A stretch of 64,000 nucleotides of DNA, taken from assembly GCA_015709655.1 (NCBI GenBank), contig CP054181.1, positions 2,708,207 to 2,772,206 on the forward strand. Direction: 5' to 3'. Within the stretch, counting starts at the first letter, position 1; the number at the start of each line of letters is the position of its first letter. Shown here piece after piece: positions 1 to 64,000 of the stretch. The position numbers and the translations under genes are program-made. This DNA comes from Ignavibacteria bacterium. Lineage in GTDB: Bacteria; Bacteroidota; Ignavibacteria; Kapaibacteriales; Kapaibacteriaceae. Below the pieces are notes generated by a model. That model was not told where the DNA came from. It searched no databases and saw nothing but the letters and a program-made list of their open reading frames with translations.

Positions 1-564
1 AATGTAAAAGAAATTGAGTATGTATCGGATGACACAAGTATCGTTCGGCGGAGTGCACGACCAAACTTTAAAGTTATAGGGAAAAAGTATGGTGATCGCA
101 CCCAGCTTGTTGCAGCGGCAATTCGTACCATGACTAACGACCATGTGCGGAAGTTGGAACAATCTTCGGTTTTGGCATGTACAGTGGGAGATGAAATTGT
201 TCAGGTGGAATACGAAGATGTTGAAATTATCAGCGAGGATATCGAAGGATGGCTGGTAGCTTCCGAGGGAACAATTACGGTAGCTTTAGATACTGAAATT
301 GATGATGTCCTCGAACGTGAAGGTCTGGCACGTGAGTTTGTTAGCAGAATCCAAAAAATCCGTAAGGATTCGGGCTTTAATGTTACCGACAGAGTGAGTT
401 TAGTCCTGGTTGGTGACGACGAAACATATAAAGCACTGGTATCCATGCGGTCGTACATTGTAATGGAAACGCTGGCGACATCGCTCGAGCGGGGGGAACA
501 GCCCGAAGGGGTTGATCTCGAGATTAACGGGCGCTTCGTCAACGTGCGCGTATTGCGCGACTGA
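1..564 (+). CDS. ileS: isoleucyl-tRNA synthetase, C-terminal fragment (5' part lies upstream of window)
   Basis: Frame 1 is open from nt 1 and is in frame with track ORF 130..564; tail ...[26 protein letters not shown] resembles type-2 IleS C-terminal anticodon-binding region; followed by the conserved ileS - dksA/traR-like - lspA neighbourhood. Confidence 0.7.
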
Positions 565-569
565 AGCTT

Positions 570-606
570 GTGCGTCCATCGACGCACGCGTTTTCATTCA
601 CTTTTT
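570..606 (+). terminator. rho-independent terminator-like hairpin after ileS
   Basis: Perfect 7-bp stem GTGCGTC(570-576)/GACGCAC(581-587) with 4-nt loop, followed by T-rich tract gcgTTTTcaTTcacTTTTTat. Confidence 0.5.
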
Positions 607-624
607 ATCGGAGGTTTATTTCTA

Positions 625-908
625 TGGCAGTTGCCAAGAAAGCCGCCAAGAAGCCAGCCGCCAAAAAGGCCGCTGCTCCTAAGAAGCCAGCCGCAAAGAA
701 GGCTGTTGCTAAGAAACCGGTAGCCAAGAAGGCTGCCGCTAAGAAGCCAGTAGCCAAGAAGGCTGCCGCTAAGAAGCCAGTAGCCAAGAAGGCCGCTGCT
801 AAGAAGCCAGTAGCCAAGAAAGCTGCTGCTAAGAAGCCGGTAGCCAAGAAAGCTGCCGCTAAGAAGCCAGTAGCTAAGAAAGCTGCTGCAAAAAAAAAAA
901 TGAGCTAG
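625..908 (+). CDS. histone H1-like lysine/alanine-rich DNA-binding protein ([10 protein letters not shown] repeats)
   Basis: ATG at 625 (track ORF starts upstream at 570 on an alternative start); protein is almost entirely (A-K-K-P/A-A/V) repeats, pI very basic; such H1/Hc1-like proteins are common in Bacteroidota/Chlorobi. Confidence 0.7.
691..890. repeat. 30-bp in-frame tandem repeat (approx 6 copies; unit tagccaagaaggctgccgctaagaagccag) inside H1-like CDS, ending in an A11 homopolymer (890-900)
   Basis: Near-identical 30-mers at 721,751,781,811,841 with degenerate flanking copies; seen directly in sequence. Confidence 0.85.
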
Positions 909-979
909 CCCGAAACGGCAACTCATTTAATCCGGTTTCGCAACAGACTTCGTCGAAGACGTCAGCCGTCAGCAGGCAG

Positions 980-1642
980 ATGTCAAATGCGTCTAAAAAT
1001 ACTATTATAGAGATGAAGAATCAGGAACAAACAGCGAGAAAGCAGGAAGTGACGAAAAAGAAGTCTAACTCGAAAACCGGAAGCACATCACAAGCTGCTC
1101 CTGTGCGATCCACAGGAGCAGCTTCTGTTTCAAAACAGACAAAAACAACAAAAGCTTCAAAAGAAACAAAGGTGGTTAAGGCCGCCCCACTTGTACCGGT
1201 TCAGCCAAAGCCGAATGTTAGGTATAACGATAAGGACCTTGAGATGTTCAAGGTTAACATTGAACATTCCAAATCGGATGCTCTGGAAGAATTACGGATG
1301 CTGCGTGAGCGTCTTGACGATCTGACCAGCAGCGAGATGGCCGAAGAGAGTGCTATCTATTCTATGCACATGGCCGAGCAGGGATCTGAAGCAATGGAAA
1401 AAGAAAAAACCTATGCTCAGATTCAACGCATCCAGGAATACATCCGGAAGCTGGATGAAGCACTGATGCGTATTGATGAAAAAACGTACGGTATATGTCG
1501 GATGTGCGGAATTAAAATCGCCAAGGAACGCCTGCTTGCTGTGCCGATTACAACGTTGTCGGCATCGTACAAAATTCATCAGCAATGTCCGGAAGACGGC
1601 GTTGACCGCATTGTGGCAAAGCCCGGTGGCGTTATACGATAG
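980..1642 (+). CDS. DksA/TraR-family C4 zinc-finger protein with long K/T/S-rich disordered N-terminus
   Basis: C-terminal CRMCGIKIAKERLLAVPITTLSASYKIHQQC matches DksA/TraR C4 zinc finger; position between ileS and lspA is the conserved Bacteroidota arrangement. Confidence 0.75.
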   Translation: MSNASKNTIIEMKNQEQTARKQEVTKKKSNSKTGSTSQAAPVRSTGAASVSKQTKTTKASKETKVVKAAPLVPVQPKPNVRYNDKDLEMFKVNIEHSKSDALEELRMLRERLDDLTSSEMAEESAIYSMHMAEQGSEAMEKEKTYAQIQRIQEYIRKLDEALMRIDEKTYGICRMCGIKIAKERLLAVPITTLSASYKIHQQCPEDGVDRIVAKPGGVIR

Positions 1643-1648
1643 TGCTAC

Positions 1649-2245
1649 ATGCGGGTTTTCCGATTCCATTTGATTGCCGTGGCCCTGGTACTCCTGGATC
1701 AGTGTACAAAGCTTGCCGTTAAGGGTTTTTCGTTTATGGGCATTACCCATCAGGGGATGTACCTTGGTCAAAGTGAACCGCTCATCGGTGACATCGTCAG
1801 GCTAACATTTGTTGAAAATCCCGGAAGTGCCTTTGGTTTAGAATGGGGATCAGCGAAAATTGTCTTAACGCTGGCAACCGTGATCATTGCAGCTGCACTT
1901 GGCTGGTACCTCTATAAAATCAGAACTGGAAGTATGCTTCTTCAAACGGCAATAATGTTGCTTCTGGCCGGCGCTGTTGGTAATCTTATTGATCGTACAT
2001 TCTATGGCGTTGCCTATGGTCAGGCAGGACTGTTCCTTGGCAGCGTGGTTGACTTTGTGCAGCTTGATATTCCCGATATGAATATCATGGGGACGGTGTG
2101 GACACATTGGCCGGTTTTTAATGTGGCTGATTCCTGCGTTACCGTTGGCATCGCCCTGCTGCTTGGGTTAGAGATCGTTGCCGGCTTCAGAAAGAAAAAG
2201 GGTCCCACTGCTGAGCCTAACACGACCGATCATCAGGCACCGTAA
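1649..2245 (+). CDS. lspA: lipoprotein signal peptidase II
   Basis: Four TM profile; motifs FVENPGSAFGL and FNVADSCVTVG match LspA conserved boxes (NxGAAF, FNxAD). Confidence 0.85.
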   Translation: MRVFRFHLIAVALVLLDQCTKLAVKGFSFMGITHQGMYLGQSEPLIGDIVRLTFVENPGSAFGLEWGSAKIVLTLATVIIAAALGWYLYKIRTGSMLLQTAIMLLLAGAVGNLIDRTFYGVAYGQAGLFLGSVVDFVQLDIPDMNIMGTVWTHWPVFNVADSCVTVGIALLLGLEIVAGFRKKKGPTAEPNTTDHQAP

Positions 2246-2256
2246 GTGCCGCAACC

Positions 2257-3417
2257 ATGAAGAACCCGGCTGAACAGTATCCCGAGAAGGTGGAGTTCAC
2301 ATTTACATTGAACGTTCCGCAACGTCAGACGCCTGAACGGATCGATGCATTCATTTCGCGTAGTATTGAGCATGCTTCACGGTCACGTGTTCAGCGTGCT
2401 ATAGAACGCGGTACGGTTACGGTGAACGGTAAGCCCACAAAGTCAAACTATAAAATTCGTCCGGGCGATGTAATTCACGTTCTCGTTCGCAAACCTCCGC
2501 CACTGGAGTTAATCCCCGAAAATATACCGCTGGATATTCTGTTTGAAGATGAACATCTTATCGTCATCAATAAGATGCCCGGTATGCTGGTGCACCCCGG
2601 CATCGGCAACAGGTCGGGGACATTGGTGAATGCAGTTCTGTGGCATCTCGGACAGCGGGAGGCCGTTCCTGTCCTGGGTAATCGTGAGTCACTTGCCGAT
2701 TACGACGATACAGATGATGACGGCGAGTCAGACGGCGATGATGGTATGGAGGATGGCATACTGGAAACACCTGACTCCAGTCCCTCCGAATTTCTGTCTG
2801 CACAAGCCGTACGCCCGGGTATCGTCCATCGTTTGGACCGCGACACGTCGGGAGTGATGGTTGTTGGAAAAAACTATGCTACAACACTGCACCTTTCTAA
2901 TCAGTTTGCTCAACGTATAGTTCAGCGTGAGTATGTAGCTCTTGCATGGGGTGTTATGCAGGATGATGCCATGCTTATTGAAACCAATATCGGACGCAGT
3001 ACAAGAGATCGCAGACTGTATGCTGTTGTGCAGCGCAATGGGAAATACGCTGCTACGCAGGTTGCCGTTGTAGAACGCTACAACTGTGCAACGTTGATTA
3101 CCTGTAAGTTGCATACAGGCCGGACACATCAGATACGGGTTCATACAAGTTGGAAACAGCACCCGCTCGTGGGCGACAAAGAGTACGGAGGTGCAGATTC
3201 AGTGCTCAACGGAATCCACCATGCGTTTCGGCCTCAGGCACGACAGGTTCTGCTCACTATCCAGCGGCAGGCACTGCATGCCCGATTGCTTGAATTTGTA
3301 CATCCAGCAACCAGGCAACCTATGAAGTTCACTACACCTGTCCCAGAAGATTTCCTTTCGGCTATTCGTACAGTACGTCCTACCGAGGCAGGGCCGCTCC
3401 CCCCATGCCTTTGCTAA
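2257..3417 (+). CDS. rluD: RluA/RluD-family 23S rRNA pseudouridine synthase with S4 domain and an unusual acidic insertion
   Basis: N-terminal S4-like RNA-binding segment, catalytic HRLDRDTSG motif; 30-aa D/E-rich insert (DYDDTDDDGESDGDDGMEDG) between conserved blocks. Confidence 0.8.
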   Translation: MKNPAEQYPEKVEFTFTLNVPQRQTPERIDAFISRSIEHASRSRVQRAIERGTVTVNGKPTKSNYKIRPGDVIHVLVRKPPPLELIPENIPLDILFEDEHLIVINKMPGMLVHPGIGNRSGTLVNAVLWHLGQREAVPVLGNRESLADYDDTDDDGESDGDDGMEDGILETPDSSPSEFLSAQAVRPGIVHRLDRDTSGVMVVGKNYATTLHLSNQFAQRIVQREYVALAWGVMQDDAMLIETNIGRSTRDRRLYAVVQRNGKYAATQVAVVERYNCATLITCKLHTGRTHQIRVHTSWKQHPLVGDKEYGGADSVLNGIHHAFRPQARQVLLTIQRQALHARLLEFVHPATRQPMKFTTPVPEDFLSAIRTVRPTEAGPLPPCLC

Positions 3418-4069
3418 TTGCACTTGCGCGTCGCTTAATATAAGCCGAAGGCCTGCCGGCATTAAACCGCCTTGGATTGGGGAGTACCGCTACAAGCAGT
3501 GCCGATTCCATTCGTGTTAACCGTGCCGCTGTTTTACCAAAGTAATGTTGTGCCGCCGCTTCAACACCATACACACCGTCGCCCCACTCCACAACATTAA
3601 GGTACATTTCCAGGATTCGACGCTTGCCCCATACTGCCTCGATACAGTACGTGATTCCAACCTCAAACGCCTTCCGTACCATCGTCCTGCTCGGTACCAA
3701 ATACACACTTCGTGCTGTTTGCATACTTATGGTACTGGCACCAAGGGGCGGACGTCCGCGCTTGACCCTTGAGGGGTTAACTCTCTTTGCACGGTCAACT
3801 GCACGCCAGTCCACGCCGCCATGAATCAGGAAGGCCCTGTCCTCACTGGCAATGACTCCGCGCTGTACCCACGTTGACATTTCATCAATCGATACCCAGT
3901 CGTAGTGAAGCCCTCCCGAGTATTTTGTGAACGGGGCTTCGGCCAGACGCCAAATCATGAGCGGCGTGTAACAGGGTGGAAACCATCGCAACAGAACAAT
4001 ACTTACAATGAATAAGCCGCTAACCGTGAGGATATTAAGCCATAAACCACGAAAAAGTTTTTTCCACAT
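3380..4069 (-). CDS. mtgA: monofunctional biosynthetic peptidoglycan transglycosylase (GT51)
   Basis: GT51 motifs IASEDRAFLIHGGVDWRAV and RGxSTISMQ; N-terminal TM; likely start is the ATG giving MWKKLFRGL (track start 4138 is a longer alternative); 3' end overlaps rluD convergently. Confidence 0.75.
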   Translation of the reverse strand: MWKKLFRGLWLNILTVSGLFIVSIVLLRWFPPCYTPLMIWRLAEAPFTKYSGGLHYDWVSIDEMSTWVQRGVIASEDRAFLIHGGVDWRAVDRAKRVNPSRVKRGRPPLGASTISMQTARSVYLVPSRTMVRKAFEVGITYCIEAVWGKRRILEMYLNVVEWGDGVYGVEAAAQHYFGKTAARLTRMESALLVAVLPNPRRFNAGRPSAYIKRRASAISKGMGGAALPR

Positions 4070-4095
4070 GCTCTGATTTGGGACTTTACGTTTGT

Positions 4096-4103
4096 TAGGT
4101 TTG
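4096..4103 (+). promoter_or_regulatory. candidate Bacteroidota-type -7 promoter box (TAggTTTG) upstream of lrp
   Basis: Matches TAnnTTTG consensus 24 nt upstream of ATG 4128. Confidence 0.3.
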
Positions 4104-4127
4104 CACACGAAATAATTGACAAAAGTA

Positions 4128-4607
4128 ATGGAAATCACATTAAAACCACTCGATAGGGAAATTTGTAGGATCCTTCAGGACAATGCCCGACTCAGTTTGA
4201 GCGAGGTGGCAGACAGGGTTGGAGCCTCGGTTCCAACAGTCAGTGAACGGGTAAAAAGACTTGAGGCGAACGGTGTGATTCGTGGATACCATGCTGTAAT
4301 CAGTTCCGATGCTCTTGGGTACGACGTGACGGCATTCATCTTCGTTGATGCAGAATCAAGCGATGTTTACAGCCAGTTCCGGAGGAACTGTCTGAAACAT
4401 GCCGATATTTTGGAGGTTCATGCAATTACCGGAACGGCCTCACATATTGTTAAGGTTCGCGTCCGCAATACCTCGCAGCTCGAGGAACTTTTAAGCGTAA
4501 TGCAGCGCTGGAAAGGGGTTACGCGCACGGTAACTCATGTTGTGCTGAGCACGCACAAGGAAACACAGAACTTGGAAATCAAACCAACATCCGCAGAAAG
4601 TAAATAA
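4128..4607 (+). CDS. Lrp/AsnC-family transcriptional regulator
   Basis: N-terminal HTH (LSEVADRVGASVPTVSERVKRLEANGVIRGY) plus C-terminal RAM domain; track start 4116 is TTG, ATG at 4128 more likely. Confidence 0.8.
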   Translation: MEITLKPLDREICRILQDNARLSLSEVADRVGASVPTVSERVKRLEANGVIRGYHAVISSDALGYDVTAFIFVDAESSDVYSQFRRNCLKHADILEVHAITGTASHIVKVRVRNTSQLEELLSVMQRWKGVTRTVTHVVLSTHKETQNLEIKPTSAESK

Positions 4608-4608
4608 A

Positions 4609-6738
4609 ATGCACACAAACGCAACCGATGTACCCCGGTCAGCAAAACTTGTTTCTGATACGTTAACGGAGGCCTTTGCCGATGATGTTTTAACAGCCGA
4701 CCAACTGCGTCAGCGCTTAAGCAGGAGTGTGTGGGAGTCAATTAGTAACACAATTGATAAAGCCACGGTGATCGATAGTGCAATAGCCGACACGGTGGCA
4801 CTGGCAATGAAAACATGGGCAATTGAAAAAGGGGCTACCCATTATTCACATTGGTTTCAGCCCCTTACAGGTCTTACAGCTGAAAAGCATGAATCGTTTG
4901 TTGTACCCACTTCAAACGGGTCGGCAATTTCGCAATTCAGCGGGAAGGAGCTGATTCAGGGAGAGCCCGATGCATCCAGTTTTCCAAGTGGTGGTCTGCG
5001 TGCTACCTTCGAGGCCAGGGGCTATACGGCATGGGATCCAACATCGCCCGCTTTTATTGTCCGTCATGACAACGGTGCCACATTGTATATCCCCACGGCA
5101 TTTGCAAGCTGGACGGGTGAGGCACTGGATCACAAAATTCCGCTGCTTCGGAGTACGAATGCACTCAATCATGCAGTTCTGAAAGCACTAAAATTATTTG
5201 GTGATTCTTCGGTTGAAAACGTAACAAGTGCCGTTGGTGCAGAGCAGGAGTATTTTCTGGTCGACGCTGAGTATGCCAAACGCCGACCTGACCTTGCACT
5301 AACCGGGCGGACGTTGTTTGGCGCACGCCCGCCACGTGGTCAGGAGTTAAGCGACCATTACTTTGGTTCGATACCAAACCGTGTACTGAGCTATATGACG
5401 GATGTGGAACAGCAGCTGTTCGCACTTGGCGTTCCGGTGAGAACCCGCCATAACGAAGTTGCACCCGGTCAGTATGAATTTGCCCCGCTGTACGAAGGTG
5501 CAAATATTGCAGCCGACCATCAGCAACTGGTGATGAAGGTGCTTAGGAATACGGCACGGAAACATGGCTTTGTTTGTCTGCTGCACGAAAAACCGTTTAG
5601 TGGAATTAACGGGAGCGGCAAGCACGTGAACTGGAGCATCATCACCAATACGGGAGTGAATCTTCTGGAGCCTGGCGATACTCCATTTGAGAATATGATG
5701 TTTCTGTTTTTCTGCACGGCAATTATCCGTGCCGTCAACCTCCACTCAGACTTGCTGCGTATTAGCGTTGCTACAGCATCGAACGATCTACGCATGGGGG
5801 CCCACGAAGCACCGCCAACAATTATGAGCATTTACCTTGGCGCAGAGCTGACCGACGTCTTTGAACGCATCGAGAGTGGTAAGGCCGGAAGTAAACGGGC
5901 TCGTGGGCTGCTGGGGTTAGGCTCACCGGTGCTGCCTCCGATACCGTTGCACAGTGGTGACCGTAACCGGACGTCACCATTTGCATTTACGGGTAACAAG
6001 TTTGAATTCAGAGCCGTGGGGTCGTCGCAGACCATCAGCTTTCCGGTAACGGTTCTAAACAGTATCGTTGCTGAATCAGTGATATATCAGTCAGCACAGA
6101 TCGAAGCTCTTCTGGCTTCGGGCGAACAGTTCGAAAACGCACTGCGCACTGTGATTAGTTCCACCTACTCCGAACATAAACGTATTTTGTTTGATGGCGA
6201 TGGTTATAATCCTCAGTGGATTACAACTGCTGCCGAGCGTGGTTTGCCCGTTTATGCATCATGCGTTGATGCCTATGAACAGTTAACCTCACAGAAGAAT
6301 ATTCAACTCTTTGAGCAGTTGCAGGTGTTTAATGCCCGTGAACTCGAAGCCCGACAAGAAGTGCTGTACGATCAGTATTTTAAGACTATCAACATCGAAG
6401 CAGAAACCACAGAGTGGATTGCCCGTACAATGATTGTCCCCGCAGTATTTGATTTTATCGCTCGTACCCAGTTGGTACAAACGCACAGCACGTTTGCGCA
6501 GGAAACGCACCACAAGCTGGTAGAGGCAATAGACAAGTTTGGGAGCGCTCTTGGAGAGCTGCACAGGCAAAATGTTGAGCTGGGTGGCAGCGATGTACGG
6601 AGCAAGTGCACGCACATGGTACAGAATGTGCTGCCTGCAATGAAGGCTGTCCGCCACGTAGCCGATAAACTTGAGCGCATCTGTGACTCTGCTGTATGGC
6701 CAATGCCGGGATACCGCGAAATGTGGCTGGTTCGGTAA
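4609..6738 (+). CDS. glutamine synthetase type III (GSIII, ~709 aa)
   Basis: Length and motifs (GSGKHVNWS, NEVAPGQYEF) typical of GSIII found in Bacteroidota; start ATG is 1 nt after lrp stop. Confidence 0.85.
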   Translation: MHTNATDVPRSAKLVSDTLTEAFADDVLTADQLRQRLSRSVWESISNTIDKATVIDSAIADTVALAMKTWAIEKGATHYSHWFQPLTGLTAEKHESFVVPTSNGSAISQFSGKELIQGEPDASSFPSGGLRATFEARGYTAWDPTSPAFIVRHDNGATLYIPTAFASWTGEALDHKIPLLRSTNALNHAVLKALKLFGDSSVENVTSAVGAEQEYFLVDAEYAKRRPDLALTGRTLFGARPPRGQELSDHYFGSIPNRVLSYMTDVEQQLFALGVPVRTRHNEVAPGQYEFAPLYEGANIAADHQQLVMKVLRNTARKHGFVCLLHEKPFSGINGSGKHVNWSIITNTGVNLLEPGDTPFENMMFLFFCTAIIRAVNLHSDLLRISVATASNDLRMGAHEAPPTIMSIYLGAELTDVFERIESGKAGSKRARGLLGLGSPVLPPIPLHSGDRNRTSPFAFTGNKFEFRAVGSSQTISFPVTVLNSIVAESVIYQSAQIEALLASGEQFENALRTVISSTYSEHKRILFDGDGYNPQWITTAAERGLPVYASCVDAYEQLTSQKNIQLFEQLQVFNARELEARQEVLYDQYFKTINIEAETTEWIARTMIVPAVFDFIARTQLVQTHSTFAQETHHKLVEAIDKFGSALGELHRQNVELGGSDVRSKCTHMVQNVLPAMKAVRHVADKLERICDSAVWPMPGYREMWLVR

Positions 6739-6819
6739 AGACGGTGCTCGTTTCTACGGTTCATTGTTCGGAGATCACTCCGTGTGATGATGGTGCAATT
6801 ATTGCTAGGTGCCAACGCA

Positions 6820-8898
6820 ATGGAAAAGCTCCTGGTCTGGATGTTTCTCGCATCGGTATCAACCGCACTGTGTGCCGTATCAATCAGCGGCCCGCGGGTG
6901 ATATGCGGTCAAACCGACATTGTACTGTCGGCACCCGCAGGGATGATCCGCTATTCGTGGAATACCGGTTCAACCGACAGACAGATCACTGTAACGTCGG
7001 CCGGGACCTATACCTGTACTGTAACTCTGCCAAATGGTAATATCGACACCGGCGTAGCCGTTGTTCGTCAGGCCTTTATTCCGCATCCTTCGATTGGTAA
7101 TCCGGTTGAATATCTGTGTGCAGGTGATCAGCTTCGGCTGGAAGCACCAACCACATTCGTGTCGTACCGCTGGAATACCGGGGATACCACAAGTTCCATC
7201 CGGGTGACTCAGGAGGGAAGGTTCCGTCTAACAGTTGTTGATACCAACGGATGCACGGGTACGTCAGACGAAATACTGGTGCTGGTTATTCCAAAACCTG
7301 TTGTCAGTATTCAGGGGCCAACGTCGGTGTGTAAAGATGGTACACTTGTTCACTATGTTTCCGGACAGTACAATACTTCGTATTCCTGGATGGCTGATGG
7401 TGGTGTGGTGGAAAGCGGGCAGGGTACACCGGCTGTTAAGGTACGGTGGAGCAGGTCGGGTTCTCTCACCGTCCGTGCCGTTACCACCCGCCCCGATGGT
7501 GGTGTTTGCACCAAGGATACCACGGTAAAGGTTAACGTCCTGGCATCGGTGAAGCCAACGATATCATATACGCGACGAGATATCTGTACCGGTGACTCCG
7601 TGCAACTGACGGCGGTTACCGGCGGTAACGTTGTCTGGAATACCGGTGACACAACCCAGACCATCACCGTGCGGAACGGAGGTTACTACTATGTAACGGT
7701 TACCGGAGTTGACGGATGCTCAGGGGTAAGCGATACTGTTGAAGTTATTGAGTTTCAGAAACCGCAGATCACGATTACTGGGCCCCGCATCCTGTGTCCA
7801 GGAAATTCCGCTGTCCTGACCGCATCCGATACGCGGGGAGAAGTTGTTCGCTGGGTGTGGAATACCGGGGAGCAGGGTAGCAGCATCCGGATCACTGCAC
7901 CCGGAACCTACTCGGTAACCGGAACAACGCTTGACGCATGTTCAGAAACCACGTCGATCACTCTTGGAGTGCAGCCTCCAATAGCGATGAGTGTTCCTGA
8001 TGTCAACGTTGGAGTTGTACCCACAGGACTGTATGTTCAGCCTGTAGTACAAGTCGCTAACAATGGCGTGAACGATGTTAGCGTTATTTCGGTTCAATCA
8101 TCATCGCCGGTTACCGTTAAACCGCAAACACCACGACTGGTGGGTGCCGGAACACGTCAGAACTTTACGGTTCAGTTCCTGCCTCTTGTTCCCGGTGCAT
8201 TTTCAATAACGCTCAGGTGGGTGCTGATGGACTCCGAGTGCCAGGATACGATAACTTCCAGGATCACGGGGATTGCCGTTGGTGACACCATCACAGGCGA
8301 GGTAAGTATATCCATCCCCGATACCACAGTACCGGTTGGCACTTTTCTGAACATCCCGATTCGGCTGCAGTCAACCCTGCACTTTAATGGTTCTACCACA
8401 GTCCGGTTTACGGTGCGTACTCCACGGAATGCACTGAATGTGCTTGGGTCAGGAGGGTGCAGTATCGAACGTGTAGCTCAGGAAGCTACAGACAATGTGT
8501 ACCACATTTTATTTGCAGGCTATCCATCGGGTCAGGCAGATACCACAGTGTACCTGAACGTTCAGACCATGCTACGAAGGCCGGAGCGTGCTCCGGTGAC
8601 AGCGGATAGTGTAACCCTTGAGAACGGCGTTGTTCCATTGGCAATGTATCACAACGGTTCGGTTGCGATAACCGGCTGCTGGATTGAAGGCAGACTGGTA
8701 ACGTTTCAGCAACTACATGCAACACTGGTGGTGTACCAGCTAAACGGACAGCAGGTGTACCGGCAAACTTATAACATCACACCTGAAGAAATCCGTGGCA
8801 TTGTAAACAAACTTGGAAGTTCAGGTACTCCGTTCCTTGCAGCAGTGTATTTGGCGGACGGAACGTATTACTGGAGCAGCTTTATTGTTGCACAGTAA
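6820..8898 (+). CDS. secreted protein with repeated Ig-like/PKD-like domains and probable C-terminal sorting (T9SS-like) domain
   Basis: Signal peptide MEKLLVWMFLASVSTALCAV (ATG 6820; track starts 6784); about 6 repeats of a ~80-aa module with conserved C...G..C (e.g. SIQGPTSVCKDG, TITGPRILCPGNS); aromatic-rich C-terminus ...GTYYWSSFIVAQ. Confidence 0.6.
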   Translation: MEKLLVWMFLASVSTALCAVSISGPRVICGQTDIVLSAPAGMIRYSWNTGSTDRQITVTSAGTYTCTVTLPNGNIDTGVAVVRQAFIPHPSIGNPVEYLCAGDQLRLEAPTTFVSYRWNTGDTTSSIRVTQEGRFRLTVVDTNGCTGTSDEILVLVIPKPVVSIQGPTSVCKDGTLVHYVSGQYNTSYSWMADGGVVESGQGTPAVKVRWSRSGSLTVRAVTTRPDGGVCTKDTTVKVNVLASVKPTISYTRRDICTGDSVQLTAVTGGNVVWNTGDTTQTITVRNGGYYYVTVTGVDGCSGVSDTVEVIEFQKPQITITGPRILCPGNSAVLTASDTRGEVVRWVWNTGEQGSSIRITAPGTYSVTGTTLDACSETTSITLGVQPPIAMSVPDVNVGVVPTGLYVQPVVQVANNGVNDVSVISVQSSSPVTVKPQTPRLVGAGTRQNFTVQFLPLVPGAFSITLRWVLMDSECQDTITSRITGIAVGDTITGEVSISIPDTTVPVGTFLNIPIRLQSTLHFNGSTTVRFTVRTPRNALNVLGSGGCSIERVAQEATDNVYHILFAGYPSGQADTTVYLNVQTMLRRPERAPVTADSVTLENGVVPLAMYHNGSVAITGCWIEGRLVTFQQLHATLVVYQLNGQQVYRQTYNITPEEIRGIVNKLGSSGTPFLAAVYLADGTYYWSSFIVAQ

Positions 8899-8923
8899 AC
8901 AATGGTTCTGTCCGCAGCCAATG

Positions 8924-11317
8924 CTACTCAGACTTCTTTGTAACCGACTTTCTGGATGCAGGCTTTTTTGCGGCCGACTTCCTTGCAGCAGTCTTCTTTA
9001 CCGCACGTTCGGGTTTGGCTGGTGCCGATTCGGACTGTGATTCTGCCAGTGCCAAACACTCGGCAAGAGTAAGCGCTGCAGCATCAGTACCTTTTGGAAT
9101 TCGATAGTTGTCCTTACCAATTTTCAGAAACGGTCCCCAGCGTCCTTTTAGAATCTGCACATCAGGATTTTCATTAAATATTTTGATTAGACGTTCGGCA
9201 ACTGCTTTTTTCTTTGCCTCGATGAGTTCGATTGATCGTTCGATTGACACTGTTCCGGGATCTTCGCCTGATGGAATGGAGGCAAACATGCCGTTGTGTT
9301 CGATATACGGACCAAACCGTCCGATTTTCACGACTACGGGTTGTCCTTCGTAGTCACCAACAACGCGTGGAAAGCGGAACAACGCCAGAGCCTCTTCAAG
9401 AGTAACTGTTTCCATGCTCATTGCTGGAGCAAGGCCCTTTTGTTTTTTATCCGGATCATCAGAGTCGCCGATCTGTGCAATGGGTCCGTAGCGTGCCAGC
9501 CGGATTGTGACCGGTTTCCCGGTTTTGGGATCGGTACCCAGGTGACGTTCACCGCTCTGGCGTTCTGCCGTTGCCGACGTTTTGTCGAGAGTCTCTTTAA
9601 ACGGACCATAGAACGCCGAAATCATGGACTGCCACTGCAGCTTACCGTGAGCAATCTCGTCGAACTGCTTCTCTACGCTGGCGGTAAAATTATAGTCCAT
9701 AATTCCTTCAAAGTGAAGGAGAAGAAAATCAGTCACGATTGAGCCGATGCCGGTTGGAAAGAGTTTATTTCGTTCTTGCCCGGTATTCTCTGTTTTCACA
9801 ATACGCTGGATCTCGGAAGGGGCTATGGTCTCTGTATTAAGATTCAGCACTAATTCGCGAACCTCGCGTTGCTTGCCGTCGCGATCTTCTTTTACCACGT
9901 AATTCCGTGACTGTATCGTACCAATTGTTGGTGCATACGTGGATGGACGTCCGATACCAAGTTCTTCAAGTTTTTTAACAAGTGACGCCTCGGTGTATCG
10001 GGCTGGGGGGCGGGCGAACCGTTCCTGAGCCCGCACTGCCTGTGCATCCAGTTTCTCATCAACGGCAAGGGGTGGCAGCATCTTGGCATCTTCCTGGTCA
10101 TTCTCCTCGTCGGAACTTTCCATATACAAGTGCAGAAAACCATCAAATGCCAGCATTTCGCCCGTTGCCGTGAGTGTTTCCGGTGTTGTGCTGATACCAA
10201 TGGTTGCAACGGTTTTTTCCAAACGGGCATCTGCCATTTGTGAAGCAAGGGTACGCTTCCAGATCAGGTCGTACAGTTTTTTATGTGCTTCACTGGTTCC
10301 GGCACTTTTCTTTGACACATCGGTTGGCCGAATAGCTTCGTGAGCTTCCTGTGCGCTGGCCACGGTGGTGGTGTACCGGCGGGTTTGAACGTATTCGGCG
10401 CCAAAGGATGACCCAATGTACTCTGATGCGGCGCTAATGGCAACATCGGACAAATTCACTGAATCGGTTCGCATATAGGTAATGTGTCCGGCCTCGTACA
10501 AATCCTGAGCCAGCTTCATGGTACGTGCCAATGAATAGCCCAGTTTGCGTGAAGCTTCTTGTTGGAGTGTTGACGTGGTAAACGGCGCAGAGGGTGACTT
10601 CTTACCGGGTTTTATTTCCAGATTTTGCACATGGAACAAAGCCCCCTTACACTTCTCAAGGAAGGTACGGGCTTCGGTTTCGGTATCAAACCTTCGTGGA
10701 AGTTCGGCAGTAAATGACCTGCCGTTTTTCTGAAACTCGGCTTGAATTCTAAACTGAGAGGTTACCGTGAAGGCCTGAATTTCTCGTTCCCGTTCAACAA
10801 CCAGGCGGACGGCAACGCTTTGCACTCTGCCGGCCGAAAGGTTGCGCTGTACCTTGCGCCACAGCACCGGCGAAAGTCCAAAGCCAACCAGTCTGTCCAG
10901 AATTCTGCGTGCCTGTTGAGCATCAACCAGAGCTATGTCAACGCTACGGGGTTTTTCGACTGCCGCCTGAATTGCTTTCTTGGTGATCTCGTGGAACACA
11001 ATGCGCCGTACTTTTTGTGGTGGCAGTTCCAGCGCCTCCATCAGGTGCCATGCAATAGCCTCACCCTCGCGGTCTTCGTCAGTTGCCAGCCATATTGTTT
11101 CTGCCTTGGCGGCCTGCTTTTTCAGATCTGCGACGATTTTCTTTTTATCTGCCGTGACCTCGTATGTGGGAGTAAATCCATGTTCGATATCAATCGCCTT
11201 GTCGTTACCCGGCAGATCGCGGATATGTCCCATTGATGATGTGACAACAAAGTTGTCACCTAAGAACTTTTGAATTGTTTTGGCCTTACTCGGCGATTCT
11301 ACGATAACTAGATTCAT
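8924..11317 (-). CDS. topA: DNA topoisomerase I with C-terminal lysine-rich (histone-like) tail
   Basis: N-terminal MNLVIVESPSKAKTIQKFLG Toprim start, catalytic region, multiple C-terminal Zn-ribbon-like repeats, tail AKPERAVKKTAARKSAAKKPASRKSVTKKSE. Confidence 0.9.
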   Translation of the reverse strand: MNLVIVESPSKAKTIQKFLGDNFVVTSSMGHIRDLPGNDKAIDIEHGFTPTYEVTADKKKIVADLKKQAAKAETIWLATDEDREGEAIAWHLMEALELPPQKVRRIVFHEITKKAIQAAVEKPRSVDIALVDAQQARRILDRLVGFGLSPVLWRKVQRNLSAGRVQSVAVRLVVEREREIQAFTVTSQFRIQAEFQKNGRSFTAELPRRFDTETEARTFLEKCKGALFHVQNLEIKPGKKSPSAPFTTSTLQQEASRKLGYSLARTMKLAQDLYEAGHITYMRTDSVNLSDVAISAASEYIGSSFGAEYVQTRRYTTTVASAQEAHEAIRPTDVSKKSAGTSEAHKKLYDLIWKRTLASQMADARLEKTVATIGISTTPETLTATGEMLAFDGFLHLYMESSDEENDQEDAKMLPPLAVDEKLDAQAVRAQERFARPPARYTEASLVKKLEELGIGRPSTYAPTIGTIQSRNYVVKEDRDGKQREVRELVLNLNTETIAPSEIQRIVKTENTGQERNKLFPTGIGSIVTDFLLLHFEGIMDYNFTASVEKQFDEIAHGKLQWQSMISAFYGPFKETLDKTSATAERQSGERHLGTDPKTGKPVTIRLARYGPIAQIGDSDDPDKKQKGLAPAMSMETVTLEEALALFRFPRVVGDYEGQPVVVKIGRFGPYIEHNGMFASIPSGEDPGTVSIERSIELIEAKKKAVAERLIKIFNENPDVQILKGRWGPFLKIGKDNYRIPKGTDAAALTLAECLALAESQSESAPAKPERAVKKTAARKSAAKKPASRKSVTKKSE

Positions 11318-11778
11318 GATATGTTGAATTCACAAGTTGACGGATTATGGCATACAGCGAAAATTTGCAGCGAATGTGATACCGGGACGAAACCAAGCGA
11401 CTCTGCCACTGAATTTCGGATGGCATCAATAGCTTCGTTGCGGAACTCAACAACTCTGCCGCACTCGGTACAGATAAGGTGGTCGTGGTTTGGCATTCGT
11501 GACGAAAGCTCAAAGTGAGCGCTTTCGCCCTGAAATCTGTGTTTGGTTAAAATGCCGCACTGCGTAAGCAAGTCCAGAGTAGAATACACCGTAGCGCGGG
11601 ATACCCGTTCACCACGGTTATTGATTTCAAAATAAAGCTCATCGGCCGAGAAATGTCGGTCCAATTCGGCAATTGTTTCCAAAATCCTGTACCGCTCCTG
11701 AGTAGCCCGGTACTTCTTTCGGCGGAGGAATTCTGCAAACTGATTTTGCAGCTGTTCGAGTTTTACGTTTGCTGACAT
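11314..11778 (-). CDS. fur: Fur-family metal-responsive transcriptional regulator
   Basis: HxHLxCxxCG motif (HDHLICTECGRVVEF), Fur-like DNA-binding N-terminus; stop overlaps topA start by 4 nt (ATGA); probable ATG start at 11778 (track uses TTG at 11787). Confidence 0.8.
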   Translation of the reverse strand: MSANVKLEQLQNQFAEFLRRKKYRATQERYRILETIAELDRHFSADELYFEINNRGERVSRATVYSTLDLLTQCGILTKHRFQGESAHFELSSRMPNHDHLICTECGRVVEFRNEAIDAIRNSVAESLGFVPVSHSLQIFAVCHNPSTCEFNIS

Positions 11779-11784
11779 AGACAG

Positions 11785-11792
11785 CAAATATA
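11785..11792 (-). promoter_or_regulatory. candidate -7 box TAtaTTTG for fur (minus strand), 6 nt upstream of start
   Basis: Reverse complement of caaatata; TAnnTTTG consensus. Confidence 0.3.
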
Positions 11793-11799
11793 GTCTTCG

Positions 11800-11807
11800 T
11801 ATTTTTG
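11800..11807 (+). promoter_or_regulatory. candidate -7 box TAttTTTG for speA
   Basis: TAnnTTTG match 37 nt upstream of speA ATG, back-to-back with the fur box in a 66-bp divergent intergenic region. Confidence 0.3.
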
Positions 11808-11844
11808 GTCGTCATTTCTGAACCACAAATCATACTCCTAATAC

Positions 11845-13737
11845 ATGCGTAAATGGCGGGCCGAGGATTCCTCGGAACTCTATAATGTTCACGGCTGGGG
11901 CGTGAGCTACTTTGGCGTGAACGAAGCCGGTAATGTTACTGTTCAGCCACGAAAGAATAAAGGACCGGAAATTGACCTGAAGCAGGTTATCGATGAGGTG
12001 GTGGCACGTGACGTGTCGCTCCCGGTTCTGCTTCGGTTTCCGGATATTTTGGATGACCGGATAGAGAAAATCGCGTTATGCTTTGATAAAGCCGGGGCAG
12101 ACTACGGGTATAATGGCCAGTATTATTCTGTGTACCCCATCAAGGTGAACCAGCAGCGTCCCGTGGTTGAAGAGCTGGTGCGGTACGGAGAGCGGGTTAA
12201 CATTGGTCTGGAAGCCGGCTCAAAGCCCGAGTTGCACGCCGTCCTTGCAATCATGGGAAACCCGGATGCACTGATTATTTGTAACGGGTACAAGGACGAA
12301 GATTATATTGAACTGGCGCTGCTGGCCCAGAAGATGGGAAAGCAGATTTATGTTGTTGTTGAGAAGCTCAACGAACTACGATTAATTAATACGATCAGTA
12401 AGCGGCTTGGTGTTCGGCCCAATATTGGCATTCGCATCAAACTTGCTGCATCGGGCAGCGGTAAATGGGAAGAAAGTGGTGGCGACAACAGCAAGTTCGG
12501 TTTGAACCCTGCCGAGCTTCTCGAAGCCGTGGATTATGCCCGTAACGAGAATCTTCTGGACTGTCTGCGGCTGATACACTTCCATCTGGGCTCGCAGATC
12601 ACCAATATCCGAAGAATCAAGAGCGGTTTGCGTGAGGTCAGCGAGTACTACGTGGAACTGATGAAGCAGGGCTGCAATATCGAATTTGTTGATATTGGAG
12701 GGGGCTTGGGCGTTGACTATGACGGCTCGAGAAGTTCCTATGCATCCAGCATTAACTACAGCATCCAGGAATACGCCAATGATGCTGTTGCAACAATTGT
12801 GGATGCTGCAACCAGGAACTCACTGCCACATCCAAACCTCATCACCGAAAGCGGCAGGGCACTCACTGCCCACCATTCAGTGCTTGTGTTCAACGTTCTT
12901 GAAACCGCTAAGGTCCCAGAGTGGGGAGAAACTGACACCGCCGATGATACCGATCACGAGCTGGTTCGTGAGATGCATGGTATTCTTCAGAATATCAGTC
13001 CACGGGCAATGTTCGAATCGTGGCACGATGCTCAGCAGGTACGCGAAGAAGCGTTGGACAGGTTCTCGCTCGGGCTGGTGGATCTTGCAGCACGCGCCAA
13101 GGTCGAAAAACTATACTGGTCAGTTGCACGGGCTGTGTACGACCTTTCGAAAGAGCTGAAAAACCCGCCGGAAGAACTCAAGCCCCTTCAAAGACTCCTG
13201 GCAGAAAAATATTTCTGCAACTTCAGTCTGTTCCAGTCTCTGCCTGATAGCTGGGCAATCGATCAACTGTTTCCAATCATGCCAATACACAGGCTGTGTG
13301 AAAAACCAACTCGGATGGCAACGCTGCAGGATATTACATGCGACAGTGACGGGAAGGTTGACAGGTTTATCGGGGGACGCGATTACCGGCAAACGTTGCC
13401 GCTACATCCGATGAACTCAGAGCCATACTACCTTGCCGTTTTCCTGGTTGGTGCATATCAGGAAATTCTTGGCGATCTGCACAATTTGTTTGGTGATACG
13501 AATGCTGTACATATTGTGATTAAGAACAACACCTACCATATTGAAAATATTATTGACGGGGAGACGGTGGCCGATGTACTGGACTATGTACAGTTCGATG
13601 CAAAACGGCTGGTGCGGACAATGGAAACCTGGGTTAATTCATCGGTACAGGACGGGAGGATAAGTAATCACGAAGGGAGAGAATTCCTCAATATTTATCG
13701 CTCCGGTCTTTATGGCTATACCTACCTTGAAGAGTAA
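11845..13737 (+). CDS. speA: biosynthetic arginine decarboxylase
   Basis: 630 aa; PLP-dependent Orn/Arg/DAP decarboxylase fold with SpeA-specific N-terminus MRKWRAEDSSELYNVHGWG... and C-terminal region. Confidence 0.9.
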   Translation: MRKWRAEDSSELYNVHGWGVSYFGVNEAGNVTVQPRKNKGPEIDLKQVIDEVVARDVSLPVLLRFPDILDDRIEKIALCFDKAGADYGYNGQYYSVYPIKVNQQRPVVEELVRYGERVNIGLEAGSKPELHAVLAIMGNPDALIICNGYKDEDYIELALLAQKMGKQIYVVVEKLNELRLINTISKRLGVRPNIGIRIKLAASGSGKWEESGGDNSKFGLNPAELLEAVDYARNENLLDCLRLIHFHLGSQITNIRRIKSGLREVSEYYVELMKQGCNIEFVDIGGGLGVDYDGSRSSYASSINYSIQEYANDAVATIVDAATRNSLPHPNLITESGRALTAHHSVLVFNVLETAKVPEWGETDTADDTDHELVREMHGILQNISPRAMFESWHDAQQVREEALDRFSLGLVDLAARAKVEKLYWSVARAVYDLSKELKNPPEELKPLQRLLAEKYFCNFSLFQSLPDSWAIDQLFPIMPIHRLCEKPTRMATLQDITCDSDGKVDRFIGGRDYRQTLPLHPMNSEPYYLAVFLVGAYQEILGDLHNLFGDTNAVHIVIKNNTYHIENIIDGETVADVLDYVQFDAKRLVRTMETWVNSSVQDGRISNHEGREFLNIYRSGLYGYTYLEE

Positions 13738-15868
13738 TTATCGTTACGAACCGGTCCTGTTAAAGAACATTGTTCGTACAATACTGATTGCAGCAGCCAT
13801 GACAGGTGCAATACCTGTCTGCGCCGCCGATATGCCTGTTGTGTATCGTGATGATTTTAGTACCGCGACACAGGTTTGGCCAGTCGGGAATTGGGGCGAC
13901 AGGATTGCAGGAATTTCTGATGGAATGTATCATCTGCGGAAGCTGAGCCCGGGAGGTCTGTGGTTTATTCCTGCCCCACAGATTTTTCTCGATATCAACG
14001 CCGATTACGACATTGAACTGCGTCTGCGCTTTAACTCGGGGCAGAAGGATAAGATCATCGGTATTGGCTACATGGCTGCTGATGTGAACTACGTGAATGT
14101 TGTTGGATATACGGCTGACGGCAGCCTGGGTGCTTTTCGAATAAGCTCCGGGAGATACGAAGATGTTGTTACTCCCGTACCATCAGCTTCAGTAAAGCAG
14201 AACAATGAGTGGAATACGATTACGGTTCGGCGGAGGGGATCGGCAATTGCAATCGTCATCAATGACGATATCACGACGTATACCGAAGAGCCACGATTAT
14301 TCGGACGTGCTTTCGGTATCGTGGTTACGGGAAGCATTGCTGTTGAAGCTGATTACATTGAAGTCAGACAAACACAGCAACCAATACGCCTTGCTGCCGA
14401 TTATCCAAAGGATGTGGTTCGCGAAAACCTTGGGCCGAATGTGAATACCTACAGCGGTGATCTTTCACCGGTCATCACCGCTGATGGACGACAACTGTAC
14501 ATCGGACGCTACCCTTATGAAGGGAATATCGGCCACCCGTCAACCGAAGATATCTACGTAAGTGACCTGCAACCCGACGGATTGTGGGGAAGGATGAGAA
14601 ATATCGGCCGCCCGCTCAATAACGAAGGGAGCAATTTCCTTATCTCGATTACACCCGATGGGAATACGGCACTGGTGGGGAATACGTACAGGCCTGACGG
14701 CCGCCCGCTTTCCGGAGGTGTTAGTATTTCGTACCGAACAGAAGGGGGATGGACGGTGCCAAGGGAAGTTATTATCCGAAATTACTATAACAGAAACAGA
14801 TTCGCTGAGTATTCACTCTCACCAAGCGGGCAGCAACTGATCATGGCAATTCAGCGTGATGACTCGAAGGGTGATAAGGATATGTATGTGTCGCACCTAT
14901 TGTCGGACGGCACGTTTTCGGCTCCCCAGCATATCCAAACGCTCAGCACCTGGGGCAACGAAATGAGTCCGTTTGTTGCTGCCGACGGCGTAACGATGTA
15001 CTATGCTACTGACGGTCTTAAAGGCTACGGTTCGATGGATATCTGGGTCACACGCCGGTTGGACGATACATGGCTGAACTGGACGGAACCCGAAAACATG
15101 GGACCAAGCGTAAACAGTGATAAGTGGGATGGTTACTTCACCGTTCCTGCAAAAGGTGATTATGCTTATCTAAGTGCAGCCAACAACACCGATGGCAGCG
15201 CCGACATCTATCGTATCCGGTTAACCAAGGGAGTGCGTCCACAACCTGTTTTCCTGGTGCGCGGTCATGTACTGGATGCCGTCACCAGGAAGCCGATTGC
15301 CGCCCGTGTTGCATACGAAAGCCTTACACACCGCATGGCTGTTGGAACAGCACGTTCTGCCTTGCCGGAGGGAAGTTACAGTATTGCCCTTCCGTCGGGC
15401 GATCTGTACGGCTTCAGGGCTGAAGCCGAGGGATACTATCCGGTTAGTGACCAGCTAGATGCCCGTAAGCTTGAAGAGTATACCGAACTTGAGCGTGATC
15501 TGCTCCTGGTTCCGCTCAGAGTTAACGAGACAATAAAGTTATCCAATATCTTTTTTGATTTTGGCAAGAGCACTTTGCGAGATGAATCACTACCCGAACT
15601 TGAACGACTCCTTGCATTGCTGCGCTCGCGCCCCTCGCTTGTGATTGAACTGCAGGGACATACCGATAACGTTGGATCGGATGACGCAAACAAGGCGTTG
15701 TCGAAAGATCGCGTGGAAGCCGTCAGAACGTATCTGGTCAATAACGGAATTGATGAAAAGCGCCTGATGGCTGTTGGCTACGGTAAATCTAAGCCGGTGG
15801 CCTCCAACGATACCGAGGAGGGCCGGCAGCAAAACCGTCGCGTTGAATTTAAAATCGTGAAGATGTGA
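13712..15868 (+). CDS. outer-membrane protein: TolB-like WD40/PD40 beta-propeller repeats + C-terminal OmpA peptidoglycan-binding domain
   Basis: Signal peptide; several PD40-like repeats (SPDG/TPDG..Y motifs); C-terminal NIFFDFGKSTL...ELQGHTDNVGSDDANKALSKDRVEAVRTYL...NRRVEFKIV is canonical OmpA_C; start overlaps speA by 26 nt. Confidence 0.75.
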   Translation: MAIPTLKSNYRYEPVLLKNIVRTILIAAAMTGAIPVCAADMPVVYRDDFSTATQVWPVGNWGDRIAGISDGMYHLRKLSPGGLWFIPAPQIFLDINADYDIELRLRFNSGQKDKIIGIGYMAADVNYVNVVGYTADGSLGAFRISSGRYEDVVTPVPSASVKQNNEWNTITVRRRGSAIAIVINDDITTYTEEPRLFGRAFGIVVTGSIAVEADYIEVRQTQQPIRLAADYPKDVVRENLGPNVNTYSGDLSPVITADGRQLYIGRYPYEGNIGHPSTEDIYVSDLQPDGLWGRMRNIGRPLNNEGSNFLISITPDGNTALVGNTYRPDGRPLSGGVSISYRTEGGWTVPREVIIRNYYNRNRFAEYSLSPSGQQLIMAIQRDDSKGDKDMYVSHLLSDGTFSAPQHIQTLSTWGNEMSPFVAADGVTMYYATDGLKGYGSMDIWVTRRLDDTWLNWTEPENMGPSVNSDKWDGYFTVPAKGDYAYLSAANNTDGSADIYRIRLTKGVRPQPVFLVRGHVLDAVTRKPIAARVAYESLTHRMAVGTARSALPEGSYSIALPSGDLYGFRAEAEGYYPVSDQLDARKLEEYTELERDLLLVPLRVNETIKLSNIFFDFGKSTLRDESLPELERLLALLRSRPSLVIELQGHTDNVGSDDANKALSKDRVEAVRTYLVNNGIDEKRLMAVGYGKSKPVASNDTEEGRQQNRRVEFKIVKM

Positions 15869-18800
15869 TGGGTGTTCGTGCCGTTGGCATCGCTGTTGTT
15901 CTTCTCAGCCTTCCGGCTCTACTGCTGGCATGGGAGCGTGAGGGGCTGCTTACAAACGCTCGTCATCACACCAGTCGGTGGTATCAAGCTATCCTTGGCA
16001 ATCATGCCAACGTGGATAGCGTGATGCTGTGGATGCGACTGGACTCGTCTGCCTATACCGAGCCGCCAAGTATCGAAGTTTATAATGCCAGGGAATGGAT
16101 CCGAAAACACTACTTGTTTTCGGATGCTACAGGCAAGGTTGACAGCCGGAGGTATTTTCCGCCAAGGGCTGCAAAAACTGCTGCCGTGGTACGGACGCAG
16201 GCCAATGCCACGTGGCACTGCCTGGGACCATTTACTTGGGATAAGGATGCCAAGAAAGCCACCGGCTCTGAAGGTATCGGAGTGGTACGGAGTATTGCTG
16301 TTAACCCAAATGCTCCCACAACGTTTCTGGCGGGAACCATTAGTGCCGGTGTGTGGCGCTCTGCCGATGCAGGTTTAACCTGGACTCCGGTGACTGATGG
16401 AATCATGGCGCAGGAAGTTCATAAAGTTGCATTCTCTGCAACTGAACCATCGGTTGCCTACGCAGCACTCGATGTTGGCCTGGCCCGATCTGTTGACGGT
16501 GGAGCAACCTGGCAGCTGACGTCGCTAGACTCGCGCGCCGATTATCCGGCACTTTCACACGTTGAGTGCATAGCCGTCTCGGCAGCAAATCCACACGTCG
16601 TTCTTGTTGCCGTCAATAAACGGCTGCAGCTCAGCAGGGATGCCGGTGCAACATGGCAGGTAATTCCGGGATCGGATGGTACCTACTGGGATCTTGAAGC
16701 CAATCCTGCTAAAGGCGAAGAGTTCTACGCCATTCGGAAGGACGGCAACGTTAGCACATTTTGGATTGTTGATGAGAAGGGGCTTTCAACCGGTACTGGT
16801 TTACCCAAGCCCGGACAGCTTGATGTAACGCCACGAGCCCTAATTGCTACGTCGGCCGCCGCGCCAAATTCGGTATGGGTGCTGTTTGCAGGTAAAAAGG
16901 ACAGCGTGGGCGGTATATGGGGGCTGTATAAAAGTGATGACCAAGGGAGAACATTCGGTCGAAGGTGCTGCGGGCCGGATGAACCATCGATGCCAACACC
17001 ATTGCAACCTAACCTTATTGACTATAATCCAATGGGTCTTGGTCTTGCTCAGGTTACCTGGGATATGGCCTTTGCTGTTTCTTCCACCGATACCAGCTTT
17101 ATCGTGGCAGGAGGGATTTTTGCCTATGTAAGCAGTAACGGCGGACAAACATGGAAGGCTACTGCACCAATACATTATGATGTTCAGGATGCCGTAATTG
17201 TAGGCGACACTCTTTGGGTATCCACCGACGGTGGAATTCAACGAAGCAATGACCGCGGAACCACACTGGAAGACAGAAGTGCCGGCATCTGCGCAGTCGA
17301 GGTATGGGGCTTTGGACAGGCACCGGGAACGGGCGTCATGGCAATTGGTGCCTACCATTTACCCATCTTTGTCCGTGACGATGCGGTTTACGACAGCAGG
17401 GGGTTCTCGGCTGGATGGTATCCGTGGTCGGGTGCAGATGCAATGATGGCTGATGTTCACCCCGATAATACCCAATGGCTGTACGCAAAGCCGTGGACGA
17501 GTGTTCGTGGCTATCGCCATCGTTCTCGTTTTAAAACACCAATAGTTCGGAACCTTGGAATCGAGCTGGGTTACCTTCCGTTCAGCAATGTTGCGTTTCA
17601 TCCGGTTGAAAGCTACACCATTGTTGCGATTGATCACAATATCCCGGGTGTTGTTAGAACTACCGACAATGCAGAAACTTGGACTACATTAAAAAAGTTC
17701 AGTATATCAGGTGTTCATGTGCGTATTGCTGGTAGCCGGCCTGCAACCATGGCTGCTATTGGTGACGGGAAGCTCTGGCACTCTACAGATGTCGGTGCTA
17801 CCTGGTCCGATATTACGCCTTCAGCTCTGCAAACCCTTGAAAAGCGCATTGTGGATGTTGCCTTTGATAATGAACATCCCGACACATTGTGGATTGTGTT
17901 CGGAGGTGGTCAGCAGGATGTTAAGGTCATGCGGACTACCGATGCAGGTGCCTCTTGGCAGGACATAAGTAAGGGGCTTTACAATCTTCCCGTGTATTGC
18001 ATAAACGTTCAGTCAGCCACAGGAACTGTTTTTGTCGGGACGGCTAATGGTGTTTATTCAATGCCCCCGCAAGATGACGCTGCAGGCCAGTGGCAACCGT
18101 ATGGAAGCGGTCTCCCAACCTGTCATGTTCACTACGTGCATCCTGATGAAATTGACGGTATGCTGCGGATTGGAACCACTCGCGGCATCTGGGAAGCTGC
18201 ATTACCTAAGCCTGACACCGTTATTGCCCGCTTTGGGTATGATGCCGACACCGTTCGATGTCAGTATGTTCCGGTGCGCTTTAATGACCGCAGCCCTGTC
18301 CCATCTACTGTTGACTCATGGCGACGCTGGCATTTTGAAGGCGGAGATCCGGCCGAGAGCTCTGAGAGGTCACCACAGGTGTTCTACAACACACCCGGCA
18401 CGTATCAGGTGACTCTCGAGGTTGGTAACAGTGCAGGTACAGACACCTGCCTGGTCAGACGCGCCGTTGTTGTATTAGGTGGTGAATGTGATGTTGTTGA
18501 TTCCAAACCGGGATCGTGCGTTGACTTAACGTCGGCCGGAGATTTCATAGACCTTGGCAGCTTTAATGAATCAGTAAATGAGTTTACATTCACCGCCTGG
18601 GTGAAACCCGTCGGATTCCAAGCTATACACAGCGCCATTCTCTGTTCGGATGTCGTGGGTGACGTACGCGGCGAACTTGGTGTGCAATTTGTGACAGACA
18701 GTAATGAGCTTGGGATTTTGTGGAAGGATGCAGACTGGTCATGGAAGAGTGGTTTACGGCTTATTCCGGACCAGTGGAATCATGTTGCGTTCAGTATTAG

Positions 18801-19815
18801 CCCCACACGTGCACGGCTCATGGTTAACGGAGTAATGGCCGAACAGCCGGGAGTCTATAAGGAGCAGCACCTTGGCTCACTTCAACTCATGCTGGGAACG
18901 TATCGCTACTGGGCTGACAGGAATTTTAACGGCTATATCGATGAAGTACGGCTGTACAGAACGTCATTAAGCCGTAACGAGATCCTCTTGCACATGCATC
19001 ATCCAGCCGATCCGGATGACCCGCGGCTTCTGGCATGGTATCAGTGCAACGAAACCGGTGGCGTAAGCCTGTACGATGTTGCGCAATCCAGGCATGCCAT
19101 CCTTTCGGGTGGTGCACGGCGTGTGAACTCTGCTATTCCGTATGGCAGTGGAGTTAGCAGTCTTGTACAGGCACCGCTGTCAGATGTTCAAGCCTATCGG
19201 ATTACGGCACTCGGAGTTCAGGCTGCCGCCACACGTACTGACACAACCATACTCCTCAGCAGGATCAACAGACCAGCCCCTGCCTTTCCGGAACCATCTG
19301 TATTGGTTGACGCACGGTACTTTCTTGTTCGTACTGTATCGGCGGCTAGTGACTTCCTTGATATGGTACAGTTTGATGTTTCGGATGTTGAACCGGGTGG
19401 CAGCAAACGGGCACCAGTATTTACTGTGTGGCAGCGTCCGGCATACAGTGAGCAGCTCTGGCAGAAGGCACAAGGGTTATCCAGCTATGATTCGACACTG
19501 AAGCGGCAGACGCTGAAGTTTAATACCATGATAACGGCAAATGTTGAGCTATGTCTGAGTCTCGATAATGCTCCGGTTAGCGTTCAGGAAACCCGATCAA
19601 CCCTGCAGGTATTCCCAAATCCGGCTACTGACCATTTAAAAATAGTTAACAGTATCCCGGGTGACCGTATTACCGTTCTTGATTCGTTTGGCAGGATTCT
19701 ATGGCAGCAGACTGTTGTCGAAAGCCATACGATTATTCCGACGGCACATCTGTCATCCGGCTGCTATTATGTGTTTTCCGGATCACACGGTATTCCGTTC
19801 CGAGTTATTCATTAG
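15868..19815 (+). CDS. large secreted BNR/Asp-box repeat (sialidase/sortilin-like) + PKD + LamG protein with T9SS C-terminal domain
   Basis: Signal peptide; at least 7 SxDxGxTW Asp-box motifs; PKD-like segment (FYNTPGTYQVTLEVGNSAGTDTC); LamG/concanavalin-like region; C-terminal LQVFPNPATDHLKIVN... resembles the type-A T9SS sorting domain; ATG 15868 overlaps upstream stop (TGATG). Confidence 0.7.
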   Translation: MGVRAVGIAVVLLSLPALLLAWEREGLLTNARHHTSRWYQAILGNHANVDSVMLWMRLDSSAYTEPPSIEVYNAREWIRKHYLFSDATGKVDSRRYFPPRAAKTAAVVRTQANATWHCLGPFTWDKDAKKATGSEGIGVVRSIAVNPNAPTTFLAGTISAGVWRSADAGLTWTPVTDGIMAQEVHKVAFSATEPSVAYAALDVGLARSVDGGATWQLTSLDSRADYPALSHVECIAVSAANPHVVLVAVNKRLQLSRDAGATWQVIPGSDGTYWDLEANPAKGEEFYAIRKDGNVSTFWIVDEKGLSTGTGLPKPGQLDVTPRALIATSAAAPNSVWVLFAGKKDSVGGIWGLYKSDDQGRTFGRRCCGPDEPSMPTPLQPNLIDYNPMGLGLAQVTWDMAFAVSSTDTSFIVAGGIFAYVSSNGGQTWKATAPIHYDVQDAVIVGDTLWVSTDGGIQRSNDRGTTLEDRSAGICAVEVWGFGQAPGTGVMAIGAYHLPIFVRDDAVYDSRGFSAGWYPWSGADAMMADVHPDNTQWLYAKPWTSVRGYRHRSRFKTPIVRNLGIELGYLPFSNVAFHPVESYTIVAIDHNIPGVVRTTDNAETWTTLKKFSISGVHVRIAGSRPATMAAIGDGKLWHSTDVGATWSDITPSALQTLEKRIVDVAFDNEHPDTLWIVFGGGQQDVKVMRTTDAGASWQDISKGLYNLPVYCINVQSATGTVFVGTANGVYSMPPQDDAAGQWQPYGSGLPTCHVHYVHPDEIDGMLRIGTTRGIWEAALPKPDTVIARFGYDADTVRCQYVPVRFNDRSPVPSTVDSWRRWHFEGGDPAESSERSPQVFYNTPGTYQVTLEVGNSAGTDTCLVRRAVVVLGGECDVVDSKPGSCVDLTSAGDFIDLGSFNESVNEFTFTAWVKPVGFQAIHSAILCSDVVGDVRGELGVQFVTDSNELGILWKDADWSWKSGLRLIPDQWNHVAFSISPTRARLMVNGVMAEQPGVYKEQHLGSLQLMLGTYRYWADRNFNGYIDEVRLYRTSLSRNEILLHMHHPADPDDPRLLAWYQCNETGGVSLYDVAQSRHAILSGGARRVNSAIPYGSGVSSLVQAPLSDVQAYRITALGVQAAATRTDTTILLSRINRPAPAFPEPSVLVDARYFLVRTVSAASDFLDMVQFDVSDVEPGGSKRAPVFTVWQRPAYSEQLWQKAQGLSSYDSTLKRQTLKFNTMITANVELCLSLDNAPVSVQETRSTLQVFPNPATDHLKIVNSIPGDRITVLDSFGRILWQQTVVESHTIIPTAHLSSGCYYVFSGSHGIPFRVIH

Positions 19816-21283
19816 CGTCCGGTGCACCCATAACACCATCCGGCAGCTCGGGTTTTACCATGACAACAGTCTCCCGGTCAACCACGACTGCACCTACTGC
19901 AGCACCCTTGGGCTTTCGTACATACTTACGCTGCGTATAAATCACCGGGGTCCATCCGGCATTCCTTGCCGATGAGTAGTATGCGGCTATTGCCGCTGCC
20001 TGTTCAATAACCTTCTTTGGAGGCTTGGATACGGATGGATCCGGACTGCGCAATACACAGTGTGAACCGCTCTGGCCGCGTACGTGAAACCAATAGTCGT
20101 TTTGTTTAGCAAACTTCATCGTCAGCTGGTCATTATTCGCGCTGTTTCGTCCAACATACAACGTGTAGTCCTGTTCCAGTTGAAAAATCCGGTACGGAGG
20201 GGGAGGGGATGCATGTTTTTGTTTTACGTCCATAGGAATGCTCTCCGGGTGAAGAAGCAACTGCTCCAGTTTTTGAATTTCTGTTTCAAGTCGTGGCAGC
20301 CTTAGCAGGCGCTCGTTAGCCGCTGCCTGGGCTTTGCGAGCTTTTTCGTAGTACCGCCGGGCGTTTTCAACAAGGCTGATTTCCGGCCGAAGCTGTACCG
20401 TGATTGGTTCGTCGGACCCTGGAAGGGTCAGCTCCAGTGTGTTGACACCTGTCTGCATCGGCACCGGCTGACTTAGGAGCGCATCGCCGATTGATCGTAG
20501 TGTTTCTGGTGTTACAGATTTCAGGGCATCGTTTTTCAGTGCGTAATAACTTCGACGAAGTTTTGTGAGCCTGGCCGTGAGCAGGTGTACAGTGGCATCA
20601 GTGTCGGTATTTTTACGATCTGCCTTTCGGCGCATAGCCACGATCTGCTGAAGCGCTTCCAGCACGCTGTTAAAGCGGGAAATCACGCTCATGCCTGGAA
20701 TCGGAATTGCACTCAAAACCGGCACTGAATTATGGTCCAGGATATAAAATTCACGGGATGCCCGAAACCGGGCAATAACGTCTTCTTCTGGCATACCGGC
20801 TGATAAAAGAACAGGGGGGAGTTTAATCGGAGCCGATGTTCCCGAAAAGTGCGTGTTGCGAAGCCGGGATGTATGATGCAGTGCGTTGGTGATGACACTG
20901 TTACGGGTAACAAGTACATTGCCTTTGCCCCCGGAATAGAAACATGCCTGGATCTGCATATCACCAAAATCAAAAATCAGTATCCTGTCACCACTAAAGG
21001 CTGTAACTGATCGTAGCGTATGTCCGGTACATTCAGCAAAAATGTCAATCGTGTTTTTTTTTGCCCGGTAGGCTTCGGAACTCCTGGTAACAGTTCCATA
21101 GGTGGGGTCAACACTTAGGGTAATGTACAATTCTTGTCCGCTTTCCGTACAAAACCCGAGTCGGCACGCATTCTTCTCTTGCGTCCATGCACTGCATAGA
21201 ATCCATCCGCCAATGCAACCGTTCAGTTCTCGTGCGGCATGTTCCAGGGTGAGTGCATGCTTAATCATGGCTTTCGATACCAA
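19805..21283 (-). CDS. NFACT-family protein (FbpA/RqcH-like ribosome quality control homolog)
   Basis: N-terminal NFACT-N like region, coiled coil, and C-terminal DUF814/NFACT-R motif DYWFHVRGQSGSHCVL; real start may be the ATG 15 nt downstream (MIKHAL). Confidence 0.7.
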   Translation of the reverse strand: MVSKAMIKHALTLEHAARELNGCIGGWILCSAWTQEKNACRLGFCTESGQELYITLSVDPTYGTVTRSSEAYRAKKNTIDIFAECTGHTLRSVTAFSGDRILIFDFGDMQIQACFYSGGKGNVLVTRNSVITNALHHTSRLRNTHFSGTSAPIKLPPVLLSAGMPEEDVIARFRASREFYILDHNSVPVLSAIPIPGMSVISRFNSVLEALQQIVAMRRKADRKNTDTDATVHLLTARLTKLRRSYYALKNDALKSVTPETLRSIGDALLSQPVPMQTGVNTLELTLPGSDEPITVQLRPEISLVENARRYYEKARKAQAAANERLLRLPRLETEIQKLEQLLLHPESIPMDVKQKHASPPPPYRIFQLEQDYTLYVGRNSANNDQLTMKFAKQNDYWFHVRGQSGSHCVLRSPDPSVSKPPKKVIEQAAAIAAYYSSARNAGWTPVIYTQRKYVRKPKGAAVGAVVVDRETVVMVKPELPDGVMGAPDANE

Positions 21284-23981
21284 GCCATTCCGGCTTTTGC
21301 GACGGCAACGTTAGCGTCATTACTTTTTTCCACTCTGCCGAAGCCCCTTTCATCCACTTGGTAAAAGAAGCAACATTCTCCGGAGTGGGGTCAACGCAGC
21401 CAAGAAGCCGTGCGCAGCTTATTCGCTGATTATGCGACTTACATTTTTGCCAAATGGGAATAATGTCGGCAATTGTTCGCTTTTCGCCCCGAACGGTACC
21501 TTCGACAGCGGAATTACGAACAATTTGTTCCTTATCCATAAAGCACTTTACCAGCAGCAACGGCAGTTCACCCTTGGTGAGCGTACCAATAGCATATCCT
21601 GCTCTTGCTCTGACGTAGGGATGCTTATCTGAAAGAAGTTTAGTAACTGCCGATAGTGCGGACGGACTGCCTATCTGGCTCAGGGAAAGTGTGGCTGCAC
21701 TTCGCAAACCCCACGATGTGTTGCCGGTAACGGTGATGAGCGGCTCAACGAAGGAAATGCTCTTGCAGAGGCCTGCCAGAACGCAGCCCGCACCAATCTT
21801 CCCCCGGTCATCCGACTGCATAGCCTTGTGCAAAAAGGCAATAACGGCGGTTGAGTCGGCAGAATAGAGCTTGGGGACAACGTACTCTATGGTCAGGCGT
21901 TCGCGTGGCATTTGCGTTCCAAGGTACTGCCACAGACTGTCAAGAATACCGGTACCGAGAGCAACCAGTGAGTCTCGCGCCGGCTTTACGTTTGACTGAT
22001 ACTTTAACGGTGCGGCTGATGCCTGGATAAATAAGCTGTCGAACGACGTAGCCAGTGGCAGTGGTGGCTCTTCGGGTGACGGTGTACTTTGTTTTGTTAC
22101 CGGCTGCCGTACGGAAGAATCGGAATCGTCAATAAATGTACCATAGGTGGACTGAAGTGACGTAGAATTATTCCGCTGCGTACTTGAGTAGAAGTCAGTA
22201 CCGTTGGCATCGTAAAAGATACCAATCATGCCCATGCTTCGGCGGAAATCGGAAAAGCCTAACGTATTGGTTGAGTCGCGTGCGGCATACAGATCACTGC
22301 CATCCAGATCAGTAAAAATCGATATGGCATTTGCATTCCCGCCGCCCAGACTCAGGCTTTCTACGGCATAGGAGTCATTGCCGGAAACATCGCACAGTAA
22401 ACCAAGGGCCACATCGTGTCCGCATCCCTGACTAACGCCATGCGAGGAATACACATCGTTGCCGGCGCTATCAACCAGGATACCTGTGGCAAAGTGAACG
22501 CCGCTGCCCTGAGCATATTGATGTGCCAGATATTTATCATGTCCGGCATCATCAAGCAGGGCGCCCAGGCCAAACCAGTAGCCAACACCCTGACCAAAGA
22601 TGTCGCACACATACGTATCGTTGCCAGTGGCATCGTACAGGATACCAATTCCTCCGGAAGCATGTGGCCTGTTTCCCAGTGCCGCTCCCTGAGCAAAGGT
22701 TGTAAAGTGATCATTATATCGCAGAACATCAACAACCGGACTTGAGGCAACGTACTGATCGTTGCCTGCAAGGTCTACCAACATACCTGCTCCGCGTGTA
22801 CCGCCAAAACCCTGAGCCTGTGAATGAGCGTGGTACATGTCCGATCCTGCATTGTCGGCCAGTATGCCGATACCAAAGATGCCGGTGCCCTGGGTGTTTT
22901 GTCCGCCGATGTAAAAGTCATTACCGGCGATATCGTGCAAAATTCCAAATCCGAATAAACCGCATCCCTGGCTGAAATTGGCACTTCTGTACGTGTCATT
23001 CCCGGCCACATCGATCAGGATCCCAACGCCGAAATAGCCGCAACCCAGGGCCATGTCATTACCATTGTACGTGTCATTACCACCCAGGTCAATAATGCAC
23101 TGTACCGGATTATTCAGGGCATCTGCTTTCGAGGATGGACCGATCGTATAAATGTCATCACCACCCGGATCAAAAATCAGCGCATAGGTTCCATGGTACA
23201 CATCTGACCCGGTGGTACCGATAGCCACCAGGCCGGCGGGAGTCTGGTAAACGTGAACTGCTGTATCAGATCCGATGCTGCCCGGAGTTGCCTGAATATT
23301 GCCGATGTGGGTTATTGCCTGCAGATACAGTTCTGCACCACTGCGGTACACGTTTTCAAACCATGCCGGCTGTGCAAGGTTAAAGTAATCGCTCACCTCT
23401 TTAAACTGTTCGCGCTCAGCTCGGTACGTGTCAAACAGCGATGCTTTTTCGTTGCTGCCCGATTCAAGCCAGAGTGAATCTGACCATCGTTCAACCATCG
23501 GTGTATTGCGAACGCGCTTGCGGGCATCTGCTGCCGCTGCCTTGGCAGTAATAATCCGGTTTAGCAAAGACTGCACGATAATATGCGTACCGTTGTCGGT
23601 GATTTCAGTGGGCCGTCCATGAAGATCAGTAATGGCCACCGGCAGTTGTGATGGTGGTGCTCCAAACAAATGCAGTGGTGAGTAGCCCACCTCTGTTAAC
23701 CGTATAAGGTCAGAAAACAGGACCGGATCGGCATGAGTAAGCATTGAAACGGCTTCGCTGCTCAGCCTGCGCGCAACCGAAATGCTTCCGAGCGGATGAG
23801 TAAACAAACTGTCATGGAACCTTGTTCTGTGCGGATCGGCTTTTACCCAGTCGTACGGCAGATAAATATCGGAGTCTGACATGCCAAGCCGTTCCATGGC
23901 AGAGTGAATGTGCTGAGTAAGACTGGGTTGTGCCGCACAGACAAGGACTGGAAAGAACAGCGGGATGAGAACAAAACGCAT
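21261..23981 (-). CDS. secreted 906-aa protein with ~14 tandem glycine-rich 26-27-aa repeats (AGNDxY...QGxGxFGxGxLxD) and C-terminal HEAT-like repeats
   Basis: Signal peptide MRFVLIPLFFPVLVCAAQ; internal repeats e.g. GNDTYRSANFSQGCGLFGFGILHDIA / GNDFYIGGQNTQGTGIFGIGILADNA; C-terminal LSDKHPYVRARAGYAIG... HEAT/PBS-lyase-like repeats; no confident family assignment. Confidence 0.6.
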   Translation of the reverse strand: MRFVLIPLFFPVLVCAAQPSLTQHIHSAMERLGMSDSDIYLPYDWVKADPHRTRFHDSLFTHPLGSISVARRLSSEAVSMLTHADPVLFSDLIRLTEVGYSPLHLFGAPPSQLPVAITDLHGRPTEITDNGTHIIVQSLLNRIITAKAAAADARKRVRNTPMVERWSDSLWLESGSNEKASLFDTYRAEREQFKEVSDYFNLAQPAWFENVYRSGAELYLQAITHIGNIQATPGSIGSDTAVHVYQTPAGLVAIGTTGSDVYHGTYALIFDPGGDDIYTIGPSSKADALNNPVQCIIDLGGNDTYNGNDMALGCGYFGVGILIDVAGNDTYRSANFSQGCGLFGFGILHDIAGNDFYIGGQNTQGTGIFGIGILADNAGSDMYHAHSQAQGFGGTRGAGMLVDLAGNDQYVASSPVVDVLRYNDHFTTFAQGAALGNRPHASGGIGILYDATGNDTYVCDIFGQGVGYWFGLGALLDDAGHDKYLAHQYAQGSGVHFATGILVDSAGNDVYSSHGVSQGCGHDVALGLLCDVSGNDSYAVESLSLGGGNANAISIFTDLDGSDLYAARDSTNTLGFSDFRRSMGMIGIFYDANGTDFYSSTQRNNSTSLQSTYGTFIDDSDSSVRQPVTKQSTPSPEEPPLPLATSFDSLFIQASAAPLKYQSNVKPARDSLVALGTGILDSLWQYLGTQMPRERLTIEYVVPKLYSADSTAVIAFLHKAMQSDDRGKIGAGCVLAGLCKSISFVEPLITVTGNTSWGLRSAATLSLSQIGSPSALSAVTKLLSDKHPYVRARAGYAIGTLTKGELPLLLVKCFMDKEQIVRNSAVEGTVRGEKRTIADIIPIWQKCKSHNQRISCARLLGCVDPTPENVASFTKWMKGASAEWKKVMTLTLPSQKPEWLGIESHD

Positions 23982-23996
23982 ACGTAATAAACAATG

Positions 23997-25034
23997 TTAG
24001 TGGCCGTTACGAAGCAGGATCTCGATTGTATCCGCCCCGGCTTGTTGTGAAGAGTAACGTGTAAATCGGTCAAAAGGAATATTCGATGACCGTCCGGATT
24101 CAATGCGTACCGGTGCGGTGTGCAGGTGCAGTTCATCAACCAGGTCCAGTGCAAACAGCCATGCTGCTAAGCCGGGACCCGGTTCACACAAAATACCGGT
24201 TATCCCGTTCAGCGTCAGTGCTTTCAGCTGGTCAATAAAGTGTGAACGGTCGGCCGTGGTAAAGGTAGTGATGACTTCATACGTTGGATAAACAGAACGG
24301 GTTTGGTACAGATACGAATCGGAGGGAAGTCCCTGAACAGAACTTACTACGATACGTGCGGGGTCCCGACCCTGAACATAGCGGACGTTGAGCCGGGGGT
24401 TATCGGCAATGACGGTGCCCATGCCTACCATAACGGCGTCGAACTCCGCCCGCAGCCTGTGCACCTCGGTTTGGGCCTCAACCCCTGTAATGCTGATGGG
24501 GGAGCGCTCGAGCGGAGCCATGATACCATTGGAGCTTTGGGCAATCTTAACCACGATGTACGGCATCCCGGTTGTTACAGTCTTTATGTAGGCTCTGTTT
24601 ATTCTGGTAATGGTATCTGTGGCGGCTCCATGGTGAATAAAGGCACGAACTCCGTGTGTGAGCAGAAAATCGATACCGCCTCCGCGGACCGTCGGGTTAG
24701 GGTCGGCCATTCCTGCAACAACCGTCTGGATACCAGACTGTACGATTCTGTGTGTGCACGGAGGCTGTTTGCCGCTATGGTTGCATGGTTCCAGTGTTAC
24801 GTACAGTACAGCCTCGGCTGGTATGCTATGCAGCTGATTGAGTGCATGCACCTCTGCATGTTGTTCACCGTACCGTTCGTGCCAACCCTCGGAGAGAATT
24901 GTTGACCCAACAGCAACAACAGCACCAACACGCGGATTCGGACTCGTGGTACCCGTACCGTTTAGCGACAGCCGGGCTGCCCGTGCAAGCATTTCATCAC
25001 ACAGTTGTTTACTTGGATACTCTGCCATACCCAT
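23997..25034 (-). CDS. ribD: bifunctional riboflavin biosynthesis deaminase/reductase
   Basis: CDA zinc motif HAEVHAL...LEPCNHSGKQPPC followed by RibD reductase (dihydrofolate-reductase-like) C-terminal half. Confidence 0.85.
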   Translation of the reverse strand: MGMAEYPSKQLCDEMLARAARLSLNGTGTTSPNPRVGAVVAVGSTILSEGWHERYGEQHAEVHALNQLHSIPAEAVLYVTLEPCNHSGKQPPCTHRIVQSGIQTVVAGMADPNPTVRGGGIDFLLTHGVRAFIHHGAATDTITRINRAYIKTVTTGMPYIVVKIAQSSNGIMAPLERSPISITGVEAQTEVHRLRAEFDAVMVGMGTVIADNPRLNVRYVQGRDPARIVVSSVQGLPSDSYLYQTRSVYPTYEVITTFTTADRSHFIDQLKALTLNGITGILCEPGPGLAAWLFALDLVDELHLHTAPVRIESGRSSNIPFDRFTRYSSQQAGADTIEILLRNGH

Positions 25035-25037
25035 GGT

Positions 25038-25868
25038 TTACCGGGGAGGCCATGAAATGTTCAAATCGGTTCTGTAGGGTTTGGGGTGAGCCGGAATCAA
25101 AAGCTCTACATGGTAATCGCCGTCACTAACCCGTACCCCCTGAAGGTTTCTGCCATTCCATGGAATAACATACCGCTGCATCTGGTTGGGTGTTTGCGGT
25201 TCAACAGTGCTAACAAACTGTAAGAAGTTGCGTTCGTAATCTGACCTGTACACAACAGTCCCGGCTTCGTCGGTAATGATGATTCGGAAGACTTCGGACG
25301 ACGGGAGGTATTCGCCTGGCGGAACAAAAATGCGCTTTGCAACAGCTCCAATCTCCATCGTTGTATCGTTAACGGCATGCGAAAATGCAGTGAGTTCAAG
25401 AGGTTCGATCACCTCGTAAGTAAGATGCGTTCTGAATACAAGATGTTCCTCCGGCGTAACGACCGAAACATCAGCCCAGCAGCTCTTGCTGGCGACGGCA
25501 GGCTTGGTATCCCATGTTGCATTCCCAGTCAGGTGAATTGTTTCTCCTACGCCCGGTGCACCTGCCGTACTAAGCGAGAACGTGATGATATCGTTCATAC
25601 TATTCTCGTCTGCGCCTACTGCAGCCTCTACATACTTTACATATTTACCCGACGTTCGCAGGGTTGGTGTTCCAATAAAGCTGATATTAACTGTTCCGTC
25701 TGTAAGCTTTACTGCTCGTAAATCGTACACTGGTTCGTTAACCCGAAGGGCTTTGCCAGAGCGCACGAAGTCACTATGAGCTACGCGTACACAGCCGGTG
25801 GTAGAAATGGTGACGATCGTAATGATGACGAGTAAGGAGCACCACCGATGTAAGCGTGATCGTATCAT
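25038..25868 (-). CDS. hypothetical secreted/lipoprotein (276 aa)
   Basis: N-terminal signal peptide with possible lipobox (ISTTGC); no recognisable catalytic motifs. Confidence 0.45.
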   Translation of the reverse strand: MIRSRLHRWCSLLVIITIVTISTTGCVRVAHSDFVRSGKALRVNEPVYDLRAVKLTDGTVNISFIGTPTLRTSGKYVKYVEAAVGADENSMNDIITFSLSTAGAPGVGETIHLTGNATWDTKPAVASKSCWADVSVVTPEEHLVFRTHLTYEVIEPLELTAFSHAVNDTTMEIGAVAKRIFVPPGEYLPSSEVFRIIITDEAGTVVYRSDYERNFLQFVSTVEPQTPNQMQRYVIPWNGRNLQGVRVSDGDYHVELLIPAHPKPYRTDLNISWPPR

Positions 25869-26575
25869 GCTGCAAAAATAGCCGATTCTATCACTTCAGC
25901 TGTGGTGCGGGCGGCCTGCGCTGCAGTGTGTAGCACATGGTGGTGACCGAGAACAGGCAGCTGTACTTCGGATGTTGTATTGGTAACAACGGCAAGAGCA
26001 ATACAGGACAAGCCAAGTGTGCGTGCTGCCGTCAGCTCGGGAACCATACTCATGCCGATGACGTCGGCACCCATCCGACGAAACATTCGGATCTCAGCCC
26101 GGGTTTCGTATTGTGGACCACGGGTCTGGACGTAGGTAACACTACGTAACCCTAGCCCCTTTCTCAGACAAGCCTCGCGGGTTGCACCTGCCCAGTCGCG
26201 GTTCACAGGGAAGCGTCCGGCAGTACCGAGTGAATCTATCATCCCAATAACATCATCAATGATTGTAACATCGGCTGCTTGAAGCGAACGGTTGAGCGCA
26301 CCAACGGCACTGGTAACGATGAGGTGGGTAACGCCCTGCGACTTCAGGTATTCCAGTGGTCGTGCCAGAGTGGTCTGGCTGTGTCCTTCGTATTGATGCA
26401 GGCGCCCGCTCATGACCAGGGCCTGCTGGGTACCAATCTGCTGCATGCCAATGGTACCGTTATGTCCGGCAACAGTTGTAGCGGGTACACCCGGTATAGA
26501 ATCAAATTGAATACTGTCACCGGTTGGTGTTCCTATCGTGATACCACTACCGGCGATAACGGCAACGAGGGGCAT
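25865..26575 (-). CDS. purine nucleoside phosphorylase family protein (PNP/MTAP family; MTAP-like paralog)
   Basis: PNP_UDP_1 motifs: VIAGSG, TSAVGALN, MSMVPE; likely ATG at 26575 (MPLVAVIAGSG) rather than track start 26647. Confidence 0.7.
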   Translation of the reverse strand: MPLVAVIAGSGITIGTPTGDSIQFDSIPGVPATTVAGHNGTIGMQQIGTQQALVMSGRLHQYEGHSQTTLARPLEYLKSQGVTHLIVTSAVGALNRSLQAADVTIIDDVIGMIDSLGTAGRFPVNRDWAGATREACLRKGLGLRSVTYVQTRGPQYETRAEIRMFRRMGADVIGMSMVPELTAARTLGLSCIALAVVTNTTSEVQLPVLGHHHVLHTAAQAARTTAEVIESAIFAA

Positions 26576-26661
26576 ACCGAAATATATTGCTTCTAAACGA
26601 AATCCTACTGTAAAAAACGATTTGCAATGGTTTATCAGTCGGCACAACCCTAATTTCGCTC

Positions 26662-27531
26662 ATGATAAAAAGCATGACGGGGTTTGGAAAGGCCCAAGGT
26701 GAAGTACTGGGAAGCACGGTTACGGTAGAAATAAAAAGTGTGAACGGACGCTACCTGGAACCGTCCGTGCGCCTTCCTAAGGAGTGGGCACATATTGAAC
26801 AGGGTATCCGTGAAGTGATACGGGACCGTATCAGCCGTGGCAGTGTGAACGTTTTTGTACGGAGAGAATCAACGCTGGCCACCGATGATGTTGTTGTGAA
26901 TATCCCTGCAGCAGAGGCCTACGTTGTGGCACTGCAAACCATACAGAATGAACTCAATCTGCCCGGCACCATTGGTATTGAAATGGTTGCACGGTACGAT
27001 GCAGTGTTCCGTGGCGTGGCCGATGCCGATGCCGATGCCTCGAAAGAACTCCTGCCACTCGTCTCTATGGCAGTTGATGGTCTGGACGTCATGCGGACAA
27101 ACGAAGGTGCTATTCTCGCCAATGATATGGCTGAACGCCTGGAGTCAATTACCACCATGCTCACCCGTGCCGAAAACCTCAGTGCACAACGCATTCCACT
27201 GGAAAGGGAACGCCTCAGAGAGAAAGTCCGTCAGCTCATGAATGACGAAGCTGTCGACGAACAGCGACTCCAGCTGGAAATTGTTCTTTTGAGCGAAAAG
27301 CTGGATGTGAGTGAAGAAAGTGTTCGTCTGCGAAGCCATATTAAACATTACCGTGCCGACCTAGAGAAAGGCGGAGCCGTTGGACGACGTCTGAACTTCT
27401 TGGTGCAGGAAATGAACCGCGAAGTAAACACCATCGGAAGCAAGGCTGCCGATGCTGACATTGCACTCCTGGTTGTGGGAATGAAGGAAGAACTGGAACG
27501 GATTCGTGAACAAGTGCAAAACATAGAATGA
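26662..27531 (+). CDS. yicC: YicC-family stress-induced protein
   Basis: Starts MIKSMTGFGKA as E. coli YicC (MIRSMTAYAR), YicC-like N and DUF1732 C regions; conserved yicC-gmk pairing. Confidence 0.8.
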   Translation: MIKSMTGFGKAQGEVLGSTVTVEIKSVNGRYLEPSVRLPKEWAHIEQGIREVIRDRISRGSVNVFVRRESTLATDDVVVNIPAAEAYVVALQTIQNELNLPGTIGIEMVARYDAVFRGVADADADASKELLPLVSMAVDGLDVMRTNEGAILANDMAERLESITTMLTRAENLSAQRIPLERERLREKVRQLMNDEAVDEQRLQLEIVLLSEKLDVSEESVRLRSHIKHYRADLEKGGAVGRRLNFLVQEMNREVNTIGSKAADADIALLVVGMKEELERIREQVQNIE

Positions 27532-28118
27532 GCAAGAGCCTGATTGTGCTGAGCGCACCCAGCGGCGCAGGCAAAACAACGGTTGCCCGACACTTGCTCC
27601 AGGTGTTTCCCATGCTTCGGTTTAGCGTCAGCGCCACAACCCGGCCAAAACGACGCGGTGAAGTTGATAAAAAAGATTATCACTTCTTGTCGCGTGATGA
27701 ATTTAAACGTCGCATCGAACAGGGCGATCTCATCGAGTACGAAGAGATCTTTGGTAATTACTACGGAACCCTGAAAAGTGTTGTACAGGAATCCCTGACC
27801 CGCCGTGAATTTATTCTGTTCGATGTTGATGTGAAGGGGGCTTTAAGTTTGCGTACAGCATTCCCCAACGATTCGCTGCTGATTTTTGTTGCTCCTCCGG
27901 ATATGCAGACACTGGCAGAAAGACTGCGGAACCGAAGAACGGAAACTGAAGAACAGATACAAATGCGTCTGGCTCGTGCCGAGATGGAGATGGGGCATAT
28001 CGATGCATTTGACCATGTTCTGGTCAATTCAGTTCTGAACCAAACGCTGGAATCTGCAGAAACCATTGTCCAAAAAAACATTGCGGGATCGGGAGAGCAA
28101 CAGCAGTTAGAGCTATGA
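27528..28118 (+). CDS. gmk: guanylate kinase
   Basis: P-loop SAPSGAGKTT, guanylate kinase signature; ATGA overlap with yicC stop. Confidence 0.9.
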   Translation: MSKSLIVLSAPSGAGKTTVARHLLQVFPMLRFSVSATTRPKRRGEVDKKDYHFLSRDEFKRRIEQGDLIEYEEIFGNYYGTLKSVVQESLTRREFILFDVDVKGALSLRTAFPNDSLLIFVAPPDMQTLAERLRNRRTETEEQIQMRLARAEMEMGHIDAFDHVLVNSVLNQTLESAETIVQKNIAGSGEQQQLEL

Positions 28119-28696
28119 TCCGGATTCTTTCCAGCATACTGCTCATTAGTGTGGTTATGCAGACAGTTGTTCATGCACAAACCACCGAGATTACCACCCA
28201 CGGTGATACCGCTGTCACGGTGCAGGCACCATCGCCAGTGCTGCCGGTTCAGGCTCCTCCGGTACAACTCGGCTATTCGGTGTGGATGCAAACGGTGCCA
28301 ATCATGGAGATTGTTGGCATTCATGCCGATGTGCGGCTCCTTCATCCGTTTGGTGACGGCGGTTTTCGGAGCATTGGCATACGAGCAGGTATCGGCTACA
28401 GCTTATTCACCCCGCACTTCGCACCGGTGATGCTGCAGGCACTGTGGGGCTCGGTACACAATCTGGAAGTTTGTATTGGCACCAGTATTCCGCTGAATCC
28501 GGTGTACGGAACGCATGCTGAAAAACCGTTAACATGGCGGAATAAAATTGTTAACCCGACTGCATCGGTGGGATATCGGTACGAGAGCCCTGGGGGCGGC
28601 GTACAGTACCGGGCCGTTGTAAACCTGCTGTATCTGCCCGGACCGTCTCCAGGAGTTCTGCCAAGCCTTGGCGGCTCTATTGGGTGGTGGTGGTAG
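28115..28696 (+). CDS. hypothetical secreted protein (possible small outer-membrane beta-barrel), ends ...GWWW
   Basis: Signal peptide, alternating hydrophobic pattern, aromatic C-terminus; ATGA overlap with gmk. Confidence 0.4.
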   Translation: MIRILSSILLISVVMQTVVHAQTTEITTHGDTAVTVQAPSPVLPVQAPPVQLGYSVWMQTVPIMEIVGIHADVRLLHPFGDGGFRSIGIRAGIGYSLFTPHFAPVMLQALWGSVHNLEVCIGTSIPLNPVYGTHAEKPLTWRNKIVNPTASVGYRYESPGGGVQYRAVVNLLYLPGPSPGVLPSLGGSIGWWW

Positions 28697-28749
28697 GGAA
28701 GGCATCGTACTGCGACACACCTCCGGTCAGGTAGACAATGTGTTCTGCC

Positions 28750-28757
28750 CTATTTTT
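28750..28757 (+). promoter_or_regulatory. candidate -7 box TAttTTTG 6 nt upstream of the fused E1 gene start
   Basis: TAnnTTTG match; implies a leaderless or near-leaderless transcript. Confidence 0.3.
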
Positions 28758-28763
28758 GCCGTC

Positions 28764-31173
28764 TATGGAGAACGTTACGCAGAAAGAACACCGCTCAAAC
28801 GGAAAGAAGTCGCCACGGAATGATCGTGCCGCTGAGGCTCTTCACGATTACCGGATTGCCGTACTCTCCAGACAGGCCTCGCTGCTGGGCCGACGTGAGG
28901 TGCTAACAGGCAAGGCGAAGTTCGGAATTTTCGGCGACGGCAAGGAAGTGGCGCAGTTGGCTATGGCACGGGCCTGTAAACCAGGCGACTGGAGATCGGG
29001 ATACTACCGAGACCAGACGTTTATGTTTGCTACCGGTGCCAGCGACGTCCAGAAGTTCTTTGCACAGTTGTATGCTCACCCGAGTATCGAAGATGAACCG
29101 GCATCGGCAGGGCGCTCCATGAATGGTCACTTCGCCTCTCGCTTTATTAATCCGGAAACCGGCTGGCTTCCTCAAACCACATCGGTGAATATTAGTGCCG
29201 ACGTAAGCCCGACCGGATCGCAAATGCCAAGACTTGTAGGGCTTGCCTACGCAAGCGTGTTGTACCGTGAGCTTGAAGAATTAAAGCAGTTTACTATGTT
29301 CTCCGTGAATGGCAACGAAGTTGCATTCGGAACTATTGGTAATGCATCCGCTGCGGAAGGAATGTTCTGGGAGTCTGTCAATGCGATTGGTGTGTTAAAT
29401 GCGCCGGTGGTGATGAGCATCTGGGACGATGGTTACGGTATCAGTGTTTCAAATGAATTTCAACATACCAAGGCCGACGTGGGGAGCCTGCTATCGGGAT
29501 TCGAACGCACCGAGGGTGGTAAAAGCGGTTATCGTATCCACCGCGTAAAAGGATACGACTATCCTGCGTTGGTTGATGTGTATGTAAAAGCTGCCAACGA
29601 GGCACGCCAACACCATATCCCGCAACTTATCCATGTTACCGATGTTACTCAGCCGCAAGGCCACAGTACCAGCGGATCTCATGAACGCTATAAAAGCAAG
29701 GAACGTCTGCAGTGGGAAATCGATTCCGACTGCATTACCCACATGCGGAACTGGATCATTCAACAAGGGTATGCAACCGCAAACCAAATGGATGAAATTG
29801 ACAACCAGGCCGTTACCGAAGCTGCCAACGCTAAGCAGGCTGCGTGGGAAGCATATAGCGAACCAATCAAACGGGACGTTGATCAGGCATGCAGGTTACT
29901 GCAGGACTTGGGGCAAACCGAGATTGCCATTGAACTGCAGCAAATCCGCGAACCATTCCGAAAAGATATTATGGTGGCTACCGCCAGGGCGCTGGAGGCT
30001 ACCTACGGACAGAACTCGGCAGAACGCGAAGCACTCCGTGAATGGCGGACGGATTATAACAAAAGCATACAACCGTTGTACTCTGATAATCTGAAACGTC
30101 CGTACAGCTATGGTCCGAATTCCGGTTTTACACATGGCCAAGCCCCGTACATTATTCCACCGGTCTTTCAAGCCGATTCGCCGCAGGTTAATGGCAGCGA
30201 ACTGCTGAATGCCTGCTTTGACGCCAATTTTGGTCGAGACCCGCGACTAATTGCCTTTGGCGAAGATGTAGGACAGCTTGGAGATGTTAATCAGGGATTT
30301 GCCGGACTTCAGGCTAAGTACGGCGCACTGCGTATTTCGGATACCGGCATTCGTGAAGTTTCGATTGTTGGACAGGCTATCGGAATGTCGATGAGGGGGC
30401 TCCGACCGATTGCAGAAATTCAATATTTAGACTATCTGCTGTATTCGCTTCAGATCATGAGTGATGATTTGGCAACGGTTGAGTGGCGCACACGCGGCGG
30501 ACAGCGGGCTCCAGCAATCGTGCGTACGCGCGGTCACCGGCTGGAGGGCGTCTGGCACAGCGGCTCTCCAATGGCTGGCATTATCAGCCTTGTGCGTGGG
30601 ATTACCGTGTGCGTACCGCGTAACATGCTGCAAGCAGCAGGTATGTACAACACGTTGTTCAGAGAGGATCAGCCGGCACTTGTGATTGAGGTTCTTAGCG
30701 CCTACCGTTTGAAAGAATTGCTGCCATCGAACGTTGGCGACTTCATGGTTCCCATGGGTGTGCCCGAAATCGTAAGGCATGGCGGTACCCGGGCAGCCGT
30801 AACGCTGGTTACCTATGGTGCATGCGTGCGTGTGGCACTCGAAGCCGCAACGCGCTTGGCAGCCCTTGGAATCGAGATTGACGTAATTGATGTGCAGACG
30901 CTGCTTCCGTTTGATACCGAAGGTATCATTGCCACACGACTGAAAGAAACAAATAAACTGATAGTCTTGGACGAAGATGTTCCCGGTGGCGCTTCGGCCT
31001 ATATCCTGCAGACACTTCTTGAGCGCGACAATGCATGGTGGTGGCTTGATGTGCCGCCGAAAACCATTACGGCTACCGAACACAGACCCGCATACGGTAC
31101 AGACGGCGGCTATTGGAGTAAACCTGAAGCAGAAGATGTTATTGAGACTGTTCTTGCAATAGCAGGCGTATAG
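28764..31173 (+). CDS. fused alpha/beta E1 component of a 2-oxoacid dehydrogenase (TPP-dependent, ~800 aa)
   Basis: N-terminal E1 alpha-like TPP-binding half and C-terminal transketolase-like pyrimidine-binding + C-terminal domains in one polypeptide; ATG 28764 (track extends to 28738). Confidence 0.8.
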
Positions 31174-31194
31174 GCTGCACGACAGCCATGAGCG

Positions 31195-33612
31195 TTGATT
31201 ACTGACATGGTAGAAACAGAAACCACTACTGCGCGGTGTAAACATTGTGGTGATCACATTGGTTCAGCCGATATGGCAGCGCGAATTGGTGATGATGTTT
31301 TTTGCTGCTCGGGATGCGCCAGCGTGTTTGAAATACTTTCATCGCATAATCTGTGCAGTTATTATTCGATCGATGCTTCAGCGGGCAACTCACAACGCAA
31401 CGTCGCAGCTGACACTACTGATTACGACGCTCTTGATACACCGGAAATACTGAAAAAATTTACGGAGTGGAAGAGCGGAGACCTACAGCGAATCTCGTTC
31501 TACGTACCGTCAATGCACTGTGCATCGTGTGTATGGCTCCTGGAACAACTTCACAAGATAGACGAAGGAATCCGTCACTCCGATGTAAGCTATTTGAATA
31601 AGACGGTAGCAGTTGAGTTCAACTGTACGATCACACAGGCATCCAGTATTGCACGCCTGCTCTCACATGTGGGATATCCTCCGCTCCTAAACATTGAAGG
31701 CGACGAACAGCAGCGATTTAGTGCACGCCGCCACGTGTTGCGGGGACTGTATCTGCGACTGGGTGTAGCCGGGTTTGCAATGGCAAATATCATGATGATT
31801 GCCGTTGCAGTATATTTTGCCGGTGGAATCGCCGGTCTTCCGTCCGAGTTGCAGGAAATCTTTCCGTGGACGGCCATTGCGCTGTCTGTACCCGTGTATT
31901 TCTTCAGTGCTTCACCTTGGCTGAAAGGGGCTTTGGCGGCGTTGAAACAATTGCCCCGAAGGGGTCTGCAGACAGTAACGCTTGATGTTCCGGTAGCACT
32001 AGGTATGACGGCGCTCTTTGTGCGCAGCATTGTTGAAATTGTAACCGGAACCGGCGAAGGATTCCTTGACTCTTTTGTTGGTCTTGTGTTCTTTCTGCTG
32101 GTAGGCCGTCTGCTGTTAGAAAAAGCCTACGCGCGGATTTCATTCAACCGTACATACAAGTCATTCTTTCCCCTGTGGGTGCGCCGCGAGAAGAGAGCAT
32201 CGGAAGAAATCGTTCCACTAGAAAAGATAACGGTTGGAGACATACTGATTATCCGCAATGGTGAAGTAATACCGGCCGATGGTATTCTGATGGGGGATAC
32301 AGCATTCATTGACTATTCGTTTGTTAGCGGTGAAAGCCGTCCGGTAGTGGTGCGGAATGGCCAATTGCTGTACGCCGGAGGGAAAGCTGCCGGTGGACTG
32401 ATACGGATGGTTGCCACATCGACCGTTCAACACAGTTATCTGGTGAAGCTGTGGGAGCGAACAGCAGTCAGAAATTCCGGCTCGGTGTACGAAACCATGA
32501 GCAACACCTTTGGACAGTGGTTTACGATAGCTACGATTCTGATTGCGCTCACAGCGTTTGTTGTTTGGCTCCCGGATACATCGAGTGCTTTCCTGGTCTT
32601 TTCGGCAGTCCTCATTATTGCCTGTCCATGCGCACTCACCATTGCTGCCCCGATAGCGCTGGGTACGGCAATGGGTGTACTTGGAGCAAAAGGGATATTC
32701 CTGCGGACTGCCAATACGCTGGCCGATCTGCTCCGAGTTCGGGCTGTTGCATTTGATAAGACCGGGACACTGACAGAAGCCATTTCGGAACCGGACTTTT
32801 CGGCATTGGCGGTTTCGGATACGGAACGTCAGATGGTTGGTTGCCTGGCAAGCCAGAGCAGCCACCCCGTTGCGCGTACCATTGCCCGACACTGTACGTA
32901 CAATTCAGCAACCATGTATGCTGTGGATGTACATGAAGTTGCTGGAGATGGGATCAGTGGTACGGTAAACGGAGCCGATATTCGGATAGGTACTGCCGGG
33001 TTTGTGCAGCATCACGATACCGTTGCGGCAACCCACATTAGTATCAATGGAGACTATCGGGGTTATGTTCGGCAGACGCCCACGCTGCGTCAAGGCATTG
33101 TAAACCTTCGTCGGCTGCCAAACAGACTCTTATTGAGTGGCGATACAGACCAGGACAAGGAGCTGTTTGAGGCTGTGTTCGGGCAGCAAATGTTTTTTGG
33201 CCTGAAACCCGATGAAAAGCGTCAGCTGATTACCCGGGTACAGCATGAAACCGGGCGTATTCTCATGGTGGGTGATGGGCTGAATGATGCAGCGGCCATG
33301 GCAGCCGCCAACGTATCGATAGCCGTGACAGACCATACTGGTACATTGGCGCCCGCAAGCGATGTTGTTATGAATGCATCACGGATCCAGGATATTCCGG
33401 CCCTTCTAACCTATGCCAGGCAGATACATCGTGTTGTGTGGGCCACCTTCGTGTTTTCACTCGCGTACAACGTCCTTGGCATCGGACTGGCCGTCATTGG
33501 ACGTCTCACACCGGTTATGGCGGCCATCATGATGCCCGCAAGCTCACTGATTGTAATTGCGATGAGTGTGGCTGGCGCTCACTACTATGCACGGAACCAC
33601 GTATGGCAGTAA
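31195..33612 (+). CDS. ccoI: heavy-metal (copper) translocating P-type ATPase, CcoI/FixI-like
   Basis: N-terminal Cys-rich CcoI-type domain (CKHCGDHIG...CCSGCASVFE), HMA CxxC (MHCASC), CPC (ACPCAL), DKTGTLT, GDGLNDAAAM; immediately upstream of ccoS and cbb3 genes. Confidence 0.85.
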   Translation: MITDMVETETTTARCKHCGDHIGSADMAARIGDDVFCCSGCASVFEILSSHNLCSYYSIDASAGNSQRNVAADTTDYDALDTPEILKKFTEWKSGDLQRISFYVPSMHCASCVWLLEQLHKIDEGIRHSDVSYLNKTVAVEFNCTITQASSIARLLSHVGYPPLLNIEGDEQQRFSARRHVLRGLYLRLGVAGFAMANIMMIAVAVYFAGGIAGLPSELQEIFPWTAIALSVPVYFFSASPWLKGALAALKQLPRRGLQTVTLDVPVALGMTALFVRSIVEIVTGTGEGFLDSFVGLVFFLLVGRLLLEKAYARISFNRTYKSFFPLWVRREKRASEEIVPLEKITVGDILIIRNGEVIPADGILMGDTAFIDYSFVSGESRPVVVRNGQLLYAGGKAAGGLIRMVATSTVQHSYLVKLWERTAVRNSGSVYETMSNTFGQWFTIATILIALTAFVVWLPDTSSAFLVFSAVLIIACPCALTIAAPIALGTAMGVLGAKGIFLRTANTLADLLRVRAVAFDKTGTLTEAISEPDFSALAVSDTERQMVGCLASQSSHPVARTIARHCTYNSATMYAVDVHEVAGDGISGTVNGADIRIGTAGFVQHHDTVAATHISINGDYRGYVRQTPTLRQGIVNLRRLPNRLLLSGDTDQDKELFEAVFGQQMFFGLKPDEKRQLITRVQHETGRILMVGDGLNDAAAMAAANVSIAVTDHTGTLAPASDVVMNASRIQDIPALLTYARQIHRVVWATFVFSLAYNVLGIGLAVIGRLTPVMAAIMMPASSLIVIAMSVAGAHYYARNHVWQ

Positions 33613-33740
33613 TTGTAATTCTGTTCTTCTGCAGCTTGCTCGTTGCCGGTGGCTTTTTAGTAGCGTTTATTTTGGCCACACGTCGCGGACAGTACGACGA
33701 CGTAGTAACCCCGCCACATCGGATTATGGATGATGAGTAG
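33603..33740 (+). CDS. ccoS: cbb3-type cytochrome oxidase maturation protein CcoS/FixS (45 aa; not in supplied ORF track as a separate gene)
   Basis: ATG 33603 overlaps ccoI stop by 10 nt; MAVIVILFFCSLLVAGGFLVAFILATRRGQYDDVVTPPHRIMDDE has the FixS single-TM + GQYDD signature; appears only as the tail of a longer out-of-context ORF (33438..33740) in the track. Confidence 0.6.
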   Translation: MAVIVILFFCSLLVAGGFLVAFILATRRGQYDDVVTPPHRIMDDE

Positions 33741-33744
33741 GGAA

Positions 33745-33800
33745 GCTGGGCAGTCTTGTGTCCCAGCGTCGGCCTTGGCGACACTTTTGTTGTTTTTGTC
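33745..33800 (+). terminator. terminator-like hairpins plus T-tract after ccoS
   Basis: GCTGGG(33745-50)/CCCAGC(33762-67) stem, second short GTCG/CGAC stem, then acTTTTgTTgTTTTTgtc. Confidence 0.4.
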
Positions 33801-33910
33801 TTCAACACCATTTCTGCTGACCCGTGTACATCGTTATCTTTACGCAGCGATTGTAGCTAGTACACACATTACACACACCAAAATCCGGTAATTATCTGAA
33901 GGCGACCTTT

Positions 33911-36061
33911 ATGGCCGATAGCACCTTTGCAGGTAGAACTGAAACAGTCCACTATGATAATGCCATTGTGCGTGCATTTGCGCTGGCAACCCTGGTATGG
34001 GGTATCGTTGGATTCCTGGTAGGGCTTATTGTAGCAATCAAACTCTTTGTTCCCGAATTCCTTGGCGGGTTTGACTATTTATCCTTTGGACGACTTCGTC
34101 CGTTGCATACCAATGCAGTTGTTTTTGCCTTCGCAGGCAATGCAATTTTCCTGGGTGTGTACTATTCCTTGCAGCGGCTTTGCCGAAGCAGAATGTACAG
34201 CGACATTCTCAGTAAAATTCATTTCTGGGGCTGGCAGCTTATCATCGTCAGTGCGGCAATTACACTGCCCCTGGGGATAACGACAAGTAAGGAGTATGCA
34301 GAGCTGGAATGGCCGATTGATATTGCAATCACACTTATTTGGGTTGTGTTTGGCTGGAATATGATCGGGACCATACTGAACCGTAAGGACAAGCATATCT
34401 ACGTTGCAATCTGGTTCTATCTGGCCACCTTTATCACTGTTGCTGTTCTGCACATTGTGAACAGTTTTGAAATTCCTGTCCACCTGTTAAAAAGTTATAG
34501 TATGTATGCAGGTGTTCAGGATGCACTTGTTCAGTGGTGGTACGGACATAACGCCGTTGCGTTTTTTCTGACCACACCGTTTCTTGGCATCATGTACTAC
34601 TTTGTACCCAAGGCAGCGGAGCGCCCGGTCTTTTCATACCGTCTGTCAATTGTACACTTCTGGGCCCTGGTTTTTATGTACATCTGGGCGGGACCGCACC
34701 ACCTGCTCTACACGGCATTGCCGGGCTGGGCGCAAAGCCTGGGTGTTGTTTTCAGTCTGATGCTGATAGCACCATCATGGGGTGGTATGGTAAACGGACT
34801 TCTTACGTTGCGTGGCGCCTGGGATAAGGTCCGTACGGATCCGGTTCTGAAATTTATGGTTGTGGGTATTACAGCGTACGGCATGAGCACGTTTGAAGGA
34901 CCAATGCTGAGCTTAAAGAACATCAATGCGATAGCTCACTATACCGACTACATCATTGGTCACGTACACCTGGGTGCCTTGCTCTGGAATGGCGGTTTAG
35001 CCTTTGCCATGCTGTATTACATCATACCCCGCATTTATCGCACGAAGCTGTACAGTCTGTCACTTGCCAACATGCACTTCTGGTTAATGACCCTTGGTGT
35101 TGTGATTTATGTTATCCCACTGTACTGGGGTGGCATTACTCAGTCACTGATGTGGGCCCAGTTCCTGCCTGACGGATCGCTGCAGTATCCCAATTTTCTT
35201 GAGACCGTTACTCAGATTATTCCCATGTATGTACTTCGGGCTATTGGTGGTACGCTGTACATAGTTGGTGCAATTATCTGTGTATGGAACCTGCACAAGA
35301 CAGCCAGGAGCGGTAAACTCATTGTCAATGAAGAAGCACAGGTTGTTAACCGTCGCACTGCGCATGAAGGTAGCACGGCAAAGGAAGGCTGGCATCGCTG
35401 GCTGGAAGGACGCCCGGTACGTTTTAGCGTATACACGCTGATCGCAGTAGCAATCGGCGGAATCGTAGAGTTTATTCCCACATTTTTAGTAAAAAGCAAC
35501 ATACCAACCATTGCATCGGTAAAACCGTACACGCCCCTGGAGCTTGAAGGACGTGATATCTACGTTCGTGAAGGATGTTATACCTGTCACTCACAGATGG
35601 TACGTCCGTTCCGAAGTGAAACCGAGCGGTATGGCCAGTACAGTATGGCAGGCGAGTTCATTTACGACTATCCGTTTCAGTGGGGATCGAAGCGAACCGG
35701 ACCTGACCTGCACCGCGTGGGCGGCAAGTATCCGGATGCATGGCACTGGAAGCACATGCACGAACCGCAGTCCACCTCGCCCGGTTCCATCATGCCCGGC
35801 TACCCGTGGATGTACACAACAAACCTGGACATCTCGCATACCGAGGGAAAAATCATCACCATGCAGCGCCTGGGCGTACCCTATCCGCCCGGCTTCGAAA
35901 AGCAGGCTGTTGCCAATTTGCAGCAACAGGCAGGCGAGGTTGCCGGACGGCTGAGCCAGGCAGGAATCAAGGGTGTTGACGCAAACAAGGAAATCATTGC
36001 GCTCATTGCATATCTGCAGCGATTGGGGACTGACATCAGGAAGGAGGTGGAACAGCCATGA
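33911..36061 (+). CDS. ccoNO: cbb3-type cytochrome c oxidase fused subunits I+II (CcoN-CcoO)
   Basis: 12-TM heme-copper oxidase core (YLSFGRLRPLHTN..., HHLLYT...) fused to C-terminal mono-haem domain (CYTCHSQMVRPF); fusion is typical of Bacteroidota. Confidence 0.9.
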   Translation: MADSTFAGRTETVHYDNAIVRAFALATLVWGIVGFLVGLIVAIKLFVPEFLGGFDYLSFGRLRPLHTNAVVFAFAGNAIFLGVYYSLQRLCRSRMYSDILSKIHFWGWQLIIVSAAITLPLGITTSKEYAELEWPIDIAITLIWVVFGWNMIGTILNRKDKHIYVAIWFYLATFITVAVLHIVNSFEIPVHLLKSYSMYAGVQDALVQWWYGHNAVAFFLTTPFLGIMYYFVPKAAERPVFSYRLSIVHFWALVFMYIWAGPHHLLYTALPGWAQSLGVVFSLMLIAPSWGGMVNGLLTLRGAWDKVRTDPVLKFMVVGITAYGMSTFEGPMLSLKNINAIAHYTDYIIGHVHLGALLWNGGLAFAMLYYIIPRIYRTKLYSLSLANMHFWLMTLGVVIYVIPLYWGGITQSLMWAQFLPDGSLQYPNFLETVTQIIPMYVLRAIGGTLYIVGAIICVWNLHKTARSGKLIVNEEAQVVNRRTAHEGSTAKEGWHRWLEGRPVRFSVYTLIAVAIGGIVEFIPTFLVKSNIPTIASVKPYTPLELEGRDIYVREGCYTCHSQMVRPFRSETERYGQYSMAGEFIYDYPFQWGSKRTGPDLHRVGGKYPDAWHWKHMHEPQSTSPGSIMPGYPWMYTTNLDISHTEGKIITMQRLGVPYPPGFEKQAVANLQQQAGEVAGRLSQAGIKGVDANKEIIALIAYLQRLGTDIRKEVEQP

Positions 36062-36237
36062 ATTCAAGGGTCCTGAGCTCGATTCCCGGCATTGAACTGT
36101 ATCCCATCGTTGCACTCATCCTGTTTGTTGGTTTTTTTACCGGTCTGATCGTGTGGTTTGTAACAGCTGACAAGTCAGCCATGCGCGATCATGCCGAGAT
36201 GCCACTGGATAACGAGACCAAAGCCCCCTTACAGTAA
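36058..36237 (+). CDS. ccoQ: small single-TM protein, CcoQ/FixQ-like (59 aa; below track size cutoff)
   Basis: ATG overlaps ccoNO stop (ATGA); MNSRVLSSIPGIELYPIVALILFVGFFTGLIVWFV... one TM helix; position between ccoNO and ccoP. Confidence 0.45.
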   Translation: MNSRVLSSIPGIELYPIVALILFVGFFTGLIVWFVTADKSAMRDHAEMPLDNETKAPLQ

Positions 36238-36278
36238 AAGATCTTACTTTAAACTAACGACAACCGGTTTGGTGACTT

Positions 36279-36902
36279 ATGGCCGAGCAAAAAAAAGATA
36301 CATTGATGGACCATGATGCCGATGGCATCCAGGAGTTCGACAACAACTTGCCGCGCTGGTGGCTGTACGGTTTTTACCTTATCATAGGACTGAGCGTGGT
36401 GTACATGTTTTACTACCATGTTTACACAGGTCCTGACTGGAATATCTTGTGGTATGGTGCAAAGACTCAGGAGGCTGAATACAGGACAGAGCTAAAGAAT
36501 GCCGAGACTCTGCGCGCGAATGCACCTAAATCCGAAGCGGTCGTGTTTACACTGCTAACCGATAACGCTTCACTTGATAAAGGTAAGGAAATTTACAACA
36601 GTACGAATAGTTTGTGCATGACCTGCCACCGCGAAGATCTTGGCGGAGCAGTAGGCCCTAACCTTACCGATGATAATTGGATTCACGGCTGTTCCATTGA
36701 AGAAATTATTGCAAGCATTAAATCTGGTTTTCCCGATAAGGGGATGCTTCCGTACGGAAGCACCAATAAACTTAGTAACACAGAGCTGCAGCAACTTGCC
36801 AGTTACATCATTTCCATGCGTGGCTCAAATCCACCCGACCCCAAGCCAATTGAAGAAGGTCGCGATAAACCGTGCAGTCACGATAAAGAACTCCCGAGCT
36901 GA
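36279..36902 (+). CDS. ccoP: cbb3-type cytochrome c oxidase subunit III (CcoP), mono-haem variant
   Basis: N-terminal FDNNLPRWWLYGFY signature of CcoP, one CxxCH (CMTCH). Confidence 0.75.
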   Translation: MAEQKKDTLMDHDADGIQEFDNNLPRWWLYGFYLIIGLSVVYMFYYHVYTGPDWNILWYGAKTQEAEYRTELKNAETLRANAPKSEAVVFTLLTDNASLDKGKEIYNSTNSLCMTCHREDLGGAVGPNLTDDNWIHGCSIEEIIASIKSGFPDKGMLPYGSTNKLSNTELQQLASYIISMRGSNPPDPKPIEEGRDKPCSHDKELPS

Positions 36903-36904
36903 TC

Positions 36905-38350
36905 ATGGCTGTAATCGAAGTAGAAGAGATCGACGATCACGAACGGTACCGTGCCGAACTCGCAAGTATATCCAAGGACGGAAAACGAAAATGGATCTAT
37001 GCACGCAAACCACGAGGACGGTTATACCGGTGGCGGACAATTTTAAGCTGGTTTCTGCTGCTCTTCCTGGTGCTGGCACCGTTTGTGAAAGTCAACGGAC
37101 ACCAGTTTTTACTCTTCAACATCATCGAACGAGAGTTTGTTTTCTTTGGCATACCATTCTGGCCGAACGACTTCTATTTGGTAGCTCTGATGTTCCTTAC
37201 CGGAGTCGTTACGATTGTTTTGTTTACCTCTACCCTTGGCAGACTCTGGTGCGGCTGGCTGTGTCCGCAAACCATTTTTATGGAAATGGTGTTCCGAAAG
37301 ATTGAATGGCTTCTTGACGGAACCCCTAAGGAACAGGCCTTAAGAGATGCCGGTGCGTGGACGGTATCACGCGTAATGCACCGGATTGCCAAGATATCAA
37401 TATTCTTTACAATCTCGTTTCTGATATCCAACGTTTTTCTGGCGTACGTTGTTGGAAGTGATACGTTGTTGCAGTACATCGTAAACGGACCCTTTCAACA
37501 CTGGGATTTGTTTGTTGGCCTGCTGTTCTTTGCATTTGTTTTTTTCATGGTGTTCTACCGATTCAGGGAACAGGCCTGCCTGATTGTTTGTCCGTACGGA
37601 CGGTACATGAGTGCCCTTGTTGACGACAACACGATGGCTGTAAGTTACGATTTCAGGCGCGGCGAGCCTCGTGGAAAGTTTACTCGTGACGATGCCGCAG
37701 CAAAACGAATGATGACTGAAGCCGATTTTAAACGGCCAAACGATCAGGGAGACTGCGTGGACTGTTATCAGTGTGTTACGGTTTGTCCAACCGGTATCGA
37801 CATTCGTAATGGCATACAACTGGAATGTGTTAGCTGTACTGCCTGTATCGACGCCTGTAATGAGGTTATGGACAAAGTGGGTCTGCCGCGTGGCCTTATT
37901 CGTCACACAAGTCAGAGTGTGATTGAAAACGGAAAGGGGCATTGGTTTACCCGCAGGATAGCCGCCTACGGTATTGTGTGGCTGCTGCTGATAGCAACCG
38001 TTGTTACGCTTTTTATACTACGAGCTGACGTTGACGTGAAGATTCTACGTCAGGAAGGCACAACATGGGTTACGACAACTGAGGGGCTGGGTAACGTATA
38101 CCGAATTCAGATTATTAACAAAAGTCATGAAAGCATACCAATCACAGTAAAAGTACTCAGCCCTTCCACTGCCGTGATAACCCCTGTGGGAATACCCGAC
38201 AGGGTAGAACCACAGCAAATACTGAAAGGCAGGTTTATTGTGAGTTTGCCAACGGCTACTCTCGCGCAGCACGGAACCAAGATCCGGATTGCCGTACTCT
38301 CGGGCACCAGCACTGTTTACGAAGCTGAAACATCGTTCATTACTCCATGA
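36905..38350 (+). CDS. ccoG: CcoG/FixG-type 4Fe-4S ferredoxin membrane protein (cbb3 oxidase assembly)
   Basis: Multiple TM helices, two 4Fe-4S clusters (CVDCYQCVTVCP, CVSCTACIDAC), C-terminal Ig-like domain. Confidence 0.85.
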   Translation: MAVIEVEEIDDHERYRAELASISKDGKRKWIYARKPRGRLYRWRTILSWFLLLFLVLAPFVKVNGHQFLLFNIIEREFVFFGIPFWPNDFYLVALMFLTGVVTIVLFTSTLGRLWCGWLCPQTIFMEMVFRKIEWLLDGTPKEQALRDAGAWTVSRVMHRIAKISIFFTISFLISNVFLAYVVGSDTLLQYIVNGPFQHWDLFVGLLFFAFVFFMVFYRFREQACLIVCPYGRYMSALVDDNTMAVSYDFRRGEPRGKFTRDDAAAKRMMTEADFKRPNDQGDCVDCYQCVTVCPTGIDIRNGIQLECVSCTACIDACNEVMDKVGLPRGLIRHTSQSVIENGKGHWFTRRIAAYGIVWLLLIATVVTLFILRADVDVKILRQEGTTWVTTTEGLGNVYRIQIINKSHESIPITVKVLSPSTAVITPVGIPDRVEPQQILKGRFIVSLPTATLAQHGTKIRIAVLSGTSTVYEAETSFITP

Positions 38351-38829
38351 AGGACCCCAACACCGTTACACGTCATGACTCCCTGATCGACTCCGGGTTC
38401 CACTGGGGAAAACGAATTGCTCTTGTGTATGTGGCCTTTGCCGTTGCAACCCTCGGCTTTGTAGTTTTTGCGCTTACGCGGAGTGTACACCTTGTCCGCA
38501 CCGATTATTACGAACATTCACTTGACTATTCGCGTACCCAGGAAGCGCGACAACATACCAGTCAGAAAGCAGACAGCTTTTTCATCAAGGAGCAGGATGC
38601 CGAATCGGTTTTATTTCAGCTGGAGCCTGACGTGAAGGTTTCAGTTCTTTGTTACCGACCCGACAACCCAACACTGGACAAAATACTAACGATTCATACC
38701 AATCATGACGGGGTATATCGGCTGCCTCCCGGCACACTTCAGTCTGGACAATGGCGAATTGTTGCATCGTGGACAAGTGGCGGTATACCGTACGAGATGG
38801 AAGAGAGACTCTACCTATGGAACCGCTGA
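38347..38829 (+). CDS. ccoH: FixH/CcoH-like protein
   Basis: 160 aa, single N-terminal TM, position after ccoG with ATGA overlap. Confidence 0.55.
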   Translation: MKDPNTVTRHDSLIDSGFHWGKRIALVYVAFAVATLGFVVFALTRSVHLVRTDYYEHSLDYSRTQEARQHTSQKADSFFIKEQDAESVLFQLEPDVKVSVLCYRPDNPTLDKILTIHTNHDGVYRLPPGTLQSGQWRIVASWTSGGIPYEMEERLYLWNR

Positions 38830-39485
38830 CCGGTTTAATGCTGGGGATAGCCGGCAGTATGCACTGTGTGGGTATGTGCGGCCCAATTGCAATCGTTGCA
38901 GGCAGGAATATCCCATACCATCTTGGACGAATCATCAGCTACACCATGCTTGGTATCCTGGTTGGCCTGGGCTCTGGGGTGATAACACTGTATGTAACAG
39001 GACAGTGGGTAAGCATCATTGCAGGATCTCTTATGGTGCTCACGGCCATTGTACAACTGATATTTCATCGTACCGTTGTTCCCTCTGCGTCAGTACTCCG
39101 CCTAACGACTCCAATACGAAATCGGTTAGGGACGTTACTCCAAAGCAGAGCTGCTGGTGCGCGTTTGGGTATTGGGCTGTTAAACGGGCTGTTGCCATGC
39201 GGTCTGGTGGTTAGTGCGATATTGGGAGCAGCAGGGACGGGTAACACCTGGCAGGGGGCTTTCTTTATGTTCCTGTTTGGTGTTGGCACACTTCCCTCGA
39301 TGATTGCAATTGCCGTAGCCGGCAAGTTTTTTAAGGAAAAACTGAGCTCCCGGTGGCGTATGGCGCTACCCATTGCCGCACTTGTTATCGGCGTCCTTGT
39401 CACGCTTCGCGGAATGGGACTTGGCATTCCCTACGTGTCACCAGCTAACCTTTCGCCAGTTCAAACAGAAACATGCAGCCATTAG
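38817..39485 (+). CDS. DsbD_2 / TauE-like integral membrane protein with HCxGMCGP motif (thiol/metal handling), in cco cluster
   Basis: MEPLTGLMLGIAGSMHCVGMCGPIA... 6-7 TM; second conserved Cys pair (LPCGLV); start overlaps ccoH by 13 nt. Confidence 0.5.
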   Translation: MEPLTGLMLGIAGSMHCVGMCGPIAIVAGRNIPYHLGRIISYTMLGILVGLGSGVITLYVTGQWVSIIAGSLMVLTAIVQLIFHRTVVPSASVLRLTTPIRNRLGTLLQSRAAGARLGIGLLNGLLPCGLVVSAILGAAGTGNTWQGAFFMFLFGVGTLPSMIAIAVAGKFFKEKLSSRWRMALPIAALVIGVLVTLRGMGLGIPYVSPANLSPVQTETCSH

Positions 39486-39587
39486 CCCCTTCTTTTAATG
39501 GTCATCGTGGTACAGGTGGAAAATTCGTCAGCCGACAAGCAAATATGATGGTGGTTGCTTCGTGAATACACAGCAAGTAATTCTGTG

Positions 39588-39595
39588 GTATTTTT
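39588..39595 (+). promoter_or_regulatory. candidate -7 box TAttTTTG upstream of cytochrome c gene
   Basis: TAnnTTTG match 40 nt upstream of ATG 39636 in a 150-bp AT-rich intergenic region. Confidence 0.3.
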
Positions 39596-39635
39596 GTACC
39601 AATAAACTCAATATTTTACAATTCAAAGGTTTTCA

Positions 39636-40049
39636 ATGAAATCGGTAATATGGTTGATTGCGGCTGTTAGCGTAATGGTTTTCAGCGTATCGGATATGAA
39701 TGCACAGGATGTAGCAAACGGCAAAAAGGTATACGAAGGATATTGCAAAACATGTCATCAGGCAAACGGACAAGGGATGCCCAAAATCTACCCTCCGCTT
39801 GCAAAGAGTGACTATATCAAGGCTAACAGCGTTGAAACCCTGATTCGTGAGGTCGTGTTCGGACTGAGTGGCAAGGTGAAAGTTAATGGTAAGGAATATA
39901 ACGGTGTTATGACACCGCTCCCCAAGAAGTACACAGACAAGGATGTTGCCGACGTAATGACATACGTCTTCACCAATTTCGGTAATTCAAAGGGCAAGGT
40001 TACGCCAGCTCAGGTGGCCGCAGCCAAGAAAAAAGGTAAAATTAAATAA
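39636..40049 (+). CDS. class I c-type cytochrome (mono-haem, secreted)
   Basis: Signal peptide, CKTCH haem-binding motif, Met ligand region; 137 aa. Confidence 0.8.
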   Translation: MKSVIWLIAAVSVMVFSVSDMNAQDVANGKKVYEGYCKTCHQANGQGMPKIYPPLAKSDYIKANSVETLIREVVFGLSGKVKVNGKEYNGVMTPLPKKYTDKDVADVMTYVFTNFGNSKGKVTPAQVAAAKKKGKIK

Positions 40050-40052
40050 GCT

Positions 40053-41036
40053 GTGAAAAAGCAGAAAAACCCTGATCGAGCTGCCGCTGACAGGCAGCTC
40101 GATTTTTTTAGGTACATGACGATGGCTCGTGAATTTGACGCAGCCATGCTACGTTTATATCGGCAGGGGAAGGCCTTTGGTGGTGTGTATTCCCAGCTTG
40201 GTAACGAAGCCGTCAGTGTAGGCAGTGCAATGGCGCTTGAACCCAAAACGGATGTGCTGTTCCCGATGCACCGCAATGTTGGAGCACACTTTGTGTTCGG
40301 CACACAGATTGACCAGATGATGCAAAATCAACTTGCACGTCAGGGTAGTCAGATGCGAGGAACCGATGGCACCGGACACTATGCCGACCCAGCACTTCGC
40401 ATTTATGGCAACGTAAGTCACCTGGGATCGATGATACCAGTCGCTAACGGTTTTGTGCTTGCTGCACGGATGCGTGGCGAACCAACCGTGGCATTAACCT
40501 ACATTGGCGACGGTGGGGCGCAAGTGGGTGAAGTTCACGAAGCCCTGAACTTTGCATCCGTCCAAAAGCTACCTCTCGTCCTGATCATTGAGAATAATCA
40601 GTACGCCTACAGCACACCAAATTCGATGGAGTTTGCCGTTGATGAACTCAGCAAACGGGCAATCGGCTATGGGATACACGGTGAAACAATTGATGGGACC
40701 GATGTTGAACTTGTTTACGAAACATGCCGGAAAGCTGTGGAACGGGCGCGGGAAGGCAACGGACCCTCGATTATTGAAACGCGAACCATGCGCATGCGGG
40801 GGCATGCCGAGCACGATGACTTCTCGTATGTGCCCAAGGACCTTTTAGACCAGTGGGCACTCAAGGATCCCGTGAACACCTATGCGGCTGTGCTGGTACA
40901 ACGCGGCGTATTAACCGGCGAAACGGTCAAACAAATTCACGACGAGACATTTAACGCAATGGTTGCCGCAATCGACCGTACTCTGGAACTTCCGTGGCCT
41001 GACGCTTCGGAAGGAATGAAAAACGTATTTCTGTAA
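40053..41036 (+). CDS. 2-oxoacid (pyruvate/acetoin-type) dehydrogenase E1 component alpha subunit
   Basis: TPP-binding GDGG...N motif (YIGDGGAQVGEVHEALNFA...IIENNQYA); GTG start at 40053, alternative ATG at 40119. Confidence 0.8.
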   Translation: MKKQKNPDRAAADRQLDFFRYMTMAREFDAAMLRLYRQGKAFGGVYSQLGNEAVSVGSAMALEPKTDVLFPMHRNVGAHFVFGTQIDQMMQNQLARQGSQMRGTDGTGHYADPALRIYGNVSHLGSMIPVANGFVLAARMRGEPTVALTYIGDGGAQVGEVHEALNFASVQKLPLVLIIENNQYAYSTPNSMEFAVDELSKRAIGYGIHGETIDGTDVELVYETCRKAVERAREGNGPSIIETRTMRMRGHAEHDDFSYVPKDLLDQWALKDPVNTYAAVLVQRGVLTGETVKQIHDETFNAMVAAIDRTLELPWPDASEGMKNVFL

Positions 41037-41040
41037 ATGT

Positions 41041-42006
41041 ATGACCTATCTTGAAGCGATAGCCGATGCTATCAAACTTGAAATGCGTGCCGACGATCGG
41101 GTGTTCCTGATAGGCGAAGATATCGGTGTTTATGGCGGTGCTTTTAAACTCACAAAGGGATTCCTTGCCGAGTTTGGTCCACAGCGCGTTATCGACGCTC
41201 CGATCAGCGAGGCTGCCATTGTTGGTGCCGGCATTGGCGCCGCACTCAACGGAATGCGTCCGATCGTGGAAATGCAGTTTATGGATTTTATTACCAACGG
41301 ATTTAACCAGCTTGTTACCGTTGCAGGCACAACGGCATACCGATGGGGAATCCCTGTGCCAATCGTGGTTCGCGGACCATCAGGTGGCGGCGTTGGTGCC
41401 AATCCGTTCCATAGCAGAAACAGTGAAGCGTGGTTTGTTCATGCCACGGGGCTCAAGGTAGTATGCCCGGCATCGGCAACTGATGCCAAGGGGCTCATGA
41501 CAGCTGCCATCCGAGATCCGAATCCGGTTGTGTTTTTTGAGCATAAGGGCCTCTACCGCAAAATCAAGGAAGATGTCCCGAAAGGCGAGGTCTTCATTCC
41601 TCTCGGACAGGCACGAATTGCACGGCAGGGTACCGATGCAACCGTTGTGGCCTACGGTAGTGCTGTGTTCATGGCACTGGAAGCAGCCGAAATTCTGGAA
41701 AAGGAGGGGGCTAAGGTCGAGGTTGTTGATATCAGAACACTGGTACCGTTTGACGAAGAAACCGTTCTTGCTTCGGTTAAAAAAACCGGCAGAGCAGTGG
41801 TTGCTCACGAGGCAGTTCTTACAGGGGGCTTTGGCGGCGAAATCGTTGCCCGGATCACCGACAGTGCATTCAGATATCTTGATGCTCCGGTGCGCCGTGT
41901 TGCGGCGTTTGATTCGCCAACACCGTTTGCCCCAACCCTTGAAAAGGCGGTACTTCCCAATACTCTGGCAGTGGTTGACGCTCTACGATCTGTTCTACAG
42001 TTTTAA
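41041..42006 (+). CDS. 2-oxoacid dehydrogenase E1 component beta subunit
   Basis: Transketolase-like pyrimidine-binding and C-terminal domains (FLIGEDIGVYGGAFKLTKGF...); 321 aa. Confidence 0.85.
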   Translation: MTYLEAIADAIKLEMRADDRVFLIGEDIGVYGGAFKLTKGFLAEFGPQRVIDAPISEAAIVGAGIGAALNGMRPIVEMQFMDFITNGFNQLVTVAGTTAYRWGIPVPIVVRGPSGGGVGANPFHSRNSEAWFVHATGLKVVCPASATDAKGLMTAAIRDPNPVVFFEHKGLYRKIKEDVPKGEVFIPLGQARIARQGTDATVVAYGSAVFMALEAAEILEKEGAKVEVVDIRTLVPFDEETVLASVKKTGRAVVAHEAVLTGGFGGEIVARITDSAFRYLDAPVRRVAAFDSPTPFAPTLEKAVLPNTLAVVDALRSVLQF

Positions 42007-42071
42007 TTCGCGGGCAGCCACTACGTTATCATGCTGTATAAAATTCTCAGTCGTACCAATTTTCGGAGCCG

Positions 42072-42079
42072 TAAATTTG
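42072..42079 (+). promoter_or_regulatory. candidate -7 box TAaaTTTG upstream of small hypothetical gene
   Basis: TAnnTTTG match 41 nt upstream of ATG 42121. Confidence 0.25.
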
Positions 42080-42120
42080 TGCTTCGTCCGTGTTTTCATT
42101 CACACTAACACCGATAATTC

Positions 42121-42417
42121 ATGTCACGTGTCCTCTTTCGAGTTTCTTATACCATTCCCGACGGCAAGCGTTCAGAATATCTGATGCTTGTTCGTAAGCT
42201 GCATTCGTTTTATGCCGCTAATGCCGTTGACTACTCGGTATTTGAAGACAACACGAAACACAACCATTTTCAGGAAACCTACATTTATCCGTCAATAGAA
42301 GCATACGAGGCTTCGGATGATCCGGATAACACCAGGGAAATCGCCGATGTTCTGGATGCTGTGTATTCAATGGCCGACAACGTGGTGTATAATGTAGCTA
42401 AAGAAGTCACGTGGTGA
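42121..42417 (+). CDS. hypothetical protein (98 aa)
   Basis: Intact ORF in an otherwise gene-dense same-strand run, own candidate promoter; no recognisable motif. Confidence 0.4.
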   Translation: MSRVLFRVSYTIPDGKRSEYLMLVRKLHSFYAANAVDYSVFEDNTKHNHFQETYIYPSIEAYEASDDPDNTREIADVLDAVYSMADNVVYNVAKEVTW

Positions 42418-42421
42418 GATC

Positions 42422-43693
42422 ATGCTGCCTGCCTACCGTAGCCAGCCGGTAGTTTTTGGATTGCCCGACATTCCGTTTGTTCAAAGCGAATGTGTTTCGC
42501 TGTATGGCCTGAAACCGCCACCTGAACATCATGGCAGCAGAACGGTTAAAGATCACATACGAACAACATTATTCAGCATCCTCGGAGCACGGTTTAAAAC
42601 CAGGATATCAACGCCGGAACTTGTGGCTTCTTCTACACCAGTGAGGGTTCTGGTGTTCAGATACGATGCCGTGGGCGATTATATCGTAACCTCACCATTC
42701 GTCCGCTGGCTTGCCGAAAATGTTCCCAATGTTGAGATTGACGTGATCTCGTCAACCAGAAACATTGACCTGATTAGGAACGACCCGTTCGTTCACTCGG
42801 TTACGGCTATTCATCCGGGACACATACCGCATATTTCGTGGTTCAATGTGTATAAACATGTCCGAAACAGACGGCCCGATGCCGTTGCAGCCCTTGTTTT
42901 TACAAAGATGACAAAGGCAGCGGTGCTTACCGCTCTTGCTGGTCCACGGGCGATACGGCTTACCATTGAGCATTCAGAACGTAAGGATATTTACGGAAGA
43001 GTATTCGATATTCAGGTACAACACAAACAGGCGGGTGCCCACTGGATGGAAACAATGGCAACGGTTGGCCCGGCATTGTTTCATACCAGGCAAGCTGAAC
43101 CCCGGCCATACGTTGTACTGGAACAGAGAGCCCAGCAGCGTGTAGCCGATATGCTGCTCACACTTGGCGTTGGGTACAGTACCAATACCGGTAAAGGAAT
43201 AGTGGCAGCCAAGGGTGAGACCATGCAAACGATGAGTACCAGTGGATTGAAGTATGTGGTGCTCAACATCAGCGCATACTCGCCAAACCGGCAATGGAGT
43301 GCTGAGAATGCAGTGACAGCCGCTGGTGCAATTGCACAGGCGCTGCCATACACAGTGTGCTTTGTAACGGGAGCCCCCTCAAACTATCGTGAACTCGAGG
43401 TTGAGCTCCAGCGCACGCACGTGCCGGGTACACACCTGTGGAAAGGTTCGCTGCCTGAACTGGTGGCGCTGACTGCAGGTGCACAGGCTGTGGTTACGCC
43501 CGATACAGCAGTGCTGCACATGGCTGCAACCGCCGGAGTTCCAGTGGTGGGACTGTATGCCGAACTGATTAAGGTTGCTGAATGGTATCCGTTGGGGACA
43601 ACGTTCCGGGCTATTCTGAGTCCGGATCCCTATACAATTAACGCGATACCCCCAAATCTTGTTGCCGAACAAACTGTACAGCTGCTGCCATGA
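42422..43693 (+). CDS. glycosyltransferase family 9 (heptosyltransferase-like)
   Basis: GT9 N-terminal motif ILVFRYDAVGDYIVTSPFVRWL and C-terminal GxxxxxD/TG region. Confidence 0.65.
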   Translation: MLPAYRSQPVVFGLPDIPFVQSECVSLYGLKPPPEHHGSRTVKDHIRTTLFSILGARFKTRISTPELVASSTPVRVLVFRYDAVGDYIVTSPFVRWLAENVPNVEIDVISSTRNIDLIRNDPFVHSVTAIHPGHIPHISWFNVYKHVRNRRPDAVAALVFTKMTKAAVLTALAGPRAIRLTIEHSERKDIYGRVFDIQVQHKQAGAHWMETMATVGPALFHTRQAEPRPYVVLEQRAQQRVADMLLTLGVGYSTNTGKGIVAAKGETMQTMSTSGLKYVVLNISAYSPNRQWSAENAVTAAGAIAQALPYTVCFVTGAPSNYRELEVELQRTHVPGTHLWKGSLPELVALTAGAQAVVTPDTAVLHMAATAGVPVVGLYAELIKVAEWYPLGTTFRAILSPDPYTINAIPPNLVAEQTVQLLP

Positions 43694-44796
43694 TAAAGTC
43701 AGCTGAATTGGCTTTTCGCAGGTGGTTTAACCGTTGGTTTCAGTCTGACAAGAAACCTGTAGCCATAAGCAGGGTTCACGACACGTTTTCGTTGTCGGCA
43801 GTGCCACGGATCCTTTTCCTGCGTCAGGATAGGATAGGCGACGTTCTAATCAGTACTCCCGTACTGGATGCAATTCGCACAACGTATCCTAAAGCACAGA
43901 TCGGCATCGTGCTGAGTAGTAATAACATTGCCGTTCGCAATGCGGCCGAGCCTTACGTGAACATCGTACACGTGTATTCGCGGACAGCTCCCGGCCTGGC
44001 ATCACTCATACGAGAAATTCGTAAGAAAAAATATGATGTTGTTGTTGATCTGATGGATAACCCATCTGCCACATCAGGGTTACTGTGCAGGTTCAGCGGT
44101 ACCCGGTACCGTCTGGGAATTTCCAAGGAAAACGATGGAGTGTACACTCATGTTGTACCAATGTTGCCAAGGGATTCCGTTCATATTAGCCGCCGAATTG
44201 CAGAGCTACTCAAAGCATTTGGAATCGATCCCGAAAAGGTCAGCCTGATTCCACGGTATCCGATTACTTCGTATGAATGCGATGGTGCGAAGGCGGCACT
44301 GGGCACTGACGTCGGGCCCGGTATTCGACTTGGCGTGGTTGCCAGCGGAAGCTCTAACAATAAACAATATCCCGCGGAAAGAATGGCAGGTGTATTAAAT
44401 ACACTTATAAAATCACACCCGTCCCTGAAGGTATATCTGTTTGCCGACCCGAAAAACTACAATTGGGTTTGCCGGGTAGAAAGTCTGACGCCGGCGAAAC
44501 CAGCCCCGTATTCTGCTACGTTTCACGATGCAGCAGTTCAGATGTCAGCCATGGACGTTGTGCTAACGCCCGACACCAGTTTCGTCCACGTTGCCGGAGC
44601 TCTTGGGTTGCCGGTTTGTGTGATGTACATCCAGCCGCATCAGGACCTGTATCCGTGGTATCCGCTGGGTGCACGCTACGAGGCTCTGATTACCAAAACA
44701 AATCAGATTGCAGATATTCCGGAATCGGAAATTGTCGCTGCAATAGAACGACTGTTTGCATATTGCGGACATTCAGAGGATAACCATGAACTATAA
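43690..44796 (+). CDS. glycosyltransferase family 9 (heptosyltransferase-like), second paralog
   Basis: ILFLRQDRIGDVLISTPVLDAIR GT9 signature; ATGA overlap with upstream GT9. Confidence 0.65.
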   Translation: MIKSAELAFRRWFNRWFQSDKKPVAISRVHDTFSLSAVPRILFLRQDRIGDVLISTPVLDAIRTTYPKAQIGIVLSSNNIAVRNAAEPYVNIVHVYSRTAPGLASLIREIRKKKYDVVVDLMDNPSATSGLLCRFSGTRYRLGISKENDGVYTHVVPMLPRDSVHISRRIAELLKAFGIDPEKVSLIPRYPITSYECDGAKAALGTDVGPGIRLGVVASGSSNNKQYPAERMAGVLNTLIKSHPSLKVYLFADPKNYNWVCRVESLTPAKPAPYSATFHDAAVQMSAMDVVLTPDTSFVHVAGALGLPVCVMYIQPHQDLYPWYPLGARYEALITKTNQIADIPESEIVAAIERLFAYCGHSEDNHEL

Positions 44797-46552
44797 ACAG
44801 CGAACAGTAACATGTGGCGCACTTCGCCCCGAAGATGCCGGTAAGGCCGTTGTCCTAAACGGTTGGGTTAATGCTCACCGCAATTACGGCAGCGTTCACT
44901 TTATTGACGTGAGAGACAGGGAGGGAGTTACGCAGATCGTGATAGATGCTGCAGACCGTCCGGATCTCTCGGCACTGATCAAGGATGTGCGCTCCGAATG
45001 GGTTATCTGGGCAGCTGGTACCGTTCGTCTTCGGGAGAACCCAAACCCCAATATTCCAACCGGTTTGGTGGAAATCGATGTTGCTGATGTCGGAGTCATC
45101 AATCGGAGCGAGGTTCCGCCATTCGAGGTGGTCAATGATCTTGCCACGAACGAAGAACTGCGCTTAGAGTACCGATATCTTGACTTGCGGCGTCCTCTCA
45201 TGCAATCGTATCTGTTGCTTCGCAACAAGCTGTATCAGCTTACGCACAAGTTCTTCGAGCAGGAGGGATTTGTAGAGGTTGAAACGCCGGTGCTAACACG
45301 GAGCACACCCGAAGGCGCACGAGACTTCCTGGTGCCAAGCCGTCTGAATCAGGGCAGATTCTACGCATTGCCACAGAGTCCGCAGCTGTTTAAACAGCTT
45401 CTCATGGTTGCGGGGTTCGATAAGTATATGCAAATCGTAAAGGCATTTCGCGACGAAGACTTGCGAGCTGACCGTCAGCCAGAGTTTACACAGATCGACG
45501 TTGAGATGAGTTTTGTTGATCAGGCAGATGTCATGGGGGTTGCTGAACGGTTTGTTCAGGTGGTCTGGCATGAACTGCTGGGAGTGTCTGTGCAACTTCC
45601 ATTACCGCGGATCACGTATGCTGATGCTATGAACACGTATGGTACTGACAAACCGGATTTGCGGTACGATCTGCCACTGAAAACCATTACAAACGATGTG
45701 AAGGAATGCTCGTTTTCACTATTCAAGGAGGCTGCAGCTCAGAATCGGACGGTTAAGGTTTTGCGAGTGCCTGACGCTGCCACGTTCAGTCGTAAACAGA
45801 TTGATGAGTTAACGGATCATGCCCGTATTCATGGCGCACAGGGACTTCCGTATCTGAAATACGCTGGCAGTGAACTTACCGGTTCGTTTGCCAAACAGCT
45901 GACGGATGGCGACAAAGTAACCCTGGTTAGCGCTTGTGGTGCCAAAGATGGTGACCTGCTCCTTTTCTCGGCAGACGAATGGGAACGCTCGTGTGTGATT
46001 CTGGGTGCACTTCGGGTAGAAGTAGCCCGAAGACTCGATTTACCGGCACAAACCAAAGCCCCTTTCGCAATGCTGTGGGTAACCGAGTTTCCGCTGTTGG
46101 AGCATGACCCGCAGGAAGCACGTTGGGTTGCTCGGCATCATCCGTTTACCAGCCCAATGGTCGAAGATATTGGAATGCTTGACGAGGATCCGACAGCCGT
46201 GCGCGCAAGGGCGTATGACCTGGTTATCAACGGGTACGAAGCTGCCGGCGGATCGATACGTATTCATGACAGAACAGTGCAACAGAAGATGTTTGCACTG
46301 ATCGGGATGTCGGCAGAAGAAGCCGAGGCAAAGTTCGGCTTCCTGCTAAAAGCGCTTCGCTACGGTGCTCCGCCACATGGTGGTATTGCCTTTGGGTTTG
46401 ACAGGCTGACGATGCTGCTGAGCGGGACAAACAATATTCGCGAAGTGATTGCATTTCCAAAAACAACATCAGGTTTGTCGCTCATGGATAAATGTCCGTC
46501 TGCTGTTGACGATACCCAGCTTGCCGATCTTGGTATAGGACTCCGAAAATGA
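44786..46552 (+). CDS. aspS: aspartyl-tRNA synthetase
   Basis: OB-fold anticodon-binding N-terminus, class II motifs (FRDEDLRADRQPEFTQIDVE, GGSIRIHD, GLDRL); ATG 44786 (MNYKQRT) preferred over track start 44756. Confidence 0.9.
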   Translation: MNYKQRTVTCGALRPEDAGKAVVLNGWVNAHRNYGSVHFIDVRDREGVTQIVIDAADRPDLSALIKDVRSEWVIWAAGTVRLRENPNPNIPTGLVEIDVADVGVINRSEVPPFEVVNDLATNEELRLEYRYLDLRRPLMQSYLLLRNKLYQLTHKFFEQEGFVEVETPVLTRSTPEGARDFLVPSRLNQGRFYALPQSPQLFKQLLMVAGFDKYMQIVKAFRDEDLRADRQPEFTQIDVEMSFVDQADVMGVAERFVQVVWHELLGVSVQLPLPRITYADAMNTYGTDKPDLRYDLPLKTITNDVKECSFSLFKEAAAQNRTVKVLRVPDAATFSRKQIDELTDHARIHGAQGLPYLKYAGSELTGSFAKQLTDGDKVTLVSACGAKDGDLLLFSADEWERSCVILGALRVEVARRLDLPAQTKAPFAMLWVTEFPLLEHDPQEARWVARHHPFTSPMVEDIGMLDEDPTAVRARAYDLVINGYEAAGGSIRIHDRTVQQKMFALIGMSAEEAEAKFGFLLKALRYGAPPHGGIAFGFDRLTMLLSGTNNIREVIAFPKTTSGLSLMDKCPSAVDDTQLADLGIGLRK

Positions 46553-47403
46553 ACCGCCGACACGTGATCGGTTTACTGCTATCCCTGCCGCTGATACCAA
46601 GGCGGTCTTTGGGATTCATGGATGATGGTGTGCCGACGTCACGGTTTGAACGAATTCTGCAGGCGGCCCGCCAGGAGCACTGGAATACGCTTCCGATTGG
46701 CAAGCGTATGATAAATATCGCAACATTCTTTATGGGCGTCCCGTACGTTGGCGGAACGCTTGAAACTCAACCGGAAGTGTGTACTGTGAATCTTGAGGCC
46801 TTGGACTGTGTTACGTTTTTTGAAGTGGTCCTCAATATTGCCCGCATGATCGATCACCATGGTAGCACGTTCGAAGACCTTGTCAACGAAGTTACATACA
46901 CACGGTACCGCCAAGGGAAGCTGAATGGGTACGTTTCACGACTACATTACACTGCCGAATGGATTGCTGACAACATTGAAAAAAACGTTATTCATGACGT
47001 TACACCGGATATGGGCGGAGAGCCGTTCCCGGTTAATGTAAACTTTATGAGTTCGCATCCAAAGTTCTACAAGCCACTCCAGGACCATCCCGAGCTGGTA
47101 GAAGCGATGGCTGCAATTGAACGACACATCAATACCATCCCACGGACCTATATACCCAAAGAAAAGATTGCCGATGCGGAGCACTTGATGCAGCAGGGTG
47201 ATATTATCGCCATTACAACATCAAAGGCCGGCCTTGATTATGCCCATACGGGATTAATTAACCGCACAGATGGAAAGGCCCGTTTTATGCATGCCTCTAC
47301 AACCCACAAAAAAGTTGTACTTGATGATACGATCGGCAACTATGTGCTCTCCGTAAAAAGCCATACAGGAATTTCCGTACTGCGTCCGGTTGTTTCTGCG
47401 TAG
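46549..47403 (+). CDS. DUF1460-like (amidase-like) protein
   Basis: 284 aa, N-terminal signal/TM, conserved region GVPYVGGTLE...EALDCVTFFEVVLNIARM; ATGA overlap with aspS. Confidence 0.4.
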   Translation: MNRRHVIGLLLSLPLIPRRSLGFMDDGVPTSRFERILQAARQEHWNTLPIGKRMINIATFFMGVPYVGGTLETQPEVCTVNLEALDCVTFFEVVLNIARMIDHHGSTFEDLVNEVTYTRYRQGKLNGYVSRLHYTAEWIADNIEKNVIHDVTPDMGGEPFPVNVNFMSSHPKFYKPLQDHPELVEAMAAIERHINTIPRTYIPKEKIADAEHLMQQGDIIAITTSKAGLDYAHTGLINRTDGKARFMHASTTHKKVVLDDTIGNYVLSVKSHTGISVLRPVVSA

Positions 47404-47418
47404 TCCCAGGCATTGTTG

Positions 47419-48117
47419 TTACTGTCCCGTCTGTCGCCCTTCCGCACTGTCAGCCGGACGACAATACTGCAGAAGCTGAAGTACTTCATCGAGTTGCTTC
47501 CGTTGCTGAAGCAGGATGTGGTCAACCTTTTCATGCAGCAGCTTAATCTCGAGCTCTGCCTTTAGGTTCACCTGATAGTCATGTTCAGAACGCATTCTGT
47601 CTTTTTCTTCCTGCCGGTTCTGACTCATCATGATAATGGGAGCCTGAATTGCCGCAAGGCACGACAAAACCAGATTCAGCAGAATAAACGGATAGGGATC
47701 AAAAGGATGGACTGTAACAAACCAAATATTGACTATCATCCAAAGAACGATAAACCCCATGAATGACAGGATGAACGTCCAGCTACCCCCAAAATCTGCA
47801 ATTCTGTCGGCAATGCGCTGTCCCAGAGACAGTGACGCATCGATACCGGGTTCGATATTATCAGCAATGACGGAGTTTCCGGTAATTGCCTGGATTACCT
47901 CGATATCCACGTCGGACAGTTCCTCGGTTTTTTGCTGGATGAGATGTACCATATACAACCGTCGGAATGTGTTCAGCTCCTTCATGCTGATCCAGCCGTC
48001 CAATGTAATGTCAGGATGCGAGCATCGGATAAACTCAAGGAGTTCCGGCTTAATATCCTTACCAGCCACAGCCTCATAATTCTGAAGTGCAGTTCCCGAA
48101 ACCGAACTTATTACCAT
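47419..48117 (-). CDS. DUF1003-family membrane protein
   Basis: Two TM helices flanking DPYPFILLNLVLSCLAAIQAPIIMMSQNRQ signature, C-terminal coiled coil. Confidence 0.55.
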   Translation of the reverse strand: MVISSVSGTALQNYEAVAGKDIKPELLEFIRCSHPDITLDGWISMKELNTFRRLYMVHLIQQKTEELSDVDIEVIQAITGNSVIADNIEPGIDASLSLGQRIADRIADFGGSWTFILSFMGFIVLWMIVNIWFVTVHPFDPYPFILLNLVLSCLAAIQAPIIMMSQNRQEEKDRMRSEHDYQVNLKAELEIKLLHEKVDHILLQQRKQLDEVLQLLQYCRPADSAEGRQTGQ

Positions 48118-48138
48118 GGTGCCTCCGAATTCTTGTGT

Positions 48139-48840
48139 TTACTGATCCGGCTGGATGCTGCTCAACGCCTTGGCAACATCTTCCGGTGTAATGGCGTACC
48201 CAGCAATTTCCGACAACGAAATGCTGCTTCGCTGAAGTGCAGCTTTAAAGATGGTCTTGCGCTCATCAGGGATTGGCATGAGTTCAGACAGGAGAAGATG
48301 CTCGGGGCCGCATAAAATGGAACCATGCTGAAGAACGATGCCATTGACTACCCGCTGCGCGCTACCTACAACCTTGCGTCCGTTTACCATAATCTCAGAT
48401 TTTGCACTGGTAGCAAAACAGGCTTGTCCCAGGTCAGAGCCAGATGCGTAATGTGAGCGCAAATCGTGTCCGACGGTATCAAACTCCAGCAGCCACCCAT
48501 TATCGCCCAGCACCTGTATCAGGGCTTTGTGAATCGTCTGGTGGATCTTGGCATACACCTCTTGAGGTTTGCCACAAGCAACAACGCAATACGTTAGTTC
48601 GTTGGCATGGAGTACAGCACGACCACCGGTAGGGCGGTGAACAACATCAATGGAATAACGGCGGGCAGCCACGGCGTCAATGGCAGCGATGTCCTGGTGT
48701 TTACCCAGCGAGAGGGCCCACGGATGCCAGGTGTAGGTGCGCCACCGGTATATGCCATGGGTAATCGGTGCATCGAGCATCGCAACATCCTTGCTCATGT
48801 TTTGGCTGCCGGTTGCGGGGCCGTCAAACGGGATTTCCAT
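48139..48840 (-). CDS. lipoate-protein ligase family protein (BPL/LPL catalytic domain only; LplA/LipM-like)
   Basis: HRPTGGRAVLHANELTY matches LplA RRxTGGGAVxHD..N motif; 233 aa lacks LplA C-terminal domain. Confidence 0.6.
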   Translation of the reverse strand: MEIPFDGPATGSQNMSKDVAMLDAPITHGIYRWRTYTWHPWALSLGKHQDIAAIDAVAARRYSIDVVHRPTGGRAVLHANELTYCVVACGKPQEVYAKIHQTIHKALIQVLGDNGWLLEFDTVGHDLRSHYASGSDLGQACFATSAKSEIMVNGRKVVGSAQRVVNGIVLQHGSILCGPEHLLLSELMPIPDERKTIFKAALQRSSISLSEIAGYAITPEDVAKALSSIQPDQ

Positions 48841-48842
48841 GG

Positions 48843-50066
48843 TTAGTTGCCAGGGAGCAGACGGTAAAACTTTAGCTTCCCAACGCGAAGGATGCGTGGT
48901 GATAGTACGGTAAGTTCAGCGTTGATATCGGTGATCTTTTCGCCATCCAGTTGAACACCACCCTGTTGTACCAGTCTGCGTGCCTCACTCTTAGAAGCAG
49001 TACTACCGGTATCAGAGAGAGCAGTAATGATATTTATCACTGTAGTGCCGTCAGGAAGTTTAAAGTCCGGTATCTCGTCCGGTACATCTTTCTGAACGAA
49101 AACGCGTTCAAACTCGGCCAGTGCTTCATCGGCAGCCCGGGGTCCGTGGTACTTGGCAACAATACCTTTGGCTACTTCAACCTTTGCGGTTCTTGGGTGG
49201 AGTGTACCATCGGCCAGTCCCTTTGCAACCAACGCCACGTGTGCGGGCTGAGCAAACACGGCATACTCAAGGTACCGGGTGATCAATGAATCGGGGATGC
49301 TCATCGTTTTCCCGAACATGTCGCGTGGTGTATCGGTAATTGCAATGTAGTTATCCAGCGACTTGCTCATCTTTTCTACGCCGTCGGTACCTTCCAATAT
49401 CGGCATGGTTAGGATACACTGCGGTTCCTGGCCGTATGCACGCATGACCTCACGTCCCACAAGCAGATTAAACTTCTGATCGGTACCGCCGAGCTCTACA
49501 TCGCTATGTATAGCAACGCTGTCGTACGCCTGCGACAGTGGATAGAGGAACTCATGAACGCTGATTGGCACACCACTCTTGTACCGTTTTGTAAAATCGT
49601 CACGTTCCAGAAGCTGCGCTACGGTGTATTTGGAGGCAAGTTCGATAATCTGTTTAAACGACAGTGCTTCGAGCCACTCGCTGTTATAGACCACTTCAAG
49701 CCGATCACCCGAAAGGATGCGGAGTGCCTGATCAACGTAGGTTTTGCCGTTCGCTCGGGTTTCTTCAAGTGTGAGTGCCGGGCGCGTTTTACTCTTTCCG
49801 GTTGGATCACCGATCATTGCCGTAAAGTCTCCGATAATCAGCACAACGGTATGGCCAAGATCCTGAAACTGTCGAAGTTTATTAAGAACAACGGCGTGAC
49901 CAATGTGAATATCCGGCCGGCTGGGATCCAGGCCCAGCTTTATTCGCAGTGGCTTTCCGGTTTTGATGCTGCGCTCCAGCTTCGTGTGCAGTTCGGCTTC
50001 CGGCAAAACGTCAACAGCGTACTGTTTAACGACGGATAGTTGTTCTGAAACAGTCATATTGCTCAA
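48843..50066 (-). CDS. tyrS: tyrosyl-tRNA synthetase
   Basis: HIGH (PDIHIGHAV) and KMSKS (VEKMSKSLDN) motifs, C-terminal S4-like domain. Confidence 0.9.
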   Translation of the reverse strand: MSNMTVSEQLSVVKQYAVDVLPEAELHTKLERSIKTGKPLRIKLGLDPSRPDIHIGHAVVLNKLRQFQDLGHTVVLIIGDFTAMIGDPTGKSKTRPALTLEETRANGKTYVDQALRILSGDRLEVVYNSEWLEALSFKQIIELASKYTVAQLLERDDFTKRYKSGVPISVHEFLYPLSQAYDSVAIHSDVELGGTDQKFNLLVGREVMRAYGQEPQCILTMPILEGTDGVEKMSKSLDNYIAITDTPRDMFGKTMSIPDSLITRYLEYAVFAQPAHVALVAKGLADGTLHPRTAKVEVAKGIVAKYHGPRAADEALAEFERVFVQKDVPDEIPDFKLPDGTTVINIITALSDTGSTASKSEARRLVQQGGVQLDGEKITDINAELTVLSPRILRVGKLKFYRLLPGN

Positions 50067-50081
50067 TAAGGTGAACGGGGC

Positions 50082-50552
50082 TTAGGCATGCTTGGAATAG
50101 GAGCTCACATACGCACCGACGGTGGTGCGGAAAGCCACGTTCAAACGGTTCCACCCATTGATGGCTATAACAGCCATGGTGAGGTTGACGAGTTCCTTCT
50201 CGCTGAACTCAGCACGTGCACGGTTATACACGTCGTCGGAAACCGACTGTGAGTTGGCAACGGTAGTCAGTGCTTCTGTCCATTCCAGCGCTGCCCGCTC
50301 TCTGCTGGTATAGCAGTGTGCCTCGTGCCATACCGGGAGCAGATACAACCGCTGTTCTGTCTCGCCCATTGCCCGTGCATCCTTGGTATGCATATCCAAA
50401 CACCATGCACACCCGTTCAGGATGGATGCCAGTGATTTTACCAGTTCAAGGAGTGGTTTCTCGATACCAAATGCATGAATGCTCTGTTCAAGTGCAATCA
50501 TGGCGTTAAAAGCTTCAGGTGAAGCAGCCTTGTAATCAAGTCGTTGTTCCAT
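50082..50552 (-). CDS. carboxymuconolactone decarboxylase (AhpD-like) family protein
   Basis: CxxCxxxH core (GCAWCLDMH); likely start ATG (MEQRLDYK) inside longer track ORF. Confidence 0.7.
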   Translation of the reverse strand: MEQRLDYKAASPEAFNAMIALEQSIHAFGIEKPLLELVKSLASILNGCAWCLDMHTKDARAMGETEQRLYLLPVWHEAHCYTSRERAALEWTEALTTVANSQSVSDDVYNRARAEFSEKELVNLTMAVIAINGWNRLNVAFRTTVGAYVSSYSKHA

Positions 50553-50685
50553 AGGAAATCTCGAAGTATGAATACGCAAACTTAGGAACAATAGCAAAGG
50601 ACAGAGGTCATCATCCGATACGAAACGTTGTCCACGGTTCCGGCTAAGCCATTATTCAGGCTAACTGCAAACACCGATAGTTCGC

Positions 50686-50693
50686 TAATTTTG
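50686..50693 (+). promoter_or_regulatory. candidate -7 box TAatTTTG 4 nt upstream of yqeY ATG
   Basis: TAnnTTTG match; again implies leaderless transcript. Confidence 0.3.
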
Positions 50694-50697
50694 CGGT

Positions 50698-51144
50698 ATG
50701 AGCTTAAATGACAAAATTAACGCCGACATCAAGGAAGCAATGAAGGCACGCGAGACGCTGCGATTAGAAACACTGAGGTCTATAAGGGCGGCCATCCTGG
50801 AATTCGAAAAAAGTGGTGTTGACCGGGAGATGACCTCCGATGATGAGCTTAAAATCCTGAACTCAGCTGTTAAAAAACGTCGCGACGCGATTGAACAATA
50901 TGCCAATGCCGGCCGTACCGAAGCTGCCGCCAAGGAACAACAGGAGCTTGATATTCTGATGAGCTACCTGCCGTCTCAGCTATCTGCTGACGAGGTTCGC
51001 GATGCCATCCGTGGTGTCATCGCCGACGTTGGAGCAACCGGCCCATCCGATTTTGGAAAGGTGATGGGTGTGGCTGTAAAGCAACTGAAAGGTCGTACTG
51101 ACGGTAGTACGATTCAGGCTGTGGTTAAAGAGCTGCTTGGTTAA
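50698..51144 (+). CDS. yqeY: GatB/YqeY domain protein
   Basis: 148 aa; MSLNDKINADIKEAMKARE... typical YqeY start and length. Confidence 0.8.
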   Translation: MSLNDKINADIKEAMKARETLRLETLRSIRAAILEFEKSGVDREMTSDDELKILNSAVKKRRDAIEQYANAGRTEAAAKEQQELDILMSYLPSQLSADEVRDAIRGVIADVGATGPSDFGKVMGVAVKQLKGRTDGSTIQAVVKELLG

Positions 51145-53548
51145 CGAGATAATGGTTGACCTTGCATCCACGGCGCTCAGTGAGCTGAACTTTCCAGCAG
51201 TCCTTGAAAAAATCAGCACCTACTGCGTTACGCCGATGGGGGCGGATGCTGTCCGAAACCTTAGCCCCTTACCCAACACTGCTATCCTGAACGAAAAGCT
51301 TCTGCAGGTTCACGAGGCAGTAAACATTATTGTAACCAGTGACAGCATTCCGCTTGAGCAGTTCCCGGATATTTCTGCCCTCCTGAAACGCGCCCGGATT
51401 GCAGGTAACTATCTGAGTGCTCCGGAACTGCTGAATGTATCAGAGGCCCTCGTTGCGTCGCGCACGATGAAGCGATTCTGTGCAGAGAAAGAAGGGGCTA
51501 CCATAGGACTGCGGACACTTACCCAATTCCTTGCCGACAACAGGATACTTGAAAAGCACATTACCGAGGCAATCGATGAAACCTGCGTAGTCCGGGATAC
51601 AGCATCGCGCGAACTACGCACCATTCGCGCAGATATCCATCAGCTGGAAGGCAGGCTGCGCTCGCGGCTGCGGCAGATTCTTCGCAAATTTGGCGAGGAA
51701 GAGCTGCTTCAGGAAGAGTTTGTAACACAGCGGGACGGACGTTTTGTTCTACCGCTACAGGTACAGAATAAGCGTGCCGTTAATGGCATTATTCACGGGA
51801 TGAGCAGCTCCGGGCAGACAGTTTTTTTGGAACCGGCTGAAACCTATGAGTTGAATAACGACCTGGCGTTATTACGGGGCAGGGAACAACGCGAAATAAT
51901 CAACATCCTTACGATGTTGACGGCAGAGGTTGGTAGTGTATGCGACGAACTGGAAGCCACGGCCGACATTCTGGTGGAACTTGATACCATTTTTGCCCGT
52001 GCCTGGTATGCGCGGTACTACGGCGGTATAATGCCCATTATTGTGGATGATGATATGATCGAGCTGACCAACGTTCGTCATCCGCTGCTTATGCACCAGG
52101 CAATGGGTATTCGGACGACGAATGATACACTGAAATCCTCGCACGAAACTATTATTCCGCTTACCGTCAGGCTTGGCGGTGACGTGCGCGGAATACTGAT
52201 ATCCGGACCAAATGCAGGCGGGAAAACTGTAGCGATGAAGACGATAGGATTGTCGCTTGCCATGGCAATGAGCGGCATCTTTCCGCTGGGTACCTGTGTG
52301 TGTCCGCTGCGCCGACTCTACACAAGCATCGGAGACCACCAGAGCATTGATGCCAACCTGAGTACATTTTCTTCCCAGATTATCCGGCTGCGGGATGTAT
52401 TGTCGGAATGTGATCACGAAGCCTTAATTCTTATTGATGAGATCTGCGCCGGTACTGACCCTGCAGAGGGAGGGGCGCTGGCTGCCGGCATCCTGGACTC
52501 AGCTCTGGCGCGCGGTGCCTGCTTTGTTGTTACAACACACCAGAGTTCGCTGAAACAGTACGCACTTACCAGCAGCCGTATTACGAACGCTTCACTTGCG
52601 TTTGACGAAGAACGGATGCAGCCAACATTCAGGTTCCTGTATGGTGTACCCGGAAACTCGTATGCATTTGACCTGTCACGAACAGTTGGCTTGCCAGAGG
52701 TAGTACTGCGTCGTGCACAAGAATATCTGGGCAACCGTCACAATGAGCTGGAACAAAGTATCAGCGCAATGCAACAGTTTCGGAACGAAGCGGAACAGCA
52801 TGCTCTTCAGGCGGCCAGAGAACATCAGGCTTCCGAAAAACTGAGAAAGGAATACGAAGAACGGCTGTCAGACCTAAAAGCTAAAAAAAGCAAGGAAATT
52901 GAATCAGCCAGAATCAAGGCAGCTGAAATTTTGGAAGGGGCTAATGCGTTAATTGAAAACACGATTCGCGAGATACGGGAACAACAAAAGAGTATTGCCG
53001 AAGTCAAAACTGCCTTTAACGAGAAGCGGCAGCAGCTTACGCATAGAGAAAAGGGCGAACACAGTAACACCGACAGCTCTGCTACCGATACAGACATCAC
53101 TGTTGGTACCATGGTGCGTATCGAAGGAACAGCCTCTGTTGGTACTGTTGAAGCTATCGATGCCAAGGGGAATGCAGTCGTGCATGTTAACGGTATCACG
53201 ATGAGGGTACAACGTGCCAAGCTGGAACCGACGTCGGAGAAAGCACAAGCTCCCGTCAAGCGAAAGGCGGCAGTCAGGAGTTCGACGGAAGCAGAGAAGG
53301 TGGCAGTACCGGCGATGACGCTGGACCTGCGTGGTCAGCGTGCTGAAGAAGCATTGCGAGCGCTTGAAGTGTTTGTGGACAGTGCTGTGGTTCGGTCCCT
53401 GCCCTTTGTAAGTATCATCCACGGTAAGGGAACGGGAGCGCTTCGGGAGGTCGTGCACCGCTTTTTGGAGCAGCAACACGGGATTCGTTCTTTCCGACTG
53501 GGCAGTATTCCCGAGGGCGGCGACGGCGTAACCATTGTGGAGCTATAG
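51137..53548 (+). CDS. mutS2: endonuclease MutS2 (MutS paralog with C-terminal Smr domain)
   Basis: Walker A GPNAGGKTV, MutS domain V, K/E-rich coiled linker, C-terminal Smr (LDLRGQRAEEAL...). Confidence 0.85.
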   Translation: MVNEIMVDLASTALSELNFPAVLEKISTYCVTPMGADAVRNLSPLPNTAILNEKLLQVHEAVNIIVTSDSIPLEQFPDISALLKRARIAGNYLSAPELLNVSEALVASRTMKRFCAEKEGATIGLRTLTQFLADNRILEKHITEAIDETCVVRDTASRELRTIRADIHQLEGRLRSRLRQILRKFGEEELLQEEFVTQRDGRFVLPLQVQNKRAVNGIIHGMSSSGQTVFLEPAETYELNNDLALLRGREQREIINILTMLTAEVGSVCDELEATADILVELDTIFARAWYARYYGGIMPIIVDDDMIELTNVRHPLLMHQAMGIRTTNDTLKSSHETIIPLTVRLGGDVRGILISGPNAGGKTVAMKTIGLSLAMAMSGIFPLGTCVCPLRRLYTSIGDHQSIDANLSTFSSQIIRLRDVLSECDHEALILIDEICAGTDPAEGGALAAGILDSALARGACFVVTTHQSSLKQYALTSSRITNASLAFDEERMQPTFRFLYGVPGNSYAFDLSRTVGLPEVVLRRAQEYLGNRHNELEQSISAMQQFRNEAEQHALQAAREHQASEKLRKEYEERLSDLKAKKSKEIESARIKAAEILEGANALIENTIREIREQQKSIAEVKTAFNEKRQQLTHREKGEHSNTDSSATDTDITVGTMVRIEGTASVGTVEAIDAKGNAVVHVNGITMRVQRAKLEPTSEKAQAPVKRKAAVRSSTEAEKVAVPAMTLDLRGQRAEEALRALEVFVDSAVVRSLPFVSIIHGKGTGALREVVHRFLEQQHGIRSFRLGSIPEGGDGVTIVEL

Positions 53549-53572
53549 GGGGCTATACCGGACGGTATTCCC

Positions 53573-54076
53573 TTAATCGCGTTCGTCCCTGTTCATTCGC
53601 CGCTTCTCGTCGCGCTCCTTGATAGACTCGCGTTTATCATACAGTTTCTTCCCGCGGGCAACACCAAGTTCAACCTTGATAAACGGACCCGAGAAGAAAA
53701 CCGAAAGAGGAATGATGGTAAGCCCCTTTTCCTCGGTTGCTATTCGCAGACGGTGAAGCTCGTGCCGATGCAGCAGAAGCTTACGGGGTCGCATAGGTTC
53801 GTGGTTTTCCCGGTTTCCGAAATCATACGGATTGATATGCATCCCCAGCAGCAGAAGCTCGTCCGACGTACGCGAGGGGAATGTGGCATACGCCTCGGCA
53901 AGACTTATCTTGCCGGCACGGATACTCTTCACCTCGGTGCCGGTAAGTTGGATGCCCGCCTGAAACCGTTGCAGAATCTCGTATTCGTGCAACGCCTTGC
54001 GGTTCGTAACGATAATTCGTTCGGTTCGTGTTGGTTGGGTTTGCAAAGCAAAAGCCCCACGCTGTGCGCAGGGCAT
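53573..54076 (-). CDS. smpB: SsrA-binding protein
   Basis: IIVTNRKALHEYEI... SmpB core; true start probably downstream of track start (alternative TTG), immediately 3' of tRNA-Ser. Confidence 0.85.
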   Translation of the reverse strand: MPCAQRGAFALQTQPTRTERIIVTNRKALHEYEILQRFQAGIQLTGTEVKSIRAGKISLAEAYATFPSRTSDELLLLGMHINPYDFGNRENHEPMRPRKLLLHRHELHRLRIATEEKGLTIIPLSVFFSGPFIKVELGVARGKKLYDKRESIKERDEKRRMNRDERD

Positions 54077-54091
54077 TGATTGTGGAAAGTG

Positions 54092-54181
54092 CGGAGGAGG
54101 AGGGATTCGAACCCTCGATAGAGCTTAACACCCTATGACGGTTTAGCAAACCGTTGCCTTCAGCCACTCGGCCACCCCTCC
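54092..54181 (-). tRNA. tRNA-Ser (anticodon GCU), 90 nt with long variable arm
   Basis: Hand-folded: acceptor GGAGGGG/CTCCTCC (one G-U), D-arm GGCCGAGTGGCTGAAGGC, anticodon stem ACGGT/ACCGT with loop TTGCTAA, T-arm GAGGG-TTCGAAT-CCCTC, discriminator G; CCA not encoded. Confidence 0.85.
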
Positions 54182-54233
54182 GGGGTGTAAAGAAGAATGT
54201 GCAAGATACGGTACGTTGGTTATTTTTCATAAA

Positions 54234-56864
54234 ATGTCGGCAAAAGAAACACCATTAGCACGCCAGTACAGGCAAATAAAAGAGAAGCATCCGGACACGA
54301 TACTCCTGTTCCGGCTGGGGGATTTTTACGAAACCTTCGGCGATGACGCCATTGCCACGGCTGCTGCGTGTGGTATTACGTTAACCAAGCGGAACAACGG
54401 GGCGGCAGGTGAGACGCCACTGGCCGGCTTCCCCCATCACCAGTTGGATAATTACTTGCCAAAGTTAGTACGGTCGGGCTACCGGGTGGCAGTGTGCGAG
54501 CAACTCGAAGATCCAAAGCAGGCAAAGGGGATTGTAAAGCGCGGCGTAGTGGAGGTTGTTACGCCGGGTGTTGTGATGTACGACAAGTTGCTGGAGAATT
54601 CGGCAAATACGTTCTTGTGCGCCCTGGTTCCGCTTGCAAGTAAGGCTAACGGAAAAACCATCGCTGTTTGGGGGATTGCTTTTGCCGACGTTTCTACCGG
54701 GGTCTTTATGGCTGCCGATGTACCGGATGGTGGAGTATTGAGTCTGCTTGAAAGCTACGCTCCCGCAGAAGTGCTGGTGAACAAGGAGCAAAAGGAAATC
54801 TGGGAACCGGTTTTGCGGGCCGCTACACCACGTGCAGCCGTCAGCAAACTCGAGTCGTGGCTGTTTGATACCGAGTTTGCGCGGACAACGGTTCTGCGAC
54901 ACTTTTCCACAACATCGGTGAAAGGTTTCGGTCTCACTGATGATTCACCAGCGATGATCGCTGCCGGAATGATCCTGCATTACATAGCTGAAACCCAGCG
55001 CGGATCACTGACGCATATCACAACACTCCGTACCATCAACACGTCCGACGTGATGGTGCTGGATACCGCAACACGCAGAAACCTTGAAATCCACCAACCA
55101 GGCTCACCGGGTGAACGGCAGGGGGCTTTGATTGACTTGATGGACAGGACGAGAACACCAATGGGAGCACGATTGCTCCGACGGTGGATGCAGGCTCCAC
55201 TGATCAATAAAGACGCTATCGTTCAACGGCAGCACGCTGTTGAACAACTCCTGAACGGAAGCCGGCATCTGTATAACCTTGGCGATTTGTTCGCGCAGGT
55301 TGGGGATATTGAACGGCTTATTGCCAGAGTGGTAACTGACAGAGCAACAGCACGCGATCTGGTGGCTCTGCGTAATGGTCTGAGAGTAATTCCGGATATC
55401 ATGCAGATGCTTAGCCCCTTCCCGTCCCTGCACTATGTATGTGCCGATGTTCATGATCACAGCAGTGTTGTTCACATGATCTCGGCGGCGTTATCTGACG
55501 CTGCGCCGGTTCAGTTTGGCAGCGGTAAGATGTTTAATGCGGGCTTCAGTGCCGAACTGGATTCGGTCTGCGATGCGATGGCACATGGTAAGGAATGGAT
55601 TAAGGAGTTTCAGGATCGTGAGCGTGCCGATACCGGGATACCAACGCTCAAGGTGTCGTTTAATAATGTTTTTGGTTACTATATCGAAGTCAGTAAGGCT
55701 CAGCGTGACAGTGCGCCTGCCCATTACGAACGTCGACAGACGTTGGCAAATGCGGAACGGTTCACTACTCCGGAGCTTAAAAAACTTGAAGCCACGCTGC
55801 TTTCGGCTGAGGGCCGAGTATCTGAACTGGAACAGCAGCTTCTGCTGGAGCTAAAGCGTGGTGTGGCTGCCAATTGTGCTGCAATACAGCAAACAGCACT
55901 TGCTGTTGCCACCGCCGACTGTTTGCACAGCTACGCGCGTACTGCACAGGAGTACGAGTATGTACAGCCCGAGCTGCATACCGGGACATTGCTCAACATC
56001 CAGGGAGCACGGCACCCCGTGATCGAACGTCTGCTACCCGCCGGTACCCGCTACGTGCCGAATAACATTGTGCTTGATACCGAAACACATCAACTGATGG
56101 TGTTAACCGGTCCGAACATGAGCGGTAAGAGCAGTTATCTGCGACAGGCCGGACTGATAGTGTTTCTTGCTCATATCGGTAGCTTTGTTCCGGCAGTACA
56201 GGCTACCATTCCGATCACCGACAGGATTTTTACACGGGTTGGTGCACAAGATAATCTGCTGGCAGGCGAAAGCACGTTCCTTGTGGAGATGCAGGAAAGT
56301 GCAAACATCGTCCATAACGCAACATCGCGAAGTTTAATATTGCTTGATGAGGTTGGACGCGGAACAGCTACGTTTGACGGTATTTCGATTGCCTGGGCAA
56401 TTGCCGAGTATCTGCACGAAGTGGTTGGCGCCAAAACATTATTTGCCACACATTACCATGAGCTTACTGCCCTTGCTGACCGCTTTGAACGTATTCACAA
56501 CGTTAAGGTTGAAGTTGTTGAACAAGAAGGAGGCCTGGTCTTTACACACAGGGTGGTTCCGGGTTCGGCCGACCATTCCTTTGGTATTCACGTAGCCCGT
56601 ATGGCCGGAATGCCTCCGGCAATACTGCGGACAGCTGAAGTAGTGCTAAACCAGCTGGAAACCGGAAAGCACGATCCGGCACGCTCAGCTCATACCAGCG
56701 CAGTTGACCGCCGGATGCTTGAGTCTGCCGGACAGCTCACGATGTTTGAAATTCGCGACGATGAACTGCGCAAGCGTGTTCAGGATCTGGATGTGAACGC
56801 ATTAACGCCCTTACAGGCACTACAGACCCTTGCAGATTTAAAAGACTCGATCCGGGATGAGTGA
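54234..56864 (+). CDS. mutS: DNA mismatch repair protein MutS
   Basis: Mismatch-binding N-terminus (GDFYETFGDDA), Walker A GPNMSGKSS, STFLVEM, HTH dimerisation C-terminus; ATG 54234. Confidence 0.9.
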   Translation: MSAKETPLARQYRQIKEKHPDTILLFRLGDFYETFGDDAIATAAACGITLTKRNNGAAGETPLAGFPHHQLDNYLPKLVRSGYRVAVCEQLEDPKQAKGIVKRGVVEVVTPGVVMYDKLLENSANTFLCALVPLASKANGKTIAVWGIAFADVSTGVFMAADVPDGGVLSLLESYAPAEVLVNKEQKEIWEPVLRAATPRAAVSKLESWLFDTEFARTTVLRHFSTTSVKGFGLTDDSPAMIAAGMILHYIAETQRGSLTHITTLRTINTSDVMVLDTATRRNLEIHQPGSPGERQGALIDLMDRTRTPMGARLLRRWMQAPLINKDAIVQRQHAVEQLLNGSRHLYNLGDLFAQVGDIERLIARVVTDRATARDLVALRNGLRVIPDIMQMLSPFPSLHYVCADVHDHSSVVHMISAALSDAAPVQFGSGKMFNAGFSAELDSVCDAMAHGKEWIKEFQDRERADTGIPTLKVSFNNVFGYYIEVSKAQRDSAPAHYERRQTLANAERFTTPELKKLEATLLSAEGRVSELEQQLLLELKRGVAANCAAIQQTALAVATADCLHSYARTAQEYEYVQPELHTGTLLNIQGARHPVIERLLPAGTRYVPNNIVLDTETHQLMVLTGPNMSGKSSYLRQAGLIVFLAHIGSFVPAVQATIPITDRIFTRVGAQDNLLAGESTFLVEMQESANIVHNATSRSLILLDEVGRGTATFDGISIAWAIAEYLHEVVGAKTLFATHYHELTALADRFERIHNVKVEVVEQEGGLVFTHRVVPGSADHSFGIHVARMAGMPPAILRTAEVVLNQLETGKHDPARSAHTSAVDRRMLESAGQLTMFEIRDDELRKRVQDLDVNALTPLQALQTLADLKDSIRDE

Positions 56865-56947
56865 AACCGGTGAACCTTGGCTATACGACGTGTTTGTACA
56901 GCGGGACAATAAAGTAACTATTTGGACAATATATTCAACGTGAACGA

Positions 56948-57847
56948 ATGGAAGAACAAACCAACGAGATACGCAGACAGTGGAAAGATCGCGACCGGGT
57001 TGTTAAGGCTATGACGAAGGACGGACTGTTCCGTGCCGCCGTGGTACTGAACCGGATTGCGGCTGTTACAGCCCAACGCAGGCACGGACTGGATGCCCTG
57101 TGTTCGCTCCTGCTGGCACGGGCATTGTCGGGCGCAACGCTAATGGCTTCGTTTTTAAAGGGCGAGGAACGAGTATCAGTCTCTGCTGACGGCGACGGAA
57201 TAGTAAAATCGGTATTTGCCGAGGCAATCCAGGTAGGCGAGGTGCGTGGTTTCTGCCTTAAGAACAGTAATCCAACTGAGCGCTCCGGCCCCTTAGGCGA
57301 AGGTCTGTTAAAGGTGCAGCGTTTCCTGTATGACAAGAATGAACCGGTTACCGGAATTGTAGAACTGGAGCGGGGCGATATAACGACTGACCTGAGTCAC
57401 TACCTTACACAAAGTGAACAAATACCATCGGTGTTTATGCTTGATGTTGCCTTTGATCACAATGACCTTATCACCCAGAGTGTTGGCATTCTGGTCCAGG
57501 CGATGCCGGGAGCACGACCCGAAGATATTTTTAAGACCTATGATATTTTGGATATGCTGGAACGTCCGACCGAATTTGCCGAAAAAGGATATTCTCCCGA
57601 AGACATTGTAAAACAAGTATTGCCCGGTGAAATTGAAATACTCGACAAAACAGCGGTTGATTTCTTCTGTCGGTGTTCGCTTGAACGGTTTAAGGGGGTG
57701 CTGTTAACACTTGGATATGACGAAGTGGTCAGCATGGAAAAGGCCGGTCACAACGAATTGGTTTGCCAGTACTGTAACGAGCGATATCACCTTAGCGAAC
57801 AGGATTTCATGGAACTGAAGGAGTTACTCCTGGCGCGGCGGAATTAG
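56948..57847 (+). CDS. hslO: redox-regulated chaperone Hsp33
   Basis: C-terminal zinc centre CRCS...CQYCNERY; 299 aa. Confidence 0.85.
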   Translation: MEEQTNEIRRQWKDRDRVVKAMTKDGLFRAAVVLNRIAAVTAQRRHGLDALCSLLLARALSGATLMASFLKGEERVSVSADGDGIVKSVFAEAIQVGEVRGFCLKNSNPTERSGPLGEGLLKVQRFLYDKNEPVTGIVELERGDITTDLSHYLTQSEQIPSVFMLDVAFDHNDLITQSVGILVQAMPGARPEDIFKTYDILDMLERPTEFAEKGYSPEDIVKQVLPGEIEILDKTAVDFFCRCSLERFKGVLLTLGYDEVVSMEKAGHNELVCQYCNERYHLSEQDFMELKELLLARRN

Positions 57848-58751
57848 ACAACAAGGCGGCAATTGCAGCCGTCAGCACCATGTCGTGCCAGGTACACCCC
57901 CTGCTGACATCAACAAAAGGCTTTTGCAATCCCTGCACCACCGGTCCATAGGCTGCAGCCCCTGCAAGACGCTCAGTTAGCTTATAGGCAATATTACCGG
58001 CATCCAGGGTTGGGAAAACCAACACATTTGAATTACCAGCCAGTGCACTGCTCGGTGCTTTCCGTGCGGCAACTGCCGGAACCAGTGCTGCATCGGCCTG
58101 CAGTTCACCATCGGCTACAATGTTGGGATATTTCTCTGAGAAGATCCTGAACGCGTCACGCACCTTTTGTGCATGCGGATGTTGAGCAGATCCTTTAGTG
58201 GAAAAGCTTAGAAACGCAACACGCGGTTCGGCGCCGGTGAGAATGTGGTGGCTTACCGCTGAAGACTGGGCGATATCGGCTAATTGATCAGCCGTCGGAT
58301 CGGGAACAACACCACAGTCAGCATAGGTGAGCACTGCGCCGGAAGGAAGAACCATTAAAAAGAAACTGCTGACGACACTAACACTGCTGTCCATTCCAAT
58401 CGTCCATATCCCGGCACGCAGAACATCGGCTGTGGTAGAAACGGAACCGGCAACACCTGCATCAGCCTCACCGGTATGCACCATCCATGCAGCACGAAAT
58501 AATGGTTGTACGGCAAGATGTTCGGCTTCTGATCTGGTTAGCCCCTTCCCGGCCCTTCGTTCCAAAAGATATTCAACAAGGTGAGGTTCGCTAATCGGCG
58601 TATCGTGAGTAACCAGAATGGGGATGGCAACGCCAAGGTGTTGTAGTTCCTGCACCGCGCGGACAGTGCGCTCGTCCGATGAATCGGGGAATACAATCCG
58701 GCGCTGCAGTTTAGAAGCACGATGGAGGAGATCATCATCACGAGTGCTCAT
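57807..58751 (-). CDS. phosphate acetyl/butyryl-transferase (PTA_PTB family)
   Basis: N-terminal RIVFPDSSDERTVRAV, 314 aa typical of Ptb/short Pta; convergent 41-nt overlap with hslO 3' end. Confidence 0.65.
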   Translation of the reverse strand: MSTRDDDLLHRASKLQRRIVFPDSSDERTVRAVQELQHLGVAIPILVTHDTPISEPHLVEYLLERRAGKGLTRSEAEHLAVQPLFRAAWMVHTGEADAGVAGSVSTTADVLRAGIWTIGMDSSVSVVSSFFLMVLPSGAVLTYADCGVVPDPTADQLADIAQSSAVSHHILTGAEPRVAFLSFSTKGSAQHPHAQKVRDAFRIFSEKYPNIVADGELQADAALVPAVAARKAPSSALAGNSNVLVFPTLDAGNIAYKLTERLAGAAAYGPVVQGLQKPFVDVSRGCTWHDMVLTAAIAALLSNSAAPGVTPSVP

Positions 58752-59782
58752 GGGGCTAAACCAATGATTCGGCAGTTTGTCGTAAACGGAATAGCAACAT
58801 CATAAAGTTTTTTTTCGGCAAACTCATCGAAAATCGTCAGTCGTGGCTCATCATGGTGAGTGCACATCAGCAGGGCGCGAGCTGCATCATACGAGCACAT
58901 GGTGTATGACTCGAACTGAACTGCGGCGGCACGTCGGGGTGTTCGGGTTTGAATCTGGAGCAGACCATTTTGAACAGGAACGTAGCAGTAGCCGCTACTG
59001 TTAACGGAAAGGCTGGAGGCAATTTGTAACGGGCCCTCAGAATCACGGGACGTAAGTGCAACGGTTGCCGTAATGGTCCGGGTACTCACATTGATCGTAG
59101 AGAGTGAAGGTACGGTAGGATCTTCGCCCTGAGATGCAGGCGTTTTTCCCTTGCCGAGTGAAACAACGCAGAACACGTTGTTCAACGGATCGCCCTCTAC
59201 CAAAGACGGAACGTCTGACGGAATATCCAGCCGTGCTTCGACCGTATTGGTCCGACTGTCGATAATGGCTACCTTGTTCTGATGTGGCAGTGCAACGCAA
59301 ATCTGATTCCCCAGGGCGGCAATACCTGCAGTTGAATCTCCAACAGAGATTGTACGTACGATCTGGAATACCGTAAGGTCAATAACGCCAACTGCCATGC
59401 TATCGGGTAATGAAACGTAGGCTGTTGTTGCATTGGCAAAGGCAATGTCGGCCGCATGGCCATACCCCGACAGACTGATCTCGGCTACGGCAGTAAGTGT
59501 CTCTCGGTTTAGGACGGTAATGCTTTCGGATTTTGTTAGCACGTAAATATCGTTGCGATACTGCCGAAGCTGCTGTACAGGGTATGCACCCAGGTCGGTG
59601 GTTGGCTTCCAGGTCTGATTCAGAACAGTCTGGTCAGGCATCGAGATCGTATAAAGCCCCGTAGGACCACTCAGCAGCAGACGCCATTTGCCATTAAACG
59701 AATTTATTAACGGCTCTTCAGGAGAACATGAAGAAAGTAGCAGCACACTGGTCAGGACCAATGCTGAAATCAGTCGGCTCAT
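58748..59782 (-). CDS. lipoprotein with beta-propeller-like repeats (YVTN-like)
   Basis: Signal peptide with lipobox LLSSC; repeated ~40-aa segments. Confidence 0.45.
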   Translation of the reverse strand: MSRLISALVLTSVLLLSSCSPEEPLINSFNGKWRLLLSGPTGLYTISMPDQTVLNQTWKPTTDLGAYPVQQLRQYRNDIYVLTKSESITVLNRETLTAVAEISLSGYGHAADIAFANATTAYVSLPDSMAVGVIDLTVFQIVRTISVGDSTAGIAALGNQICVALPHQNKVAIIDSRTNTVEARLDIPSDVPSLVEGDPLNNVFCVVSLGKGKTPASQGEDPTVPSLSTINVSTRTITATVALTSRDSEGPLQIASSLSVNSSGYCYVPVQNGLLQIQTRTPRRAAAVQFESYTMCSYDAARALLMCTHHDEPRLTIFDEFAEKKLYDVAIPFTTNCRIIGLAP

Positions 59783-60618
59783 TATTCACTCCTATCAGCA
59801 TGTTGAACAACATAGCGGATAATATCGGCAACAACAGGCTCTGCAATTGTAACTGCCTGAAGCATTTCTTCCAGCAACACCGGTTGTAACGAATCCGGAA
59901 AGCATTCATCGGTGATGATGCTTATGCCAAGCACCTTCATCCCCAGGTGGCGGGCAGCAATCACCTCGGGGACTGTACTCATCCCCACCACATCGGCACC
60001 AATTGTGCGCAGGAATCGGTACTCTGCCCTGGTTTCCAGGTTGGGTCCGCAGACTGCAACAAATACACCGCGGTGCACCCGATGCCTACCTTCCAGAGCC
60101 CCCTTTTCAGCAATTGTTAGCAAATGCTGCGAGTACGGCTCGCTCATATCCGGGAAGCGTGGACCAAACCGTTCATCGTTCGGGCCAACCAGCGGGCTTG
60201 TACCCAGCAGGTTAATATGATCGTCAATAAGCATAACATCGCCCCGGCGATATAAAGGGTTCATTCCGCCGCAGGCATTGCACACGATCAGTGTTTTTAC
60301 ACCCAACGCCCACATTACCCGAATAGGGTAGGCAATCTGCTGGAGTGAATACCCCTCATACATGTGAAACCGGCCCTGCATCACGCACACCGGTACACCA
60401 TCGAGCATACCGCTCACCAGACGTCCGGCATGCGACTCAACAGTACTCTCAGGGAAGAGTGGAATATCCTGATATGGTGTGCTGACGGGGTTGCTGATAT
60501 GCTCAACAAAGCCCCCCTGACCGGTCCCCAGAATAATACCAACGGTGGGTTGGATGCCAATTGTGTCCTTTACCAGACCGGCAGCCTTGATAACATCATC
60601 ATACGTGTGGTGATTCAT
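59782..60618 (-). CDS. punA: purine nucleoside phosphorylase (PNP-I family, punA-like)
   Basis: GRFHMYEGY, VGMSTVPE, NACGGMNP motifs identical in register to trimeric PNP; ATG (MNHHTY) at 60618 preferred over TTG at 60639. Confidence 0.8.
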   Translation of the reverse strand: MNHHTYDDVIKAAGLVKDTIGIQPTVGIILGTGQGGFVEHISNPVSTPYQDIPLFPESTVESHAGRLVSGMLDGVPVCVMQGRFHMYEGYSLQQIAYPIRVMWALGVKTLIVCNACGGMNPLYRRGDVMLIDDHINLLGTSPLVGPNDERFGPRFPDMSEPYSQHLLTIAEKGALEGRHRVHRGVFVAVCGPNLETRAEYRFLRTIGADVVGMSTVPEVIAARHLGMKVLGISIITDECFPDSLQPVLLEEMLQAVTIAEPVVADIIRYVVQHADRSE

Positions 60619-60794
60619 GGTGCGAAGATAGGGAAGCAATGGATGTCTTTGAGCGGCTCAGGACCCTGTACATATCGTCGGAATATTGAATTCAGTGATT
60701 CATGGATTAGGATGACACGTTCGGAGAGCTCAGGTAGCGAACCTAAGGGGCATATGGTCACGTTGTACTATCGTTCATGTACTATCTACAAAAG

Positions 60795-62188
60795 CAATTG
60801 CTCCAGAGTTTTGTCATGATCATTACGTAGGCTGCACACCGCAGCCGACTGGCCGAGCTATAGTGGTAGGTGGTGATGCACGATGGTGGTGGAGGTGGGG
60901 GTGGGGCCCGGAGGGCCGTAGTCCGTCTGTTTGGGATTTATGACGTGCCTCGGTAGTGCATAAGGTTTGTGTTAAACCGTAATGTGGGTATGAAACCCCG
61001 TAGGAACGAACCCACGTGGTGGCCCGCACGAAACACCATATAAAACCCGATACGAAACTGTACGAACGTGGTCACACTTCACTGTCATTGACACACTCTC
61101 TATCACAGCAATTGCTCCGGAATTCCTAATGTGTTTTACGTAGGCTGCGCAACGCAGCCGACCGGCCGAGCTGTGCAGGTAGGTGGTAACGCACGATGGT
61201 GGTGGAGGCGGGGGTGGGGCCCGGAGGGCCGTAGTCCGTCCGTTCGGGATTTATGCCGTGCCTCGGTAGTGCAGAACGGTTGTGTTAAACCGTAATGTGG
61301 GTATGAAACCCCGTATGAACGACCCCATGTCGTCGCCCACACGAAACATTATAAAACCCGATACGAAACTGTACGAACGTGGTCACACTTCACTGTCATT
61401 GACACACTCTCTATCACAGCAATTGCTCCGGAATTCCTAAGGTGTTTTACGTAGGCTGCACACCGCAGCCGACCGGCCGAGCTGTACTGGTAGGTGGTAA
61501 CGCACGATGGTGGTGGAGGTGGGGGTGGGGCCCGGAGGGCCGTAGTCCGTCCGTTCGGGATTTATGACGTGCCTCGGTAGTGCATAAGGTTTGTGTTATA
61601 CCGTAATGTGGGGATGAAACACCGTAGGAACGACCCCATGTCGTCGCCCACACGAAACATTATAAAACCCGATACGAAACTGTACGAACGTGGTCACACT
61701 TCACTGTCATTGACACACTCTCTATCACAGCAATTGCTCCGGAATTCCTAATGTGTTTTACGTAGGCTGCGCAACGCAGCCGACCGGCCGAGCTGTGCAG
61801 GTAGGTGGTAACGCACGATGGTGGTGGAGGCGGGGGTGGGACCCGGGGGGCCGTAGTCCGTCCGTTCGGGATTTATGCCGTGCCTCGGTAGTGCAGAACG
61901 GTTGTGTTAAACCGTAATGTGGGTATGAAACCCCGTATGAACGACCCCATGTCGTCGCCCACACGAAACATTATAAAACCCGATACGAAACTGTACGAAC
62001 GTGGTCACACTTCACTGTCATTGACACACTCTCTATCACAGCAATTGCTCCGGAATTCCTAAGGTGTTTTACGTAGGCTGCACACCGCAGCCGACCGGCC
62101 GAGCTGTACTGGTAGGTGGTAACGCACGATGGTGGTGGAGGTGGGGGTGGGGCCCGGAGGGCCGTAGTCCGTCCGTTCGGGATTTATG
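60795..62188. repeat. tandem array of a 311-bp unit, 4.5 copies, copies alternating between two sequence subtypes (A-B-A-B-A)
   Basis: Unit starts (caattgctcc...) at 60795, 61109, 61420, 61731, 62042; period 311 (first 314); subtype-specific substitutions recur in alternate copies (loop ACACC vs GCAAC in a conserved GGCTGC..GCAGCC hairpin; atgacgtg/ataaggtttg vs atgccgtg/agaacggttg); each copy has G-run ggtggtggaggtgggggtgggg and several 5-7 bp hairpins; fifth copy truncated at ~62188. Confidence 0.9.
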
Positions 62189-62379
62189 CCGTGGCTCAGT
62201 CATACAGCATGTTTGCCGTGGCTCAGTGATACAGCATGTTTGCCGTGGCTCAGTGATACAGCATGGTTGCCGTGGCTCAGTGATACAGCATGTTTGCCGT
62301 GGCTCAGTGATACAGCATGTTTGCCGTGGCTCAGTCATACAGCATGTTTGCCGTGGCTCGGTCGTACAGCATGTTTGCC
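62189..62379. repeat. 27-bp minisatellite (7 copies; unit ccgtggctcagtgatacagcatgtttg) contiguous with the truncated fifth 311-bp unit
   Basis: Head-to-tail copies with no spacers; unit is ~70% identical to the 27-nt segment ccgtgcctcggtagtgcagaacggttg of the 311-bp unit at the equivalent position. Confidence 0.9.
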
Positions 62380-62671
62380 GGACTAGGGAGCTGTAAATAA
62401 TATTAAAACAACAGTGATATCATAAGGCCCTACTGTGTGGCAACCCCGCGTGGCTGCTCTGCATTAAACAGCATAAAAAGGACTAAACCGTAAGGGTGCG
62501 GAACAAGGTGCGGGTTTCAAACCCGTCCCGAGGTAATATTCAATTGAGTCGAAACTGTGGAGAGTGTATTCCATGAGCTCGATCCTTTGAAAGTAAAACA
62601 CAAACCGGTTACACGACGGTAAGCCCTTTATTTAGCCGGTTCATCATCCCCCATACCACACCCCTCTTTCT

Positions 62672-62679
62672 TATTTTTG
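62672..62679 (+). promoter_or_regulatory. candidate -7 box TAttTTTG 13 nt upstream of the TPR-like gene ATG
   Basis: TAnnTTTG match. Confidence 0.3.
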
Positions 62680-62692
62680 CAATGCAGCTACC

Positions 62693-64000
62693 ATGGGGAA
62701 ATCTTATATACGAAATCTGTGTGGCAGAATGTTTGCATTCTGCTGTTTCCTGATATACTTCCTGCCGTGTTATGCACAGCAGGGGAGATACCCGTACCTT
62801 CCGTTGGAGACTGTGGAGCAGGTTGCGGACGTTTGGCAGTCAGACGGGCTGTTGCGCAGGTCTGCCGATGTACTGGATGAATTTCGAGACTCAGAGGTCC
62901 GCTCGGGAAGTGACGCCCTACGAATGAGTCGTGCCGAGCTCGAACGTGCTTCAGGCTTGCCAAAGAGTTCGGACCGGAGTCTGATGGTGTTCCTGCAGGG
63001 GCGCAGCAACTCGCCCTTCTTCCCCATTGCAATGTCGGCACGTGGCTTTCTGGCGCTGTCGGAGGCCCGATATAGTCAGGCTGACAGCTTGCTCCATACT
63101 GCTGCATTGCGTGCGCAGCACGATTACGTTGTCCGCCGTGATACCCAATACCGTACTCTTGCACAACATGCCTACTTCTGGGATGGTGTGGCTCTGGGCA
63201 GGATGCAGAAGTTTGACAGTGCAATCGTGCGGTTTGCGGCTTGTATAGCCACCGATTCGTTGGGGAGCCTGGCTCCTCGTGCGCTGTTTGCCATGGGCCA
63301 AATGTATGAGCGGCTGGCTGTGACAAACAAAGCTTCCGAAGCCTACTCAACAATTCGGAAAAAGTACAGGACTGGAAATATTATCGTGGCAGCCCGGATC
63401 AGGGAGGCACAGATTGCGTTGCGGCAACGGATGCCTGAGCGTGCCGTTGACATCCTTGGCGGGATTGATGCAGAGATCCTGAGTCTTTCCGCTGGAGACA
63501 GTTTGTTGCCGTTTCCGATATCGGAGGCTGTCGGACAAGTTCGAATCCTGCGTACAAATGCACTGATCATGCGCGGAGGTTTTGCCGAAGCCCTGGATTC
63601 TGCTACTGCATATTTACGGGAATCGCCTCCCGACAGAAACGTACCGCTGGTTAGACTTCAAAGTGCGTTCTGTATGCTGAATCTTGACTCGTCGGACGAC
63701 GCATTACTGCATCTTGATAAAATTATTGATCAGGTAACCGACGATGCCTCGCCCATACGTCAGCAGGCATTGCTCTACCGCGCCTTGGCCCTGCGTCAGA
63801 GTGGTATGCCCGAAAAAGCAGTTGCTGACTTTACCTACCTTGCGGCCCTGGCCGGATATCCGTATCAGGCTCAGGCTCTGGTGGAGGTTGGCCAAGCAGC
63901 CTATCAGCGTGGCGACATGGAGGCTACGATTAGGGCCGTTGACCGTGCTGAGAAATTAAGTACCGATGCGCAGACAACGATCCGCTCACAGTTGCTGCTG
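62693..64000 (+). CDS. secreted TPR/alpha-helical repeat-like protein, N-terminal part (>435 aa; runs off window end; absent from supplied ORF track)
   Basis: Manual translation from ATG 62693 is stop-free to nt 64000; N-terminal signal peptide MGKSYIRNLCGRMFAFCCFLIYFLPCYAQQ; alanine/leucine-rich helical repeats (...AAYQRGDMEATIRAVDRAEKL...) suggest TPR-like fold; the overlapping 221-aa minus-strand track ORF (62688..63353) is likely spurious. Confidence 0.55.
   Translation, partial: MGKSYIRNLCGRMFAFCCFLIYFLPCYAQQGRYPYLPLETVEQVADVWQSDGLLRRSADVLDEFRDSEVRSGSDALRMSRAELERASGLPKSSDRSLMVFLQGRSNSPFFPIAMSARGFLALSEARYSQADSLLHTAALRAQHDYVVRRDTQYRTLAQHAYFWDGVALGRMQKFDSAIVRFAACIATDSLGSLAPRALFAMGQMYERLAVTNKASEAYSTIRKKYRTGNIIVAARIREAQIALRQRMPERAVDILGGIDAEILSLSAGDSLLPFPISEAVGQVRILRTNALIMRGGFAEALDSATAYLRESPPDRNVPLVRLQSAFCMLNLDSSDDALLHLDKIIDQVTDDASPIRQQALLYRALALRQSGMPEKAVADFTYLAALAGYPYQAQALVEVGQAAYQRGDMEATIRAVDRAEKLSTDAQTTIRSQLLL

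Follow-up and report, generated by a model that had tools for sequence, protein, structure and literature searches.

The 906-aa protein encoded on the minus strand at 21261..23981 of the window (the whole analysed stretch of 64,000 nucleotides) joins in one chain a β-solenoid protein and a HEAT-repeat protein that are encoded elsewhere by the two separate genes of a conserved cassette. The ORF starts with ATG, and its length and borders agree with those in the initial annotation. Behind a Sec-type signal peptide, the protein has a helical N-domain, then about 14 solenoid coils and finally a C-terminal HEAT module, arranged as follows:

23931..23981, minus strand: Sec-type (SPase I) signal peptide, aa 1-17 (MRFVLIPLFFPVLVCAA / Q18), read from the sequence
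23262..23930, minus strand: N-terminal all-helical domain, aa 18-240, ahead of the solenoid (AlphaFold2 helices, conserved motif)
22122..23261, minus strand: β-solenoid, aa 241-620, about 14 coils of 26-27 aa (motifs, single-coil HMM, AlphaFold2)
22650..22751, minus strand: conserved insertion in coil 6, aa 411-444 (alignment conservation)
22392..22634, minus strand: coils 7-9, aa 450-530, candidate working site (family-wide invariant non-repeat residues)
22044..22121, minus strand: low-complexity linker rich in Pro, Ser and Thr, aa 621-646, where the two modules are joined (pLDDT, homologue boundaries)
21264..22043, minus strand: basic HEAT-repeat module, aa 647-906, an orthologue of the stand-alone HEAT proteins whose genes lie downstream of unfused solenoid genes (Pfam HEAT_2, PDB matches, BLASTP colinearity)

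Fused and separate forms of the cassette

The C-terminal module clearly belongs to the bacterial PBS-lyase-type HEAT proteins (HEAT_2; alphaRep templates, YibA, CpcE/F, NblB), in agreement with the HEAT-like C-terminus of the initial annotation. Pfam HEAT_2 (PF13646) matched aa 746-827 (E=2.6e-16; score 60.1 bits, gathering threshold 27.7), alphaRep/HEAT matches among the PDB sequences reached down to E=6e-23, and the AlphaFold2 model has continuous helices over aa 647-905, for which Foldseek returned HEAT and alphaRep structures. Unlike other proteins of this type, however, the module is exported and is fused to, or encoded beside, a solenoid, and modules of the window type carry a family-specific N-terminal motif, DSLFxxAS...KY...PARDS. 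The module is basic (pI 9.3), as are those of the fused members (median pI 9.9) and three of four stand-alone partners (pI >9.3); one stand-alone partner is acidic (pI 5.5).

In Zixibacteria, WOR-3 and their relatives, the N-domain and the solenoid form a protein of 620-660 aa without HEAT. At seven of eight such loci, the solenoid gene is followed downstream by a distinct gene for a HEAT protein that has a signal peptide of its own, often with an overlap of 4 nt between the two; at the remaining locus the HEAT gene is absent. The stand-alone HEAT proteins are colinear with aa ~647-830 of the window protein (BLASTP E=2e-16, 1e-9 and 7e-17), and the alignments include the non-generic motif DSLFxxASxxxxKYxxxxxPARDS. 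The unfused solenoid proteins end about at the linker, of which aa 621-637 were modelled with a pLDDT below 50, and the HEAT alignment begins just past it. Because the downstream gene is colinear with the C-terminus of the window protein, the latter is a fusion of the two genes, and the phrase 'fused to HEAT' in the initial annotation is literally true. Fused and unfused forms are intermixed at 44-48% identity.

A single-coil HMM of 35 positions was made from 106 coils, as the initial annotation had proposed. This profile matched 11 stretches of the window ORF (E=3.6e-91) and, among 4,102 ORFs from the window and 80 related loci, only the orthologous ORFs (81 of 81). In a search of 1.84 billion proteins, the window protein was recovered with E=1.2e-82, and at least 3,578 clusters (defined at 50% identity) matched at E<=1e-3, which indicates a large unmodelled family; among the best 150 of these clusters, 72 have the unfused and 50 the fused length. 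At least 550 species-level genome stretches were confirmed to carry the family. Its range is wider than the Bacteroidota/Chlorobi in which a search had been suggested, as Zixibacteria, WOR-3 and MAGs labelled Planctomycetota have members too; of the relatives that bear a name, Chlorobi bacterium OLB6 is the nearest. The searches made found no experimental study of any member.

The solenoid and its nearest known folds

The G-x-D-x-Y motifs of the solenoid lie at aa 258, 274, 301, 327, 353, 379, 406, 453, 480, 507, 534, 561 and 594. They are generally 26-27 aa apart; two units are longer, with 47 and 33 aa. The coil consensus, D-x-x-G-N-D-x-Y-x6-Q-G-x-G-x3-G-x-G-I-L-x-D, and the number of coils are those recognised in the initial annotation, which placed the repeats at nt ~22180-23200; the repeat region found here is nt 22122-23261. 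Within the consensus, D-x-x-G-x-D-x-Y is invariant or nearly so in 12 coils among 42 orthologues and is almost wholly kept across 26 members from several phyla. No tandem repeat was found at the DNA level in this region, indicating that the coils are old and diverged. The solenoid is strongly acidic (pI 4.17) with 38 Asp against one Glu and 16.6% Gly, and the solenoid proteins of five unfused members have a pI of 4.05-4.66 with Asp 4-7 times as frequent as Glu.

Outside the HEAT module, no Pfam or NCBIfam model matched anywhere in the window protein. Searches of the PDB sequences with the whole protein, the domain profile and the single-coil profile (the last up to E<=10) gave no match for the solenoid, and the N-domain likewise had no match in Pfam, NCBIfam or the PDB sequences. 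The view that the repeat corresponds to no known motif thus stands, and no clear match to an established repeat family appeared in these collections. The AlphaFold2 model (pLDDT 83, pTM 0.84) predicts helices over aa 20-231 of the N-domain (pLDDT mostly 82-96) and regular strands over aa 243-618, three per coil, in line with the β-solenoid former that had been suspected. The conserved motif of the N-domain is LDxAL...M...D......D.FRL......PL; P63 is invariant, and L29, D49 and R52 nearly so, in both fused and unfused members.

Foldseek with this model, another step that had been suggested, gave as its best match the structure 3P4G, and this match is weak (E=0.05, probability 0.69, TM 0.3-0.4); an RTX lipase followed at E about 2-4, and adenylate cyclase toxin was also matched weakly. 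The sole near folds in the PDB are thus Ca2+-bound solenoids (3P4G and the RTX lipase). 3P4G is the Ca2+-dependent antifreeze β-helix, MpAFP region IV, of the Marinomonas primoryensis ice adhesin, and binds a single row of Ca2+ ions. Both proteins are parallel β-solenoids with one x-G-x-G-N-D-type turn per coil, although the coil of 3P4G has 19 aa, whereas that of the window protein has 26-27 aa and three strands, and no sequence relationship is detectable. MpAFP moreover belongs to a giant T1SS adhesin, whereas in the window protein a Sec signal and a helical N-domain are combined with a HEAT partner and with invariant His, Asp, Tyr and Trp residues; ice binding finds no support in the comparison.

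With the RTX β-roll (PF00353; serralysin, Pseudomonas sp. MIS38 lipase), the solenoid shares the turn G-[ND]-D-x-[hydrophobic or aromatic], richness in Gly, an acidity due mainly to Asp and, presumably and by analogy, Ca2+-dependent folding outside the cytoplasm. In the RTX roll, however, nonamers stand back to back, whereas the window protein has one RTX-like nonamer per coil, with D-x in place of the first two Gly of GGxGxD. If the protein were an ordinary member of the RTX family that the profiles had missed, such as a Ca2+-binding toxin, adhesin or enzyme secreted by the type I route, the turn, the acidity and the weak matches to the lipase and to adenylate cyclase toxin would be explained, but the features tested already contradict such membership and make it extremely improbable: the period is 26-27 aa rather than 9 or 18, HemolysinCabind (PF00353) gave no match at E<=1, the single-coil profile matched no PDB sequence although the PDB holds RTX proteins such as the MIS38 lipase, the signal is an N-terminal Sec signal rather than a C-terminal T1SS signal, the chain ends in a HEAT domain, and the gene lies beside ribD and NFACT, with no T1SS genes adjoining. 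The exclusion of RTX in the initial annotation is therefore right as to membership, although each coil does have one RTX-like turn, [AGS]-G-[ND]-D-x-Y. Its exclusion of PbH1 and bactofilin can be kept as it was: Pfam gave no Beta_helix, PbH1 or NosD match and no PF04519 match, and bactofilins are cytoplasmic with coils of about 18 aa, unlike the longer coils behind a signal peptide found here.

Conserved residues, export and gene neighbourhoods

In an alignment of 26 sequences from fused, unfused and M14-fused members, Y468, W469, Y489, Q491, H496, Q518, H522 and D523 in coils 7-9 are invariant outside the repeat rule. Y468/W469, H496 and H522/D523 sit at coil positions 19-20 of three consecutive coils. 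The insertion in coil 6 follows the pattern SPxVDVLRYxxHxxTFxQGAALGxRPxASGG, in which S414, P415, D418, L420, R421, Y422, H425, F429, Q431, G432, A433, L435, G436, R438, P439, G443 and G444 are invariant in 42 orthologues; in the wider family, Q431, G432, G436, G443 and G444 remain invariant, and D418 and R438 nearly so. The AlphaFold2 model has its lowest confidence in the conserved loop (below 50 over aa 417-435) and in part of coil 9; for this reason, we infer the stacking of the invariant residues from the sequence register, and the contact between the modules remains similarly provisional. The invariant His, Asp, Tyr and Trp residues point to a candidate working site rather than to plain structure.

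These residues bear on whether the protein is purely a scaffold, that is, a stiff rod in the periplasm or on the surface that serves as a spacer, adhesin or S-layer-like element and has no catalytic or specific ligand site, which corresponds to the surface structural protein of the initial annotation. A regular solenoid with helical repeats is typical of scaffolds, no enzyme family was matched, and the distant Foldseek neighbours (all E>5) include curli CsgA, FapC, the RsaA S-layer protein and autotransporter passengers. However, the non-repeat His, Asp, Tyr and Trp residues and the 34-aa loop are kept across phyla at an overall identity of about 30-40%, which argues against a plain rod because a rod would not need them. 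Moreover, the protein is single-copy in the window, and most members lack signals for display on the surface, such as a T9SS C-terminal domain or a lipobox. We therefore regard a scaffold as an unlikely explanation, though the foremost of the alternatives.

The signal peptide, MRFVLIPLFFPVLVCAA followed by Q, was identified by inspection, and most of 42 aligned homologues have the same pattern of a hydrophobic core, a small-residue site and Q at +1. Both the signal peptide and the missing T9SS C-terminal domain had been noted before; neither Por_Secre_tail (PF18962) nor TIGR04183 matched at E<=1. The convergent neighbour at 15865-19815, unlike the window protein, carries a T9SS C-terminal sorting domain. 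The lipobox [LVI][ASTVI][GAS]C is absent from the window protein (V-L-V-C-A-A/Q), and most homologues have no Cys there; a lipobox-like AGC occurs in the M14-fused form only. The protein is Sec-exported and most likely periplasmic, and the surface structural protein of the initial annotation is not supported by these signals or by the invariant residues.

Gene neighbourhoods vary by lineage (ribD/NFACT as in the window, TatC/NrdR, PorU/PorV, proteases) and give no consistent functional clue, although two further alternatives draw on them. By analogy with periplasmic AlgG/AlgE-type β-helices beside helical-repeat partners, module A (aa 18-620) might be a polysaccharide-active β-helix enzyme (lyase, epimerase or hydrolase) acting on an exopolysaccharide or cell-surface glycopolymer. 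Like the pectin-lyase-like enzymes (PbH1/Beta_helix; AlgG/AlgE epimerases), the solenoid is presumably extracytoplasmic and has three strands per coil, a coil length within 22-27 aa and conserved polar or aromatic residues in its turns (His-Asp, Tyr, Trp, Gln and Arg), from which a groove could be built; Ca2+ is also a cofactor of PL1, PL3, PL6 and PL9 lyases. A GT-C-like membrane glycosyltransferase homologue lies directly upstream at 8 of 80 loci, with PorU/PorV upstream in the same group, and a periplasmic TPR protein at 27 of 80. These neighbours, however, are lineage-specific, the cross-phylum TPR similarity is generic, and no carbohydrate-gene context was seen at the Zixibacteria or WOR-3 loci. 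Pfam gave no pectate-lyase match, PF13229/PbH1/NosD profiles were without match at E<=1, Foldseek matches to this superfamily began at E>=7.5 (a pectate lyase at E=7.5), and the strict Asp-Gly-Asp-Tyr ladder and Gly-rich turns of the window solenoid are foreign to it. We consider such an enzyme quite improbable.

Still less probable is a substrate-binding or regulatory role of module A in extracytoplasmic proteolysis or peptide processing. It would fit three clusters (about 52% identity; two from MAGs labelled Planctomycetota or nearby) in which a lipoprotein M14 zinc carboxypeptidase is fused N-terminal to module A; the fusion gene follows a Trypsin_2 protease gene (4-nt overlap at locus L088, short gap at L087) and lies near an M16 peptidase pair. 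The M14 fusions nevertheless represent one lineage, effectively one evolutionary event, and no protease context was found in the window or at the Kapabacteria or Zixibacteria loci.

Proposed mechanism and implications

The explanation that best accounts for the whole, and towards which we lean with modest confidence, is an exported fused cassette of a Ca2+-rigidified solenoid with a working site and a HEAT partner. Module A would comprise the helical N-domain and a three-sided parallel β-solenoid of about 14 coils. In each coil, an invariant Asp would end one strand and be followed by the RTX-like turn x-x-G-[N/D]-D-x-Y, which would align two Asp from every coil along one edge of the solenoid. 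Once the protein is exported, about one Ca2+ per coil would neutralise this Asp ladder and stiffen the solenoid to a rod some 6-7 nm long (14 coils, rise about 4.8 Å), as in RTX β-rolls and the MpAFP antifreeze helix by analogy. The stacked invariant Asp, the 38:1 ratio of Asp to Glu and the bound Ca2+ of the nearest PDB folds suggest that the solenoid probably binds Ca2+, whereas the weak 3P4G match and the failure of the Pfam RTX model to match even at E<=1 count against it. On another edge, Y468/W469, H496, H522/D523, Y489 and the 34-aa loop would form the working site, which would be a groove for binding or else a His-His-Asp centre, metal-dependent or catalytic, that acts on an envelope polymer or peptide. 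Module B (aa 647-906), the basic HEAT solenoid, would be an obligate partner that docks on module A or recruits a further component.

A bolder version, which we consider unlikely, is that module A represents an unrecognised class of Ca2+-dependent periplasmic enzyme or receptor with a His496/His522/Asp523/Tyr/Trp centre on the solenoid edge, working only with its dedicated HEAT partner. It would belong to an ancient, vertically inherited envelope system of candidate phyla in the FCB group (Kapabacteria/Ignavibacteria, Zixibacteria, WOR-3) of which no component has been studied.

What appears to be new here is the separate HEAT gene beside the unfused solenoid gene in Zixibacteria, WOR-3 and their relatives. 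At least 3,578 clusters carry a repeat domain that has neither a Pfam or NCBIfam model nor a solved structure, in lineages known almost wholly from metagenomes, including abundant members of wastewater and anammox communities. The domain definition, the list of invariant residues and the recognition of HEAT as a separable, co-inherited partner can be used by family curators and structural biologists, and turn annotations such as 'HEAT repeat domain-containing protein' and 'hypothetical protein' into a testable two-module system. If the Ca2+ ladder is true, the principle of RTX and MpAFP would extend to a three-sided solenoid that has longer coils and is exported by Sec.

Repeat unit and architecture of the solenoid-HEAT protein

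The open reading frame lies where the initial annotation had placed it (positions 21261 to 23981, reverse strand, ATG start, 906 amino acid residues), and the regular repeat proposed for its product was confirmed by the motif spacing and by an HMM built from a single coil, that is, one repeat unit of 26 to 27 residues. The G-x-D-x-Y motif occurs 13 times between residues 258 and 594 at intervals of 26 to 27 residues, except for one 47-residue and one 33-residue unit. The consensus drawn from 106 canonical coils of 12 homologues is D-x-x-G-N-D-x-Y-x6-Q-G-x-G-x3-G-x-G-I-L-x-D, in which D1, G4, D6 and Y8 are 100% conserved. The single-coil HMM matched 11 stretches of the protein (E = 3.6e-91) and, among the 4,102 ORFs of the window and 80 related loci, matched only the 81 orthologous ORFs; neither the window nor the 80 flanks contained a paralogue. 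No tandem repeat was found in the gene at the DNA level, so that a recent DNA duplication is not supported and the coils are ancient and diverged. Consensus matches to internal promoters and terminators were at or below chance expectation.

The N-terminus, MRFVLIPLFFPVLVCAA/Q, was judged by eye to be of the Sec/SPase I type, and most of the aligned homologues are built alike (a hydrophobic core and a small-residue site, followed by Q), in agreement with the signal peptide noted initially. The absence of a T9SS C-terminal domain was also upheld, as no such model in Pfam or NCBIfam matched even at E <= 1. By default topology the protein would be periplasmic, and nothing supports the surface structural role that had been suggested for it.

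The AlphaFold2 model, built with 42 full-length homologues, was confident (mean pLDDT 83, pTM 0.84) and predicted the following regions.

Residues 20 to 231: helices
Residues 243 to 618: regular solenoid of about 14 coils, with three short strands per coil
Residues 621 to 637: disordered linker, the Pro/Ser/Thr-rich stretch extending to about residue 646
Residues 647 to 905: an unbroken run of helices that matches HEAT/alphaRep folds

The only Pfam match in the whole protein was HEAT_2/HEAT (residues ~746 to 827; 60.1 bits, cut-off 27.7), as expected from the HEAT-like C-terminus described earlier.

Relation to Ca2+-bound solenoids and a candidate working site

NCBIfam gave nothing meaningful for the protein, the RTX, Beta_helix and bactofilin models did not match even at E <= 1, and nothing for the solenoid was returned from the PDB sequences, whether the query was the whole protein, a solenoid profile of 12 sequences or a single-coil profile of 53 units. 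The lone PDB sequence hit, a 2-oxoglutarate dioxygenase (E = 1.2), was set aside as chance. The repeat is real, highly significant and without a model in curated libraries, as the proposal of a new repeat family had anticipated. No solved structure is close to the solenoid, and the sole near ones are Ca2+-bound solenoids, which agrees with the RTX-like turn in the coil sequence: the [AGS]-G-[ND]-D-x-Y segment, which occurs once in each coil, corresponds to the latter half of the nonamer GGxGxDxUx of RTX proteins. The two invariant Asp residues of each coil would be stacked at ~4.8 A over 12 coils and would repel each other unless neutralised by cations, from which we infer about one bound Ca2+ per coil. 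The initial interpretation therefore stands as to the novelty of the family and is refined as to its nature: the repeat is an RTX-like, three-sided and probably Ca2+-binding solenoid, and we classify it among the Ca2+-type beta-solenoid repeat proteins.

In 42 orthologues with 38 to 45% identity to the window protein, D-x-x-G-x-D-x-Y, whose repetition forms a ladder of turns, was invariant or almost invariant in 12 coils. Invariant elements outside the repeat were a 34-residue insertion (residues 411 to 444) and the motifs DIYGQGxGYWF, YQYAQGxGVHF, SHGVSQGCGHD, SLSLGxGNANA and GxSDxRR. A family alignment of 26 members, which included fused, unfused (see below) and M14-fused forms with 28 to 45% identity to the window protein, narrowed the residues invariant beyond the ladder to Q390, Q431, G432, G436, G443, G444, Q464, G465, Y468, W469, Y489, Q491, G492, H496, Q518, G519, H522 and D523; D418, R438, N551 and R581 were nearly invariant. 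In the coil register, Y468/W469, H496 and H522/D523 occupy positions 19 and 20 of three consecutive coils, and since these positions form the turn after the third strand, the residues should be adjacent along one edge of the solenoid. The resulting His-His-Asp cluster, flanked by Tyr and Trp and lying beside a conserved loop, looks more like a site for metal binding, ligand binding or catalysis than like packing. Because of this candidate cluster, we prefer a working module to a plain rod as the reading of the solenoid.

The HEAT module as a separate gene

When 1.84 billion representatives were searched with the single-coil profile, thresholds of E <= 1e-3, 1e-10 and 1e-30 gave 3,578, 2,732 and 1,286 clusters, respectively. 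Among the best 150 of the 3,578 clusters, 72 have lengths of 590 to 735 residues and 50 have lengths of 870 to 1060 residues. The short members, unfused forms consisting of the signal peptide, N-domain and solenoid and stopping just past the last coil, contain no Pfam domain at all and come, where named, from Zixibacteria, WOR-3 and unclassified MAGs.

Of eight unfused loci inspected, seven encode a HEAT protein of 279 to 325 residues in the next gene downstream, which frequently shares a 4-nt overlap with the solenoid gene; a small toxin-antitoxin insertion separates the two genes at one locus, and the eighth locus has no HEAT gene. One such unfused pair lies at positions 8001 to 9953 and 9996 to 10832 of L081 (CP070839.1). 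Two of the seven partners lacked a precomputed Pfam hit; one of these shares 71% identity with a recognised HEAT partner, and the other, in the Zixibacteria-type locus L091, was counted by length and position only. All four stand-alone HEAT proteins that were translated have their own signal peptide. The three compared with the window protein were colinear with it from about residue 647 on (E = 2e-16, 1e-9 and 7e-17), and the alignments took in a non-generic motif, DSLFxxASxxxxKYxxxxxPARDSxVxLG. The window protein is therefore the fused form of a widespread two-gene cassette, with the disordered linker (residues 621 to 646) as the joint, and the reported fusion to HEAT repeats is a true gene fusion. 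Among the relatives of one Zixibacteria-like query, fused (982 to 991 residues) and unfused (654 residues) forms were interleaved at 44 to 48% identity, suggesting that fusion or fission occurred more than once.

The two modules also differ in charge. The solenoid is extremely acidic (pI 4.17, net charge -29), nearly all of its acidity coming from aspartate (38 D versus 1 E), and the HEAT module is basic (pI 9.3). The solenoids of five unfused members have pI values of 4.05 to 4.66, whereas fused HEAT modules have a median pI of 9.9 and three of four stand-alone HEAT partners lie above 9.3. The comparative evidence that the two modules act together is strong, and a direct contact between them would be consistent with the high pTM and the opposite charges.

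Gene neighbourhoods and distribution of the family

In the window, a reverse-strand run of genes for a PNP-family phosphorylase, an FlgD_ig-like protein, RibD, the solenoid-HEAT protein and NFACT converges with a T9SS cargo gene.

15865 to 19815, forward strand: predicted T9SS cargo, 1,316 residues, with BNR/Sortilin-Vps10 beta-propeller repeats, PKD, Laminin_G_3 and a Por_Secre_tail C-terminal domain
19805 to 21283, reverse strand: NFACT (RqcH/FbpA-like), 492 residues, with NFACT_N and NFACT-R_1 domains; TTG start
25038 to 25868, reverse strand: lipobox-like (…ISTTGC) protein, 276 residues, with a weak FlgD_ig-like C-terminal domain and no other annotation

The ribD gene lies 15 nt from the solenoid-HEAT gene, and the TTG start of NFACT overlaps the final 23 nt of the solenoid-HEAT ORF, suggesting co-transcription or translational coupling of the latter pair. 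Among the 80 related loci, ribD is upstream in 39, NFACT downstream in 38, the 276-residue protein gene upstream of ribD in 32 and the cargo gene at the same position in 17; a signal-peptide-bearing TPR gene is inserted directly upstream in 27. Being cytoplasmic housekeeping genes, ribD and NFACT were taken as lineage gene order rather than as a functional clue. In L007 (positions 4690 to 8661; Ignavibacteria bacterium NC_groundwater_618, proteins P0020 and P0021), ribD runs on into the solenoid-HEAT gene in a single frame, deposited as a 1,265-residue 'bifunctional RibD'; this is probably a stop-codon loss or a gene-calling artefact, because a cytoplasmic enzyme before an internal signal peptide is topologically senseless.

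A clade of 8 to 12 loci labelled Kapabacteria/Bacteroidota has a different run.

L024, 159 to 14552 (also L017, L039, L052 and others): PorU (T9SS sortase), PorV, GT-C-like LA_3751/3752-family membrane protein (a glycosyltransferase homologue), the solenoid-HEAT protein, a small protein with a T9SS tail and an unannotated one of >1,500 residues

The last protein had no Pfam or NCBIfam hit, and this context was set aside as a functional clue because it is limited to these related loci. In all five Zixibacteria-type loci (L081, L084, L089, L090 and L091), tatC precedes the solenoid gene, with a 4-nt overlap in four and a 29-nt gap in L091, where the linkage is kept despite an MmeI-type restriction-modification gene inserted upstream; NrdR and a cytidine/RibD-type deaminase lie ahead of TatC in four of the five. 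The TatC adjacency was likewise discounted: it is confined to Zixibacteria, and the solenoid proteins carry no twin-arginine motif. Three clusters in total carry an M14 carboxypeptidase-module A fusion (module A, residues 18 to 620 of the window protein, comprises the N-domain and solenoid). M14 is fused to the module A N-terminus in two loci, one of which belongs to a Planctomycetota-labelled MAG; the fusion gene is preceded by one for a Trypsin_2 protease, with an M16 pair nearby. Directly downstream of the fusion gene, L087 (9258 to 13580) encodes a large RHS-repeat protein that contains DUF6531; the L087 contig is syntenic with one from the Planctomycetota-labelled MAG.

Across lineages the HEAT partner is the only conserved neighbour, and no third conserved partner was found among the neighbours compared. 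Similarity between the upstream TPR proteins of Kapabacteria and those of Zixibacteria is of the generic TPR kind only, and neither is related to the GT-C-like protein. L024 and L087 encode large downstream proteins that are unrelated to each other (that of L087 being the RHS protein), and homology between hyp276 and the small FlgD_ig protein was not demonstrable. Neighbours other than the HEAT partner give weak and inconsistent hints of a role in the envelope, in secretion, in glycopolymer metabolism or in proteolysis.

An identical protein is annotated as 'HEAT repeat domain-containing protein [Chlorobi bacterium]', and a near-identical member of the same 90% cluster is from Chlorobi bacterium OLB6. 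Full-length homologues with 37 to 50% identity were confirmed in at least 550 stretches of species-representative genomes; of the 80 best stretches, the majority carry the label Kapaibacterium, Kapaibacteriota, Ignavibacteria, Chlorobiota or Bacteroidota. Eight gene-bearing contigs (L003, L012, L026, L038, L053, L064, L076 and L079) are deposited under unrelated names, including Hyphomicrobiales, Patescibacteria, Chitinophaga pinensis, Chloroflexota, Planctomycetales, Didemnitutus and Bifidobacteriales, and several of them share the same Kapabacteria-type synteny. Such names suggest that MAGs were mis-binned or mislabelled, and caution is needed with any taxon label in the family, 'Planctomycetota' for the M14 fusions among them. 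The literature on HEAT or T9SS proteins of Kapabacteria/Ignavibacteria and on Chlorobi bacterium OLB6 yielded nothing on the solenoid-HEAT protein. The solenoid family is useful for family curation and for the structural genomics of candidate phyla.

Follow-up and report, generated by a model that had tools for sequence, protein, structure and literature searches.

A tandem array of a 311-bp unit as a probable local amplification within a dispersed, modular family of bacterial intergenic repeats

The 311-bp unit repeated in tandem in a divergent intergenic region of the window (the whole 64,000-nucleotide stretch of DNA analysed here) is best explained as a member of a lineage-specific, non-coding, modular (mosaic) family of intergenic repeats, BIME- or BOX-like in kind, that was amplified in place. 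We put the probability of this reading at roughly 0.6. Solo and clustered copies of the family occur across the genomes of close relatives. On this reading the array would be neither a discrete gene for a structured RNA nor a set of iterons nor the remnant of a replicon. How did it form? Neighbouring copies at the locus would have undergone unequal homologous recombination or replication slippage, so that an ancestral copy was amplified. As a final step, a 622-bp B-A dimer may have been duplicated once, which would yield an alternation of two forms without selection for both, and more slippage within the last unit could have generated an array of about seven 27-bp repeats. The whole would constitute repetitive mosaic DNA similar in kind to BIME, REP and BOX sequences, which a long intergenic region between divergent genes would tolerate, and any cellular effect would probably come about via the hairpins and the G-rich tract, acting on local DNA or on read-through transcripts.

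The gap between a PNP-family gene (59782-60639, minus strand) and a TPR gene (start at 62693, plus strand) measures 2054 bp and is mostly repeat, in agreement with the divergent gap of about 2 kb described in a first-pass annotation of this DNA. Tandem Repeats Finder reports positions 60823-62197 with a period of 311, 4.4 copies, 93% matches and a score of 2445, far above chance. The family profile sets a phase in which 60756-62190 comprises five cores, head to tail, with a period of 311 bp; this copy number is that of one assembly. Tandem Repeats Finder, nhmmer and the five cores bear out the array of about 4.5 copies proposed in the annotation. The tandem block itself stands, but its limits had been drawn too narrowly: the first core starts about 40 bp earlier, at 60756, and an adjoining 27-bp array was missed.

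All copies lie on the plus strand. Copy 1 (60756-61066; nhmmer match 60756-61006, and alignment) has a complete core and a REP-like tail. It is the most diverged, with 83-86% identity to the other copies and a length of 314 bp owing to indels, and its tail, CCCGTAGGAACGAACCCACGTGGTGGCCCGCACGAAACACCATATAAAAC, is very like REP-like modules in three related loci (L084, L086 and L089). Copies 2 (61067-61377) and 4 (61689-61999) represent the B form and are 99.4% identical in the alignment. Copy 3 (61378-61688) is an A form, 95.5% identical with copy 2 and 100% identical over 189 nt with copy 5. The latter (62000 to about 62190; nhmmer match 62002-62215) is a truncated A form, the 3' part of which enters the 27-bp array. 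This secondary array, found by Tandem Repeats Finder at 62187-62380 (plus strand; repeat family D3), consists of 7.2 copies of the unit TGCCGTGGCTCAGTGATACAGCATGTT. The 27-bp unit has diverged from the core segment TGCCGTGCCTCGGTAGTGCAGAACGGTT, of which it is a copy. The array is thus derived from the last 311-bp unit, and the family profile alignment continues through the first 27-bp unit.

The A and B forms had been said to alternate strictly. Fourteen sites do alternate, copies 2 and 4 against copies 3 and 5, but only two periods are covered. Since copies 2 and 4 are 99.4% and copies 3 and 5 100% identical, with 95.5% between A and B and 83-86% for copy 1, one recent duplication of a 622-bp dimer explains the pattern. 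The duplication was already proposed in the annotation and is upheld; selection that keeps two forms, offered beside it, is unneeded, as a two-period alternation amounts to one duplication event. Multimer-spaced copies are near-identical and adjacent monomers are diverged, as in a higher-order tandem repeat, and the label 'satellite-like' is a fair one. In the alpha satellite of primates, higher-order repeats arise from unequal crossing-over of a multimer. The likeness to it is an analogy of process only: adjacent monomers are diverged, multimer-spaced copies are near-identical and the edge copy is the most diverged, but the array here is bacterial, has 4.5 monomers and has no centromeric role.

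The unit is made up of a core of about 250 bp and one GTAG-tagged, REP-like palindrome module of about 60 bp. The core contains, in order, a GTCAC box, the palindrome GCAATTGC, a GTAG-tagged GC hairpin, a G-tract and a second GC hairpin. The positions that follow are those of copy 2, plus strand. A bipartite box that recurs in each unit is formed by GTCACA, a variable spacer of 17 nt and CACTCT (61071-61099). GTCAC and YAC..T are kept in both subfamilies of the repeat (see below), 16-17 nt apart, and any function assigned to the box would be a putative one, read from its sequence. A palindrome cluster (61108-61142) follows, with GCAATTGC at 61108-61115, GGAATTCC at 61119-61126 and TACGTA at 61137-61142. 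GCAATTGC is near-invariant in both subfamilies; GGAATTCC and TACGTA are present in the window-type subfamily only. Hairpin 1, GTAG-GGCTGC[RCAMC]GCAGCC (61139-61159; inverted repeat I4), carries the GTAG tag at its 5' side and has a GC stem of 6-7 bp (-11.5 and -12.7 kcal/mol). Beyond it, at 61195-61230, are the G-tract GATGGTGGTGGAGGCGGGGGTGGGG and hairpin 2, GGCCC-GGA-GGGCC. The G-tract starts 90-94 nt after GCAATTGC in 39 of the 39 units examined, and a two-tetrad G-quadruplex is predicted in the minimum-free-energy fold with the quadruplex option on. Conservation is uneven across 22 copies: mean column identity is 74%, and GCAATTGC, GTAGGCTGC, GGTAGGTGGTGA and GGGGG are invariant or nearly so.

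The REP-like tail module, CCGTATGAACGACCCCATGTCGTCGCCCACACGAAACATTATAAAACCCGATACGAAA, is situated at 61311-61368. It is a degenerate member of a family of GTAG-tagged palindromes, CCGTAGGGGCGACCCCRCGTGGTCGCCC...CACGAAACATCATAAAAAACGATAA, with the family pattern CCGTAGGGGCGACC-CCRCGT-GGTCGCCC. A copy in L085 folds with -23.1 kcal/mol, and the tails of the window reach -5.8 to -7.1 kcal/mol. The tail family consists of GC-rich imperfect palindromes with a GTAG tag, and hairpin 1 is likewise GTAG-tagged. There are 10 exact copies of the REP-like consensus in four related loci. The TTGACA (61088-61093, plus strand) and TATAAT (61348-61353, minus strand) pointed out previously are both present, the latter in the A-rich linker of the tail module, but they are not conserved in other family members.

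Is the unit found elsewhere? The check suggested in the annotation, BLAST for lineage distribution, revealed copies beyond the locus. BLAST and nhmmer together give about 21 copies, 75-91% identical, solo or clustered, on 10 metagenome contigs, and a 26-nt pattern of hairpin 1 matched 12 stretches on 10 such contigs. Tandem dimers in L086 and L088 have a unit junction identical to that of the window array. The neighbouring genes are unrelated (TPR/YfiO-like, sulfatase, amidohydrolase, YceI, acyl-CoA-synthetase-like and IgGFc-binding-like); two more resemble ribosomal protein S4 and a DnaJ-like protein by ORF inspection only. A tie to one downstream gene family was considered and is ruled out by these unrelated neighbours. 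Relative to the next gene, solo copies may be upstream, downstream or convergent. At the orthologous locus L085, where the flanking gene is 95.7% identical, one core is visible between REP-like modules and there is no 27-bp array. In about 11 of 13 cases the orientation of the core agrees with the GC skew around it (5-60-kb flanks). Such an orientation bias is not predicted for purely neutral junk.

A second subfamily is about 49% identical to the window type. It forms arrays with periods of 277 (7.7 copies) and 267 (6.5 copies), both of which alternate two forms (X/Y halves), and one of them is followed by an array of 6.8 copies of 32 bp. The earlier statement that such arrays are rare does not apply to this lineage, as comparable ones recur in related contigs. 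In spite of an identity of about 49%, both subfamilies have the same blocks at the same spacing. This pattern counts against the preferred reading and points to a putative sequence-specific reader. The annotation also held that its proposals would fall if the unit belonged to a known IS or MITE or to an rRNA- or tmRNA-derived sequence. In spirit this is what was found: the unit belongs to a dispersed repeat family, but an uncatalogued one.

Other searches returned no copies. BLAST and nhmmer detected no further unit in the 64-kb window, and a search for repeat copies through their spurious ORFs (exact look-up and homology search) found none. Orthologous loci sought via the TPR protein gave no match at E <= 1e-30. 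An exact 22-mer from the invariant 3' part has 0 matches in the genome collection; there, relatives of the PNP protein are no more than 65-72% identical where they align, and all of them lack the repeat. It follows that the collection includes neither the species nor its close relatives.

There is no sign that the array encodes protein or a structured RNA. Its non-coding nature, asserted before, is confirmed by a period that is not a multiple of three (311 = 3x103+2) and by the 1-, 2- and 4-nt indels that separate family members even where they are best conserved; a protein-coding tandem repeat is ruled out by this period and by the frameshifts. The 68-aa minus-strand ORFs do exist, among unit-bound ORFs of 41-110 aa, and a homology search of the protein collection with the 68-aa ORF found nothing. 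The structured RNA suggested earlier failed all tests run, i.e. Rfam, fold stability, covariation and structure conservation index (SCI). With Rfam 15 the array has no match at the gathering threshold and gives only microRNA noise at E >= 1.2; the arrays of L085, L086 and L087 have no match, and the whole window gives nothing relevant. Fold z-scores against shuffles are +0.45 (plus strand) and -0.31 (minus strand), so the array is not stabler than its shuffles. The SCI reaches 0.45 for the window-type subfamily and drops to 0.10-0.14 when both subfamilies are taken together, and RNAalifold covariation terms are -0.8 and -1.1 kcal/mol. A column-shuffle z below -3 was obtained in one case (minus strand, -3.2), carried by the palindromic hairpin 1; in the alignment-based fold tests only the palindromic hairpins survive. 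The argument that variants preserve the stems did not hold for either hairpin. In hairpin 1 the two variable bases are in the loop, and since GCAAC, ACACC, ACAAC and GCACC all occur in the family, there is no covariation. In hairpin 3 only the 5' arm varies, so the stem is weakened: -7.9 kcal/mol in the B form, -3.8 in copy 1 and -1.6, with the hairpin lost, in copy 3.

Does the family have a role? One reading, which we regard as unlikely, is that it represents a genome element with a function and a polarity, in a little-known lineage close to Kapabacteria/Ignavibacteria. It is based on the blocks at fixed spacing in subfamilies of about 49% identity, the lack of a common RNA fold, the skew-oriented cores and the repeated alternating arrays. 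A functional family could belong to a new class of signal, read by a protein or coupled to transcription. In one possible form it would provide a promoter-driven G-rich transcript, or a quadruplex, that stimulates local recombination; in another it would be a polar punctuation element of replication or transcription. If the blocks are read by a protein or a polymerase, the family would be a tractable case in which to see how higher-order tandem arrays arise from a bacterial repeat.

As a rival explanation, each unit might be its own transcription unit and act either as the gene of a small non-coding RNA or as a promoter module that faces outward. GTCAC and YAC..T would serve as -35 and -10 with a start near GCAATTGC, and the arrays would represent multi-copy sRNA genes or stacked promoters that feed the downstream gene. 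The spacer of 16-17 nt, fixed in length but variable in sequence in both subfamilies, speaks for it, and the long arrays in the window, L086 and L087 all face a co-oriented gene 300-500 nt downstream. The orientation bias with GC skew is also consistent with it, as are several hairpin 1 variants of the second subfamily that, on inspection, pair by G-T wobbles on the plus strand only. We nevertheless consider it unlikely. No sigma-70 site or terminator was detected in the array units on either strand. TAnnTTTG, the Bacteroidota-type -7 box, is absent from all units on both strands, whereas the intergenic DNA of the 64-kb window is enriched in it and the TPR gene has one at 62672, 21 nt upstream of its start. 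In L084, L090 and L093, solo copies and the gene that follows point toward each other. The units do resemble multi-copy sRNA genes in being non-coding and paralogous, with local GC hairpins and sometimes in tandem, but they differ from these and from Rfam families in having no Rfam match, promoter, terminator, stability signal or conserved fold.

Alternatively, the conserved blocks may act at the DNA level, as protein or recombinase sites (GCAATTGC and the GTCAC box), or through the G-tract, as a quadruplex or as a Chi-like signal for recombination and replication. On this view the element would be a polar signal in the genome, and its arrays would be by-products of the recombination it stimulates. 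We judge this quite unlikely, although several features agree with it: primary-sequence blocks at fixed spacing without a common fold, perfect palindromes, the predicted two-tetrad quadruplex, an orientation that matches GC skew, and tandem or higher-order amplification at three loci. In addition, GATGGTGG, GGTGGAGG and CTGGTGG in the G-tract show a putative resemblance to the enterobacterial Chi sequence, GCTGGTGG. Against it, neither a binding protein nor a recombination system came to light, and the second subfamily is without GGAATTCC and TACGTA. The skew taken from 5-60-kb flanks may merely mirror local gene orientation, and the sample is small, with few contigs and probably one or two genomes.

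It is very improbable that the units are non-autonomous mobile elements, either REP/REPIN-like with a RAYT-type Y1 transposase or MITEs of another transposase, with tandem copies that arise in transposition (e.g. from multimeric or circular intermediates) and not by later unequal recombination. The GTAG-tagged palindromes of the tail and hairpin 1, the dispersal over unrelated contexts and the junction shared by the L086 and L088 dimers and the window array would be in keeping with mobility. The ends argue otherwise. A search for terminal inverted repeats yielded none, only arms of 15-16 nt with 73-75% complementarity and an internal hairpin. The left boundary is diffuse, in that homology may start with the GTCAC box or, as in L089, not before GCAATTGC. 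The right one grades into REP-like modules, and no direct repeat or target duplication is evident. Modules are head-to-tail in L087 (13650-14105, period 113) and in the window units, and cores have the same orientation within a cluster; neither the alternating orientation nor the inverted pairs of a REPIN were seen. Identity among the family copies runs from 63 to 97% (mean 78%), so a recent burst did not occur. The ORFs adjoining the repeats that were checked are unrelated, no RAYT-type Y1 or other cognate transposase was seen, and a search of the 64-kb window for the REP-like consensus, with up to 3 mismatches allowed, gave no copy.

The suggestion of an iteron region or novel replicative element found no support. 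Plasmid and phage BLAST and two viral-contig scans gave no match, no rep or par gene is nearby, and the cumulative GC skew of the window is monotonic, without a switch. An iteron or plasmid-origin array and a partition array were likewise rejected on account of the 311-bp unit, against short repeats of about 17-43 bp, and the PNP-family and TPR neighbours. That the array or its copy number is an assembly artefact is scarcely credible: an independent draft (GCA_045863115.1, 99.97% identical) does break inside copy 1, and copies 2/4 and 3/5 are too alike for short reads to resolve, but the structure is non-trivial and consistent within itself, given copy 1, the sites that separate A from B and a truncated copy 5 that has given rise to the 27-bp array, and dimers with the same junction as well as longer sister-subfamily arrays were assembled independently in other data sets.

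Amplification in place of a modular intergenic repeat remains the preferred reading, and known repeats provide parallels. As the cited accounts describe them, REP sequences and BIMEs are extragenic, multi-copy GC-rich imperfect palindromes with a 5' GTAG tag, found in mosaic clusters with other short motifs and in variable copy number, and they are frequent IS targets (PMC2817692, PMC3733652, PMC1525189). The GTAG-tagged palindrome is presented there as the REP hallmark (PMC3733652, PMC2817692), and one survey includes CGTC-type repeats in Chlorobi and Bacteroidetes (PMC3733652). The family shares with the REP/BIME of Proteobacteria, which have RAYT transposases, the GTAG palindromes, in the tail and hairpin 1, and the ends of IS3-family elements that adjoin the repeats. 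It differs in a conserved core of about 250 bp, compared with 20-40 nt for REP, in modules that are direct and not alternating as in BIMEs, in arrays with periods of 267-311 bp and higher-order alternation, and in its host, which belongs to the Bacteroidota/Chlorobiota/Ignavibacteriota group and not to the Proteobacteria. BOX elements of Streptococcus pneumoniae have a modular boxA-boxB(n)-boxC organisation, measure 100-300 bp overall, are dispersed with no fixed relation to neighbours, have a terminal inverted similarity, and are regarded as MITE-like. To our knowledge, there are no multi-kilobase arrays of the whole BOX element. Both are modular, non-coding, dispersed intergenic repeats with variable tandem copy number, but there is no sequence relation between them and no terminal inverted repeat in the present family.

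The findings add an uncatalogued repeat family with GTAG palindromes in a sparsely sampled Bacteroidota/Chlorobiota/Ignavibacteriota lineage. They also constitute a cautionary case, whereby a striking array in one window turns ordinary once its unit is known as a dispersed repeat and its alternation as one duplication.

In the draft GCA_045863115.1 an IS3-family element adjoins window position 60969, and IS3-family elements (HTH_Tnp_1 + rve) adjoin cores in L085, L088 and L091. Given these abutting elements, the repeat sites are repeat-rich and insertion-tolerant. Draft assemblies of these organisms break at such sites, and the array explains why. Loci that vary between near-identical strains, in array size or IS insertion, could serve in strain typing. 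Elsewhere in the window, a scan for tRNA and tmRNA genes detected a single tRNA-Ser, at 54091-54181.

The 2054-bp gap between a minus-strand PNP_UDP_1 gene (59782-60639) and a TPR/YfiO-like gene starting at 62693 is mostly occupied by a tandem array. Tandem Repeats Finder reports a period of 311 bp at 60823-62197 (4.4 copies, 93% matches, score 2445), which bears out the array described in the first-pass annotation, and a 27-bp array of 7.2 copies adjoins it (62187-62380). Unit starts anchored on GCAATTGC lie at 60794, 61108, 61419, 61730 and 62041, successive starts being 314, 311, 311 and 311 nt apart. With the phase set by the family profile, the five core copies, a number taken from one assembly, are at 60756-61066, 61067-61377, 61378-61688, 61689-61999 and, truncated, 62000 to about 62190. 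The alternation of two forms proposed earlier is also real: there are 14 alternating sites, copies 2 and 4 (the B form) are 99.4% identical, and copies 3 and 5 (the A form) are 100% identical over their shared 189 nt. The A and B forms share 95.5% identity, and copy 1 only 83-86% with the other copies.

The unit is rich in motifs, here located in copy 2. A GTCACA box (61071-61076) is separated by a 17-nt spacer from CACTCT (61094-61099), followed by GCAATTGC (61108-61115), GGAATTCC (61119-61126), TACGTA (61137-61142, overlapping a GTAG tag), hairpin 1 with GGCTGCGCAACGCAGCC (61143-61159), a G-tract (61195-61219), hairpin 2 with GGCCCGGAGGGCC (61218-61230) and hairpin 3 (61276-61293). The tail of about 60 nt (61311-61368) consists of a degenerate GTAG-tagged palindrome and then an A-rich linker. 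The spacer happens to hold a TTGACA (61088-61093) and the linker a minus-strand TATAAT; both had been listed as conserved elements, but they are specific to the window variant and not kept across the family.

The 311-bp unit is a member of a dispersed repeat family. A pattern scan of metagenome contigs with TACGTAGGCTGCRCAMCGCAGCCGAC hit 12 stretches, spread over 10 contigs of three data sets, and BLAST plus an nhmmer profile found about 21 family copies of 75-91% identity; this sample of relatives is about 110 kb of contigs, probably from one or two genomes. The copies are present as solo cores (contig stretches L082, L083, L085, L089, L091 and L092), loose clusters (L084, L087/L093 and L090) and tight tandem dimers (L086 345-952 and L088 98-558). 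The dimers have the same unit junction as the window, ...GAAACTGTACGAACGTG|GTCACAC.... Short CCGTAGGGGCGACCCCRCGTGGTCGCCC...CACGAAACATCATAAAAAACGATAA modules, variable in number, typically come after the core in related contigs; the window unit has exactly one of this type, degenerate. Flanking genes have nothing in common between loci, and a copy may precede the next gene, follow it or be convergent with it. BLAST and the nhmmer profile detected no further copy in the 64-kb window, and the element is in none of 80 loci from other genera. Searching the genome collection for an exact copy of a 22-mer, taken from the unit's invariant part, gave no hit. That collection contains no close relative of the window organism, and its closest PNP matches (65-72% identity over the aligned segment) are headed by Candidatus Kapaibacterium and Ignavibacteria MAGs.

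Are such arrays rare, as first supposed? Weak family-profile hits (E from 7e-11 to 1e-3) led to sister-subfamily arrays in L087 (10393-12497, period 277, 7.7 copies) and L086 (2014-3793, period 267, 6.5 copies), whose units share only about 49% identity with those of the window. These retain the GTCAC box, a YAC..T box 16-17 nt further on, GCAATTGC, a GC hairpin (GGTCGGC-CCA-GCCGACC) and the tract GGTGGTGGTGGCGGGGGAGGG, then another GC hairpin; the G-tract starts 90-94 nt past GCAATTGC in 39 of 39 units from both subfamilies. Each sister unit also has a hypervariable segment of about 11 nt between conserved blocks. Two unrelated 3' halves alternate in the sister arrays, with a higher-order period of about 545 bp, and the L086 order of sister array, 32-bp array (6.8 copies) and gene matches the window layout. 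Long alternating arrays therefore recur in the superfamily (L086, L087) and are not peculiar to the window locus. A tRNA gene directly adjoins the L087 array (10150-10224), and contig L086 has a 5S rRNA gene at its end (9444-9560).

The closest known kind is the BIME mosaic, which combines REP-type palindromes with other motifs, along with BOX elements and similar modular repeats, and the family is filed as working like a BIME/REP-type mosaic repeat. GTAG-tagged GC palindromes, which feature in REP repeats (PMC3733652, PMC2817692), are found in the window-type family. It is likewise extragenic and multi-copy with variable module number, and it attracts insertion sequences, as do REP-type repeats (PMC1525189). 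It differs from BIME/REP, however, in the conserved core of about 250 bp in the window-type family, in modules that are direct rather than alternating in orientation, and in repeat periods (267-311 bp) that show higher-order structure. Terminal inverted repeats were not found in the unit. The family is not classed as a proven RAYT-mobilised REP family; no RAYT was identified among the repeat-flanking ORFs that were checked.

Could the core instead have a function, as a module resembling a promoter, as a site read by a protein, or as a signal for recombination or replication? Taken together, these functional roles are possible, though less likely than not. They stay alive because blocks are conserved at fixed spacing across subfamilies only 49% identical, because in about 11 of 13 cases the G-rich strand of the core matches the flanking GC skew in sign, and because the G-tract, predicted to be able to fold as a two-tetrad quadruplex, contains putatively Chi-like words. 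The L086 sister array and the L087b,c/L093 cluster do not follow the skew, and the agreement elsewhere may reflect only local gene orientation. As to promoters, a sigma-70 and terminator scan found nothing within units. TAnnTTTG is the Bacteroidota-type -7 box; it occurs 23 times in the window, about half within the small intergenic fraction, and once at 62672-62679, 21 nt before the TPR start codon; such a distribution suggests that the organism uses TAnnTTTG-type promoters with very short leaders. The box is absent from the array units on both strands.

A structured RNA, the first proposal, is rejected, as there is no Rfam match in the array or related loci, folding z-scores are near 0, covariation is weak and the structure conservation index (SCI) is low. 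The unit folds no better than shuffled sequence (z = +0.45 plus strand, -0.31 minus strand). RNAalifold puts the covariation term at -0.8 kcal/mol for an alignment of 22 copies and at -1.1 kcal/mol for one of 32 copies drawn from both subfamilies, whose joint consensus energy is only -6.8 kcal/mol. SCI values are 0.45 among window-type copies and 0.10-0.14 when the subfamilies are combined. The sole notable column-shuffle z (-3.2, minus strand) is due to the palindromic hairpin 1. Nor did the compensatory changes read into two hairpins survive. In hairpin 1 the variable bases are in the loop, all four combinations are found in the family, and both forms have the same 6-bp stem (-11.5 and -12.7 kcal/mol). 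In hairpin 3 the 5' arm alone varies and stability drops, from -7.9 in the B form to -3.8 in copy 1 and -1.6 in copy 3, where the hairpin is lost. The earlier view of the array as non-coding stands: 311 is not divisible by 3, ORFs are short and each within a single unit, and the best-conserved segment has indels of 1, 2 and 4 nt between family members. A homology search of the protein collection with the 68-aa ORF found nothing.

How did the mosaic array originate? L085, the beginning of a 574-kb contig, carries the TPR gene ortholog and is 95.7% identical to the window from 62439 onward. Its contig starts inside an insertion sequence (IS), and between the IS end and the TPR gene there is only one core, with REP-like modules on either side and no 27-bp array. 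A 99.97%-identical draft assembly (GCA_045863115.1, contig BTVM01000031.1) stops inside copy 1 at window 60969, beyond which 52 nt (L001 1-52) represent the end of the L085-type IS; the window itself has no IS there. Because it encodes HTH_Tnp_1 (orfA) and rve (orfB) proteins, the IS is assigned to the IS3 family. It adjoins or interrupts cores in L085 (about 270-330), L088 (about 559-1829 and 1-97) and L091 (below 5231). In the junctions seen, the repeat is faced by the orfA-proximal end or by the twin inverted repeat of that end. The locus thus varies in array size and IS content between close relatives.

We infer that the starting state resembled L085, with a single ancestral core and its REP-like tail lying upstream of the TPR gene. 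This core would have been duplicated, and the resulting copies would have diverged or undergone partial conversion to give copy 1, the A form and the B form. The order B, A, B, A (truncated) could then go back to a 622-bp dimer exchanged unequally in recent time; a single exchange would suffice because copies one dimer apart are 99.4-100% identical. A most-diverged edge copy is typical of arrays homogenised through unequal crossing-over, and copy 1, at the edge, is the most diverged. The 27-bp array may have come from further slippage within part of the last unit; the first 27-bp repeat is still covered by the family profile alignment.

Just 5' of the TPR gene, the degenerate REP-like palindromes GGCAACCCCGCGTGGCTGC and CCGTAAGGGTGCGG...GCGGGTTTCAAACCCGTC are kept in window 62439-62560 and L085 820-940. 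The N-terminal 436 aa of the TPR/YfiO-like protein (62693-64000) have no homologue at E <=1e-30 in a 5.8-billion-cluster protein collection; the gene nonetheless has its 95.7%-identical DNA ortholog in a JGI metagenome contig, suggesting that the collection covers this lineage incompletely. Tandem intergenic repeats appear to be unusually plentiful in the lineage. Further intergenic arrays in the related contigs are located at L086 3808-4024 and 6511-7199 and L087 1-462 and 13650-14105; they comprise the 32-bp array (6.8 copies), a 118/236-bp array (5.9 copies) made of CTCCCC...GGGGAGGGGG hairpin modules, a 228-bp array (2 copies) and a 113-bp array (4.1 copies of REP-like modules). At window 628-896 there is a 30-nt tandem repeat, AAGAAGCCAGTAGCCAAGAAGGCTGCTGCT, with a 90-nt higher-order period; one frame would encode a Lys/Ala/Pro-rich tract that probably forms the tail of a basic or histone-like protein.

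Follow-up and report, generated by a model that had tools for sequence, protein, structure and literature searches.

At the end of the window, by which we mean the whole stretch of 64,000 nt that was analyzed, a gene for purine-nucleoside phosphorylase (PNP) and a gene for a large TPR-repeat protein enclose a divergent intergenic region of 2.07 kb. The PNP gene (59782..60618, minus strand) forms the left border and was assigned from the ORF list and Pfam PF01048. Exactly the same protein is encoded in Kapabacteria OLB6 assemblies, including GCA_001567175.1 and the closed genome CP129493.1. The right border is formed by the TPR gene, of which the window contains the start portion (62693..64000, plus strand) and whose product has 1034–1046 aa in two public assemblies, L001 and L002. 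A protein search with the partial N-terminus of the TPR protein gave no scoring sequence among 8000 candidates. Among the window, L001 and L002, only 1–2 differences were counted in 10.8 kb of flanking sequence, which makes them near-clonal. Elsewhere in the window, positions 570–908 (plus strand) encode a small Lys/Ala-rich protein, in which a motif is repeated about 8 times due to a 30/90-bp coding tandem repeat (628–896); in character it resembles histone-H1-like proteins or other basic repeat proteins.

Two related Kapabacteria (PNP 66%–68% identical; the nearest non-identical PNP shares 68%) keep the gene order. In both, the gap between the TPR and PNP genes is occupied by a rhodanese/UPF0176 (TrhO-like) gene (L045, 9014–9976; L047, 3326–4210), with spacers of a few tens of bases to about 100 bp around it. 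The repeat family described below was absent from the ~40 kb of these relatives' loci, and a tblastn search found no rhodanese remnant in the gap of the window (60619–62692). Since the relatives have the gene at this place without the repeats and no remnant was found here, we concluded that the repeat cluster is a lineage-specific replacement of the rhodanese gene.

The gap harbors a 311-bp tandem repeat, which Tandem Repeats Finder (TRF) placed at 60823–62197 with 4.4 copies and 93% matches. In the natural phase of the array, each unit opens with GTCAC(A/G). Element E1 (60757..61070, plus strand) has 314 bp, opens with GTCACG and is the most diverged full copy. It is followed on the same strand by E2, E3 and E4 (61071..62003), which begin at 61071, 61382 and 61693, comprise the full 311 bp each and alternate between types B and A. 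The 5′ part of a fifth element, E5 (62004..62186, plus strand), extends up to ...GGGATTTATG and is then interrupted by a minisatellite. Over its first 189 nt, which reach into the first bases of the minisatellite, E5 is 99.5% identical to E3. The identity matrix revealed that units two apart are more similar (99.4%) than neighbors (~95%), and a 622-bp higher-order repeat is therefore real. The alternation of A and B monomers and the lower homogenization at the edges resemble the higher-order repeats of eukaryotic satellites, but here only ~4.5 monomers are present, in a bacterial intergenic region. A CRISPR array was ruled out, as the repeats abut without unique spacers and the 311-bp units are ~95%–99% identical over their full length.

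The 27-bp minisatellite (62187..62380, plus strand) consists of seven full copies, starting at 62187, 62214, 62241, 62268, 62295, 62322 and 62349, and a final TGCCG. TRF assigned it a period of 27 bp with 7.2 copies and 96% matches. It begins inside the fifth 311-bp unit, immediately 3′ of ...GGGATTTATG, and its units abut head-to-tail without spacers, as is the rule for VNTRs and minisatellites (contiguous units of 10–100 bp). TRF and the listing of copies thus agree with the initial annotation, in which seven 27-bp copies started where the fifth 311-bp copy is interrupted. The nested hierarchy of 27, 311 and 622 bp proposed there needs a restriction: the 622-bp order exists, but the 27-bp repeat occurs in a single, terminal unit. 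With up to 3 mismatches, the consensus 27-mer matched seven times in the 64-kb window, always in the array, with 0 matches expected from shuffles; copies unconnected to the array, which the initial annotation had regarded as speaking against its view, do not occur in the window. Viral, plasmid and phage collections contained nothing that matched the unit, the core or the 27-mer. The minisatellite folds less well than its shuffled versions (z = +1.27).

To relate the 27-mer to the 311-bp unit, we placed each of its 27 rotations, on either strand, at every offset along units of types A and B (~33,000 possibilities). The best ungapped placement was rotation 0 on the plus strand at unit position 118, which is the in-register segment. 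This 27-nt segment, TGCCGTGCCTCGGTAGTGCAGAACGGT, is found, for example, at 61254..61280 (plus strand) and also at 60941, 61565 and 61876. The consensus 27-mer matches it at 19/27 positions, exactly the figure given earlier as approximate, and only 17 of 2000 shuffles reached 19 at any place. The last copy (62349–62375) matches at 21/27 positions, which was achieved by none of the 2000 shuffles. At the in-register positions past the junction, 12–14 of 20 match (binomial P 9e-4 to 3e-5). A family HMM built from other loci, without any window sequence, aligned the minisatellite to the same segment (HMM positions 178–216, E 3e-4). Both the shuffled control and the independent HMM support the derivation of the 27-mer from the segment at the same position in full units. 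The suggestion that this segment forms an ACGGTT/AACCGT hairpin held in part: it carries the 5′ arm ACGGTT, in B-type units only, and the 3′ arm is absent.

The copies of the minisatellite are graded in their distance from the source segment. Copy 7 (62349–62375), CTCGGTCGTACAG, is nearest to the source segment in the form CTCGGTAGTGCAG. Copies 1 and 6 (CTCAGTCATACAG) are intermediate, and copies 2–5 (CTCAGTGATACAG) are furthest from it. Such a gradient, with the edges nearest to the source and the center most derived, is expected if the middle of the array turns over fastest. The source segment is flanked by short TG/TTG microhomologies, TTTATG|CCGTG... on one side and ...GGTTTG|TG on the other.

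We considered whether the likeness of the 27-mer to the unit could be due to chance, or whether the whole structure could be an artefact of assembling a repeat-rich region. The short-read assemblies L003–L008 do break within the 311-bp array or probably mis-join across it, the contigs of L005–L008 ending within the array. In addition, the 311-bp array differs by 1%–2% between the near-clonal assemblies (the window, L001 and L002), which could partly represent consensus errors, while their minisatellites and spacers are identical; the flanks of these genomes are 99.98%–99.99% identical. Otherwise, the array differences would be the result of rapid conversion among units. A chance match is opposed by the placement in the exact predicted register, by the failure of all 2000 shuffles to equal the last copy and by the choice of the same segment by the independent HMM. 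The minisatellite and both of its flanks are the same, base for base, in three independent assemblies, one of which is a complete genome, and thus the minisatellite is not an assembly artefact. Taken together, chance or artefact is highly improbable as an explanation.

The 311-bp unit is not confined to this locus. In the megahit contigs L003 and L004, the PNP-side array passes through diverged unit copies into unrelated loci, which shows that the unit is dispersed. The joins in L003 and L004 (locus ~9000–9800, upstream of the PNP gene) lead to the 3′ end of an RF-1 gene and a tRNA-flanked region; either the assembler created chimeras at the repeat, or dispersed copies have truly recombined. 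A scan with the G-rich core recovered at least 22 copies of a conserved module at no fewer than 8 loci in 12 contigs from two metagenomes together with L013. The same core pattern, when scanned against genome contigs, marked 24 loci, with no Kapabacteria genome among them. Among these, L013 (WBUF01000097.1, 3306–3469) proved to be genuine: a family copy (E 3.6e-37) terminates this 3.5-kb contig, which was assigned to a Rhodocyclaceae MAG, probably by mis-binning. L017 was marginal (E 7e-4), and the other 22 loci, which contained no family copy, seem to have matched by chance in genomes of high GC content.

The 311-bp unit represents a single, complete copy of a mosaic element that is dispersed and specific to the Kapabacteria OLB6 lineage. 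The element is laid out as a conserved module of ~240 nt followed by REP-like palindromes tagged with GTAG. The module starts with GTCACA and a variable stretch of ~30 nt. A perfect 10-bp palindrome follows, AGCAATTGCT in most copies but replaced by another palindrome, TGTGATCACA, in a single subfamily member, and after it a hairpin, GTAG-GCTGCG-N3-CGCAGC. The module continues with a G-rich run, GGCCC-GRA-GGGCC, GTAGTCCGTCCG, and then the segment that became the minisatellite. The first type of REP-like palindrome, REP-a, is GTAG-GGGCGACC-N6-GGTCGCCC; ~35 of ~45 copies are directly preceded by GTAG, the tag being CGTAGG in 29, with variants besides. The second, REP-b, is GGGCGGAT-N3-ATCCGCCC. 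Both hairpins occur in L013 and in L033–L042, and degenerate forms are found in every unit of the window. In E2–E4 the degenerate GTAG-type hairpins lie at 61305–61378, 61615–61689 and 61927–62000 (REP HMM, E 1.5e-9 to 1.9e-8). Since the REP HMM, which was built from other loci, matched every full unit of the window (E 1.5e-9 to 3.8e-7), each 311-bp unit here corresponds to one complete mosaic element, that is, the module and one degenerate REP. A GC-rich repeat, CCCTCCCTAAAGCCCGAAGGGGTTTGGGGAGGGGG..., is located directly 5′ of some elements (L040, 7100–7160; L042, 1–462) and in L042 forms a 228-bp tandem of two copies.

In the passages that define the class in PMC3733652 and PMC2817692, GTAG-type REPs are described as short GC-rich palindromes with a GTAG tetranucleotide at one end. 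The account of their distribution in PMC3733652 assigns CGTC-type REPs to Chlorobi and Bacteroidetes and describes GTAG repeats for Proteobacteria and Cyanobacteria. The palindromes of the OLB6 family agree with that definition (Nunvar 2010, PMC2817692; Di Nocera 2013, PMC3733652), being short (20–40 bp), GC-rich and imperfect with GTAG at the 5′ end. They may also resemble REPs and BIMEs in occurring in many copies and in being extragenic, as they are in the loci sampled, and they are similarly clustered in composite mosaic arrays with other conserved motifs. About 45 hairpins were counted in ~100 kb of loci, all outside long ORFs; these loci had been chosen for carrying the family. At other loci the palindromes are arranged head-to-tail in arrays whose periods are 58, 92 and 113–121 bp, and the elements are mostly found 3′ of genes or between convergent genes, a further likeness to REPs. 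Unlike in BIMEs, the hairpins do not alternate in orientation; REP-a and REP-b have GTAG on the same strand and are direct repeats. The ~240-nt module with its G-rich core and 10-bp palindrome has no REP counterpart, and the host, a Kapabacterium, is another difference.

REPs are the insertion target of IS1397, and the OLB6 family has likewise been hit by an IS3-family insertion. The transposase (rve, HTH_21; L043, 843–1799, plus strand) sits inside the conserved module and is bounded by inverted copies of TGGTCC...AAAAGTGGACAC. Similar IS ends break two other module copies (junctions at L035 ~13285 and L043 ~1818). By analogy with IS1397 on REPs, this suggests that the repeat family is targeted by the IS. 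A cognate RAYT gene (a Y1 HUH transposase) flanked by REPs belongs to the defining features of GTAG-type REPs. The ORFs scanned beside the repeats contained no Y1_Tnp; an IS3 transposase, DUF2975, a deaminase and GIY-YIG were found.

Because the other units contain no counterpart of the minisatellite, the 311/622-bp homogenization ends there. A degenerate REP-a-like module, GGCAACCCCGCGTGGCTGC... (62439..62488, plus strand), which is probably the decayed 3′ part of E5, lies 63 nt past the minisatellite in the right orientation. It was the top non-array match of the REP HMM in the window, with an E value of 0.058 window-wide, below the inclusion threshold; in the 313-nt spacer on the plus strand, ~1.4e-4 chance matches would be expected. 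The same REP was part of the alignment to the unit HMM, and blastn matched it weakly to REP arrays in L038 and L041. The 58 nt that separate this degenerate REP from the array did not align to the repeat family, and the module HMM had no match in the spacer when the array was masked. Judged from these similarities, E5 is probably an old complete element in which an internal 27-nt segment expanded and the 3′ part decayed. The initial annotation had let the fifth copy break off at the minisatellite. The unit is indeed interrupted there, but with a degenerate REP 3′ of the array this is probably an internal expansion. A small palindrome further downstream, GCGGGTTTCAAACCCGT (62506..62530), is also present beside family repeats in L034 and L033, and blastn gave 96% identity over 25 nt to L034 (E 1.5e-5).

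Arrays of related elements with the layout GTCACA / GCAATTGC / G-rich core are located at L039 (2014–4024), L033 (6439–7778) and L042 (10393–12497), the long arrays having 6.5 copies of 267 bp and 7.7 copies of 277 bp. The 267-bp array of L039 has the same architecture and ends in a truncated unit just past the G-rich core. This unit is followed by a minisatellite of 6.8 copies of 32 bp, ~250 nt upstream of a sulfatase gene. In the orthologous L033, which is ~94%–96% identical to L039, the 32-bp minisatellite has 2.2 copies. There was no support for an origin of the L039 32-mer in its 267-bp unit, as 820 of 1000 shuffles scored just as well. A truncated unit with a ~7-copy minisatellite of 27–32 bp upstream of a gene was thus seen twice, here and in L039, and this parallel hints that the arrangement of array plus minisatellite may not be purely accidental.

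All three plus-strand frames and one minus-strand frame are open through the minisatellite, and the repeat could code for the 9-residue peptide CRGSVIQHV within an ORF of 110 aa with a GTG start (62064–62396). In the frame of this ORF, 2 of the 4 distinct substitutions among the copies are synonymous, a ratio that has no statistical weight. The N-terminal 40 residues of the ORF correspond to the conserved module, which in other copies has stops (ORFs of 41–54 aa) and whose family copies differ by indels of 1, 2 and 6 nt. No gene was called in the gap in L001 or L002, and the ORFs over the array, including this one, had no Pfam match. A coding function for the 27-bp repeat is accordingly very unlikely, and the missing gene calls in two assemblies, the lack of a Pfam match and the frame-breaking indels between family copies bear out the non-coding reading of the initial annotation.

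A known RNA was not recognized either. The only Rfam match above the gathering threshold in the whole window was one tRNA, a permissive Rfam search of 60500–62800 gave only sub-threshold miRNA models (E ≥ 1.2), and the 12 family loci yielded only 5S rRNA and tRNA. Scans for sigma-70-type promoters and for terminators stayed at background level. A replication origin was dropped after an informal look by eye for DnaA boxes. The consensus of the module is predicted to fold better on the plus strand (−38.8 kcal/mol), which is G-rich, than on the minus strand (−26.4 kcal/mol). In the predicted fold, 95% of the cells are paired and 7 pairs are changed on both sides, compared with 3.2 expected (8 of 500 shuffles). 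Since the structure was predicted from the same alignment and the plus strand is G-rich, pairing and covariation are no more than a suggestive structure signal; given this signal on the plus strand, the conserved module or the element may have a function. The module could then be a new functional element of Kapabacteria, either a structured RNA of the G-rich strand or a protein-binding site, and the architecture of array plus minisatellite would be recurrent and regulatory. The features behind such a proposal are the GTCACA start, a palindrome that keeps its symmetry (AGCAATTGCT versus TGTGATCACA), the conserved hairpin and the G-rich core with the subsequent GC hairpin. We consider this unlikely.

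The motif TAnnTTTG occurs 23 times in the window, in 10 cases on the gene strand and no more than 100 nt before a crude gene start; the 100-nt stretches preceding genes are enriched for it ~12-fold. Owing to this enrichment, Bacteroidetes-type −7 promoter boxes are probably in use in the Kapabacterium. The minisatellite might then act as a cis-element, with iteron-like binding sites or overlapping weak promoters facing the TPR gene, whose start is 313 nt 3′ of it. Through the 27-bp period, unit after unit has a TTTG exactly 19 nt before a cATGTTTG, a spacing that mimics the Bacteroidetes-type arrangement of −33 TTTG, N19 and −7 TAnnTTTG, and the array contains four TTTG-N19-nAnnTTTG arrangements. 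In promoters of this type, the TAnnTTTG box follows the TTTG at 19–21 nt. The related array of L039 also ends in a minisatellite before a same-strand gene, as described above.

However, the minisatellite offers only TTTG-N19-CAtgTTTG, in which C replaces the conserved first T of the −7-like box, and a perfect box is present in none of the units. No TAnnTTTG was found in the family module copies on either strand. The TTTG was inherited from the source segment (GGTTTG), and the match was noticed post hoc; ~2%–3% of random 27-mers would have it. The TPR gene has a perfect TAnnTTTG box of its own, TATTTTTG (62672..62679, plus strand), 21 nt upstream of its ATG, which we take to be its likely promoter box of the Bacteroidetes-type −7 class. 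The 32-mer of L039 lacks such a motif, and its reduction to 2.2 copies in the orthologous L033 reveals no constraint. A role of the minisatellite as a cis-element is therefore improbable, though less so than a coding function.

The minisatellite is best explained as the neutral product of slippage or unequal exchange in a terminal member of a new mosaic family that is REP-like and lineage-specific. We give a probability of roughly three in four to the reading that it is non-coding and goes back to a 27-nt segment that was duplicated in tandem within the last, oldest copy of the element and then expanded to seven copies. The first duplication would probably have occurred by slipped-strand mispairing between the TG/TTG microhomologies that flank the segment, and slippage is a plausible mechanism in view of these flanks. 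Further slippage or unequal exchange may have driven the later expansion to seven copies. The order of these events and the lack of function are what we infer from the pattern of repeats. The element of the OLB6 lineage readily undergoes local tandem amplification, and on more than one scale: 27 bp at this locus, pairs of REPs of 58–121 bp elsewhere, and whole elements of 311 and 622 bp here.

In several respects the array behaves like a bacterial VNTR. Its 27-bp units are arranged head-to-tail without spacers, are 96% alike and intergenic, and the edge copies are more diverged than the central ones; the related 32-bp array has 6.8 versus 2.2 copies between populations. Copy number, which in a typical VNTR differs between strains, was the same in the three near-clonal genomes compared, which are too alike to give this comparison any power. 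Unusually for a VNTR, the progenitor segment of the 27-mer is still recognizable in the adjacent paralogous units. The BOX element of Streptococcus pneumoniae is modular (boxA-boxB(n)-boxC), with an internal module that is reiterated variably. The OLB6 element may be seen as analogous, as it is dispersed, modular and intergenic with an internal module in tandem reiteration. It has no sequence relation to BOX, however, and the reiterated modules vary by locus (the 27-bp segment, REP pairs or whole elements).

The minisatellite thus appears to be a commonplace consequence of unstable repeats rather than a new device, and it has no demonstrated function. It is an unusually clean bacterial case, in which the progenitor of a minisatellite is still legible in the neighboring paralogous units and one dispersed element bears three tandem levels of 27, 311 and 622 bp. 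The repeat family also has practical consequences, as it breaks, and probably mis-joins, the short-read assemblies (L003–L008) of a common, uncultured anammox-reactor bacterium and has probably contaminated a MAG from a different phylum (L013). Through this family, the range of GTAG-tagged REP-like repeats grows to include Kapabacteria, and a lineage-specific marker becomes available. If the conserved module were functional, it would represent a new class of non-coding element.
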